Shown here one piece after another: positions 1 to 64,000 of a stretch of 64,000 bases of DNA. The position numbers and the translations under genes were made by a program. The notes under the pieces were generated by a model that made no database searches, was not told the DNA's origin, and saw only the letters and a list, made by a program, of their open reading frames with translations. The stretch covers positions 1,302,001 to 1,366,000 of the forward strand of contig NC_134036.1 of the NCBI RefSeq assembly GCF_964204645.1, in the 5' to 3' direction. Position 1 is the stretch's first letter, and every line of letters begins with the position of its first letter. Origin of the DNA: Tubulanus polymorphus. Its lineage: Eukaryota; Animalia; Nemertea.

Positions 1-1782
1 GACTGGTTTTAAGTTTTCTTAATGATTAAGATAAAGTTTATAGAACTTATAATATAGTTTCACTTAAACATTGGTCTTTAAATCTAAGCATCTGTAGATG
101 TGGACAAACATATTAATGGACGTTAAATTCTTAATTGGAATTTTTCCTGCTGACACTATTTTATCATCCCTATTCAAATAGTCGTCTAGACACGTTTTCG
201 TGTCGGCGTGAGCCTCGGTTTGATTTCTCGTCGAACGAGATACCTGATTTTTGATCGGTTAAAAATCCACGAATCGTCACGAATCGAAGGACATTTCATT
301 ATCTAAAAGCCATTATATACTTTCTGATGTGGACCTTAATCAATCTGCGTCCCGGGCATAAACACGACACGTTGTTAAAATGGATTTAATATATCGCTGA
401 AATGTCATTAAACTGTCTTGATATTGAAAAAAATATTCCCAAATGTTTTTCACTAATAGATTTCAACGATTCAGTAAAATTGTGATTAGTTACTGATGAC
501 GACCTTCTCGTTCTCAATAACTTCAACGATTCAGTAAAATTACGATTAGTTAAAGGGGATTGTATTCTAACGTCTTCCTCCCAAGGCTGATTCTTGACCA
601 CATGAAATAGTCCATAGATATGTTTGCCGATTGTACGTCATTGGCAAACTGCCCGAGGCGGCTGCAGTCCTAATGCACGTCACCTGGACCAAAAACATAC
701 CCGATATCGAGCCGTGGCTGTTAAAAGACTTAACAAGTCACATTCGGAAAAAAGAATCCATTTTCTATCCGTCTAACAAACCGTAGATAGTAATGGATTG
801 AGGAAGGGGCGGTTGCGAATAAAGTCGAATCCAGCGCAACAGTGAGATCCGTTGAGGTGACATTGTGTGTGATAAGGTCAGTTTCGAGTGCCTCGAGGGA
901 AAATAGAATACCAGCCTTTAGATACCGCCAGGTGGCCATTATTTATTTACGTGATATTTCAGATTTTAGAATGATATCTAATTGAATTTCGAATTTTCGG
1001 TTATTTTAGATTAAGTCTAATTGACAGATTTGTGGCCATTTTGAATTTCATGATTTATCGTATGCTTTTTAAGTTACATAGGTTCCTAACTTGTTTTATT
1101 ATTACTGGCGTAAAGTCTAAATGACTATTTTGCGGCCGTATTGCAATTCATGTTATTTTAGATTTTAGAATGATACCTTAGCAAAGTCTATATGACTGCT
1201 TTGCGGCTGTATTGAATTTCGTGTTATTACGTATGCTATATTTTAAGTAACATGACATTTCAATGGTATCCTGTGTTGTAGAAATTAGACACGCCTAATT
1301 GCGTTTATATAACGTGATAAACAACGCAATATTTTGTCTTTCGACGCGGTGTCATTGGGTGTCACTTTAATAAAGCATAAGTGACTGCTTTGCGGCCGTA
1401 TTGAATTTCGAAACTATTATATATCTAGTCTCGGATTTTCCATTTTTTTTCATAGAAATTTGAGTCTAAAAAGGCTAGAATTACTTTGGGATCTTATTCG
1501 TTTCTCTGTTTTCATCCCGCTTCACTTTCATGACACTTCGTAATATTTATGTCATCATGCGTTGGCGGCCATATTGAGTTTCGATGATATATATTCTTAA
1601 TTTCTAAACGATTTTGGGAGAGAGCACGCGGTCGAGATTTTCTGAGAAAAACGTCAGAACTATTTATTTTCATTATAGAAATACTTTTTTACCTAAATTT
1701 TCACTTCATAAGATATGATCAATGCTCAATCATTGATAACGCCTAGCGGCGGAAGAGTAAGATGGTATTCACGGGATTAATA

Positions 1783-1960
1783 AATCACGCCATCTTGTGG
1801 ATGAGTTAACATTCTTTAGTTAAATAAATGAAGATTGATCACGCCATCTAGTGGCGAAATAGTTAATATTTTCGAGGTAATTAAATTAAGATAAATCACG
1901 TCATCTAGTGGTGAAATAGTTTATATTTTTGAGATAGATGAATCACGCCATCTAGCGGTG
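1783..1960 (-). promoter_or_regulatory. Cluster of four CTCF-like motifs in ~50-57 bp degenerate tandem repeats
   Basis: CGCCATCTTGTGG (1788), CGCCATCTAGTGG (1842), CGTCATCTAGTGG (1899), CGCCATCTAGCGG (1946), each preceded by ATCA. The reverse complement CCACTAGATGGCG matches the bilaterian CTCF core consensus. Confidence 0.5.
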
Positions 1961-3489
1961 GAAAAAGTGGTAATGGAGGTTATCAACTCGTGGCGGGTAT
2001 GAATTGAGATTTTCGAAAGTAGTTTCGCTATATTCTCATTTCTCCATATTGTCTTCTGCCCGAAACGTCTGTTATCTGTCGTCTGGCTCTCGCTACGGGC
2101 GCCAAATGGAATCTAGTTAACGCTAATTCGCGGATAACGGAATTCGGTTAACGCTAATTCGAGGAGAATGGATTCGTTACTGTTATTGATATTGGCAATA
2201 AAACGGAGATCCATCTCGAACGATTAGCGTCGCTTTACTCCGGTGGTAGTCGACGGTATATCTGCGCGTAAGTAAGTTATAAAATCTAACCAGAGATAGA
2301 TGAGGAGGGTGGTACACGGTTTGTCGTTCTGCGGTGAGAGAGAGGGGGGAGCGGGAGAAGAGGTACTTAAAAGCACTTTTCTCGGTAACGTATTAAATAG
2401 GTGTTGTAGAGATGAAAAGAAGTAAATTAAGGATGTGCGGCTCTTTCAGCTGTTAGTGAAATAAATACCCCTTACGTATCGGCGGTTCCATTTAAAACGC
2501 GCCCACTTTGAAACTTGGCGCGCAATATTCTTTCTTTCTTGCTAAAGTGTATTTATAGACATTTCGATATCGACTACACGTACTGCGAGCTGTTAGCTGT
2601 TTGTCGCCGATATAACCGTCAATTCTGAACTATCGATTTTCTGATAAATGAACGAACAGTCGGCTTTATACATGTTGTCTAAGTGTTCGAAAGATAGAGG
2701 TTTCAGTCTCAAAGGACCCGGAATTTTGGCTGAGGGGGTCCTGTGCCCATAGATTTAGGGTTCCAGGCTGCCAAGGTTGACCTAAAATTTTAATAGTAAT
2801 GGCGAAGTATTTTATTTTTTTTTGACGAATATGATTTGAATAGTCGCTTTTTATACAAGTTCCGTGTTTATACATGTTCCATATACGGTTTTATACAATT
2901 TGACTTCGACCATATCGAAATTAATCTAGTTTCCGCAATTTATCCACGAAATCTGTCAAATATTTTGCCCCCGTCGATTATTCAGTTATATCGTCTAAGG
3001 ATTAGAAAGTGTGAAGGGATCAAAGGATTTTGGGGTTTCTGGCTGCACAGGTTGATGTTTTTTATTCGTATATACATTTCCAATAAAAAAAGGCTTTTAC
3101 GATCGGTGACATTTTTACTTCTCAAATTCGCGCGATCGATATTCGTGCTCTTTTTAGTGGACTGGACTTCAAACAGTAGAAAAGTATCTTATCTGTAAAT
3201 CAATTTTCAACCCCAGACATTCTGATCGAACGTCAACGCTATATTTATTCACTGTTAGTAGTTGCTCTTTAATTTACGTCGTTGCCTAGCGCGTACAACA
3301 GAACTTTTAACTTTCGATGTATCTACGCGTAGCGTTATCATCTCCTTTCATCTTTTAGTCGTTGTTGCGTTGTCTTTTTTTTCTGGTGGTACCGTAAAAG
3401 TTGTCGTGGTTGCTAAAGCTCCGCCCTACGCGTTTGTCGAAGCGGGAAGATCGATTAGTTCAGGTATCGCTCGATATAGCTTTAAAAAT

Positions 3490-3830
3490 TTAGGCTTAAA
3501 CGAAATTGATACCTTGTGCTCGTTTCTGCTGAGCTTAAATGTTGACCCGGTCGACAACCTATCTACCCTGTTAAATTACATTACTTTCTTTTGAATCATG
3601 ATCGCACTGACAATAAGAGACCCGGCAGTTATAGAAATGAACAAAATTACAAATGTTATTGCAAAAGTGCCAAAGTGACCCCGGCCGTATAGGAGAAGAA
3701 ACAAGGTATCATTTTATTTTAGCCTAAAATCCAAGTGAAAATTATAGAAATGAACTGATACCAAGTTTTATGGTAGTTTACAAAAATGACCCCCGGCCGG
3801 ACAGGAGAAACAAGGTATCGTTTTATTTTC
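3490..3830. repeat. Dispersed repeat, second copy at ~7452-7670
   Basis: Shared blocks TTTAGGCT.AA.GAAAT.GATAC, TTTCTGCTGAG, GCAGTTATAGAAATGAAC, TTTACAAAAATGACCC and GAAACAAGGTATCATTTTATTT in both places. The 3490 copy is also internally duplicated. Confidence 0.7.
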
Positions 3831-4861
3831 TGACTCTTCCTAACTGAGAGTTCTATTCACGAAGCTAAAACTCTTCATTCGGACGACTGTCATTGAGTGT
3901 AACATCTCGTCTGCTGCTGTCGTCTGTATAAAATCCAGTCATCCGCGAGAGAGTCAAAGTCGAGATATTTCAATAATGATATTCATACTTATCGCGTCAA
4001 TGGGAGAAATATCTGAGATTTTTGGAGAAATATCTGAGATTTTGTCGTGCAGATTTGAGAGGGTGATACATGTCGTAAGTGGTATATCGAATATCGGGTA
4101 TCGAATGACGATACTCTTCAACGAATGATGAAGATAATCTTGCCTCGTCATTTCGACAAGGAGGTGCTGCCATCTGTGAGTTGGTACTCTAACCACTATC
4201 TAGGGACTTTGCTAGCTAAAAGAAGGGAATCATTAAAAAGAGTAAACAAACTAATAATTCGGAAAAAGTCAGGGAAACTTGTTGAGATTGCTAGATTAAG
4301 CATAAAACAAAACAGTTTCTGTCTATGTTTTATGTATTTGACTGTGTTAATTGACCGAATTCTTAGCAGATCAAGTCAGGGAAACAAACAACGTGCATGT
4401 CAGGGAATAGTCAGGGGGCAAAGGTATTCAAATAAAGAGTGGCTACCCTGTCATAGGAATGGGTGGGAATGGATATTTTATGAAGGTTGTTGAAATTCTC
4501 GTCGCTGTTGATGAGTCGTAATTTCAGCTCATTTTCCGAATTTTCAAACTGCTAGGAAAAAACCGTTACTGACGAGTTAACCGTCGTAAAACGGCTCGTT
4601 ATAGCGTGTCGTAAAACGGCACTGCAGTTTCCGGAATAGAGAGATTATACACCGGTACTGTTGATAGAGAGCAGGCTGATTGGTGCGTGAAGTCTTCTTT
4701 AACACTCTTGAAGGGCACACGACATCTTTGTCACCTAGTAACCAAAAAGAACGTTCGACATTGTTGAAAATTTGAATATTTAAATGTTTCATAGATTTTC
4801 TACAGAGGAGAAGACGTATTTTCAGTGGAAAGGCTACTGAACTAAATGCAAAATGTGAAAA

Positions 4862-4934
4862 AGGCACCGCCCGGATTTGAACCGGGGATCTCCTGTTTAC
4901 TAGACAGGCGCTTTAACCGCTAAGCCACGGCGCC
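4862..4934 (-). tRNA. trnT: tRNA-Thr (anticodon AGT)
   Basis: Reverse complement GGCGCCGTGGCTTAGCGGTTAAAGCGCCTGTCTAGTAAACAGGAGATCCCCGGTTCAAATCCGGGCGGTGCCT folds as a cloverleaf with anticodon loop CT-AGT-AA, A and B boxes, and a T-run Pol III terminator directly downstream. Confidence 0.97.
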
Positions 4935-7900
4935 GCTTAGTGGTCACTTGAGCTCGGACAGTGTCCAGGTCAGTTCTTCTGGTGGTGGCGTGTTCGGTTC
5001 AGTGACCAGAGCGTGACCAGTGGGAGTGAAGTTAGTGACTAGAACAGCCGCCAACAATTGAGGAACAAGTATAGAACCTTGGTTAACTCCCTCCCCTCGC
5101 TAAGCCATCTGAGTAAGGAAAGCAGCGGATAGGTTAGTATGTCCTCCCGGCAGCGGAGGGAGCATTAGGATAATTCCCAAACATCTTGTTTATATAATAG
5201 AAGTGTAGATCTCCAAGAACATATTTCACTTTCGGCGAATTAGACTTGAATTCACGATAGCGATGTGGTCTATTATGATCTTTAATTCTTAATGAACCTT
5301 AAAATCTATTCAAAACTTTTTCTTTTCAACGTTATTTTCGACTTTTTCATCTTTAAACCGGAATTAACTTTCTGTTATTCCATTCGCACAGAACAACGAC
5401 GATTCTATTCCGCTGTTTTCTCCGCGTGTCGTTTCTTTTGTTTCGCCTTCTTTTCGAAATTGCTTGTTCGCGTTTTGATCGACCGTCCGGGGAATTGCCG
5501 CCGATTGCCGCCTCGATAAAAAACAACAACATCCGATACAACGAGAATTGAGTTTCACAAGTGTTTTGTTTGACGCGCAGAGACGACAACAATACCAGCA
5601 GTTTTGTCCGTATCATAGGCGACAGATTCGAATCACTATTCATGTATATATATGTATATATCAGGTTTAATACTACGGGGAAATCAGACGATGAAACCGG
5701 CGTGTAGTAACAAACGTTTTACGGATTAAATGTCGATGCGATTGCCGAACAGTAAAGGGTTTATTCTCGGATTAATCTACTCCGCGCGTTTCTTAAATCG
5801 TCGTCGTGGTTATCTCGTGTGTTTTAAGTCAATTTGAAACAATTGCATCGATACAACGCCATCTTCAGGCCAAATAAGAAACTAAATCTGAAAAATGCTC
5901 CTAAACTTCTAAGATTTTTTTACATCTGTATTTTTTTCTAGCTGCCTACATTCCTACTGCAGAAGGCCGACTAGACCAGGTGTCCCAGGCTCGAATCTCC
6001 GACGATTTGAAGAAACTTTTGTGCTACATAAAAGACCTGTCAGAAGAGGAATGCGCTGAAGGTGAGAGAGAACGGAAAAATTAAAAAAAACAAAACAAAA
6101 ACAAAAGCTTTTGATACAATTTGAAAAATCAAGAGCCCTAACATAGACCCCTGGGAAATGATGTTTGCATCGAGGTTTCCCCTTATGATATTGTGGGATT
6201 GATTCGATAATGGCTGTTTCCATTGATACCCTTATGACATCATCACATCGATGAGTTGACATTTCTAAAGATGCCTGCCTCTATAATTCCCCCTATGACA
6301 TCATCAAATTGCTTACGAATTCGATGAATGCGGAGTTCCTGAATTTTGATCAACTCGTCGATTTTCGCGCGTATTCCCAGACACGTCCACCGGACTCGGG
6401 GGTAATGACTCATTCACATTCAGCACAGCTCGTACAGGCCACGGTTACATCCGGGTATCTCTGCGGTCTAGCGACGACATTCGCAGACGAGAAATTACAA
6501 ATTAGAAATTTTCCCGTCGCATTTTTTTATTTACGTCTAATTTTATGAATAAATGAATAAAACGTGATAAATATTCATGCGATTCTGCTTCCGGTTGATG
6601 TGTGACTTCCGGTCCGTTGACGCGAGAATATGACGTCACGTATAAACAAATAGTACGCGTGGAATAACATCGCGGTTCATCGGTCCGTGTAATGTATTCT
6701 TCCGCCGAGTTTGACGTCTGATATTTCTGTCAATCGCGTGGATCTTCGTCGTCGATAACGATCGTAATTGTTGCGTAAGCGACAACGGCGCGCACGTGAC
6801 TCGTCATTTATTCACTGTGTGACGTTATTTAGACTCGGGTCGGATGATTGACAGCCCCCGAGCGAATGGGGGTGGTTCCAGATGACGGTTCTCCTAGTTT
6901 CGTCTGCGGCGCATGATAAACGAATCGGGCGACGAAAATTGGTTTGAAATGTCGTGTGTCACGTGACGCATCGTCGTCCGCTTCTTTCTGTTAATAGAAC
7001 AGACCCGGGAACCCGTCGCCTTTTACGTGTCGTATTTGACAACTTTGAAAAACAATTTAGCGAAAGCATAGAACTACCGTTTCTTTTATATACGTGGACA
7101 ATTAACGAAAGTTCAGGTTCGGGTTAATTGAATTTTCAGTATTTTGTAAAAATGGAATCTTTTTTTCCTAATTTGTATTTATATTTATTCATAATTCCAG
7201 ATTCTGCTATACAACGCGTTTTATCCAAACTTCACGAAGAGGAAAAACAAAAGTAAGTTTTTGGTAAAGCTTTTCGAGTAACAAAAATGTTTTTTTGTAG
7301 AAAGGGAATTTTTAAGCCGAAAAGAATTGTTACCTTGTTACTCATTTCCGCTGGGCTTAAAAGTTGGCATGACCGGTCGCCTATCTATCTACCCTGTACA
7401 TTACAGTGTACTTATAAACACTACTCTAATGTCTATTTCGATTGCGATGTCTTTAGGCTAAAAGAAATCGATACATTGTTTCTCATTTCTGCTGAGTTTA
7501 TAAGTTATCTACCCTGAACATTAATTTAAAAAAAAAATCATGATCAAACCAACAAATAACAGATCCAGCAGTTATAGAAATGAACTGTGACTACAAGTTT
7601 AATTGCTGTTTACAAAAATGACCCGGTTGATTATTGAGAAACAAGGTATCATTTTATTTAGCCTAATTTTCAATTGAATCGTAAAATCGTATTTCTTACT
7701 AAACACAAGATATCAGATTTCTGTGTAAATTCCTCCCCCTTCTCAGAAACATAATCAATGTAACACACGCAGTTTTGTAATTCGAGAAGTTTCTGTTTCT
7801 CGTAAACCGAACATTTTTTGTTTCTACGAAATTTAATACGTGTTTGTTCGATGAAGGCTGAAAGATGACTCTATGTATTTACTACACAGATAAACAGCAT

Positions 7901-9222
7901 TGCAGAAATGCGTGTTTTTATTTCTTGAGTTTCTGTTGCAAAATCGTAATTCGTGCTGTTTTGAGAATGAGCATATCGCTGCTTTGCGGCTATATTTAAA
8001 ATCTTAATTTTTATTTTTTTTATGTACGATTCTAATTTTACTCCTCTCATATAATTCGATTATATATTACTTAAAGAATTAGAATGATATTTATTTTTCA
8101 TTGTTCTCCCTCTAGCGAGGATATGGCTAACTATCGCGAAATGCTAGAAAAACGCGGTCGCCAAGGAAGCAGTTCCTTCTACTCGGAATGGAAATAGCTC
8201 TCGTCGTAGTCTCGTCAACGGGATTCCACGAGAACTTGATGACGTCATGAGTTCCCGTCTGCGCGAGTCGATGATGACGATGGCGTCACTTGCATCCAAT
8301 CGTGAGAAACGGATACCAGGTGGCGCAGTTTCTGTTAAAGAATTTGACTTTGAAATAACGAATAAACATAGACTATTTATTTCTTCGTGAGACTTTGTTG
8401 TCGATTTGTATTTTTGGTCACCAAAACCTTCCCCCTATGACGCCATCGAGGTTTAGGGTCCATTTAGAAAAGATTGCCGAATCCTTAATTCTCTCAATTA
8501 CGTAATCTAGATAACTTCAGAAAAGCTGGCTGCCTCCAAAAATGACGTGACCTAATTGATTAGTGTGGTGATAAGTTCGACTAAGATGGTTGCTTTTATA
8601 AATCCCCCTATGACATCATCAAATACAAGTGGTGATAAGCCGTAGAAAGATGACATCACGATATACAAGTTGGATTCCAGTAAAACAGCAACTATATGTC
8701 TATTCGAGGCCGAGTGTATAAACAAGCGCTGATTCAATCAGATATCATGAAGCTTATCGCGACTAGCACCTAAAATTCCCTAGTTCAGCAAGATAAGGGG
8801 CGGCCACGACTGACCCCGCATCCCCGAATCAGTGGACTACAAAAACCAGATAACAATGTAAAATCTCTTGAGTTTGGTTACACGCTCATCCTTAGACCAG
8901 TGTCCGGGTGTCATCTCTCGGGAGGTACTGGATTTAGCTTTGCAAGATATTCCAACATCCTTGAGTTCCATCAAAACTAAGTAACTCAGAAAAAGACTTA
9001 ATTCACATACAAGGACTGAATTAATATTTCTATTCTATCAGAATTACAGGCACTACATAATTAGCTAGTTATGTTTAATTGGGATTACATGATATAGTTT
9101 AGCATTTATTCAGATACGATTACATAGAATTTTATTCAGTATTTACACGATTTCTTATATTCTGAACAATTTTGGTGACCATTGGTCCCCTAATGGTGCA
9201 ACCGGTTACGAAGTTATTAATA

Positions 9223-9224
<2 letters not shown>

Positions 9225-9260
<36 letters not shown>

Positions 9261-9303
9261 ATTATTATTATTATAATAATAATAATATATTATTATTATT
9301 ATT
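9225..9303. repeat. (ATT)n / AT-rich microsatellite
   Basis: Run of ATT repeats with AAT variants. Confidence 0.9.
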
Positions 9304-9334
9304 TTGTTTATGTGCGAACTGCGTGGCTATACCT

Positions 9335-9492
9335 CAGTGGAGCCTTTGTTACGGCGAACTTCACGTGACCACAAAATGTGTCCGTTATAACCGATAGTTC
9401 CGTTATATCCAATATGAAATTAATCAAATTTCTTATTTTGGATAAAATTCTATATTTGTTGTATCCGAGGTCGTTAAAACGAGGTTCCGTTG
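9335..9492. mobile_element. Degenerate Tc1/mariner-pogo (Tigger-like) MITE
   Basis: Left end CAGTGGAGCCT. Right end CGTTAAAACGAGGTTCCGTTG followed by TA. Internal CGTTATA motifs are typical of such MITEs. Confidence 0.55.
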
Positions 9493-9624
9493 TATAAATC
9501 TGCAGGACGAACGTATTGTCGTTAACCCTGACCATGGACGTACCACGCCCCGACTGTAGTTCATATAACGAAAAACCCATTCGCATCAGTACTTATCATT
9601 TTGGATCATCATTTAGATGCATCA

Positions 9625-11193
9625 TTAGTCGCCTTGAATTTTATGTTTTTTTTTAATGATGTTGTTGATAGAACATATTTTCTCGCTCTTATTCTCACTA
9701 CCGGAGACCTGCTTCCAATGATCTCCGAATACATACACCTGATCATTGGTCACACAAATTCTGCGTGGTTCATGTATATCACTCGCATTGAAACCGGGCA
9801 CTGGTTTCGGTTCACCTATAAACCCTTCGTCGTTACATCTCACCAGTAAAATATAGCTCTTGTACACCTTATGCTGACCGCGGTAATCGCCTATTTCTTG
9901 TCTAAGTAAAATCAATAAGTTAGAGTTGTCTATTACAGCTATATCTAGTACATACTGGGGCGGATGATTTTGTTCGCAAGTATCTAGTTTAAGAAGTAAA
10001 CTGTCTTTAATCTGATGTGTTTCCAGACAAAACATGTGAATTCTACGTGAATCCTGTGAAACTAGAAACATCTTCTTTGGATCGTTTACTGCTAACACAT
10101 CATCACTAGTATCGAGACCACTTACAGTGTATTTCCTCCCAGTCTTATCTATGATATCGCCGTCACTTGGTTGCGTCTTTAAAGGATATGTAACGATGTT
10201 TTGCTTTTGTTTTAGATAAATCGTGTTATTAGCTACATATATTAGTTCTAATTCGCTGTCAATTTTGTCGCTAACACATTCACGTTTAGCAATATCAGTG
10301 TATACTATAAGACGGAAAGTACGCTCTCCGCTCGGTCTATATACATAACCTGTCGTCTGATCACAGAATAATCCATATCCTTTTAAAGTAGCTAATTGTT
10401 TAAAAACTTCAGGAAATAAGGAGGGGTTTTCTCTTTGAGTACAGGTTCTTAAACATTCTCCTGAATTATAAAAAAACAATCCGCTTGGAAGGTCTACTTG
10501 TTTAAAATCTTTATAATTATCAGTATAGTAGATGTATGATTGGTCTGCAATGATAATCCTGGTTGTTTTTGCACCTGCTGGTTTGTATGCTGTTATCATA
10601 GTCGGATCCAAACCTTGAGGCACGATGCACCAACCGATATGATTAAATGATAATTCATAATCGGTTGATATCCCTTCATTGGACCCTCCTTGACGCGGGG
10701 CTGCACCTCCAACAGCTCCCTCTGGGCTCGGTAACGATACCGCAGACTCTTGCGAATCAGCTGCAATGATGAATTCTACCTTGTTCGACAACAGTTTGTT
10801 TGTCATTGTCAACAGGTTGTCGCACATACCAGACAATAAATTCTCAATCAGTGAACTCATTTTCTCGCATGTTTTAGTTTTATCCGTAAACAACCGACAC
10901 TCTTTCATCAGTTCATCGAACTGCTTTTTCGTATGTTCATCGTCATTTTTATATCGTTGAATATCGTTAACGATACGCGTCCTGTATGCGTTAAGTTCAG
11001 TCTCAAACCTAACCTTCAATTCCGCACATTTTTCATCGATTCTGTTCACGTAACTGGTCCACTGATTTCGACTGAGCTCGAAGTCGTTGTTGAAGTTGGT
11101 CGCAATGTTCTCGATACGTTCCTGAAGCGCTTCCATTTTCACACACTTGACACACCCCGTTAGCAAGCGACAAGACTGACGCAATAGACTCAA
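9625..11193 (-). CDS. Intronless coiled-coil plus beta-propeller protein (TRIM/NHL-like, no intact RING or B-box)
   Basis: 522-aa ORF. N-terminal heptad-rich helical region (MEALQERIENIA...LLSNKVEF), a low-complexity linker, then beta-strand repeats resembling NHL blades (RIIIAD, DIAVIDNSNLLIL, EPRRICVTNDQVYVFG). The true start may be the second Met (MEALQ). Confidence 0.7.
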   Translation of the reverse strand: MSLLRQSCRLLTGCVKCVKMEALQERIENIATNFNNDFELSRNQWTSYVNRIDEKCAELKVRFETELNAYRTRIVNDIQRYKNDDEHTKKQFDELMKECRLFTDKTKTCEKMSSLIENLLSGMCDNLLTMTNKLLSNKVEFIIAADSQESAVSLPSPEGAVGGAAPRQGGSNEGISTDYELSFNHIGWCIVPQGLDPTMITAYKPAGAKTTRIIIADQSYIYYTDNYKDFKQVDLPSGLFFYNSGECLRTCTQRENPSLFPEVFKQLATLKGYGLFCDQTTGYVYRPSGERTFRLIVYTDIAKRECVSDKIDSELELIYVANNTIYLKQKQNIVTYPLKTQPSDGDIIDKTGRKYTVSGLDTSDDVLAVNDPKKMFLVSQDSRRIHMFCLETHQIKDSLLLKLDTCEQNHPPQYVLDIAVIDNSNLLILLRQEIGDYRGQHKVYKSYILLVRCNDEGFIGEPKPVPGFNASDIHEPRRICVTNDQVYVFGDHWKQVSGSENKSEKICSINNIIKKKHKIQGD

Positions 11194-11701
11194 TGTTGAC
11201 AGTTTGTTTACAACTGGTTGTTGTGCAACAACTTGTATAAATCATTTTGCAAAAACAGGTTTCAGGAATTCATTTGTATTTCTTTATCTCGTTATGATGT
11301 GGCTTGAAAATGTTATTGGGTCATAACTGCGTAAGTAAGTTAGGTATTCAAGATATAATATATTCTATAGCCAACCTAACAACAAAATATCGGTCTAAGT
11401 TTCTTTTAAGTTCTACATATACAGATATATAGTAAAACATCTCCGACATACCGCCATAGTTTCCATATCGCCAAAATCGTTCCGTTTCATTTGAGCAACT
11501 GGCCCCTGGTTGTCGATAATCCGTGAAGACCTAGCCCTTGTGGATATTAAGTTGACGCCAAGCGAAACTTTAACTTTCCTGGAGGAACTTACTGTTGACC
11601 GTAATAATTGGAGGTGCCTTGTACATCACATCGTGACGCAGCGGCGTTGGTGATATCATAGATAAAGAAGAAGAATCTCACGATATTTCAAAGTGGACCT
11701 A

Positions 11702-11831
11702 GGGCCAGTTCCACAGTCGTGACTTTAGTCCAAAAATGGCTCTAATCTTAAGACTGGTCTTAAGTTTGGCTATAGAACTAAGTTGGTCTTAGACAGGTCT
11801 TAAGTCTAAGCCATGACTGTGCAACCGGTCC
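11702..11831. mobile_element. PIF/Harbinger-like MITE family 1 (~130 bp)
   Basis: Imperfect TIRs GGGCCAGTTCCACAGTCGTGACT / AGCCATGACTGTGCAACCGGTCC, flanked by CTA / CTG. The paralogous empty site at ~49815 reads AACCTGATTT. An inverted copy lies at 28156-28293. Confidence 0.8.
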
Positions 11832-11845
11832 CTGATCTTGTTCAG

Positions 11846-11953
11846 GATCCAGTTCCACAGTCATGAGTAAGAGTTAATTCTGAGTTAAAATTAGTTCATT
11901 TTCAATGAGTTAACTCTGAGTCAAATCTTAACTCACAACTGTGGAACTGGGTC
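11846..11953. mobile_element. PIF/Harbinger-like MITE family 2 (~108 bp)
   Basis: TIRs GATCCAGTTCCACAG / CTGTGGAACTGGGTC with a CAG target-site duplication. Related copy at 62599-62745. Confidence 0.85.
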
Positions 11954-12500
11954 CAGTGTAATAACTCTGAAGATCGAATTTAGCTCTCATAGTTACCTCC
12001 TGGATCGCAAACTCTCAAAATCTGATATTTCAACAAATATATTTTGATAACTCTTTTTACATGTTGATTTCTAGTTTAATTACACGTGCAAAATATCAAT
12101 AAATTCTTGCGATATCAATTTAACACTTGATGTAAAGTAAATAATTCTTCTAAACTCTTGCGTTATTTTAACTCAGCTTAAAATAATATTGTTTCATTAA
12201 AATAAATCATGTCTCTGACATTTTTGATTTAATCATATTCCATTTTAAATTTCACTTTGTCCATTGACAATAATGTTTTCTCGTCTAAAATGATAATAGA
12301 TCCATCTTATCCGATAACAATAAGTTCTGTCTCGTACCGCTTTGTTACCTTAAATTTAATCATATCGCGTATTGTCCATCGATAATCGCCACAGTTTCGA
12401 TATCGGAAACATCATGGGCTGAATGAAAATTGAACCATTGTATTTCGTAAAATTAGAATACAATGACAGTTGACACAACCCGCTGTAGAACTTATGAATC

Positions 12501-13442
12501 ATGAATTCAACGCGGGATTATCAAATTAGGCAAGTGAATTACCTGACGTTGGTGAATAAGTCTGCGAGCTACCGAACGTTTTCGATCGTGTTTCTGACGC
12601 TGTTGTTCATATTGGGAACTTTCGGAAACGCGGCTACGTTCCTCATAATGATAAGTCGTAGATTCCGCGGTTTATCGTACGCTAACTATCTGATCGTTTT
12701 GTCGCTTAGTGATTTCCTGTTTTGTTTTAACCTAACGGCCCTGCCTGTTGCGCGGATCGCGCTTTGGCGTCTAGGCAACGGCAGGGTTTTGACAAATTCG
12801 CTGATCGGTTGTAAAATTTACGCATATTTCAGTAGTTTCGTAGTCTGCAACAGTTCGTGGTTTATAGTAACGATAACTCTAGAACGTTTGGCAGTTGTGC
12901 TCTTCCCGATTACAGCTCGTTTGATATGTACACCGAGATTTGCGCGATGCGTTATCGTCTGCATTCTAGCCGTCAACGGGATTTTATCGTACTTTTCCCC
13001 TTTGATGAATTCGTCTTTCGCAGACGATATCGGCTGTTACTATATAATCACCTCCCGACACGCTACCCTCTTTATTGTGTTATTGATTTACTTGTACATC
13101 ATACCGTTGATTATGATTATAACGTCAAATGCTGTCATTATTGTACGGTTGCTATTCACAAAATCTGTGATAACTTTGTCCGATTGTCAGAAAACTGCGA
13201 AATCAAAACGTACAACAATAATGCTCGTTACCGTTTCGTTAGCGTTCGCGACGTTTACGCTTCCCGATTCGATTATTGCGTTTATTCCGTGGATACCTTT
13301 AAAATTCAAAAACTTTCTATTTGATTTGTTCAGCAATTTCCAAATTTGTAATTACGCGATAAATTTTTACATATATATTTTTCTGGGACGAGAAATTCGC
13401 GAATATTTCTGCGCTAAAATTTGTTGCGTGGGCAAAAACTAA
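12501..13442 (+). CDS. Intronless class A (rhodopsin-like) GPCR, orphan peptide or chemosensory type
   Basis: 313 aa with seven hydrophobic segments. TM1 GN, TM2 LSLSD, Cys at the top of TM3 (GCKIY), ERL in place of DRY, TM6 FTLP, TM7 NYAINFYIY, and a C-terminal Cys cluster. Confidence 0.93.
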   Translation: MNSTRDYQIRQVNYLTLVNKSASYRTFSIVFLTLLFILGTFGNAATFLIMISRRFRGLSYANYLIVLSLSDFLFCFNLTALPVARIALWRLGNGRVLTNSLIGCKIYAYFSSFVVCNSSWFIVTITLERLAVVLFPITARLICTPRFARCVIVCILAVNGILSYFSPLMNSSFADDIGCYYIITSRHATLFIVLLIYLYIIPLIMIITSNAVIIVRLLFTKSVITLSDCQKTAKSKRTTIMLVTVSLAFATFTLPDSIIAFIPWIPLKFKNFLFDLFSNFQICNYAINFYIYIFLGREIREYFCAKICCVGKN

Positions 13443-15091
13443 AAAGTTAGGATCGCAATCAGGCGCCGGGCCGTTTTGAGAACTGATTCAGACGCCAATT
13501 TTGATAAGAACCTCACATCCCAAAAGGGCACTTTGATGTGGCCAAAAAGGTAATAAGTATTCTCCCGCACTATAGGCACCAATTTTTCAAAAGACAAAAT
13601 AAAAAAGGGAACACTCAAACATTTAGATGGTTTTGTAAACAAGTCTCACACGTTTCATTGGATCCACCTCTGAGGTTTAGGGGGTTATCAAAATTGGGAC
13701 ACAAAATTGGGTCAACAAAATAATGCTCATTTGGCTATAAAACTATATATCAAGACACAAACCAAACACTGAAAAAACTAGTACAAAATTTACATCGACT
13801 GCGTTCAAACCGGATTTCATTCATGTTTAACTAGAATACGGACCTCGTTAAAGTCTGTTCCGTCTCTTCTGTTATAAGTCTTATCGCGTTTATCTGTCCA
13901 ACAAGAGTATGGGCGCCATTTAAAAAAAAATTGCCCTGCACTTAGACTTTATGTTTTGTCTGATATCGATTCGATTCATTGTATATACTCCAGAATTCTG
14001 ATTAAGAAATGGTCACAAATATTTGAATTCTGGCCTTTTTTGAATAAGTTTATATATCGATGCATTATCCGCCTGTATTGTTGTATCATTTTGATCGTTT
14101 GAATGAATATATTATCGATCGGTTATTGTTAGGCGTTTCTAATAAAATCTAGTGCAAGATGGCGTCATGTACCGAAATCGACGACCCCATATATATTGTT
14201 ACGTGTCTACGCAAAACTAGGGCAGGGTGGCTTCATTATATGAGTTTATATCAGTCGGCCAGGATGTGGTATGGACAGTGTCATTCTGTCTGTCTGTATG
14301 TCTGTCTGTCTGTCGTTTTACGACGAATGTTTCGACAGTTGGAGACTGTCATTGCTGACATTGTTAGACTGTCATTGTCGGATTATAGGCAGAAAAAGGA
14401 GACATTTATTTTTTGATTTGGAGAATGAAAATAATGGATACAATTCACTCAGTATTCTCAACGCGGAAGTTTTCAAGAGACGTGGTTAGTGACGCCAGCA
14501 TCCGTTAGATGTCGGCTCGGTAATAGCATCCGACAAAATTCAAGTAAAGTAAACTTAAAGAAGGTAAGAACAGTCTATAAGAGATGATAGAAGTGTTTAT
14601 TTCCGATATTGGAAAAATTATTTCCAATACATATCAGAATTTGGAGGCTTGAAGCTCTCTTAGATGAATTGAGGGGTTTTCCAATGTTGGTTAGATAAGA
14701 TAAAGATATGAACTATTTCTTGGGCATCTATGAATGAACTATTGCTCTTCTCTTAATTTCGTTAGATATTCCATCGACGAATACTCACCTTATCTGAAAA
14801 AATATTAGAAGTAATAGTTATTTCATTGGTAAAATCGACTTCTACGGCTGTTTCTTGACATCGTAAAAAACTGTAACAATAATGTTTATCTATCTTAGGG
14901 GTTGACAAAGGAGGGGGAGGTGTCAACTTATCAATTTGTGGCCTTTTTCTTAGCTCCCCAAACACGATTGGTTTTTAGATCTTTCGTAAATTTTACATCC
15001 GTTTTAAAACAGTCAATTGGCAAAAACAAAGGTTTGATATTTTCAGATTATTAACCTTAACTGTGATCTGTTTTCAGAAAATATTCAGTCG

Positions 15092-16727
15092 TGAATATAT
15101 TTGAGCTTGAAATTTATAAGGAACCGCAAAATTTCATGGGACCCCTATATGATAAACATACTTAACGTTTATTTGTAATAAAAGATTTTTACATGGCAAT
15201 GTAAATACGTTATTCAATGGATTATGTTTTGAGTATTTGCTGTCTCACCATCTATCTGCTTTCAAGAGGCCATTTCAATCTGGAATGAGCATAATCTAAA
15301 ACCTCAGGAGAATATTTCCTAAAAACGCTAGCTTGTGGTGATCAGGAAGAAATTGAGCTGGAAAGCTAAAAAAATAAGAATTTTGGGACTTGTTTCTTGG
15401 CTTCCCGGATTTTTCTTTTTCGCCAAGAGCAAAGAATTGCTTGAAATTTGTGTCATGCTTCGCAGAGTCCCCAGAGTTTTCTGGTCATTTGAATATATTT
15501 GAGCTTGAAATTTATAAGTGACCTCAAAATTTCATAGGACCCCCATATGATAAACATACTTAACGTTTATTTGTAATAAAAGATTTTTACATGGCAATGT
15601 CAATAAGTTATTCAATGGATTATGATTGATTATGTTTCGACTGAGCATTTGCTGCCTCGCCATCTATTATCTCAGCATCTGCTTTCAAGAGGCCGTTTCA
15701 ATCTGGAATGAGCATAATCTAAAACCTTAGGAGAATATTTCCAAAAAACGCAAGCTTGAGGTGATCAGGAAGAAATTGAGCTGGTAAGCTAAAAAGAAGA
15801 ATTTTGGGACTTGTTTCTTGGCTTCCCGGAATTTTCTTTTTTGCCAAGAGCAAAGAATTGCTTGAAATTTGTGTCATGCTTCGCAGAGTCCCCAGAGTTT
15901 TCTGGTCATTTGAATATATTTCAGCTTGAAATTAATAAGGGACATCAAGATTTCATGGGACTCCTACATAATAAACATACTTAACGTTTATTTGTAATAA
16001 AAGATTTTTACATGGCAATGTCAATACGTTATTCAATGGATTATGTTTGTCATCTTCTGATGAGTATTTGCTGTCTCAGCATCTATCTGCTTTCAAGAGG
16101 CCGTTTCAATCTGGAATGAGCATAATCTAAAACCTTAGGAGAATATTTCCAAAAAACGCAAGCTTGAGGTGATCAGGAAGAAATTGAGCTGGTAAGCTAA
16201 AAATAAGAATTTTGGGACTTGTTTCTTGGCTTCCCGGATTTTTCTTTTTCGCCAAGAGCAAAGAATTGCTTGAAATTTGTGTCATGCTTCGCAGAGTCCC
16301 CAGAGTTTTCTGGTCATTTGAATATATTTGAGCTTGAAATTTATAAGGGACATCAAGATTTCATGGGACCCCTATATGATAAGCATACTTAACGTTTATT
16401 TGTAATAAAAGATTTTTGCATGGCAATGTCAATACGTTATTCAATGGATTATGTTTGTCATCTTCTGATGAGTTTTGCTGTCTCGGCATCTATCTGCTTT
16501 CAAGAGGCCGTTTCAATCTGGAATGAGCATAATCTAAAGCCTTAGGAGAATATTTCCAGAAAAACGCTAGCTTGTGGTGATCAGGAAGAAATTGAGCTGG
16601 AAAGCTAAAAATAAGAATTTTGGGACTTGTTTCTTGGCTTCCCGGATTTTTCTTTTTCGCCAAGAGCAAAGAATTGCTTGAACTTTGTGTCATGCTTCGC
16701 AGAGCCCCCAGAGTTTTCTGGTCATTT
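15092..16727. repeat. Tandem repeat, four copies of a ~400-420 bp unit
   Basis: Units begin TGAATATATTT(G/C)AGCTTGAAATT at ~15092, 15490, 15911 and 16319, and end GAGTTTTCTGGTCATTT. Copies are highly similar. Confidence 0.95.
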
Positions 16728-17174
16728 TAAAAACCAAGCTAACAGCTTAAGCTTAAGTAAAAACTATCAAAACGAATACGTGTATGATTGCACGTTCTTC
16801 CAGATACACGAAAGGCAAACCAATTTGCCTGTGGCAAATTATTATTTACACGTCTTTTGTAGTATGTATCTGTTTATCTTAATTACTATTTCGTGTGATA
16901 CGGGGAATAATCTATGGCTTGTCTCATTTGACACGAAAGGGGTGTCCTGTCTATCGTGCTAAGGATTTAAGTGGAGTTAATCCGTTAACATTAGGAATTG
17001 AAACTGTGTATTTTTTCGTTTTGACAATTTGTTCTTTTTGCTTTTCAAAGATTTGTTTTTCTTTTTTCATTCATAAAACCTACAGATCACTATGACCCTT
17101 GATGTTCTGTTTTGGCCTTCTTCCTACCTCCCTTAGATCAAAATAAACTAGCAACTCGGAACTTTGAGAGTTTA

Positions 17175-17202
17175 AACTTCCTTGATTTATTCGAAGGAAG
17201 TT
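17175..17202. promoter_or_regulatory. Inverted pair of ETS-type sites upstream of the ATG, conserved in all four RPTP-like paralogues
   Basis: AACTTCCTT-N10-AAGGAAGTT. Equivalent pairs at ~30072-30113, 43128-43170 and 50879-50920 have different spacers. Confidence 0.5.
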
Positions 17203-17248
17203 CATCACATGAATAGTGATATCATCACACGCCCTTTAAACGAGCAAA

Positions 17249-20200
17249 ATGTACCATGAAAGAAACATCTTTCGTTTTTTGCTCTTGTTCATTCTATGTT
17301 TATTCATCAGAAACACATCGGGTGAGTTTAATCAAAATCCACTGGTTCCAGAGTTGTTAAAATGTAGAAATTATTAATCTGCTATGATGACAAACCCTAA
17401 AGGCAAGCCCAGAAAGGTGCCATCAGGATCTAAGCCAATCGTTGTTGCGGGTGGAAAGCTCAGAGAAGAACTACAGAAAGAAACTATGTCACTGTCACGA
17501 TTCAAACTATCAATTGTCGGGGTTGGAGAGCTCGGAGAAGAACAATATTTGGATGTTTCAAATAATCTTGTTTTTTATTTTGTCATTTCAGCAAAATGTT
17601 TTGGGAAGAGTTGTATTGGTTGGGAGTGTCATTGCAGTACGCCCCAAAATAAATGTCCAATAAGGGACCCAGAAAGCGCTTTAACATGTCAAACTCCTGG
17701 TACCTGTGAGTCTGCATTTTGGACTGGACCAGCTTGTCAAATCGGTAAGTTTCCTGTATTAACTGTTTCTGCTCCAGTAAAACGAGGTCAAATATCACTG
17801 AACCTCGGATTTATCTCAGATTAACGGATTAACTCAATATTTCGTGCGAAACGGCTCTCATTGAAATGCCCATATAAGGGAAAACGGAAATAGATCCAGG
17901 AATTGCCGTGACTAAAGGTGACACTAATCCGTATACGGATTAACGTCACTAATCCATAAGCGGGAAAAAATCTATTAGTAAAAATATCATAGATTTATGA
18001 AATATCTGGGAACTGTCGACGAACTGAGATCAACTCTAATTATTTCATCGAGTAAAGAAAAAAAAATGTTAGTTTTGTTTAATTCTAGTTGAAATTGTGA
18101 AATAACTTTGAATCAATTTGTGTTTGTTCGTTTTGAAAATTCGTGAAATAATTTAAATCTTCTATTCACAAAATGTGTTTTGTAGGAAACGTGGCTCGTG
18201 GTAAAACAGTTACAATGTCATCCACTCACTCACCCGCTATTAAATGTACAGATGGTCAGACGGTAACAAGTGGTGGTCGTGAAATATGTCACACTAATTT
18301 GGATCAAGACGCCTGGATTAGAATTGATCTCGGAACTCAATACGTGGTACATGAAGTTACACTTTGGGATAGAACAGACGCGACGAGCTGCGACCAGCCG
18401 TGGAGTGAGTACATATTATCATTTTTGATATCATTTATTATTTAGAAACCCTACAGACACCACTGAGGTCACATTTATACTCAACTTTATCAAAAGTAAA
18501 TCAACCAAGGAATATAACTTTGAACTCGAAAAGATTTTTTGAGAATATAGTTTAATCAACCGATTTTCAGACTGTAAATTTGGAATTTACTTTTTCAGTC
18601 GAAAACAATTGGTTTTTACATCTGATGCAATCACGAAATTCTTCCTTGAACTTTCCTCTATTTTATGCTCGATTTCTTTATTTCAAAAATGTACGTATAA
18701 TTCATTTTGAAGGTTCTCTATTTTTTTCTTTTCTCAGAAAAACGCGCGCGCAACCTGGAGATTCGAGTCGGAAATAACCCGAGTATTTTTACATCTAACC
18801 AGAAATGTGCTTACCATGGCCCCGCTCTCTGCGGAACACATAAAACATTAGCATGCAGCCCAGGTCCTATAGTTGGTCGATACGTCACCGTTCAACACAA
18901 GAACATTAGTAAGGCAGAGTATCTCAACCTGGCAGAAATAGAAGTTATCGGGTTCAAATATATCGGTTAGTTTTGCGATTGGAACTGAGAGAGTATGAAC
19001 AAGATTATCAATTTAGAAAGGAATATTCAGTGAATTTTTAATGAGAATTTACCTAACAAATTTGAACGAATAAGTTGTATTTTTGAAATAAGAACTCCTT
19101 TTTACGTGTCACGTGTAACCGTTATTTCTGTTCAACGAATATTAGTTTTTTGTATCACCATTAGATTTCTGTTTTAAATTTCTGTTTAGCACCCGGTGAT
19201 TGTAGTAAGGGATCGAACTCATTTGGATGTATGATTGAATGTAGATGTAACAACAATAGTGAAAGTTGTGACTATTTGAGTGGTATCTGTCAATCTGGCT
19301 GTTCACAGAATTACATCGGAAAGTGGTGCGAGTCAGGTATATTACACTGAATCATAGATTCCTGGGAATCTCACTCCTTATTCCCTGAATATATTAACCA
19401 ATATGAATCGGAAAAGATACCAATTGAAAATGACCGAAAGTAAAGGATCCTTACCCTTCATTTTATTTGATTTACCTGCAATCAACATCGATTTATTTTT
19501 TAGAATTGAAGTTGTTTTCGAATTTGACAAAATCTGCGCTGACAGATAACAGTGTTAATGTCAGTTGGACAGCTTACTCGGGTTCTGTAGTAGATTCAGG
19601 ACGTGGTACTGTCAGCGTTCAGTATCAAGTCGTTTATCGTAAGATATCAGAAAACACTTGGACTAATCAGGAATCTGCAGGAGTCCTTACACATCACACA
19701 ATTACTGGTTTAACTCCTAATACCGAGTATAAGATAGCTGTTAGTCTACAGAAATTAGTTAACAGTCAACTTATATCAACTGCGAGTCAAACTAGTCCAA
19801 TACTAAATATACAGACTTTGTGTGCAGGTAAAAACCCTTCATTCTTATAAACTCTTAAATCACCAATTCAAACACAGAATTGTGTTAAACATGTTTGTTT
19901 TACTGTAGTTCTATTAAACAGTGCTAAAGATGTTCGTGTGGTGCTGCCGTCACCAAGAAGATGTCGATTCGTATTTTATAAGTAATTTGTCTGTCGTGTC
20001 ATTTCAGTACCAGGACCTCCCGCTTCTCTTGACTTCTCATTCACAAAAGATACATTGAAAACTACATTGACATGGACCGCACCAAACAGTCCAAATTGTG
20101 ACTTCATCAATTATCGGGTAGGAATTAACTGGTCCTGATCGGTAGAGGGCACCACCTGCGCTATACTGTAACGTGTCCCTATCTGTTTTCAGCTCACGTG

Positions 20201-23200
20201 TGAACCCATCAGTACAACTTCCACAACACCTTTAACAGACATAAAAACAATCAACAAACCTAAAATCAAAGGCTCCATCACAACTTTAGACATAACGACG
20301 TCACTGATACCTTTTACTCAATACAACTGTTCAATTTTTGCTTTGAATAGTATAGGCGGAGGCTCGCCTGCCAGTGTTAGCTTTTGGACAGGTTTGTAAT
20401 TTGAACACAACGACCTCAAGTTTCCACTGATGTCACTTGTCAAAATTGTCACTTACTGATATTTCAGGTGAAATAACAATTCCCCTACTGGTTGTCAAGA
20501 AAGCAGCGGTAACAGACACGACTGTTACACTTCAAATAACGCGTGTTAACACTGGTAACATCACGTAAGTGTCCTCTTATTTTCATCTATAAATACCGCA
20601 TGATCTTATAAAACAATTTTTATCTGATTTGCAGCGGTTACGAGGTGATCGTGAAGAAACACAATGGACCAATCAGCCGTCGCCGTAAGCTTACAGTCAA
20701 CCAATCACAGTACGTCTCGTACGAAGAAGCTAAACAGCGAGGATTATCAGTTTATATTACTGCAGTTCTACCACCGGAAGTGCCCTCTGAGTTTATAGTT
20801 GGTGATACGCGTAACTATAGTGGTTACTTTAATGCTCCTCTAGAAACTGGGAAATCCTACAGTTTTATTTTAGGAATCATTGAGAATTATAACGGAGTGA
20901 GTTCATCTTGTCTATCAATACAAATTGTAGTTTACAATTTAAAAGCCTCAAGCCTTCTCTTCTCATTGTCTAGCAAACGTTTTGGCATTATCCCCCAATA
21001 GAACAGCAAGAGCGAATCATTGTTAAAGCACCGTGGAGTATTGCATGGATGATAATAGGTGGCGTTGGAGCAGCTCTTCTCACACTCTTATTGATGGCTG
21101 TTGTGCAAGTAATAGTAAGGAGGTACGAGTGAATAGTGGTGACCTCTATAATATTTCATCAGTTGACGATCGCCCCCTATTCACCAAACCCCCTCATTCA
21201 GTTACCCAACACTAATGGACACCTAAACTTTTTCAAATTTTGCAGACGCGGTGGGTGCAAAACTCGACAAACGTCGAACAATGCAGATGTATCCATGGAG
21301 AATATTCCACCTTCCAATGAAAGTATTGGTAAAGCTTTGGAAAGACTGAAGAGTGTCCCGGGGGAAGAAAATGCGAATCAGGAACATACAGCTCATGTAA
21401 ATTCTTCAAGAGCCGTAGAGGAAACTTACTTGAATCGTTCTCAATCATCAACAGAAGGAAATACAACTCATGCAAATTCTTCAAGGGAAGTAGAGGAAAC
21501 TTACTTGAATCGTTCTCAATCATCAACAGAAGGAAATACAACTCACGCAAATTCTTCAAGAGAAGTGGAGGGAACTTACTTGAATCGTTCTCAATCATCA
21601 ACAGAAGGAAATACAACTCACGCAAATTCTTCAAGAGAAGTGGAGGCAACTTACTTGAATCGTTCTCAATCATCAACAGAGGGAAATACAACTCACGCAA
21701 ATTCTTCAAGGGAGTTAGAGGCAACTTACGTGAATTGTTCTAAATCATCAAGAGCAGGAAATACAACTCACGCAAATTTTTCAAGGGAAGTAGAGGGAAC
21801 TTACTTGAATGGTTCTCAATCATCAACAGAAGGAAATACAACTCACGCAAATTCTTCAAGAGAAGTGGAGGCAACTTACTTGAATCGTTCTCAATCATCA
21901 ACAGAAGGAAATACAACTCACGCAAATTCTTCAAGAGAAGTAGAGGCAACTTACGTGAATTGTTCTAAATCATCAAGAGCAGGAAATACAACTCACGCAA
22001 ATTCTTCAAGGGAAGTAGAGGGAACTTACTTGAATGGTTCTCAATCATCAAAAGAGGGAAATACAACCCATGCAAATTCTTCAAGAGAAGTAGAGGCAAC
22101 TTACTTGAATCGTTCTAAATCATCAAGAGCAGGAAATACAGCTCATACAAATTTTTCAAGGGAAGTAAAAGTAACTTATTTTAATCGTTCTAAATCATCA
22201 AAAGAAGCAAAAACAGCTCATACAAATTCTTCAAGGGAAGTAAAGGCAACTTACTTGAATCGTTCTAAATCATCAAGAGCAGGAAATACAACTCATGCAA
22301 ATTCTTCAAGGGAAGTAAAGGCAACTTACTTGAATCGTTCTAAATCATCACGAGAAGGAAATACAATTTATGCAAATTCTTCAAGAGACGTGGAGGCAAC
22401 TTACGTGAATTGTTCTAAATCATCAAGAGAGGGAAATACAGTTTATGCAAATTCTGCATTATCAAGAGGTTTGTCTGGTGAATCTTGTAGATTTTGAGAA
22501 GTTGAAACCTAATTTGTTTTATGATTTTTCTCCATTCCATATAGAAAGCTCCGGGTATATCAATATCTATGAAGATGGAAATGCAGTAGATGAATCGCAA
22601 GATGATGAGGATCATCACTTCGCTTCTAAAGGTGCTACTATGATTTGTGACCTGTTGGGAGACACTTTGATTAAGACCTCTGATAATTGGAAGAATATGA
22701 ATAAAGAATTTCAGGTAGAATCGCCGTGAGGTTGGGACTGCGCGTTGGTAAGACATGTGTTTATGTTCTGGATCTATTTTGTCTTTAGGGTGTTCTCAAG
22801 TTGAGACGTGGATTGAGCGAGTGCGCTGGGAAAGTGGAAAATGTTGAGAAAAACAGCTTTCCAAACATGTTGGCCTGTAGGTATTGCCAGCTCATGACGT
22901 TGACATCAGTTTTGTTATTTAAATGAACTGCATTGTGATATAACTGTATTACTTTATGTCATTCCACTGAGTTAATGTTGTGTTGTCTTTCTAGATGATT
23001 CGACTAGAGTTGTTCTGGAACAAACCGGTGAAGAACCAACATCAGATTACATCAATGCCAACTATATTTGGGTGATAAATCAATCCCTCTCTGCTCTTGA
23101 AAATGTTGCCACGTCCTCCTATTGTATATAAACAGAAATTCTTGTTTTCTTTTTCAGGGACTAACTGGTCATGTGATATGCATTGCTTGCCAGGGTAAGT

Positions 23201-25840
23201 CTTAATAACTTTCCAATAATCTATAATATGCTACTTTGGCGCTCATGGAAGTTGCTCTTTCAGCTCCATTGCCATCTACATTCAATGACCATTGGCGGAT
23301 GATTTGGCAAGAGAAATGTCCGGCTATTATTGTACTCACAGATCTGACTGAAGGACAAGACAAAGATAAGAAGGTATGTCAATACTAGCAGAGGTGGTCC
23401 TGTGTACACAGTCAAAAAGTATAAAAGTGTCTTTTCATATTCCAATTGCAGGTGAAGTGTCATTCATATTGGCCAACAAAACTGAACACGAAAGGTCGAT
23501 ATGGAGATATAACAGTAAAAGTTGCAAAGAAAATGGAAAAACACACTGAGCCTCCGGCAGTGGTTCATTTCCTATCGATTAAAAAGGTGATGATCAACCC
23601 TCTTGTTTTACCATTAGTGACCTAATTGTTGGTATTCATGTTACTGTTGCTATCTCTATAAGTTTGGTTCCGATATCGATTTTGACAACATGCTGTCGAG
23701 GCTCTGTTTTGATACCTTGCATCACATCAGTATTATCTATAACCTGCCTCTCTCTCGATGAGTAACGCTGGATTTACTTTATAGCGTGGCCACAAACAAG
23801 CACATAAACTATTACTGTTCCAATATCGAGGATGGCCGGATCATGGTGTACCGTTCCCGGCTTTATCTGTTGTTCGTATGCAACAGTTCATCAAACAGCG
23901 TCTTACCGACCCGGATCAGGGACTTGTGCTGGTTCATGGCAGGTAAATTAATTCGAAAATCTTCCAGTCCTTTACTGCTAAGGAGACGTGTAGAAATGTT
24001 ATGGCTTGTTTTGTGTTCCCAGTGCTGGTGCTGGAAGGACAGGTTGTTATATCGCAACGGAGCAGCTTCTTGAAAAAGCTAAGAAAGATGGACTCGTTAA
24101 CGTATTCGACATGTTTAGGAAACTCCGTCAACAAAGACCAGAAATGATCCAAAATATGGTAAACCTTAATGTGGCAAATGTCTCTCATTTCACGCTTCCA
24201 AAATCCAAAACTTCTCAAACATGTTGTTTTATTAATATTCCCTGCAGAAACAGTACATTCTCGTGCACCAGATTCTACTGGAGGAACTGGTACTGGGACC
24301 AGTGGCATACCCGACCAGGAGTTTCAGAGAATCATACGAGGAAAGAAAGGCAACGCGCCCTGTATCTAGAAACGTGTCCGACAAAATAGAGGAACAATTT
24401 CTTGTACGTATTAAGTTCGTCCAAAATGAGACGAAGGTTTCGATCCTGGAACAAAAATCTGGATGGTAGCAGTGAACCATTGACCAAGTTAAACTAGAGA
24501 CTAAATCGTTCCTCCTTATGGGTCCTAATTGTTTCATCTTGGTTTGGTTTTGAGGGAAACAATTTTTTCACTGAGCTTCTATTAATACAGGTGTTGAAGG
24601 CATCGGCTCCGATTCAGGACGAGGAATCACTAGCAGTGGCCAAACTACTCAACAATGTTTACAAGTCTCGATACGAAGACATCCTTCCCGAGGCACAGTA
24701 TCAACCGCAACTCTCACATAAAGGGTTCATTAATGCTTCATTTGTGCACGTGAGTTTGATTATGATTTCATAGCTATCCGTAGAATATCCGGGCAGATCC
24801 GGTGGAGGGACATTATGACTCGATATTCTTCTGTCGAGATAAGATGTAAGAATCTGACTGATGTAAATACTTTCTTTTTTACAGACGATCACAGATGACA
24901 ACGTGTCTATAACCACACAAAGTCCAATGCCAAACACAATTACTGACTTCTGGCAAATGATCTTTGACTATAACTGTGAAATTATTGTGATGATGCATCA
25001 AGAATATCCACAAGATCCGGTAAGGCTTACTCCTATTCTAGGACTGCCTTATCTAGATGTCTCCTAAAATACATCTTCTGATTTTAGACATATGCAAGCT
25101 ACTGGCCTGCAGCTGGAAGCATCAAATGCAGTCCTTTTACAATCACTGTGGAGGAAGTTTCATTACTCTGTAAGACCATCGTTCGTCGGGATTTGACCAT
25201 CCAAAAACAGAATGTATGTTGAGTTTAATATTCTCGATAGCACCTTTTCAAAGATAGGTGGCTGTATTTTTCGGAATTTCCTTCGACATTGCTATTTACT
25301 ATGACCTGATCAGATCAATTGTATTTCTTTGATTTCACAGGAATCGCATCTGATTCGTCAGATCCAGTTTTTAGGATGGCCTGAGGATGAGTCAGTTCCT
25401 GATTTACAATATCTATTCGAGTTTGTGAAGTTAGTTACAAGAGAACACGTCACCAGTCCTATTGTTGTACATTGCATGTTCGTATCTTAGCAACATCAGT
25501 CAATTATTTAAAACAACATTACACATTTTAACGATTATGCAAATTTTGAAGGGACAGCACAACGAGAACAGGGCTATTTTGTGCGGCATTTGAACTGATC
25601 TCCAAGGCGCCATCTAGCGAAAAAATCGACATTTATCACTGTATACAAAAACTACGAATGACTCGACCTCAATTCATTCCAAATTTGGTAAGAAATTTAT
25701 CGATTTCGTAGTAGTTTTTACAAGAAATTGCATGGATGTATTTTTCTTTTTTTTTTTATTTATAGGAACAATACAAGTTACTGCATGAACTGGTGATATT
25801 GTATTTACAAGGACACGACACTTATGTGAACCTTAGTTAG
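17249..25840 (+). CDS. Gene A: F-type lectin / EGF / FN3 receptor-type PTP-like protein (D1 Cys-to-Gly pseudophosphatase) with a 14x cytoplasmic Tyr repeat
   Basis: GT-AG exons in consistent phase: SP 17249-17321; EGF 17592-17744; FTL 18186-18404 + 18738-18965 (H-x26-R-x-D); EGF 19190-19336; FN3 19504-19827; FN3 20008-20117 + 20193-20391; membrane-proximal 20468-20564 + 20635-20896 ([17 protein letters not shown]); TM 20974-21122; repeat exon 21246-22468. D1 motifs [48 protein letters not shown]2 motifs [26 protein letters not shown]. Ends DTYVNLS*. Confidence 0.9.
21380..22455 (+). repeat. Coding minisatellite, 75 bp x 14 (25-aa unit [25 protein letters not shown])
   Basis: First TYLN and last TYVN codons are 975 bp (13 x 75) apart and the frame is open throughout. 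Confidence 0.97.
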
Positions 25841-25920
25841 AATTATGATCGGAAAAGATGAGCAAAGGAAAAAATTTTAGTGAATTTGAGAAACGGCGCC
25901 TGAAATACTTCTTTACATCT

Positions 25921-26143
25921 GAAATGCTTCTCTGGGAAGCCAGGTCGTGGGCTCGAACCCCGTACATTGCCGTAGTGTCCTCGGGCAAGACACTCGGTGT
26001 TACTTCTCCCCAGGGAGAGATGACTGATACATGTTTATTAGAGTATAAAATTGGCCGGGGTAATAATACCGAAAAATGTAAAGCGCTCTGAGCGGCCTGG
26101 CTGGATTTAGCGCTATATAAGACACATATTATTATTATCATTA
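25921..26143 (+). mobile_element. 5'-truncated tRNA-derived SINE with L2-type tail in the 3' flank of gene A
   Basis: B-box-like GGCTCGAACCC, core GTGTCCTCGGGCAAGACACT, tail TGTAAAGCGCTCTGAG...TAGCGCTATATAA plus (ATT)n. Flanked by TTTACATCT / TTTACACCT. Absent from the gene B 3' flank, which has a single TTTACACCT at ~41453. Confidence 0.8.
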
Positions 26144-27487
26144 TTTACACCTCCAGCTCAAGTATGAAATATGGAAAAGTAGTCCAATGGCCTTTTTACC
26201 TGATGTATCAATACGCACAATGCTGACCGAAGATCTTAACATTCCCGATATACCGGCATTCCCGACATTCCGGCACACCTGATATACCGGCAATTTTGTT
26301 GTTGATTTTACGATTACTTTTTTGTTAATGAATATTTATATTCATATATTAATATTAGAATATAATAATCTTTATTTACATTGAAATTATAATTTTTTAT
26401 GATGTTATAATTTCAATGTGAATAAAGATTATTATATTAGATATTTATCATTAGAAATAGATTATAATATAAAGATGATTTATGTAATTCTCATTCTTAA
26501 TTAGATATTCTTAATTAATCTCTTCACTCATATTTGTAATCACCGCGTTCACATCGTGTATCATCCACTTCCTTCCCTTACTGTTATCCACCTATCCACC
26601 TAATATACATATACACTAGTAAAAGCGAAAACTCGTAATTTCTAGTATAAAATCAAGATAACTACTGACAGTAAGTTACCGTAAAATAATTCACAATGAC
26701 AATACAATTGTATTGTGATCATCAATTCAGTCACTCTTAATTAATTATCTTTAATTAATCTAATTACTCATAATTTTCATCCGGTAAAGTTTCTACAATA
26801 CATATATTACACTAGTAGCTGAAACTCGTAATTTCTAGTATAAAATCAAGTTAACTACTGACAGTTAGTTGTTACCTGTCGTCACGTTTATTGATTATAC
26901 TCACAGTCCTTATATGAATATAACTGATTATTTTAATTTCATAATGAACTCGAATATTGTACATAATCTAGGATGAAATATGTAGATTTTACTGATTTGA
27001 ATTTGATGTTTATTTTTGCACTTAATGTTTTTATTTTGTCTTGTTTTACAAAAGAAGATTCATTTCCGGAAATACATTCGGTGCTTTCTGTTTTATTTTG
27101 TTTTGTTCTTGGTTTTTTTTACAAAAGGAAAGTCTTTCATGAACTCATAGATTTACTTTAGAAATAGTTAACCAAAAATACTTCTTTTTCTGATGTTGAA
27201 CAAAATATACGATAAGCCATTTTTGAATTTTCAACAATATGATTCATATGATAAACATTGGTAACAATGAATTTAGTTTATTAGGAAAGGAGTCTTCTTT
27301 TGTGGTTGGATCAACACAAAATAATCACGGAGATTATAAAAAAGTCTGTAATAAGTGTTCTGTGTAAGTAACATTTGATTTTTCACTTACCTTAAAGACG
27401 AATTTGTTTCCATAGACACGTGTCTGTAGTGTCTATTCAAATTCAAGGAAACAGCAAACATTTCTTACAAAGCAAATCTCTTTTCAG

Positions 27488-29706
27488 TTCCACCCGAATT
27501 CATTGTGCTGACTGAATTTCCAAAAGGTCAAGTTGTCCAAGGCACATCAAAAACTCTGACATGTAAAACTGACTCTAGTAATCCGGAGTTGTCAATTGTC
27601 TGGGCGTACAGATATGGGGTATCAACGGACAAATGTTTCACCCAACCCAGCAATCAATCATAAACCTGGACCTCACAGTGGACGGATATCTACTAGTAGT
27701 TTGGTAGTTACAACCGATGGATAAAAATGGAAGGCAATACAGATGTACTGCTTATCAGAATGGTGTGTCTTTTCATGTGGTCACCAACTCCACGACACTG
27801 TCAGTATTGTGTAAGTGACGTTTATAACACCTTAAACAACATCATTTTTCTTTTCTATTTTATCGAACTTTTTTTCTATATATAGGTTATATTATATTTC
27901 TAAAATATTCTTTCCCGTAAAATGAAAAGTAGATGTTTCATATTCTATAGATTCGGCTGATTTTGTTTCGCTGACTCCAGTAAACTCTGTCGTAAGAGAA
28001 GTCGGTTCAATTCGGTTTAACTGTGCAGCAACTGGTGGAAATCCTGATAGTTTCACTTTCGTATGGCAATTCTCAACTGTTTCGGGTTTTCTGGAAATCA
28101 ATCGGATCCACGAATGATTATTTAGCCCTAGATATTGTATCAAGAACTGATTCTGGGGCTGGTTGCATAGTCATGGCTTAGACTTAAGACTAGTCTAAGA
28201 CCAACTTAGTTCTATAGCCAATCTAACAATTTAAGACCGGTCTTATGATTTAAGACCATTTTTGGACTTAAGTCATGACTATGCAACTGGCCCCAGGACA
28301 ATATAGATGTAATGCGACCAATACAGGAGGTTCTACTTTCAGTAATATCGCTTCCTGTCGATGTTCAATGTAAGTAACCAGCCAATAAAGAGTTTTCCAG
28401 TTTCTAGGCACCATTATCCTGTACCCATTTATAAGGACTTTCAGATTATGGATGAATACAGTTTTTAGAATGATTCTGATAATGTGACCAAAATCTTTTT
28501 CATTTTTCACAGATGCACCAACGCTCTCAGAGAAACTGAAACCTGTAGCCGCAAAAATAGGGGAAAGCGTTATATTTATGATAGGCTACTATGCAAATCC
28601 GCAAGCGACGAGTTTAAACTGCATCGAGTTCATATACAGAACTAATTGGTTCAGATCAGATATAATGTGCTGGGAAGTTACTATCGAATCAGTCCAGGCG
28701 TCTGATCATGGATCTCATTCGTGTCAACTGAAGAATTCGATCGGTAGCCTGGATATTATTACATTGGATATCCTTAAAACTGGTAATTACTGTTCCGAAT
28801 ATTCACATCGCTAATATTCCCCATTAATATCCACTTGCGGCTAACTAACGGCTGTGCAATACAAAAACAAAAAAAATGGCGAAAGTTTGTGTTTTGTAAG
28901 ATGCTCAGCTAAATGAAGAAATCCCACACTTCGAATTTAAAATTATGCGATCAAATGTATATTATGAAACCACAACGTTGACTGACAGCCATCATCAGGT
29001 GGAATGCTCAGCTATTCGTTGAAACTAATGACCTATCCGCGAACCGATCTTTGTACTTCTACTGATTTAGATATTGAAATTTCGCGTTTCAAACTCAATT
29101 TCTTCATTCAGTCGATGACAATGCGTGGACCGTCACGTCTTTAGTCCCGCTGATAATTGCTGGAGTGGTTCTTGGTAGCATTGCGTTCATTCTGATCGTA
29201 ATATTTCTGCTCGTATATCTGATAAAACAACTCGAAAACAGAGGAAACAAATCACGTCGAATGTAAGTTTTTATGGAATCATTTTGTTGTTGTCGTCCCT
29301 TTAATTGTTTCGCACCAAATGCCACCTTCTTTTTAAATGACAGAAAACTTATCAATAACAGATCACTAATACATAACTCATCAATTACAGATTAGTTTGA
29401 TTTGGTTCGAATCCCATTAGTCCTTCAAACCGACTATTTCGGTACCGTCTATTCAAAAGGTATTTGCTGAACCCAGAATTTTGAAGAATTGAAAAAATCG
29501 AGTTAAAATCGTCACTCTTTTATTTCAGTAAAACTAAAGATTTAACGACAGGTAAAAATTATTCATATAGAAATATGAATTTATTTTCTAGACTTCTAAA
29601 TATTGAATGTTATTATTTTGACAATTTCATCATTTTTAAACGTATTTTTATTATTACAGTTTATCGAAACAATGACCCGGATTCACGTATTTATACAAGG
29701 AAGTAA
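27488..29706 (+). pseudogene. Disrupted Ig-superfamily type I membrane receptor (3 Ig-like domains, TM, short Tyr-containing tail)
   Basis: Exon-like blocks: PPEFIVL...LTCKTDSSNPELSIVW...NGRQYRC (stop at 27661 plus frameshift); FNCAATGGNPDSFTFVW...DSGQYRCNATN (interrupted by a MITE); APTL...DHGSHSCQLKNSIG; TM LVPLIIAGVVLGSIAFILIVIFLLVYLI; tail ...DSRIYTRK*. No signal-peptide exon found. Confidence 0.75.
28156..28293. mobile_element. MITE family 1 copy inserted inside an Ig exon
   Basis: TIRs GGGCTGGTTGCATAGTCATG / CATGACTATGCAACTGGCCC flanked by CTG / CAG. Removing the element restores D-S-G-Q-Y-R-C. Confidence 0.85.
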
Positions 29707-30164
29707 TGATAGGAAAAAATGATCCATGATTTTAATGATTTTAATTGGTGATTAATTAGCTTTGTGGTCACCCTATTCAGCTGATGCCTATTTTGTCTGA
29801 TACGGGGAAAACCAATGGTTTGTCTCATTTTACACGAAAGGGGTGTCATGTCTATCGTGCTAAGGATTTAAGTGGAGTTAATCCGTTAACACTATGAATT
29901 AAACTGTTTTTTTTCATATTTTGATAATTTGTTCTTTTTACTTATCAAAGATTTTTTCTTTTATTTATTTTTTTCCTACTCAGGTAACGGTGACCCTTGA
30001 TGTTCTGTTCTGGCCTCCTTCCTAACCTCCCCCTCAGAGCAAAATAAACTAGCAAATCTGAAATTTGTTTAAACTTCCTTTAAAATGATTTATTTGAAAA
30101 TCAAAAGGAAGTTAATTGCATAGATATGTGAGCGATATCATACTGTGTCATTCAGATAAACAAA

Positions 30165-41377
<11,213 letters not shown>

Positions 41378-42149
41378 AATTATGATTCGAAATGCTGAAG
41401 AAAAGCAAACAATCAGAAAAGGGAATCTGAGTAAAGGCACCTGAACTGCTACTTTACACCTGGCATTAACCGAGTGATGGCGCCACTAGCTCGAACACGA
41501 GGCAACGAAATTCACTTACTAGTTTAATCATGTATCTTTTTAAATTGTTTTATTCAAAATATTGCTCGAACTCTTGGACATAAAGATTAACGTACTTTTC
41601 GTATTGAGGAACCTTAGGTCTACTCCAGAAACTGTCCGGTTTTATTGTGTTTATGTTTACGATTACTTTTTTGTTCATGAATTATATTCATATATAATTT
41701 ATATATCAGCTATCTAATTATGTATCTATAAAACTGAGTGTTGTATTACGTTATAATTTCAATGTAAATAAATATATATTCAGATATTTCTCAATAGAAA
41801 TAGATTTCAATATAAAGATGATTTATGTAATTATCACTGTTAATTAGATATTCTTAGTTAATCTAAAAACTCATATTTGTAATCACCGCGTTCACATCGT
41901 GTATCATCCACTTCCTTCCCTCACTGTTATCCACCTATCCACCTAATATACATATACACTAGTAAAAGCGAAAACTCGTAATTTCTAGTGTAAAATAAAG
42001 ATAACTACTGACAGTAAGTTACCGTAAAATAATTCATTATGACAATGTAATTGTACTGTGATTATCAATTCAGTCACTCTTTATTAATTATCTTTAATTA
42101 ATCTAATTACTCATAATTTTCATCCGGTAAAGTTTCTACTATACATGTT

Positions 42150-42365
42150 ATAATATATCTGCCGATATAGTATTTTTTTGTTGAAACTTTCGAGCCATGC
42201 ATATAGTCTATCATATTACATGTATATCTGTTTTTATATCAGTGCTTGTTTATCAGATGTTAATGATTATTATTATTTCTCTTTCTCACTTTGTTATATG
42301 TATGTAGAAATGTCAGTTACAAACAGTGCAATTGTTTATACTGAATAAATATTTGAATTTGAATT
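42150..42365 (+). mobile_element. Probable 5'-truncated non-LTR retroelement 3' end
   Basis: ~220-bp insertion relative to the paralogous flanks (~26790 and ~63315), ending AATAAATATTTGAATTTGAATT. Confidence 0.45.
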
Positions 42366-43224
42366 GTATTACACTAGTAGCTAAAGCTCGTAATTTCTAG
42401 TATAAAATCAAGTTAACTACTGACAGTTAGTTGTTACCTGTTGTCACGTTTATTGATTATACACCCAGTCCTTATATAAATATAACTGATTATTTCAATT
42501 TCACAATGAACTCGAATATTGTACATAATCTAGAATAAAATATATAGATTTCACTGATTTGATTGTGTTTGTTTTTGTGTTTTCTGTTTTGTTTTTGTCT
42601 TGTTTTACGATTGAAGATTCTGGGCTCCTTCAGGTTTTATATCTTATTTGTCATGAAAATAAACAACTTTCTGCTGCCCTGCGACTCGATCACACCTATA
42701 GGGGGCAGAGGGGGTTTATTTGAAGCCTTGGGTGACAACACGATTTTTAATTCAATGTGTATTCATAGACGTGTAATCGAATAATACACACGATTCCTTT
42801 AAACGATGTGTTGCAAAGAAATCTAGTTTTACGTCTCTGACTTTTTCTTTAAGACAAGCTGTTTGTTATACGGGTAAAACCAAAGCTCGTTCCATTTTAC
42901 ATTAAAGGGTGTCCAGTCTATAGTTTTTAGTAAGACTATACATAATTAAACTATCCATTTTTTGTTTGGTGATTATTTGTTCGTTTAACTTTTCAAACAC
43001 TTGTTTTCTTCTTTCGTTCGTAACTCACCTGAAGGTAACTGATCCTTGCTGTTCTCTTCTGACCTCCTTCCTACCTCTACCCCCCTTAGAATGAAAACAT
43101 TCTAGTTATTCTCAACATTATACTTAGAACTTCCTTTATAACGATTTTGTTCAAAGATTCAAAGGAAGTTTATCGCATGAATATAAATAATTGAGTGATA
43201 TATTGCGTCATTCAGAAAAACAAA

Positions 43225-46200
43225 ATGTATCGTGAAAGAAACATCTTTCGTTTTCTGCTGTTGTTGATTCTGTGTTTATTCATCACAAACACATCAGGTG
43301 AGTTAATCAATAATAATTCATTGGTTCCAGAGCTGTTGAAAACGTGGAAATTATAGATTTGACGATTTCAAACCTTAAAGTAGACCTCAGAAAGATGCGA
43401 CAAGGAAAAGTCTGTCACTGTCAGGATTCAAACTATCAATTGTCGGGGGTGGAGAGCTCAGGATGGAGCGACATTTGGAGAAGGGCATTTTAGGATAGGC
43501 AAAAAATGTTGTTTCTGTGTTTGTTATTTCAGCGAAATGTTTTGGGAAGAGTTGTACCGGTTGGTTGTGTCATTGCAGTAATACAGCTTTGAATGTGTGT
43601 CCAATCAAGGGTCAGAATATAGATGGCGCTTTAACGTGTCCAAATCATAACACTGCATGCGAGTCTACAATAAAAATTCCATATCTTTGACTTTATAATG
43701 CGACGTGAGTTATTGCAGATTCAAACTATAGCTATGTCACAAATATTTGCAGGTTGTGGCTCTAGGTAAAAAGGGTTGGGGACCACGGAGTGAAATTGTT
43801 TACTTTTTGGCGCAAGTCGGAAGTAAGTTAAGGCCTTTTTTTAATTAGTTGGAGCACGAATTTTTAAAGGAAGATTTTGGAAGGGTGAAGAAAAAAAAAA
43901 TTTAAAAAAATTTGGTATTTTATATAACAATGGAAGGGTGAGTGGGAAAAAAAGAAAATAAAAAAATCATTTTTCATTGCTATCTTATATACTAATGTGG
44001 AAGGAGAAACAATAAAATAAAAAAAAATTTATTAGCGGTGAGGTTGTTGACAGAACTCACTACTCGTCTGTCGTTCTCGCGATGCAACTTTCTCACGATT
44101 ACTTGGAAACAGAAAGTTTCCTCGACGGCGGTGGCGTTGGCGTGACCGGCCATTTTGTTGCCATACTAACAGCAGCACGAAACCGTCAAATTATTCAATT
44201 CAAATTCAAATCAAGTTCATTTTCATGAATAAGATGTCCGATGAGAGACAGAAAAAACAAAATTTGAATTTTTTTCATACAGAAATTGAATTTTAGGATG
44301 GAAGGCGGTCAAAACAAATATGAATAATTAATTATTTTACAAAATGTGCGAATTTATGTGGAAGGGCGACGGAGATAGAAATTAAAAAAAGGAATTTCCC
44401 AATTACCAAAATGACCCGAATATCGGCGGCGGATCCTTGCTCCAACTAATTTAAAGAAAAGGCCTAAGCAGTATCGTTGGAAATTTCAAATTCAAGGGAT
44501 CGTAAGTTAAAATCTATCTGTGGTGTTTATTTCAGTACCAGGACCTCCCGCTTCTCTCGACTTCTCATTCACAAAGGATACATTGAAAACAACATTGACA
44601 TGGATAGCACCAAACAGTCCAAATGGTGACATCATTAATTATCGGGTAGGAATTCTCTTGTCCAGACCTGTAGAGGGCACCACCTGTTCTATACTGTAAC
44701 ATATCTCCTATCTGTTTTCAGCTCACGTGTGAACCCATCAGTACAACTTCCACTACACCTTTATCAGACATAAAAACAATCAACAAACCTAAAGTCATAG
44801 GCTCCATCACAACTTTAGACATAACGACGTCACTGATACATTTTACTCAATACAACTGTTCAATGTATGCCTCAACTAGTAAAGGTGAAGGCTCACCTGC
44901 TTATGTATAATCCACGACCTCTAAAAACCAACGCAAATATCTTATCATTTGATAATCGTCCGATGCCCCCTAGTCACAGAAATACCCACTCACCGAGTTA
45001 CCCACAATTTCGACGCCTTTCTTTTCTTTTGCAGACGCGGTGGGTTCAAAACTAAAGAAGCATCGAACAATGAAGTATCCATGGAGAATATTTCACCTTC
45101 CGATAAAAGTATTGGTAAACCTTTGGCAAGATTGAAGGGTATCCAAAAACAGGAACATACAGCTTATATAAATTCTACATTTTCAAGAGGTTTGTCTATT
45201 GAAGCTTTTAGATTTTGGAAGTTGAAGCCTAAAAATGTTTTTTAACACCAAAGATTCTTCTCCACGTAGAAAGCTCCGTGTATTGCAATATCTATGATGA
45301 TCCGGAAACGCAAGATGGCGAGGATCATCACTACGAAATCGCTTCTAAAGGCGCTACTATGATTTGTGACCTGTTGGGAGACACCTTGATGAAAACCTCT
45401 GATGGATGGATGAATATGAATGAAGAATTTCAGGTAGAATTGTAGGGAGGTTGGGACTGCGCGTTGGTAAGGTTTACATTTTGGAACTCTTTTATCTGTA
45501 GAGTGTGTTCTCAAGTCCAGACGTGGATTGAGCGAGTGCGCTGAGAAAGGAGAAAATGCTGAGAAAAACAGGTTTCAAAACATATTTGCCTGTAAGTATT
45601 ACCTGTTCATCATGTTGATATACCTCATTTTATACCTGTATCTTGCCAGGTCATCGATCTTATTTATTTAGTGAAACATCTCTATTGTCGTATTATTGAC
45701 TTTTAAGTGTGGTGTTGCTTTTTTCTAGATGATTCGACTAGAGTTGTTCTGGAACAAACCGGTGAAGATCCAACATCAGATTACATCAATGCCAATTACA
45801 TTCGGGTAAGGAATCAATCCGCCTCTGCTCTTGAGAAGTTTTTGTCCTGTGCTTATAATCAATGTTGTTGTAGATGATATGGATATTCCATTTTCAGGAA
45901 ATGAAAAAATTAATTTCAGAGCTTGCCAGGGTCAGTTTTGTTACCTTTCTCATAATCATTTACAAAGTCAATTCAACTTTCTATTCAACTTTCTGATAAT
46001 GGATTTTTTTCATCGCATTTTGATCCTCATGTTGTCATTTCAGCTCCATTGTCATCTACAATCAGTGACCATTGGCGGATGATTTGGCAAGAGAAATGTC
46101 CGGTTATTATTGTACTCACTGATCCTACTGAAGGACAAGGCAAAGATAAGAAGGTTTCAAAGCAACTACTGAGTAAACATAAGTTTTTGAAAATTTTAAC

Positions 46201-48646
46201 TTTTGATATTCCAATTGCAGGTGAAGTGTCATCTATATTGGCCAACAAAACTGGATGCAACAGGTCGATATGGAGATATTACAGTGACAGTTGCAGAGAA
46301 AATGGAAAAACACATTGAGCCTCCGGCAGTGGTTCATTTCCTATCGATTACAAAGGTAATGATCATACTCTTGTTTTACCATGGCACCTAGTGACCTATA
46401 TAAGTGCTGTTATCTGTAATTTCAAACGACTTCATACGTGTAGACATCGATATGACAACATTTTATGATGAGGTTCTGTTTCGATGTTACATTATATCAC
46501 ATAAGCAATATCTATAACCAGTCTCTATTGATGAGTAACGTTGGATTTAATTTATAGCGTGGCCACAAACAAGCACATAATCTAATAGTTTGTCACTATC
46601 GAGGATGGCCGGATCATGGTGTACCGTTCCCGGCTTCATCTGTTGTTCGTATGCAACAGTTCATCAAACAGCGTCTTACTGACCCGGATCAGGGACTTGT
46701 GCTGATTCATGGCAGGTAAATTAATTCGAAATCTTCCGGTCCTTTACCGTTAGGGAGACGTGTAGAAATGTTACGGCTAGTTTTGTGTTCTCAGTGCTGG
46801 TGCTGGAAGGACAGGTTGTTATATCGCAACGGAGCAGCTTCTTGAAAAAGCTAAGAAAGATGGACTCGTTAACGTATTCGACATGTTTAGGAAATTACGA
46901 CAACAAAGACCAGAAATGATCCAAGATATGGTAAATCTTAATAAAGTTACTGCCTCTCATTTCACGCTTCCAAAATGGATAACTTCAACGTGTTCCTTTA
47001 TTACTATCTACTTTAGAAACAGTACATTCTCGTGCACCAGATTCTACTGGAGGAACTGGTACTGGGACCGGTGGCATACCCGACCACGAGTTTCAGAGAA
47101 TCATACGAGGAAAGAAAGGCAACGCGTTCTGTATCTAGAAACGTATCTGACAAAATACAGGAACAACTACTAGTACGTTTTAAGATCGGCCAAAATGAGA
47201 TGAAGGTTTCGAAGCCTGAGTACATACATTAAGATTGCAGCAATGAATTCACTGACCAAGTTAAACTAGAGACCAAATAGTTTCTCCTTGATTTTGAGGA
47301 GACATTTTTTAAAAAGTTTTTCCAAAGAGCTGTTTTCCAATCCAGGTTCTGAAGGCATCAACTCCGATTCAGGACGAGGAATCACTAGCAGTGGCCAAAC
47401 TACTCAACAATGTTAACAAGTCTCGATACAAAGACATCCTTCCTGAGGCACAGTATCAACCGCAACTCTCGCATAAAGGGTTCATTAATGCTTCATTTGT
47501 GCACGTGAGTTTGATTCTGATTTAATAGCTATCCGTGGAATATCTGGGCAGGTAGAGAATGAGGCATTAGCCTAGATATTCTTCATTTGAGATCCTGATA
47601 ACTCATGAAAATCTAATCGTAACTTTCCTTTTAACAGACGATCACAAATGCTGACGTTTTTATAGCTACACAAAGTCCACTACAAAATACAATTTTTGAT
47701 TTCTGGCAAATGATCTTTGACTATAACTGTGAACTTATTGTGATGATGCATCAAGAATATCCACAAGATCCGGTAAGGCTACTCCTAGTCTAGCACTGCC
47801 TAGTATAGATATCTTCTAAAAGTATGACGGTCTGGTTCGCGGAGATCCTTGTTCAGAATATATCTTCTAATTTCAGACATATGCAGACTATTGGCCTGCA
47901 GCTGGAAGTATCGAATTCGGTCCTTTTACAGTCACTGTGGAGGAGGTATCATTATGCTGTAAGACCATCGTTCGTCGGGATTTGATCCTCCAAAAACAGA
48001 ATGTATGTTGAGTTATTTCGGTAGCTACTGTTCAGAGAAATATGGCTGCATTTTTCGGAATTTCTTTCGACGTTGCTATTTACAATAACCTGATCAGATC
48101 AATTGTATTTCTTCGATCTCACAGGAATCACATCAGATTCGTCAGATCCAGTTTTTAGGATGGCCTGAGGATGAGTCAGTTCCTGATGTACATAATCTAT
48201 TCGAGTTTGTGAAGTTAGCTAAAAGTGAACGCGTCACCAGTCCCATTGTTGTGCATTGCATGTTCGTATCTTAGCAACGTCAGTCAATTATTCAAAACAC
48301 CATCACATATTTATCGATTATGCAAATTTTACAGGGACAGCACAACGAGAACGGGACTGTTTTGTGCGGCATTTGAACTGATCACCAAGGCGCCATCTAG
48401 CGAACAAATCGACATTTATCACTGTATACAAAAACTACGAATGACTCGACCTCAATTCATTCCAAATTTGGTAAGAAATTAATCGATTTTCTTTGTATTT
48501 TCACGAGTAATTTTATTGATGTATTTTTCTTGTTTTCGTATTCATAGGAACAGTACAAGTTTCTACACGATCTGGTGATATTCTATTTACAAGGATTCGA
48601 CACTTATGTGAACGTACATGTCGTTAATGGCACCAGCACAGATTGA
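43225..48646 (+). pseudogene. Gene C: internally deleted RPTP-like paralogue (no lectin, no TM)
   Basis: SP exon intact. The EGF exon breaks at ~43687 into TGA (43688-43690) and jumps to FN3 intron sequence. A second deletion at ~44900 removes the membrane-proximal and TM exons. The D1 mini-exon at 45898-45930 is 33 nt versus 37 nt in paralogues (frameshift). D1 IHGSAGAGR and D2 exons are otherwise recognisable. Confidence 0.8.
43832..44464. mobile_element. Non-autonomous PIF/Harbinger (Tourist-like) element, 633 bp
   Basis: TIRs GGCCTTTT...AATTAGTTGGAGCA / TGCTCCAACTAATT...AAAAGGCC with a TAA target-site duplication. The empty site with a single TAA is in the gene D intron (GTAAGTAAACAATAT, ~55897). 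Confidence 0.88.
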
Positions 48647-49971
48647 GTACAGATGTACTACTAAGAAAATTGTCCGAGCGAGGCCACGACCCGGCATCAT
48701 CTCTAACCAAAAATCGAAATCGACATTACTCCACAAACTGCAGTTTTATCATACGTTTTAGAATATGTGATATTTGATTTTTCAATCTATAGAAAAAAAG
48801 TTCCGGCATTTAAACCTTTACATTTCCTTTATTGTAAAATCTCAAAATAACTTTTACCATGTTAGAAAATTTGTGATACCTTATTATATAGTATAGACAG
48901 CTTAAAAACATGAAAAACATGAATTGACATGTATGAACGGCTTGTGAAATACAGTTCAAACTTTCTTTTTTCAAATTGAGAATTTTACCTAAATTTTTCT
49001 CTTGAGATATCGATTTATCTTTTATATCCAACAAATTTACAATACAGACCGAAGTTTGAGAATGGGGTCTTAAATATGTGAATTCCGTCTTTGTTGGTGG
49101 TTATACGCTACAAGTTGCCCCAGTGAGATAGTGTATGTAATGTAGACAATGTCGCGAGTAATGTATCTATTTATCATAGCTACATTATCCGCCTCTATTG
49201 TTGTCTTATTTCGGTCGTTCGAATGTTTGAATGAATATATCGATCGGTTATTGTAAGGTGTTAGATAAATTCTAGGACAAGATGGCGGCACGTACCAAAA
49301 GCCTATAACCAGTTGGTACGAGGAGACCGTCTGCTGTCAGAGTCTGGTGTCTGGCGTTAAGGACAGTCGGTGTTAGAGAGACGAAACATTTCTTTAATTT
49401 GGAGAATGAAAATAGTTTCCTGTTTTATAAACTTTATGAATACAATTCAGTACATACATGCGGTTAGTGACGCCGTTGTCGCCTCAGCATCCGACAGAAT
49501 TCAGGAGTAAATTTAAAGAAGGTAACAATAATTTATCAGATTTTTTTACCAATATAAGTAGTAAGAATTTTGAGGCTTGGGAGCTATTTACTACCAGGTG
49601 TTACCAAAATAAGGAAAACGTTATGAGAATGATAGAAAAATTCGTAAAAGATTTTTGTACTGATGTAAGAAAATGTTAAAATAAAACGCATACTGCAATA
49701 TCGAATCTGTCTACTTCGAAAATATATTGTAAATTGTTATATTGTATGATTTCAATTTTGATATTTACGAACATTTCAATCTATTCATTTTAGTTCGTGA
49801 TATTTCAAAGTGAACCTGATTTTGACTGTAATAAGTCTAGAGGTCGAATTTTTCTCTTAAAAGTTACCTCCTGGACTACAATCTCAAATCTGCATTACAT
49901 AACTCATTTTTGAATGGTTATTTCAAATTAAATCAAATTAAGAAATATATGAATTAATTCTTGTGATACAG

Positions 49972-50086
49972 GGCCCGGTTTTATAAGCTGGTATTACCTT
50001 TAACCCGGGGGTTAGGACTAACTCAATTAAAAATTAATTAAGTTAGTCCCCAGGTTAAAGGTAACACTAGTCTATAAAACCGGTCC
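49972..50086. mobile_element. PIF/Harbinger-like MITE family 3 (~115 bp)
   Basis: TIRs GGCCCGGTTTTATA / TATAAAACCGGTCC with a palindromic interior. Half-copies lie in introns at ~33165 and ~54054. Confidence 0.75.
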
Positions 50087-50973
50087 GAGAAGACTTAGTT
50101 ATTTGCATGCCAATGAAGAATCGTTTCATCGTTATTAGAGAAAAAGATGGCTGCCATCACGATTTACATTAACCACACATCCGCTATGAGTGATTATTTG
50201 ATGATTGGTGCAGGGGTTTAAATGCAATCATTTAGGGATTAATGGGACGATTCTATTCTACATGTTAAGAACGATCTGATTCGAAAATAAAGATGGCTGC
50301 TATACGACTTATCCAGCTTTATCCACGATAGGAGACATTTCTGAGGATAGTTTAAATGCAGAAGACGGATTTAGGAAGAAGTGAATCATGACTGCTTGAT
50401 CATTTAGTATTTTAGAAATAGTCTTTTATTTACACGTCTCTCCACGATTTATTATTTGATGCTGGTACATGGAGGTTTAACGCTGGGGGTCCTTGGTCAT
50501 TTAGGAAGTAATGATTCATGATTTTAATTGATAATCAAATAGCATTTTTAGAAATAATCTAGTTGTATATTTACACGTCTTTTGTAGTGTATATCTATTC
50601 AGCTGATGCCTGTTTTGTGTGATATGGGAAAAATTAATGGTTTGTCTCATTTTACACGAAAGGGGCGTCCAGTCTATCGTGCTAAGGCAAGAACACAATG
50701 AATTAAACTGTTTTTTTGTCTTGTTTTGATATTTTTTTCTTTTTTCTTTTCAAAGATATGTTTTCATCTATCGTTCATAAAACACCTACTTGTAACTCTG
50801 AGACCCGCGACGTTTTGTTCTGGCCCCCCCCCCCGCTCATAACAGAATAAACTAGCAATCCTGAAATTTGAAATTTTAAACTTCCTCTAAAATGATTTAT
50901 TTGAAAATTCAAAGGAAGTTTATCACATGATTATAAGTGAGTGATATCATCACTCGCCCTTCAAACGAGCAAA

Positions 50974-53900
50974 ATGTATCGTGAAAGAAACATCTTTCGT
51001 TTTTCGCTGTTGTTGATTCTTTGTTTATTCATCATAAACACATCAGGTGAGTTAATCAATACTCATTGGTGTTTCGGAGCTGTTAAACTCTGTCACTGTC
51101 AGGATTCAAACTATCAATTGTCGGGGGTGGAGAGCTCAGAGAAGAACTACAGAAAGAAACTCTGTCGCTGTCAGGATTCAAACTATCAATTGTCGGGGGT
51201 GGAGAGCTCAGAGAAGAACTACAGAAAGAAACTCTGTCACTGTCAGGATTCAAACTATCAATTGTCGGGGGTGGAGAGCTCAGAGGAGAACAGCATTTGG
51301 ATGTTTCAAATAATCTTGTTTCTATCATTTCAGCAAAATGTTTTGGGAAGAGTTGTACTGGTTGGGAGTGTCATTGCAGTAATACAGCCGTGGACAAATG
51401 TCCCACAGAAGGTCAGAATATAGATGGCGCTTTAAAGTGTCCAAATCCTAACACTGCATGTGAGTCTACAGTAAAAACTCCATATCCCTGGACACCACCA
51501 GGATGGACCGGACCAGCTTGTCAAATTGGTAAGTTTTCCGTATCAACTGTTTCTCTTCCAGTAAACCGGGGTCAGGTCAAATATCACTGAACCTCGGATT
51601 TATCTCAGATTCAACCCCACTAATTCGTCACGTGAATTGGCTTTCATTGAAACGCCCATATAAGGGGAAAACAGATATAGAATCCACTATTGACTAAAAT
51701 GTCTGGGAACTGCAGCTGTCACTCAACAGACTGAGATCAACAAAATATTCTTCGCGTAAACAAAAATAATGGTTCATAGAAATGAAACATTTATTTGGAT
51801 TATTTTAAGATCGGTTTGATGTAGTTGAGTTGATTCTACACGTTTTGTAGGAAACGTGGCTCGTGGTAAAACAGTTACAACGTCATCCCCTTTTGCGTTG
51901 TATCCCGGTAGTAAATGTACAGATGGTCAGACGGTAAGTGGAATGTGTCACACTTTAGCGGATCAAGACGCCTGGATTAGAATTGATCTCGGAACTCAAT
52001 ATGTGGTACATGAAGTTGAACTTTGGGATAGAACAGACGCGGCTGATTGCGACGCTGAGTGGAGTGAGTACAAATTATTATTGTTTATTGTGTCATTGAT
52101 TATTTCGGTCAAATCTGATAGAAAATGAGGATGAAAAACTAGAAAAGACTTGTCAGATATGAATCCTGTTTTGACGAGCGAGAGACTTTTAAAATCGACC
52201 AATTTAGGAACCAAAAGTATCCTGAATTCCGTTCCACGTTTGGCTCGAGATAAATTGATACAGTTTTAACTCAAGAACAAAATTTCTAAAATTTTCACTC
52301 TTTCTTCCATTTCATTGTATATTATAACTGTGGAACTTTGGGTCATTATCATCCGTGAAAACAGTCAAAATACGTTGTTGGAAGATTTTGAATCGAAAAC
52401 AATGAATTTATCCTACTTCTTTTTTTTCTCTATAATTCTTGTCCACTTCTTTTTCTATAGAATTTGAATAGAATTATTTTGCATCCAAAGCAATCGACGA
52501 AGTTCTTCCATCAACTCCTTGGGTTTCATTATATTATTGACAGTTTTTACGAACATAATCTGAGATATTTCGCAGCTTTAGAATTTTCTTTGCAAATAAG
52601 TCCATCCGTTTTCAAACGAACTCGAAAAGAATTGTTCAGCAATCGATGAAATTCTCAACTTCCCTAAATTCCATGCATTATTTTCTGTTTTCACGGAATT
52701 GACTGCGACATTTCGAAACTTTTCGATATTTCGAAATTTCTTTTCTCAGAAAAACGCGCGCGCAACCTGGAGGTTCGAGTTGGAAATGAATATGGCAATG
52801 ATACACGCATTTCTACATCTAACCAGAAATGTGCTTACCAGGGCCCCCCTCTTTGCGGTACCCATAAAACATTAGCATGCAGCCCGGGTCCTATAGTTGG
52901 ACGATACGTCACCGTTCAACACAAGAACCTCGGTAAAGCAGAGTATCTCGCACTGGCAGAAATAGAAGTTATTGGGTTCAAATATATCGGTAAGTTTTGC
53001 ACAACTATATATGTAAAATTCAGAAATATAGAAGTATGAAAATAAAATGGATTTAGAAATTGTTAAAACTTGATTGTTCAAAAATATTCAGTGACTTGTA
53101 ATAAGAACTAAAAGGGATACCTTAAAAAATCTCAACAATTTTGTATTTTTGAAATGAAAATTATATCAAGTATCACCTTTTCTTCGTATCACCTTTAAAT
53201 GTTTGTTTAGCGCCCGGTGATTGTAGTAAGGGATCGAACTCATTTGGATGTATGATTGAATGTTATCCATGTTACAACAGTGAAAGTTGTAACTATTTGA
53301 GTGGTATCTGTGAATCTGGCTGTTCACAGAATTACATCGGAAAGTGGTGCGAGTCAGGTATGTTACATTGAATCATAGATTCCTTGGAATCTCATTCCTA
53401 GCTGTTCCTTAAATGTAGTTAGGGTGAATCGAAAGTGACCGAAAGTAGAATGCAACTTCATTATAAATTACATTTCATCTTGTTTGATTCATGTAAAATT
53501 AACATTAATTTCTTTTTTTCAGAATTTAAGTTATTTTCTCAATTAACAAAATCTTCGCTGACAGATAACAGTGTAAGAGTCGGTTGGACAGCTTACTCGG
53601 GTTCTGTAGTAGATTCAGGACGTGGTACTGTCAGCGTTCAGTATCAAGTCGTTTATCGTAAAATATCAGAAAACACTTGGACTAATCAGGAAACTGCAGG
53701 AGTCCTTACACATCGCACAATTACTGGTTTAACTCCTAATACCGAGTATAAGATAGCTGTTAGACTACAGAAATTAGTGAACAGTAAACTTATATCAACT
53801 GTGAGTCTGACTAGTCCAATACTAACTATATGTCCAGGTAAAAACCCCTCATTCTAATAAACTCTTAATCATCAATTCAAACACAGAATTGTGTTAAACA

Positions 53901-54501
53901 TGTTTGTTTTACTGTAGATCCATTAATCGGTCCTAAAGATGTTCGTGTGGTGTCCACAGCGGTTGAGAACAGTAACACGTGGCCCCAGACAACCAATCTG
54001 ATACTTACATGGACCGTAAGTGTGCCTCAACCAGAATTACATAAATTCACCTGGGCCCGGTTTTATAGACTATAAGTGTTACCTTCAACCCGGGGCTAAC
54101 TTAATTTATTTTCTTACTTTATTAACTAATTCACCTGATGTTCATTTATATCTATATGACAAGGGAAGAAAATGTGACCTTCCCTTTCAGTGACACATGA
54201 TAAAAACATGTAGTGAATTATAATTATGTTGCAGGCTTTAACTGCTGCAGAGTTACAGTGTGACGTCACTAAAGCTGTTTATCAAGTCGAGTATAAACAA
54301 CTGAACCGACAAACATGGACCACAACAGTGGCGCAACCTACCGGCCACACACTAACAGGACTAGAACCATATACTGATTATGAAGTTAGAGTTGGTGTAA
54401 AGAATGACGTCACTCAGAAATTCATTTACACCAAACCTAAAAGTTACAAAACGTCGACTGCAGGTAACTTGAAAATGAAACAAGATGCGATATATATATA
54501 T

Positions 54502-54544
<43 letters not shown>

Positions 54545-54570
54545 ATATATATATATAATGCATTATACAT

Positions 54571-54619
<49 letters not shown>

Positions 54620-57600
54620 ATGTACACACTTATTTCGATGCTTTTACAATCACTTCAGCTCCGGGACCTGTGACGTCGCTCACGCTTTCCCAACAAACCG
54701 ACATCGGCTTCTGGGTCAAGTGGTCAATTGCACCTGATGAACACAATGGAATGATCACTAAATACAGATTGTGGTACAAACTTCTCAGATATAAAACTTG
54801 TCCGACTGCAGCTCGCGGAGGTGATCCTAAGGAAGTTTCACTTTCAAATATTGCTGTAGAACATGTATTCACTGGGTTAAAGCCTTATGCGGAATATGAA
54901 ATCACGGTCTCGGCCGAAACCTCGGCTGGTGGCTTAGATCTAAACAAGAGGACAGTTACCGGTGCAACTCTTCAGTCTGGTTAGTTGTTAGATTTACAAC
55001 GATAAACCAAACACATCAAACATTTCGTTGTAACCAATAAATCTTTCCCTCAATGTTACAGAACCAACTGGTAAACCTGGCGTGGCTGATGTCACTGTTG
55101 AGACTATTCAAGATAGCTCTGTTAGAACAGACACTTATATCGATGCTACTTTCAAGGATTTGGCGTGTGAAAACCAAAATGGACCATTCAAACATTTCAA
55201 ATATAAGTTACTGGAGAAAGATTCGATGAATCTTGTGAAAGATGGAACGACACCGAATAAACTGTTCAGAATAGATAAACTGGTTCCGTTTACAGAGTAT
55301 GAACTGACGTATAACTGGGTGAACAGTAAAGGTTCCAGTGAAGAATCTCCAAGTAAAATATTCACAACTGACGAAGCTGGTGAGTTTTGTTTTCATTTTG
55401 TCTTCCGTAGTTAAACCTTGAAAACATCATTGGATCAAGATGAGTTTATACATTTCAGTTCCAGGTGTACCGATCCCTGAAGCTCGATCAGCTACTCCAA
55501 ACAGTATCATATTCGCGTGGAGTTCTCCTGTTCCTCCGTTAGCAAGAATTATCAAATATAATTTCATGTGTGGCAACGCTACTAAAAATAATTCTGATCA
55601 AATTCAGGAATTTATAAGGGAGGATGTTGAACCAACTGTGCTTACAAAAACAGTGACTGGACTTACACAAAACAAATGGTATGGTTGCCAGGTAGGTGTG
55701 AATTTATAAATAATGTCATTATTGCGACTTCACTAATTGCAGATCCAAACTAATTTGTCACAAAGGTTGTGGCTCATTTTCAGCAATAATGGATTGAAAT
55801 TAAACAGATTTAATACACATTCATAGGTAATGGCACAAGGTAAAAAGGGTTGGGGAAAATGGAGCAACATTGCTTACTTTTTGGCGCAGGTCGGAAGTAA
55901 GTAAACAATATGTTGGAAATGGCAATTCACACGATCGTATTATTGAATTTTTTTGAATAAACCCTCATTCCAATAAACTCTTAATCATCAATTCAAACAC
56001 AGAATTGTGTTAAACATGTTTGTTTTACTGTAGTTCCATTAAACAGTGCTAAAAATGCTATTAGGTTGTCGTCATCAAGTAGATGTCAATTCGTATTTCA
56101 TAAGTCATTTGTCTGTCGTGTCATTTCAGTACCAGGACCTCCCGCTTCTCTCGACTTCTCATCTACAAGGGATACATTCCAAACAACATTGACATGGACA
56201 CCCCCAAACAGTCCAAATGGTGACATCATTAATTATCGGGTAGGAATTCTCTTATTCTGACCAGTAGAGGGCACCACCAGCTCTATACTGTAACATGTCT
56301 CCTATCTGTTTTTAGCTCACGTGTGAACCCATCAGTACAACTTCCACAAAACCTTTATCAGACATAAAAACAATCAACAAACCTAAAATCGAGGCTTTCA
56401 TCAATGGATCCATCACAACTTTAGACATAACGACGTCACTGATACATTTTACTCAATACAACTGTTCAATTTATGCCTCAACTAGTAAGGGCGAAGGCTC
56501 GCCTGCCAGTGTAAGCTTCTGGACAACGGGTAAGTCGTTAACATGCATTAAAACACAACAAACTCAAGTATCAATTTATGTCATGTATCACCAGTTCAAA
56601 TAACTGATATTTCAGGTAAAATAACAATTCCTCAACTTGTTGTCAAGAAAGCAGCGGTAACAGACACGACTGTTACACTTCAAATAACACGTGTTAACAC
56701 TGGTAACATTACGTAAGTGTCCTCGTTACATTTATCCATAAATAACGCGTGGTTTTATTAAACTGGATTTTTCTCTGATTTTCAGCGGTTACGAGGTGAT
56801 CGTGAAGAAACACGATGGACCAATCAACAGTCGCCGGAAGCGTGCAGTCAACCAATCACAGTACGTCTCGTACGGAGAAGCTAAACAGCGAGGATTATCA
56901 GTTTATATTACTGCAGTTCTACCACCGGAAGTGCCCTCTGAGTTTATAGTTGGTGATACGCGTAACTATAGTGGTTACTTTAATGCTCCTCTAGAAACTG
57001 GGAAATCCTACAGTTTTATTTTAGGAATCATCGAAAATTATAACGGGGTGAGTTTATCTTGTGTTTCAATACAAATAGTTTTCAGTTTTGAAATGATTTT
57101 CAATCAATTCTTTCTATTTATTTCCTAGGAACTGTTTCGGCATTATCCACCAATAGAACAACAAGAGAGAATCACTGTTAAAAAACTGTCTAGTAATGCA
57201 TGGATAATAGGTGGCGTTGTTGCAGCTGTTCTAATAGTGTTATTGGTGGCTGTTGTTCTATTTGTAGTTTGGAGGTAGGAGCGAATAGTGGCGACCTCTA
57301 TAATTGAATGCAAATATCCTATCATTTGACAATCGGCAAAATTCCATTGATTCCATCTCATTCAGTTACCCACAATATGGACGCCTCAGTCTAGTCCCAG
57401 CGGGCTATTGCATTCACTTTTACTCCGTCGTCCGTCCGTCCGTCCGTCCGTCCGTAGAAGGAATCCAGTTATTTTGGGAAGTTTTGAAGACGCTACGATG
57501 TAATGTCTTGATATTTGGGTTACACATGTATCTATTCTAGACACATCTTCAGCCCAAAAAGTGGCCCTGTCAGAATCAAGATGGCTGACTGGCAGCCTTT

Positions 57601-60600
57601 GAACTTTTTGAGGCAAATTTTGAAGACGCTTTGATCAATTACCTTGATCCTTCGAATATATTTGAATCCTCCAAGGGCTCATCAGCATAAGAAAAATTGG
57701 GTCGATCGGACTCGAGATGGCCGTCCTATGACCTTTTTAGTGGCCAAAAATGTCAATTTTGGCCAGAATTCGGAGTCCTGTAGCTTCCTGCTGGTTTGCC
57801 ATTTCTCATTGCAATTTGTGATGGGTATTCATTGAAAAGGGATGTTTTATACTAGAGACAGGTATTTTTGATCAGCCAATTATGACGGCCATCTTGGTGT
57901 CATCAGTTCTTCCACATTATATTGATACCTAAGCATATTTTGTTACCACAATCAATTAGAAAGTTGTAGCCCATAAAGTGTTCTATGATGTCGGTGAGTT
58001 TAAAGGTCATTGGTTTTTGTATATGGCCACCAGGGGGCGTTGAACAATAGATTGATATTTCAATATTATATTTGTACCTATGCATATTTTGATACCACAA
58101 TCAATTGCAAAGTTGTAGCTCATGACATCGTCTATGATTGTGGTGAGTTTTAAGGACATTAGTTATTCTATATGGTCACCAGGGGGCGTTGAATAGTAGA
58201 AGAACTTAGTATTTCCTTATTATATTGGTACCTAGGTATATTTTGTTACCATGATCAATTGCAAAGTTGTAGTTCATGACATCTATGATTGTGGTGAGTT
58301 TCAAGGTCATTGGTTTTTGTACATGGTCACCAGGAGGCGTTAAATATTGAAATTGTTAGATTGTTGAGCATTTGAAACCACTTCCCAAGTGGGCATGGTG
58401 TCCTAGTTTCACATCGTTCGAAACTGACAAACATCGAACAATGCCCCCTATTCACAGCCCCTCGCCGAGTTACCCAACAATATGGTCTTTACTTAAGCAG
58501 ACGCGGTGGGTTCAAAACTAAAGAAACTTCGAGCAATGAAGTAGGCATGGAGATTGTTTCACCTTCCGATAAAAGTATTGGAAAACCTTTGGCAAGATTG
58601 AAGGGTAACCCAAGACGAGAAAATACAGCTCATGCGAATTCTACATTATCAATAGGTTTGTTTAATGAAGCTTTTATATTTGAAGCCCAATGTTTTAACA
58701 CTATAATGACTCATGACTCTCTCCATATAGAAAGCTGCGCGTATTACAGTATCTATGACGATCCGAACACAGTATATGATACGCAAGATGGCGAGGATCA
58801 TCATTACGACATATCTTCTAAAGGCGCTACTATTATTTGTGACCTTTTGGGAGAGACCTTAATGAAGACCTCTGATGAGTGGAAGAATATGAATGAAGAA
58901 TTTCAGGTAGAATTGTAGGGAGGTTTGGACTGCGCGTTGGTAAGGTTTACATTTTGGATCTCTTTTTTTCCGTAGAGTGTTCTCAAATTTAGACGAGGAT
59001 TGAGCGACTGCGCTGAGAAAGTGGAGAATCTTGCAAAAAATAGGTTTCCAGACATATTGGCCTGTAGGTATTACCTGGTGATCATATAGACACATGAGTT
59101 CTGTCGTAACAACAATCATTTTGACACAAGCTTTTACACATTAACAGGAGTCGCCTTGAAATTAGTGATACATAGTATAATTTATTACCTATATGTTGAC
59201 ATAAGTTCCATCATTTACAAGATCCGCCTTCTTCAACATCTCTATTAATCTTTTTGTCATTTAAATGATTAGAACTGCTTTGTGACATCATTTTGTGTTG
59301 TTTTTCTAGATGATTCGACTAGAGTTGTTCTGGAACAAATCGGCGAAGATCCAACATCAGATTACATCAATGCCAATTACATTTGGGTAAGGAATCAATC
59401 CTTCTGTTCTTGAGAAGTTTTTGTCTCGTGCTTATAATGTTGTCATAGTTGATGTGAATATTTCATTTTCAGGGATTGACTGGTCATGTAATATGCATTG
59501 CATGCCAGGGTAAGTCTTCTTAACATTCCAATAATCTGTTCCGATGTTATTTTGGCGCTCATGTAAGTCGGTATTTCATTTTACTTGCCCTTTCAGCTCC
59601 ATTGCCATCTACAATCAATGACCATTGGCGGATGATTTGGCAAGAGAAATGCCCGGCTATCATTGTACTCACCGACCTGACTGAAGGACATGGCAAAGAT
59701 AAGAAGGTTGCAAAAAAATTTTTTCGAAAAAGGCTTTCAGATGCTGCTGATTAAACAAGGAGAATTATGAAAAATGTGTCTTTTCATATTCCAATTGCAG
59801 GTGAAATGTTACTTATATTGGCCAACAAAACTGGACACAAAAAGTCGATATGGAGATATAACAGTGACAGTTGCAAAGAAAATGGAAAAACACACTGAGC
59901 CTCCGGCAGTGGTTCATTTCCTATCGATTACAAAGGTAATGATCATACTCTTGTTTTACCATGGCACCTAGTGTGACCTATATAAGTGCTGATATATGTG
60001 ATTTCAAAACGACTTCACTCGAGACATACGTGTAGACATCGATATGACAACATTTTATGATGAGGTTTTGTTTCGATGTAACATTGTTTGACATCAGTAT
60101 TGTCTATGACCAGTCTCTCCCGATGAGTAACTTGAGATTTATTTCATAGCGTGGCCACAAACAAGCACATTATCTACTAGTGTTTCACTATCGAGGATGG
60201 CCGGATCATGGTGTACCGTTCCCGGCTTCATCTGTTGTTCGTATGCAACAGTTCATCAAACAGCGTCTTACTGACCCGGATCAGGGACTTGTGCTGATTC
60301 ATGGCAGGTAAATTAATTCGAAAATCTTCCAGTCCTTTACCGTTAAGGAGACGTGTAGAAATGTTATTGTTTGTGTTGTGTTCTCAGTGCTGGTGCTGGA
60401 AGGACAGGTTGTTATATCGCAACGGAGCAGCTTCTTGAAAAAGCTAAGAAAGATGGACTCGTTAACGTATTCGACATGTTTAGGAAATTACGACAACAAA
60501 GACCAGGAATGATCCAAAATATGGTAAACCTGTAGTAACTGTCTCTCATTTCACGCTTCCAAAATCCAAAACTTCTCCAACATGTTGTTTGACTATCTAC

Positions 60601-62180
60601 TTTAGAAACAGTACATTCTCGTGCACCAGATTCTACTGGAGGAACTGGTACTGGGACCGGTGGCGTTCCCGACCACGAGTTTCAGAGAATCATACGAGGA
60701 AAAAAAAGCAACGCGTCCTGTATCTAGAAACGTGTCTGATAAAATAGAGGAACAATTTCTAGTACGTATTAAGATCGGCCAAAACTAGACGAAGGGTTCG
60801 ATCCTGGCACAAAGTTAGGATGGCAACAATAAAATCAATGACCAAATCGTGTTTCCAAATAGTTTCTCCTTGTTTTTGAGGAAACAATTTTTTCAATGAG
60901 ATTCTATTAATACAGGTATTGAAGGCATCGACTCCGATTCAGGATGAGGAATCACTAGCAGTGGCCAAACTACTCAACAATGTTTACAAGTCCCGATACA
61001 AAGACATCCTTCCCGAGGCACAGTATCAACCGCAACTGTCACATAAAGGGTTCATTAATGCTTCATTTGTGCACGTGAGTTTGATTCTGATTTAATAGCC
61101 ATCCGTAGAATATCCGGGCAGTTTTAGCAGATAGATAATGATAGATTAAAAAAAGATAGATCGATAATTTGCGAAAATCTAATAAGAAGACTTACCTTTT
61201 TACAGACGATCACAGATGCATACCTGTTTATAGCTACACAAAGTCCTCTACAAAAGACAATTAATGATTTCTGGCAAATGATCTTTAAATATAACTGTGA
61301 ACTTATCGTAATGATGCATCAAGAATATCCACAAGATCCGGTAAGGCTTATTCTTAAGTGCAGTACTACCTTATCTTGATATCTCATAAAATACATTTTC
61401 TGATTTCAGACATATGCAAGCTATTGGCCTGGAGTTGGAAGTATCAAATTCGGTCCTTTTACGATCACTGTGGAGGAAGTTTCATTGCCCTGTAAGACCA
61501 TCGTTCGTCGGGATTTGATCCTCCAAAAACAGAATGTATGTTGACTTTTTTTTCGGTAGCTACTTTTCAGAGAAAGATGGCTGCATTTTTCTAAATTTCC
61601 TTTGGCATTGCTATTTACTATGACCTTATTGTTTCTGTAAACGGTATATGTTATATTTCACTACAGGAATCGCGTCGGATTCGTCAGATCCAGTTTTTAG
61701 GATGGCCTGAGGATGAGTCAGTTCCTGATTTACAATATCTATTCGAGTTTGTGAATTTAGTTACAAGAGAACACGTCACAAGTCCTATCGTTGTACACTG
61801 CATGTTCGTATCTTAGCAACAACAGTCAATTATTCAGAAAACATATTCTATAACAATATCACAATATAAAAAGATTATGCAAATTTTACAGGGACAGCAC
61901 AACGAGAGCAGGGCTATTTTGTGCGGCATTTGAATTGATCTCCAAGGCGCCATCTAGTGAACAAATCGACGTTTATCACTGCATACAAAAACTACGAATG
62001 ACTCGACCTCAATTCATTCCAAATTTGGTATGAAATTAATTTCGAAATGTTCTAAAAAAGAAGTGATAGTGTCAATCATTGATAAATCTTTTTTCGTTAT
62101 TATAGGAACAATACAAGTTGCTGCATGACCTTGTGATATTCATCTTCCACGGATTCGACACTTATATGACCCTTAATTAG
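50974..62180 (+). CDS. Gene D: long-form F-type lectin receptor PTP-like pseudophosphatase (SP-EGF-FTL-EGF-FN3x6-MPD-TM-D1-D2)
   Basis: SP MYRERNIFRFSLLL; FTL exons from ~51851 and 52750; six FN3 domains at 53523-56529; RRKR site; TM IIGGVVAAVLIVLLVAVVLFVVW (~57204-57272). D1 [11 protein letters not shown] (GGC at 60303-60305), D2 VHCMDSTTR, ends DTYMTLN*. Confidence 0.88.
51085..51290. repeat. 72-bp x ~3 intronic tandem repeat (gene D intron 1)
   Basis: AAACTCTGTC units start at 51085, 51157 and 51229. One to 1.5 copies occur in intron 1 of genes A and C. Confidence 0.92.
54489..54620. repeat. Interrupted (TA)n microsatellite
   Basis: TA-rich run in the gene D intron that corresponds to the AT-tract intron of gene B. 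Confidence 0.9.
57387..58408. mobile_element. Helitron/Helentron-like non-autonomous element with (GTCC)n and ~150-bp internal tandem repeats
   Basis: ~1-kb insertion in the post-TM intron of gene D that is absent from A and B. (GTCC)n at ~57430-57453, three ~150-bp repeats at ~57918, 58066 and 58220, and a 3' CCTAGT end. Confidence 0.6.
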
Positions 62181-62329
62181 AATTACTACTCGTAAAGAAG
62201 AATTGATGAAGAACAAACATTCTGGTTGTTTTGAAAACGGTACCTAAACTAATTAATACTTAACACTTGAGATCCGGAACTAAAGAGGTCGCATTAACTT
62301 AAGGGTGGCGCCACTAGCTAGAATTCACT

Positions 62330-62475
62330 ATATTATTCTATATTTTACGTTATGTTATACAATTGTAAATACTTCTTGATGTCCCTCTGTATACCTCTCG
62401 TTGAGGTGATGAGTGTAAATAAATTTCAATTTCATTTCAATTTCATTTCAATTTCAATTTCAATTCATTTCATTA
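62330..62475 (+). mobile_element. Probable LINE (CR1/L2-like) 3' tail with (ATTTC/ATTTCA)n
   Basis: Insertion relative to the gene B 3' flank, ending AATAAA followed by TTTCA(A) repeats. Confidence 0.45.
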
Positions 62476-62598
62476 TACTAATTACTAGCAACTGGTCGTT
62501 CGCATTTCCTTTGTTTTAGTTTTTCTTTTGTTTTATACAATATACAAACGGATTTCTTGTATATAAAAATTAACGTACCTTTATACGTAAGACCCTAG

Positions 62599-62745
62599 GA
62601 CCCAGTTCCACAGTTGTGAGTTAGAGTTAACTCTGAACTCAGGATCCAGTTCCACAGTTGTGAGTTAGAGTTAACTCTGAGTTAAAGTTAGTTCATTTTC
62701 AATGTTTTTAACCCAGGGTCAAACTCAGAACTGTGGAACTGGACC
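62599..62745. mobile_element. MITE family 2 copy with a duplicated left end
   Basis: GACCCAGTTCCACAG ... GATCCAGTTCCACAG ... CTGTGGAACTGGACC with TAG on both sides. The empty site CCTTAGGTCTA is at ~41612 in the gene B flank. Confidence 0.85.
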
Positions 62746-63075
62746 TAGGTCTATAAACCCACAAACTGTGGTTTCATTGTGTACATATGTTGTAAGATGC
62801 GTGATACTTTATGATGTACATATAGACAGCTTAAAAGAGAGACAGCTTATAGACATCAACATTATATAGACATGAATCGACAGCTTTTAGTTTAGGCTTT
62901 GAAATAAACTTCGTACATTATAATCAGAACTTTCTCAACGAAAATATCTTCCAATATAAAGAAGACTTGTTTTATAGTATTTTTTCACCTCGATATTAAA
63001 TTTCCTGGTTTTGTTTTTATTTTCTTGTTTAACGTAATCCGTATTATGTTATTTACTGTTTAGTAATTACCCTGG

Positions 63076-63880
63076 TCACATCGTGTATCATCCACTTCCT
63101 TCCCTCACTGTTATCCACCTATCCACCTAATATACATATACACTAGTAAAAGCGAAAACTCGTAATTTCTAGTATAAAATCAAGATAACTACTGGCAGGA
63201 AGTTACCGTAAAATAATTCATAATGACAATGTAATTGTACTGTGATTATCAATTCAGTCACTCTTAATTAATTATCTTTAATTAATCTAATTACTCATAA
63301 TTTTCATCCGGTAAAGTTTCTACTGTATTACACTAGTAGCGAAAACTCGTTATTTCTAGTATAAAATCAAGTTAACTACTCACAGTAAGTTGTTACCTGT
63401 CGTCACGTTTATTGATTATACTCACAGTCCTTATATGAATATAACTGTTAAATTTTAATTTCATAATGAACTCGAATATTGTACATAATCTAGGATAAAA
63501 TATGTAGATTTTACTGATTTGAATTTGATGTTTATTTTTGCACTTAATGTTTTTATTTTTGTCTTGTTTAACAAAAGAAAATTCATTTCCGGAAATACAT
63601 TCGGTGCTTTCTGTTTTATTTTGTTTTGTTTGTTTTATTTTGTTTTGTTCTTGGTTTTTTTACAAAAGGAAAGTCTTTCATGAACTCATAGATTTACTTT
63701 AGAAATAGTTAACCAAAAATACTTCTTTTTCTGAAGTTGAACAAAAGACACGATAAGCCATCTTTGAAATTTCAACAATATGATTTATATGATAAACATT
63801 GGTAACAATGAATTTAGTTTATTAGGAATGGAGTCTTCTTTTGTGGTTGGATCAACACAAAATAATCACGTAGATTATAA
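63076..63880 (+). repeat. Segmental duplicate of the gene A 3' flank (26550-27340; partial copy at 41892-42560)
   Basis: Near-identical run from CACATCGTGTATCATCCACTTCCTTCCC to GTTGGATCAACACAAAATAATCACG. Confidence 0.92.
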
Positions 63881-64000
63881 AGCACGTAATGACTTACGAT
63901 TCCGGGGGTCAGTTGGTTAGAGTTAATCAGGGGATAGTTAACATATCTTTGACCAACTTTTGAGCATTTGTGGCTCATTACATGCTTTAGAATATTGTGG

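Follow-up and report, generated by a model that had tools for sequence, protein, structure and literature searches.

The 48-bp VNTR in exon 3 of DRD4 bears SH3-binding motifs, and the 54-bp VNTR of PER3 multiplies CK1 sites. The adaptor LAT owes its valence for Grb2 to three YXNX sites, and its aggregation depends on this valence (PMC3291652). PTPRA recruits Grb2 through Y789 (PMC7959691), and the R3 receptor PTPs (RPTPs) have a C-terminal YxN (PMC5336234). The pseudophosphatase STYX carries a Cys-to-Gly replacement at its active site (PMC8622459).

Gene A lies on the + strand of the window analyzed here, a stretch of 64,000 nucleotides of Tubulanus polymorphus contig NC_134036.1 to which all coordinates refer, and encodes a receptor with a YxN-bearing tandem repeat next to the membrane. 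It shares with LAT, LAB and LAX (PMC3291652, PMC9629719) a single-pass topology and YxN sites in low-complexity cytoplasmic sequence near the membrane, but differs from LAT in having 16-17 near-identical, minisatellite-made candidate docking sites rather than three, together with a lectin/EGF/fn3 ectodomain and two PTP domains. In either case cross-linking would depend on valency. A phmmer search of the repeat-bearing exon against 1.84 billion representative proteins found no homology to LAT, LAB or LAX, and the resemblance is one of proposed working, not of family. With PTPRA and the R3 RPTPs gene A has in common that it is a receptor PTP with YxN, although theirs is single and C-terminal to the PTP domain(s), whereas that of gene A is juxtamembrane and 14- to 16-fold. 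The R3 RPTPs further have one PTP domain, an fn3-only ectodomain and YxN after the PTP domain, as against two PTP domains, lectin and EGF-like modules and a motif placed before the first PTP domain (D1) in gene A. The variable EPIYA segments of H. pylori CagA (PMC5408210) are likewise in-frame tandem units with a motif, while in gene A the motif is YxN and the host a PTP-like receptor. What the DRD4, PER3 and CagA repeats share with gene A is a set of in-frame units in a disordered region, a docking or phosphorylation motif in each unit, and a copy number that shifts through unequal exchange.

Gene A is a type-I receptor composed of a signal peptide, an F5/8-C lectin domain, an EGF-like module, fn3 modules, one TM helix, a juxtamembrane linker and two PTP domains. 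Exon 1 (17249..17321) is signal-peptide-like, with a basic n-region, an 11-residue hydrophobic core, NTSG and a GT donor from which its 3' boundary was taken, and is conserved in the paralogues at 30165 (gene B), 43225 (gene C) and 50974 (gene D). The F5/8 type C (discoidin/lectin-like) ectodomain exons occupy 18152..18967 (open-frame bounds), with Pfam matches to PF22633 (E 1.4e-6) and PF00754 (E 5e-4) on 18152-18442. A Cys-rich exon at 19165..19347 (open-frame bounds) was assigned as EGF-like from the Cys pattern in its translation; the Pfam search of this exon gave no match. Three fn3-type modules are spread over several exons at 19434..20929, as indicated by Pfam matches to fn3 (E 1.1e-8 on 19434-19847; E 1.3e-3 on 20172-20396) and by the RNA joint 19827/20008 (last base of one exon/first base of the next), and the last of them, which is membrane-proximal, is Fn3_PTPRU-like (PF23144, E 1e-12 on 20612-20998). 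The TM exon (20974..21122, the 5' boundary predicted and the donor fixed by an RNA joint) contains a hydrophobic helix at 21034-21117 followed by Arg-Arg. The juxtamembrane exon (21246..22468) has 408 codons including split codons, starts with RRGGCKTR and is delimited by the GT..AG joints 21122/21246 and 22468/22545 from sequencing run X2, with fitting phases; a Pfam search of its 407-aa translation gave no family. The next exon (22545..22714; X2 joints 22468/22545 and 22714/22789) encodes an acidic linker with Y-I-N-I-Y-E-D that leads into D1. Eight exons at 22789..24403, all open and in phase, make up D1 according to Pfam, PDB matches and X2 joints, the intron 22877-22994 being placed from sequence only. 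The second PTP domain, D2, was delimited approximately at 24591..25710 from its translation and the RNA joint 24403/24591, its splice sites beyond 25300 being putative. Domain and homology searches were run exon by exon.

Run X2 was taken as RNA on the ground that 11 GT..AG introns are missing from its contigs; runs X1, X3 and X4 also contain unspliced pieces. Spliced X2 contigs connect the juxtamembrane exon in frame on both sides, to the TM exon and to the exon that follows; mismatches number 0 and 1 letters, the matched sequence is specific to gene A, and the joints indicate that the array is expressed and cytoplasmic. Its cytoplasmic side is likewise given by the signal-peptide exon and the ectodomain Pfam matches before a lone TM helix, and by RRRGGCKTR and the PTP domains after it. 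Short Logan contigs from two samples confirmed the local unit junctions 21967-22117 and 22111-22252, a result that bears on these junctions and not on array length. The initial annotation had placed the array in the exon after the TM exon and in the cytoplasm, which in-frame splicing and topology bear out; it had also stated that its reading would fall if the repeat were spliced out or extracellular, and the in-frame X2 joints and the topology show neither to be the case. We regard the structural and expression part of this account of gene A as nearly certain.

The P-loop of D1 reads VHG/S-AGAGRTG across the RNA-confirmed joint 23942/24023 (marked by the stroke), with the catalytic Cys replaced by Gly (GGC), as it is in 16 of 17 paralogues, while the WPD loop, the P-loop Arg and the Q-loop are kept. 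D2 has WPE and VHC-M-DSTTRTG, an atypical P-loop in which CX5R is retained. PF00102 matched one 51-aa exon (22976-23128) at 21.1 bits against a cut-off of 20.9. Compared with PDB entries exon by exon, the P-loop exon was nearest the D2 domains of PTPRE, PTPRS, LAR and PTPRA (E 1e-16 to PTPRE), and the WPD exon was nearest PTPRU (E 8e-6), its best match being PDB 6sub, a pseudophosphatase receptor. Gene A shows the topology and the PTP similarity of a classical receptor-type PTP and lacks the catalytic Cys of HC(X5)R in D1; its product is predicted to be a PTP-like receptor with a pseudophosphatase D1. The Gly substitution is common to D1 and STYX, although STYX is dual-specificity-type and D1 belongs to a receptor and is of the classical PTP type.

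Within the juxtamembrane exon, Tandem Repeats Finder reported 14.3 copies of a 75-bp unit at 21380-22455 (+ strand; 90% matches, 0% indels, score 1569), and a single frame, the + frame of 21247, stays open across them. Translation and comparison of the units showed a coding minisatellite at 21380..22455 with 14 units of 25 aa, each containing T-Y-x-N, plus two YAN motifs, one in unit 14 and one in the trailing partial unit. The exon translation therefore holds 16 YxN motifs, 14 of them TY(L/V/F)N at one per unit, which agrees with the 14 x 25-aa repeat and the 16 motifs first reported. Composition shuffles of the 407-aa exon gave 1.9 YxN on average and at most 8 in 5000, an excess attributable to amplification of one unit already carrying the motif and not to 16 independent events. 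YxN carries two fixed residues only, and a single shuffled unit contains it with P=0.12. The amino acids T15, Y16, N18 and S20 are fixed across the 14 units (the one codon change at Y16, TAC to TAT, is synonymous), in contrast to x17, where L, V or F occurs, and x19, where R, C or G does. Each unit had also been described as two half-repeats of 12-13 aa; the internal halves are real (THANSS versus TYLNRS), but self-comparison of the consensus unit peaks at offsets of 33 and 42 nt (37/75 matches versus a null 99th percentile of 34), which puts the halves at 11 and 14 aa.

The array belongs to one member of a family with at least 19 copies in this genome, expansion being found in gene A only and the 18 or more further paralogues carrying one unit or half unit each. 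For the juxtamembrane exon, the paralogue counts of the initial annotation were correct (one YVN in gene B, one YIN in gene C and HAN only in gene D); it had counted four genes, and had not linked the array to a PTP-like host with a Cys-less D1 or to a family of at least 19 members. Nine type-1 paralogues keep an acidic EEAEAVY(V/E)NC site, with Y and N in 9/9 and V or E between them, and the unit amplified in gene A is the ancestral 25-residue unit of this type. At the residue that gives Y in YAN and H in HAN, family members have Y, H, F, D, S or N, which makes it probable that the two YAN motifs are incidental. One further YxN (Y-I/F/C-N-I-Y) is present in the next exon of genes A, B and C, as part of a Y-x-N-I-Y-D-D-P motif kept in most of the 19 paralogues. 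DNA searches of the same genome found no further copy of the array, and the protein search gave only a weak match on C4 (E 0.003). The phmmer search of the exon against the 1.84 billion representative proteins yielded no homologue of the array: it returned 31 matches, the best at 29% identity, and those inspected were unrelated tandem-repeat proteins with at most 29% identity over long stretches. An ESM Atlas feature search was uninformative (scores of at most 0.81).

The array grew by unit-wise and three-unit unequal exchange. Units 4-5-6 recur as units 7-8-9 with 1, 3 and 3 mismatches, a 225-bp higher-order duplication in which 7/225 bases differ, and this near-identity shows recent unequal exchange. 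Variant units had been cited early on as a sign of unequal crossing-over, and such units exist (5, 8 and 14, with YVNCSKSSR) along with the duplicated three-unit block. The head-to-tail, in-frame 75-bp units with their signs of exchange qualify the array as a coding minisatellite, or VNTR.

The reading that we tentatively prefer is that the array may function as a multivalent pYxN docking stretch. Src-family, Csk-like or other tyrosine kinases of the same genome would phosphorylate the TYxN tyrosines, SH2 adaptors requiring Asn at +2 (Grb2 type) would bind the phosphorylated sites, and copy number would set valency, at 16-17 sites in gene A versus 0-2 in the paralogues; with D1 apparently dead, the receptor would leave its own phosphotyrosine sites in place. 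The initial annotation had also suggested that such valency could separate activating from silent or inhibitory paralogues; the sequences bear out the difference in motif count, while the split would be a hypothesis, as would condensate behaviour. The genome contains at least 46 SH2 matches, and Src-family (L037), Csk-like (L006), Crk-like (L038) and Nck-like loci are present. Crossing SH2 and SH3 matches gave no clear Grb2-type SH3-SH2-SH3 locus, a blank that says little since the searches were made exon by exon. The several YxN sites of gene A in a cytoplasmic and seemingly non-globular stretch correspond to the multivalent YxN layout of a LAT-like scaffold, although AF2 disagrees on the non-globular part. 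In favour of docking we counted that the acidic YxN unit conserved in nine paralogues is the part amplified, that Tyr and Asn are fixed in the 14 units, that the composition is of the disordered kind, and that PTPRA, the R3 RPTPs and LAT offer precedents; against it we counted the pN/pS among units, the intron-like divergence of the exon, the lack of a homologue in the protein search, Thr at -1, the change of E13 to Lys in units 11-13, expansion in one of at least 19 paralogues and an AF2 beta stack that would bury the tyrosines. The residue at -1 of the TYxN tyrosines is Thr, and the E13 change removes the acidic residue at -3 in these three units. Src-family kinases favour Ile, Val or Leu at -1.

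Almost as likely as a docking function is near-neutral expansion, in which slippage and unequal exchange produced a minisatellite that is tolerated in a disordered linker, the frame alone matters for the PTP domains, any effect is that of a tether lengthened by about 350 flexible residues between the membrane and these domains, and the YxN count is a by-product. Among units pN/pS comes to 0.74, and the exon diverges at about the rate of its surroundings, with gene A-versus-paralogue identities of 74-84% for the juxtamembrane exon and 65-77% for the flanking introns. Codons have about 1.1 non-synonymous variant states each, which gives a chance of about 0.1 for no non-synonymous change at Y16 and N18, and the 8 invariant nucleotide columns lie near a Poisson expectation of about 6. 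The youth of the central blocks, the confinement of the expansion to a single paralogue and the lack of a homologue in the protein search fit near-neutrality as well, and these sequence comparisons argue only weakly for selection on the motif. Set against this, the edge units diverge by 12-20% from the other units, about as much as gene A does from its paralogues, which indicates that the array has lasted while acquiring neither stop nor frameshift, something that selection on the downstream domains could explain by itself; and the amplified unit is the sole part of the linker with an acidic YxN site conserved in nine paralogues. If the tyrosines are unused, the array illustrates cleanly how a disordered juxtamembrane linker can gain 350 residues and be tolerated, and cautions against treating counts of short motifs within tandem repeats as independent evidence that they function.

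Ser, Thr and Asn make up 172 of the 407 residues of the exon, S9, S20, S22 and S23 are the same in 14/14 units, and each unit has an S-x-x-E (CK2-type) and an R-x-x-S (basophilic-kinase-type) consensus, as would suit a regulatory cluster of multi-site Ser/Thr phosphorylation or O-GlcNAc in which the tyrosines are secondary, with the CK1-site VNTR of PER3 for a precedent; these consensus motifs are less specific than YxN, however, and the single-unit paralogues carry Pro or Ala in place of several of the unit's Ser residues, and we consider this explanation unlikely. A folded repeat is quite unlikely. The 14 units would then form a curli-like beta-solenoid with two strands per coil, a rigid rod of about 7 nm whose internal Tyr, Asn and Ser ladders would keep the tyrosines from being kinase substrates. 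AF2 run on the single sequence did predict strands of 6 and 12 residues per unit (pLDDT 70-83, pTM 0.66), and the register of the long strand, as read from the sequence, would put V12, A14, Y16, N18, S20 and S22 on one face and leave the charged residues mostly in turns or on the other. AF2 is known to be biased towards repeats (PMC11795689), though, and its five models ranged from pLDDT 54 to 70; Foldseek against the PDB gave no significant match (best curli CsgA, E 0.6), the i/i+2 conservation pattern was at chance level by permutation (p 0.36), and a lone ancestral unit would be unable to form the fold. The composition, with 18% hydrophobic and 23% charged residues, also places the exon among disordered sequences in a charge-hydropathy plot (0.359 versus a boundary of 0.418). 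That the array lies outside the cytoplasmic protein, as an extracellular N-glycosylated stalk or as sequence removed from mature transcripts, is barely credible: the exon does contain 39 N-x-S/T sequons against a shuffle expectation of 14.5, and N7, S9, N18 and S20 are invariant across units, but sequons number 0-1 in the single-unit paralogues, the exon is joined in frame on both sides in X2 contigs, and the exon-skipping joint 21122/22545 is not among the X2 joints listed. An N-glycosylated mucin-like stalk was rejected on topology, the sequon-rich stretch lying after the sole TM helix and ahead of D1 and D2.

Should the docking reading hold and the tyrosines be used, the family would offer a natural valency series of 0, 1, 2 and 16-17 YxN sites on paralogues that are otherwise 75-90% identical, a series that synthetic LAT, nephrin and other multivalency studies must engineer, and a minisatellite would have made a high-valency scaffold out of one docking site while a gene family was in existence, here a lineage-specific expansion of lectin receptors whose phosphatase domains are dead. 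A more elaborate version, to which we give very little credence, would make gene A a phosphotyrosine 'ligand plus reader' receptor: a 16-valent pYxN stretch beside a substrate-trapping D1 would, once phosphorylated, be bound in trans by the dead D1 domains of neighbouring family members and by SH2 adaptors, with a threshold for membrane clustering or condensation set by copy number and raft targeting added by a Cys specific to gene A. If true, this would be a lineage-specific lectin-receptor family with a genetically encoded valency series. The membrane-proximal Cys of RRGGCKTR is present in gene A alone, and has a parallel in the palmitoylated Cys residues of LAT.

Gene A, the lectin-bearing PTP-like receptor gene, contains a coding minisatellite at 21380-22455, which was resolved by Tandem Repeats Finder as 14.3 copies of a 75-bp unit with 90% matches, no indels and a score of 1569. 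The array is open in one of six frames, and translation of the 407 codons at 21247-22467 in that frame yielded 16 Y-x-N motifs versus 1.9 expected from composition shuffles. These comprise one T-Y-(L/V/F)-N in each of the 14 units and two Y-A-N, in unit 14 and the trailing partial unit, which originated by His-to-Tyr change. The 16 motifs reported in the initial annotation were therefore recovered, as were its counts for the paralogues in the same window (one YVN in B, one YIN in C and only HAN in D). As a shuffled unit contains YxN with P = 0.12, the 16 sites are regarded as copies of one event. The consensus unit matches itself best at offsets of 33 and 42 nt (37/75, above the 99th percentile of shuffles), supporting derivation of the unit from an older half-repeat, THANSS versus TYLNRS; the half-repeats that had been proposed hold approximately, with lengths of 11 and 14 residues instead of 12-13.

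Four sequencing runs (X1-X4; one study, two samples, same organism, run kind not on record) were compared with 19400-25300, and X2 was taken as RNA because its contigs skip 11 GT..AG introns. X2 record 11 crosses the joint 21122|21246 and continues without mismatch into the first repeat unit, and record 13 crosses 22468|22545 with 67 letters within the last unit; the phases of both joints match those predicted from sequence. Internal unit junctions at 21967-22117 and 22111-22252 were covered by X1-X4 contigs with 0-1 differences, these short contigs bearing on local junctions only, and none of the joints listed, which are all but three, skips the juxtamembrane exon.

The exons of gene A, all on the forward strand, were searched one by one and not as a joined spliced protein. 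Exon 1, which starts at 17249, is signal peptide-like and conserved in B, C, and D, and is followed by F5/8 type C lectin-like exons (Pfam), a Cys-rich EGF-like exon, fn3 exons and a Fn3_PTPRU-like membrane-proximal exon (Pfam). A single TM exon, the 5' end of which is placed from sequence only, encodes a helix at 21034-21117 followed by Arg-Arg, and precedes the juxtamembrane exon (21246-22468), an acidic exon with Y-I-N-I-Y-E-D (22545-22714) and two PTP domains, D1 and D2, for which the intron at 22877-22994 and the splice sites in D2 past 25300 are predictions. All exons from the repeat exon through the end of D1 are open and in phase. With a single TM helix upstream and PTP domains downstream, the array is therefore cytoplasmic, between the membrane and D1. 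The predicted intron before the TM exon (20930-20973) is only 44 bp, versus 69-198 bp for RNA-confirmed introns, and is absent from the joints listed. The juxtamembrane exon opens with RRGGCKTR (21246-21270) in gene A alone, versus RGGFKT in all 17 other paralogues, making this Cys a candidate palmitoylation site.

Searched against the 268-Mb genome, the exon after the array matches at least 19 places, of which the majority are clustered on the same contig. From the start of the juxtamembrane exon to the next exon is ~235-265 bp in the 17 other paralogues where it could be located, versus 1300 bp in gene A. Nine paralogues have exactly one unit, with acidic EEAEAVY(V/E)NC then ENTASAN, and eight have just the latter half of it, where the His position is occupied by Y, H, F or D; gene A therefore amplified what had been a single-copy unit in the family. 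No second copy of the array occurs elsewhere in the genome, and it has no homologue among 1.84 billion representative proteins or in the ESM Atlas. What the data show is that an acidic Y-x-N site has been amplified 14-fold in this one gene, in a segment that is expressed and cytoplasmic. Only 1, 3 and 3 bases separate units 4-5-6 from units 7-8-9, indicating recent duplication of a three-unit block and bearing out the unequal crossing-over suggested in the initial annotation. Divergence of the edge units from the others is 12-20%, similar to that of gene A from its paralogues in this region, which makes the array roughly the same age as gene A, with turnover still under way.

In D1, the 11-residue P-loop spans the RNA-confirmed joint 23942|24023 (23935-23942 and 24023-24046), and the catalytic Cys is replaced by Gly (GGC) while the WPD loop, P-loop Arg and Q-loop are retained. 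Gly is found in 16 of 17 readable paralogues (loci L018-L036), Cys (TGC) being kept only in L036 on another contig (G000:C10 near 9380130), and expansion of the family therefore came after loss of the nucleophile. D2 (25470-25600) has the Cys and Arg of CX5R, with an atypical P-loop (VHC-M-DSTTRTG) and a WPE loop, and its activity is probably low or altered; the receptor is thus unlikely to dephosphorylate its own linker. By analogy with STYX, a Cys-to-Gly protein that binds phosphotyrosine (PMC8622459), D1 could be a phosphotyrosine binder.

We tentatively favour a reading in which the array would be a multi-site docking stretch, its phosphorylated YxN sites binding adaptors with a valency fixed by minisatellite copy number. 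Grb2-type SH2 domains require Asn at +2, which is one basis for this reading. Others are the YxN docking sites of receptor PTPs, namely PTPRA Y789 (PMC7959691) and those of R3 RPTPs (PMC5336234), the three YXNX sites of LAT that act in aggregation (PMC3291652), and the occurrence in this genome of at least 46 SH2 matches and of loci for a Src-family kinase and for Csk-, Crk- and Nck-like proteins. Almost as likely, though likewise short of an even chance, is near-neutral expansion of a linker. Among units, pN/pS is 0.74; no unit carries an amino acid replacement at T3, N7, S9, R10, T15, Y16, N18, S20, S22 or S23, whereas replacements do occur at the x positions of T-Y-x-N-x-S. At ~1 non-synonymous variant state per codon, Y16 and N18 would both be invariant by chance with a probability near 0.1, and the whole juxtamembrane exon diverges at about the rate of its flanking introns, so the evidence for motif constraint is weak.

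That the array instead forms a Ser/Thr phosphorylation cluster is unlikely, and a folded beta rod is slightly less probable again. AF2 without an alignment placed two strands in each unit (pLDDT 70-83, the five models ranging from 54 to 70), and the best PDB match of the model was curli CsgA (E 0.6); for near-perfect repeats, AF2 is documented to yield confident, unrealistic beta-solenoids (PMC11795689). The array is 18% hydrophobic and 23% charged, its mean hydropathy of 0.359 lies on the disordered side of the 0.418 boundary, and alternating strand-like conservation among units was not significant (p 0.36). The fold is thus unproven, and disorder appears more likely. The 39 N-x-S/T sequons in the juxtamembrane exon translation are striking, but topology and the X2 joints on both sides oppose the array being extracellular or spliced out, as the initial annotation had allowed, and we consider this highly improbable.

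As a docking stretch, the array would share its mode of action with LAT-type scaffolds and with the YxN sites of PTPRA and R3 RPTPs. Gene A nevertheless falls in neither family: it lacks homology to LAT, and it has the motif before the PTP domains, two such domains and a D1 without nucleophile. The array resembles the DRD4 and PER3 VNTRs, coding minisatellites that multiply a linear motif. It also resembles the EPIYA segments of CagA (PMC5408210) in this respect. The kinase and adaptor loci include a myristoylation-type Src-family kinase (L037), Crk-like L038, Csk-like L006, and an intronless Nck-like SH3-SH3-SH3-SH2 frame (G000:C9:1151275-1152804).

A second tyrosine motif at 22545-22600 in the next exon, Y-x-N-I-Y-D-D-P, combines YxN with a YxxP-type site and is kept in most of the 19 paralogues, reading Y-I-N-I-Y-E-D-G in gene A and Y-Y-S-I-Y-D-D-P in D. 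In paralogue C (~44700-45200), an fn3 exon almost abuts the juxtamembrane exon, with no equivalent of the stretch in gene A (20612-21122) that holds the Fn3_PTPRU-like and TM exons; C may be a pseudogene, or its product may have no TM helix. The 5' part of gene D contains 2.9 copies of a 72-bp repeat (51085-51291), to which a sequence in gene A (17481-17543) is related. Directly upstream of gene A is a 408-bp x 4 satellite (15092-16727; 92% matches), and upstream of the receptor cluster an intronless, GPCR-like open frame of 314 codons with seven hydrophobic stretches (12498-13439).

What the first reader, a model, noticed from the sequence alone, without database searches (positions are those of the whole stretch)
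23932..24050. Membrane-proximal PTP domain (D1) has catalytic Cys-to-Gly in all four paralogues
Seen: the signature is split by an intron and reads (V/I)[10 protein letters not shown]. The codon is GGC rather than TGC at 23938, 39516, 46711 and 60303. The WPD loop (WPDHGVP), P-loop Arg and Q-loop are kept, and KNRY becomes KN(R/S)F. Established: D1 is normally the active domain of tandem RPTPs, and Cys-to-Gly at this site defines the pseudophosphatase STYX. Inference: the change predates the duplications and the frames stayed open, so a non-catalytic role such as pTyr binding or protection was probably retained. The ORF track hides this because the motif spans a splice junction.
Basis: partly seen in the sequence, partly recalled or inferred. 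Interest (0 to 1): 0.88.

Follow-up and report, generated by a model that had tools for sequence, protein, structure and literature searches.

The report
Receptor phosphatase family lacking catalytic cysteine
A ribbon worm (Tubulanus polymorphus) carries at least 17 copies of a receptor tyrosine phosphatase whose normally active domain has glycine in place of the catalytic cysteine, yet the copies are expressed, correctly spliced and kept by selection, so they probably work as non-enzymatic receptors.

Summary
In all four window genes the D1 exon ends CAT GGC AG|GT and the next exon begins T GCT GGT GCT GGA AGG, which reads (V/I)[10 protein letters not shown]. The Gly aligns on the catalytic Cys of PTPRS D1.

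RNA-like contigs join exactly at 23942/24023 and show no T at 23938. The RefSeq model P0016 equals gene A's exon chain.

The window is Tubulanus polymorphus chromosome C12. The four genes belong to a family with 17 Gly copies plus one fragment. Fourteen copies have fully intact D1 and D2 exons.

A sister clade of three genes keeps Cys. The one close Cys copy, on C10, is a broken relic. A single TGC-to-GGC change before the expansion is not rejected (AU p = 0.32).

D1 is under purifying selection: omega is about 0.27, the same as D2 and as D1 of the Cys clade. At sites conserved in other RPTPs, only three are changed in the Gly clade alone.

D2 keeps Cys and Arg but has WPE, no P-loop glycines and Pro for the first Q-loop Gln. 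The receptor probably has no efficient catalytic domain.

pTyr binding is plausible but untested.

The scan lists this same stretch once more (s1-487531).

The parts
23938..23940 (+). Gene A: GGC (Gly) codon at the position of the catalytic Cys of D1
   Evidence: Read directly. Aligned on the Cys of PTPRS D1. No other base reported in DNA or RNA contigs.
23785..23942 (+). Gene A D1 exon 6: WPDHGVP loop through VLVHG, plus the first two bases of the Ser codon
   Evidence: Pfam PF00102 positions 128-175. Exon chain equals P0016. RNA joints at both ends.
23943..24022 (+). 80-nt GT..AG intron that splits the [10 protein letters not shown] signature
   Evidence: X4 contigs skip it: joint 23939->20 with cut +3, depth 2606. 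It is conserved in all copies.
24023..24158 (+). Gene A D1 exon 7: the rest of the P-loop (S)AGAGRTG through the first Q-loop Gln (EMIQNM)
   Evidence: Pfam PF00102 positions 177-223.
22789..24403 (+). Gene A D1 as a whole, 8 exons: 22789-22876, 22995-23071, 23158-23194, 23264-23373, 23452-23586, 23785-23942, 24023-24158, 24248-24403
   Evidence: Exon chain translates exactly to P0016 residues 1034 onward. RNA joints. AF2 model pLDDT 81.7, closest to PTPRK D1 with TM 0.88.
24591..25837 (+). Gene A D2, 6 exons: 24591-24749, 24885-25019, 25088-25213, 25341-25477, 25552-25687, 25766-25837. It has KSRY, WPE, VVHC|MDSTTRTG and Pro at the first Q-loop Gln.
   Evidence: Best PDB matches are RPTP alpha and epsilon D2.
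39516..39518 (+). Gene B: GGC codon at the D1 catalytic position
   Evidence: All 14 cytoplasmic exons are intact (L034).
46711..46713 (+). Gene C: GGC codon at the D1 catalytic position
45898..45930 (+). Gene C D1 exon 3 with a 4-nt deletion (33 nt against 37 nt). This is a frameshift, or, through a weak GT donor 4 nt downstream, a scrambled IACQ motif.
60303..60305 (+). Gene D: GGC codon at the D1 catalytic position. Gene D corresponds to RefSeq model P0020.
   Evidence: All 14 cytoplasmic exons are intact (L032).
17564..21129 (+). Gene A ectodomain and transmembrane exons: Cys-rich N-terminus, F5/8 type C lectin-like domain, FN3 repeats, Fn3_PTPRU/PTP_tm membrane-proximal domain, hydrophobic TM stretch
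   Evidence: Pfam, tblastn with P0002, ORF text.

Best explanation
These genes encode receptor-type tyrosine phosphatases of the tandem-domain kind. Each has a lectin-like F5/8-C domain plus FN3 repeats outside the cell, one TM segment, and D1 and D2 inside.

D1 lost its nucleophile through a single TGC-to-GGC change. That change happened in the Tubulanus lineage, after the split from a Cys-retaining sister clade and before a burst of tandem duplications.

Without the Cys thiolate D1 cannot form the phospho-enzyme intermediate, so it is catalytically dead. This step is inferred from established PTP chemistry and was not assayed here.

The rest of D1 is preserved and is kept by purifying selection as strong as in the Cys-bearing paralogues. 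This covers the fold, the WPD Asp, the P-loop backbone and Arg, and both Q-loop Gln.

D2 is also non-canonical: WPE, CMDSTTR in place of CSAGxGR, and Pro at the first Q-loop Gln. The most likely working mode is therefore a signalling receptor with no efficient phosphatase activity. Its D1 would serve as a non-hydrolysing docking module that binds phosphotyrosine proteins as a natural substrate trap. It would shield or sequester them at the membrane, in competition with the active paralogues.

My estimates:
- D1 dead but functional and expressed: about 0.9.
- The retained function is pTyr-pocket binding in particular: about 0.45.
For: - Gly codon in all 4 window genes and in 17 copies plus 1 fragment genome-wide.
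- Gly aligned on the catalytic Cys of PTPRS D1.
- Spliced contigs join 23942/24023 with G at 23938. RefSeq models read (V/I/L)[10 protein letters not shown], and P0016 equals the exon chain.
- 14 copies have all 14 cytoplasmic exons without indels or stops, with only one changed splice dinucleotide: L027 has GG instead of AG at the exon 11 acceptor.
- Pairwise dN/dS is 0.256 for D1, 0.249 for D2 and 0.283 for D1 of the Cys clade.
- On the tree, D1 shows 158.5 nonsynonymous against 162.5 synonymous changes, omega 0.277, p = 3e-29. D2 gives 0.274.
- Only 3 positions conserved in other RPTP D1s are changed in the Gly clade alone: Y80C, P213L and C218G.
- The AF2 model has pLDDT 81.7 and its top fold matches are PTPRK, PTPRT and PTPRM D1.
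- Precedents: STYX has Gly for Cys and regains activity with Gly-to-Cys (PMC8269279). PTPRU is a double-pseudophosphatase decoy receptor (PMC7320164).
Against: - No biochemical data exist. pTyr binding by a Cys-to-Gly classical PTP domain has not been shown here.
- The catalytic-motif codons are not significantly more constrained than the rest of D1 (N/S 32/43 against 126/119, p = 0.24). Selection could therefore be acting on the fold or on surfaces rather than on the pocket.
- Copies are young (dS about 0.14), so conservation of individual residues carries little weight.
- The RNA evidence is from contigs at 95% likeness or more. It shows expression of the family, not of gene A specifically, and X4 is not on record as RNA.
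- D2 keeps Cys and Arg, so some activity cannot be excluded.
- Gene conversion among tandem copies may inflate the parsimony counts, although it does not by itself lower dN/dS.
Confidence: 0.6

Rival explanations
1. PTPRU-like decoy or scaffold that does not use the pTyr pocket. D1 is kept only as a structural partner of D2 and as a protein-protein surface. Partners are recruited independently of phosphorylation, mainly through D2.
For: PTPRU and PTPRK cytoplasmic domains bind partners independently of phosphorylation, and D2 recruits substrates (PMC7320164). D1's closest structures are R2B-family D1s. Motif codons are not more constrained than the rest of D1. D2 omega equals D1 omega.
Against: In PTPRU the pocket itself is wrecked (divergent pTyr loop, WPE, occluded P-loop). 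Here WPD, the P-loop Arg, both Gln and the pTyr-loop aromatic are all kept, and only 3 clade-specific changes fall at conserved sites.
Confidence: 0.27
2. Catalysis has moved to D2, which keeps the Cys-X5-Arg spacing, and D1 has become its regulatory or targeting domain. This would invert the usual D1/D2 division of labour.
For: D2 reads VVHC-MDSTTRTG with Cys and Arg in all intact copies, and KSRY keeps the Tyr. D2 is under the same purifying selection. Its nearest solved relatives are RPTP alpha and epsilon D2. From my own knowledge, not tested here: those D2 domains have low intrinsic activity.
Against: D2 has WPE instead of WPD, lacks every P-loop glycine (CMDSTTR against CSAGxGR), and has Pro where the first Q-loop Gln activates water. 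The same D2 form occurs in the Cys-retaining sister clade (P0002), so it did not change in step with the loss in D1.
Confidence: 0.1
3. The Gly copies are decaying pseudogenes and the open frames only reflect their youth.
For: Some copies are broken: gene C has a 4-nt deletion, the C7 copy is truncated after exon 6, the C12:1.11 Mb copy lacks exons 1-3, and C57 holds a fragment. Copies are young, with dS about 0.14.
Against: Omega is about 0.27, with p = 3e-29 against neutrality, in 14 intact copies. Intron divergence (0.23) exceeds dS and far exceeds dN. Only one splice dinucleotide is changed across those 14 copies, the exon 11 acceptor of L027. Spliced contigs are present at high depth, and RefSeq models exist.
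Confidence: 0.02
4. Artefact: assembly error, alternative splicing or editing restores HCS in the mRNA.
For: None found.
Against: The Gly codon lies wholly inside the upstream exon, so no splice choice at this 80-nt intron can change it. 17 independent genomic copies carry GGC. DNA-like and RNA-like contigs from 4 runs show no variant at 23938 at the 10% threshold.
Confidence: 0.01

Closest known systems
PTPRU (human R2B receptor; both D1 and D2 are pseudophosphatase domains; PMC7320164)
   Same: Both are tandem-domain receptors in which the membrane-proximal D1 is inactive while keeping D1-type sequence and fold. PTPRU is proposed to act as a decoy that competes with active paralogues. The R2B D1 structures (PTPRK, PTPRT, PTPRM) are the best fold matches of the model, and PTPRU D1 was the best PDB hit of the WPD exon alone.
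   Different: PTPRU keeps the catalytic Cys and is dead because the pTyr loop is disordered, the WPD loop reads WPE and the P-loop is occluded. Here the Cys itself is replaced by Gly and the other motifs are canonical. The ectodomain has an F5/8 type C domain plus FN3 repeats; no MAM or Ig hit was found in gene A. PTPRU is a single gene, whereas this is a family of 17 or more copies.
STYX (dual-specificity-phosphatase-fold pseudophosphatase; PMC8269279)
   Same: Both have the same substitution, Gly at the nucleophilic Cys of the HCX5R motif, with the Arg kept. STYX binds phosphorylated partners and competes with active phosphatases, and Gly-to-Cys restores its activity.
   Different: STYX is a small cytosolic DUSP-fold protein. 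This is a classical pTyr-specific PTP domain (Pfam PF00102) in position D1 of a transmembrane receptor. The two are not homologous at family level beyond the PTP superfamily.
Cys-retaining Tubulanus paralogues (P0002 / XP_074661320 and P0012, C12:0.28-0.31 Mb)
   Same: Same architecture and same D2 (VHCMDSTTRTG, WPE). They share KNRF and have 74% identity in D1 to gene A. They form the sister clade in the tree with 100/100 support.
   Different: They read [11 protein letters not shown] (CAC TGC). They also differ in the helix after the P-loop. There are only 3 copies.
IA-2 / PTPRN and PTPRN2 (from my own knowledge, not tested here)
   Same: They are receptor-type PTP-family proteins without phosphatase activity that still have conserved functions.
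   Different: They have a single PTP domain. Inactivation is through P-loop Ala-to-Asp and WPD-loop changes, and the Cys is retained.

Membership tests
Classical (pTyr-specific) PTP domain, Pfam PF00102 | Sequence match to the Y_phosphatase profile across the domain | tested here: met
   Six D1 exons and four D2 exons hit PF00102 at consecutive profile positions. phmmer against PDB RPTP D1s gives E = 8e-90.
Classical (pTyr-specific) PTP domain, Pfam PF00102 | PTP fold | tested here: met
   AF2 model pLDDT 81.7, pTM 0.79. Foldseek top hit is PTPRK D1 2c7s, TM 0.88, E = 4e-27.
Catalytically competent classical PTP | Nucleophilic Cys in the (I/V)HCSxGxGR(S/T)G motif | tested here: not met
   D1 reads (V/I)[10 protein letters not shown]. 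The codon is GGC in 17 copies and aligns on the Cys of 2fh7.
Catalytically competent classical PTP | WPD general acid, P-loop Arg and Q-loop Gln | tested here: met
   D1 has WPDHGVP, AGAGRTG and QNMKQY in all intact copies, with one WPDHDVP and one QDMKQY. D2 does not meet this feature: WPE, and Pro for the first Gln.
Catalytically competent classical PTP | Measured phosphatase activity | not testable with these tools
   Needs a recombinant protein assay.
Tandem-domain receptor PTP (RPTP) | Ectodomain, single TM segment, and D1 followed by D2 | tested here: met
   F5/8-C, fn3 and Fn3_PTPRU/PTP_tm hits. A hydrophobic stretch is encoded at 21030-21129. Two PF00102 domains are present. Full-length RefSeq models exist.
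R2B subfamily (PTPRK/M/T/U) | MAM and Ig domains in the ectodomain | tested here: not met
   Pfam on gene A ectodomain exons gives F5/8 type C and FN3 only. The precomputed Pfam lists of the family's proteins show no MAM accession that I recognised. Only D1 and the membrane-proximal Fn3_PTPRU domain resemble R2B.
STYX family | Gly in place of the catalytic Cys | tested here: met
STYX family | Dual-specificity phosphatase (DSPc) type small domain, orthology to STYX | tested here: not met
   All best profile and structure matches are classical receptor PTP D1 domains. This is analogy, not membership.
Pseudophosphatase (sequence definition: missing an essential catalytic residue, gene retained) | Loss of an essential residue together with evidence of retention | tested here: met
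   Cys-to-Gly change, omega about 0.27, intact frames in 14 copies and spliced transcripts.

The most novel reading that the evidence does not exclude
After one point mutation removed the nucleophile, a receptor phosphatase was converted into a phosphotyrosine 'reader/protector' receptor. It then radiated into a repertoire of 14 or more functional genes. The lectin-like ectodomain loops diversify (omega about 1, with in-frame indels), while the dead cytoplasmic module is held constant. One member (gene A) adds a juxtamembrane array of about 16 YxN motifs.

This would be a lineage-specific, immune-type or adhesion-type recognition receptor family whose output is sequestration or scaffolding of pTyr proteins rather than dephosphorylation. 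It would also be a natural in vivo substrate trap.
Probability: 0.25. Interest if true: 0.75.

Novelty: new variant of a known kind. Interest (0 to 1): 0.58.

Why it matters
In tandem-domain receptor phosphatases D1 is the catalytic domain. The one well-studied exception in humans, PTPRU, keeps its Cys and is dead for structural reasons.

Here the nucleophile alone is gone, in an otherwise canonical D1. Cys-bearing sister genes in the same genome provide a built-in control, and there are 14 or more intact, selected and expressed copies.

This gives a clean natural experiment on what a PTP domain is kept for once catalysis is lost. It also offers natural substrate-trapping domains that could be used to find partners. 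Finally, it is an example of a pseudoenzyme form out-expanding its active ancestor (17 copies against 3).

Tried and rejected
- Alternative splicing to restore HCS is rejected. The Gly codon lies entirely in the upstream exon, the intron is 80 nt, and the RNA joint is at 23942/24023.
- KNRF as a sign of inactivation is rejected. It is shared with Cys-bearing relatives.
- The close Cys copy on C10 (L033; P0001, 353 aa) cannot serve as an active counterpart. It has an in-frame stop at codon 48 of the cytoplasmic segment and frameshifts in D2 exons 11 and 13.
- Searches for Gly-type relatives in other species found none closer than about 40% identity, and all of those carry Cys. A blank here is weak evidence, because nemertean data are scarce and the length filter applies.
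- Pocket-specific constraint was tested and is not significant.
- The position of L033 in the tree is unresolved (a polytomy). One origin of Gly is not rejected (AU p = 0.315) but is not proven.
- The look-up of encoding contigs for P0020 returned nothing, so I could not see whether gene C has a gene call.
- Rfam and tRNA scans found nothing in or near the stretch.
- I sent no self-joined spliced model to any search tool. Searches were made exon by exon by reference, or with the stored database protein P0016, whose residues 1034 onward equal gene A's exon chain. Codon analyses mapped codons by genome coordinate in local scripts.
Full report
**What is there**

The window is G000:C12:1302001-1366000 of a 268-Mb genome. 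Its proteins are RefSeq models of the nemertean Tubulanus polymorphus.

Self-comparison and tblastn with the 1740-aa paralogue P0002 show four tandem genes on the + strand:
- Gene A: 17564-25837.
- Gene B: about 33973-41368, preceded by a partial duplicate of its 5' exons at 30411-33571.
- Gene C: 43529-48619, with a short ectodomain.
- Gene D: 51330-62165.

Pfam on gene A's exons gives an F5/8 type C lectin-like domain, FN3 repeats and the membrane-proximal Fn3_PTPRU/PTP_tm domain. Two PTP domains (PF00102) follow. A hydrophobic TM stretch is encoded at 21030-21129.

**The observation**

At 23935-23942 the exon reads CAT GGC AG, followed by GTAAAT. After an 80-nt intron the next exon starts at 24023 with T GCT GGT GCT GGA AGG ACA GGT.

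The four copies are identical at both splice sites and at the codon. The Gly codons are at 23938, 39516, 46711 and 60303.

phmmer aligns '[16 protein letters not shown]' on 'ivvhCSAGVGRTGCF' of PTPRS D1. WPDHGVP, the P-loop Arg and QNMKQY are present. The KNRY position is KNSF in gene A and KNRF in the others.

**Splicing and expression**

The exon chain is 22789-22876, 22995-23071, 23158-23194, 23264-23373, 23452-23586, 23785-23942, 24023-24158 and 24248-24403 for D1. For D2 it is 24591-24749, 24885-25019, 25088-25213, 25341-25477, 25552-25687 and 25766-25837. This chain translates exactly to residues 1034-1587 of RefSeq model P0016, LOC141914037 isoform X2.

Ten further RefSeq cluster representatives of the family read (V/I/L)[10 protein letters not shown], with one reading HGRAGAGRTG.

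In public run X4, contigs skip seven of these introns with GT..AG ends. This includes 23943-24022, at depth 2606 in 2 contigs. A loose end there reads GGTTCATGG before the acceptor.

No run shows another base at 23938. The neighbouring 23932 G/A difference (Val/Ile) shows that several paralogues contribute.

Caveats: these are contigs at 95% likeness or more, so expression is shown for the family and not for gene A alone. X4 is not on record as RNA, and its spliced contigs are what indicate RNA.

**The family is much larger than the window shows**

A six-frame search and a DNA search of the whole genome find 17 copies with CAT GGC at this place:
- 14 lie in C12:1.08-1.47 Mb.
- One lies at C12:2.51 Mb.
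- One lies on C7 and one on C9.

There is also a 5'-truncated fragment on C57, which also begins with GGC.

Cys is retained (TGC) in several other places:
- Three genes at C12:0.28-0.31 Mb, which correspond to P0002 and P0012.
- More distant RPTPs (L022-L025).
- One close copy on C10 (L008/L033, 88% identical in this exon).

That C10 copy has an in-frame stop at codon 48 and frameshifts in D2 exons 11 and 13. It is annotated only as a 353-359-aa fragment, so it is a relic and not an active counterpart.

**Integrity**

Of the 17 Gly copies, 14 have all 14 cytoplasmic exons without indels or stops. They have one changed splice dinucleotide: L027 has GG instead of AG at the exon 11 acceptor.

The exceptions are:
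- The C7 copy, which is lost after exon 6.
- The C12:1.11 Mb copy, in which exons 1-3 cannot be aligned.
- Gene C of the window. Its exon 3 is 33 nt (45898-45930) against 37 nt elsewhere. This shifts the frame into a stop in exon 4, unless a weak GT donor 4 nt downstream is used. Even then the conserved IACQ motif is scrambled.

**History**

An ML tree of the coding columns, with the trait codon removed, separates the three Cys genes from a clade of all Gly copies plus the C10 relic, with 100/100 support. Inside that clade the tree is a near-polytomy.

Holding the 17 Gly copies together costs 6.1 lnL units (AU p = 0.315). A single TGC-to-GGC change just after the C10 lineage split is therefore compatible with the data, but it is not proven. 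A reversion or a gene conversion in the C10 copy is the alternative.

Synonymous divergence is about 0.14 within the Gly clade and about 0.5 to the Cys clade. No closer relative exists outside Tubulanus in the databases searched, and all foreign hits carry Cys in D1.

**Selection**

Pairwise Nei-Gojobori values among the 14 intact copies are as follows:

| Region | dN | dS | Ratio |
|---|---|---|---|
| D1, Gly clade | 0.036 | 0.140 | 0.256 |
| D2, Gly clade | 0.044 | 0.177 | 0.249 |
| D1, Cys clade | | | 0.283 |

Intron divergence among the same copies is 0.23.

Codon parsimony on the tree gives, for D1, 158.5 nonsynonymous against 162.5 synonymous changes on 698 and 199 sites. That is omega 0.277, with binomial p = 3e-29 against neutrality. 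D2 gives 0.274, and D1 and D2 do not differ.

Site counts ignore transition bias and recombination inflates the counts, but neither effect can bring omega near 1.

The ten classical motifs have N/S 32/43 against 126/119 elsewhere, which is not significant (p = 0.24).

I compared the family with 19 RPTP D1s from other phyla. Only three positions conserved in those domains are changed in the Gly clade alone: Y80C, P213L and C218G. 33 positions are changed in both Tubulanus clades. D1 has therefore not degenerated; it lost its nucleophile and little else.

The AF2 model of P0016 D1 is confident (pLDDT 81.7). It is closest to PTPRK, PTPRT and PTPRM D1, with TM 0.87-0.88.

**D2**

D2 reads KSRY, WPE and VVHC-MDSTTRTG, and [11 protein letters not shown] where RPTP alpha D2 has RPHMVQTLEQY. 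Cys and Arg are therefore kept, but the general acid is Glu, the P-loop has no glycine and the first Q-loop Gln is Pro.

The same D2 occurs in the Cys clade. I infer from established PTP mechanism, without a test, that D2 is at best weakly active. The Gly-clade receptors would then be double pseudophosphatases.

**Mechanism**

Shown:
- Loss of the nucleophile.
- Retention of the domain under selection.
- Correct splicing.
- Expansion of the family.

Inferred: D1 cannot turn over substrate. Because the phosphate-binding P-loop, Arg, WPD Asp, the Gln residues and the pTyr-loop aromatic remain, it may still bind phosphotyrosine and so shield or sequester partners.

Two precedents frame this reading. 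STYX has Gly for Cys, and Gly-to-Cys restores its activity (PMC8269279). PTPRU is a receptor with two pseudophosphatase domains that binds PTPRK substrates and acts as a decoy (PMC7320164). PTPRU differs from the Tubulanus family in keeping its Cys while its pocket is wrecked.

The main rival reading is a PTPRU-like scaffold that does not use the pocket. A shift of catalysis to D2 is less likely. Decay and artefact are excluded for practical purposes.

**Context**

The ectodomains differ in FN3 number between the four genes. The first F5/8-C exon shows omega of about 0.9-1.6, with in-frame indels, against 0.2-0.5 in the second exon (the counts are small).

Gene A's RefSeq model includes a 25-aa x 14 repeat rich in YxN motifs between the TM segment and D1.

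Together these features suggest receptors with a variable outside and a fixed, non-catalytic inside. That is the speculative 'novel case'.

I sent no self-joined spliced model to any search tool. Exons were searched by reference, and the stored protein P0016 stood in for gene A's product.

Noticed in passing
window 21380-22458: A 75-nt tandem repeat is part of the coding sequence of RefSeq model P0016. It encodes about 14 copies of a 25-aa unit, each with a Tyr in a YxN context (TYLNRS / TYVNCS), between the TM segment and D1 of gene A. It is largely absent from genes B-D. A cytoplasmic array of potential SH2-docking tyrosines next to a dead phosphatase domain is suggestive.
   Followed up: partly
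window 18176-18409, 31037-31276, 34614-34853, 51847-52068: The first exon of the F5/8 type C lectin-like domain has pairwise dN/dS of about 0.9-1.6 and in-frame indels in two loops. The second exon and the cytoplasmic domains have 0.2-0.5. Counts are small (16-26 N against 2-7 S).
   Followed up: partly
window 30411-33571: There is a partial duplicate of the 5' ectodomain exons (P0002 residues 24-505) directly upstream of gene B's own copy of the same exons (33973-36525). It is either a gene fragment or extra lectin/FN3 exons of gene B.
   Followed up: no
window 45898-45930 (gene C): A 4-nt deletion in D1 exon 3, together with a much shortened ectodomain (only P0002 residues 24-75 and then 796 onward). 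Gene C may be a pseudogene.
   Followed up: partly
L033 = G000:C10:9376270-9380970 (minus strand): This is the only close paralogue with TGC (Cys) at the D1 site. It is a dispersed, broken copy, with a stop at codon 48 and frameshifts in D2, and is annotated as a 353-aa 'PTPRU-like' protein (P0001). It is useful as a marker of the ancestral state.
   Followed up: yes
window 15092-16730: About four tandem copies of a 410-nt unit (about 92% identical) lie upstream of gene A. An ORF motif recurs on the minus strand. Not examined.
   Followed up: no
window 33683-33916 and 54490-54619: A short-period, self-complementary repeat matches itself on both strands. It occurs in the introns of genes B and D at the same relative place.
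   Followed up: no
window 4862-4934 (minus strand): tRNA-Thr (AGT), Rfam score 69 bits.
   Followed up: no
L027 = G000:C12:1447051-1451751: An otherwise intact Gly-clade copy has GG instead of AG at the acceptor of D2 exon 11.
   Followed up: no
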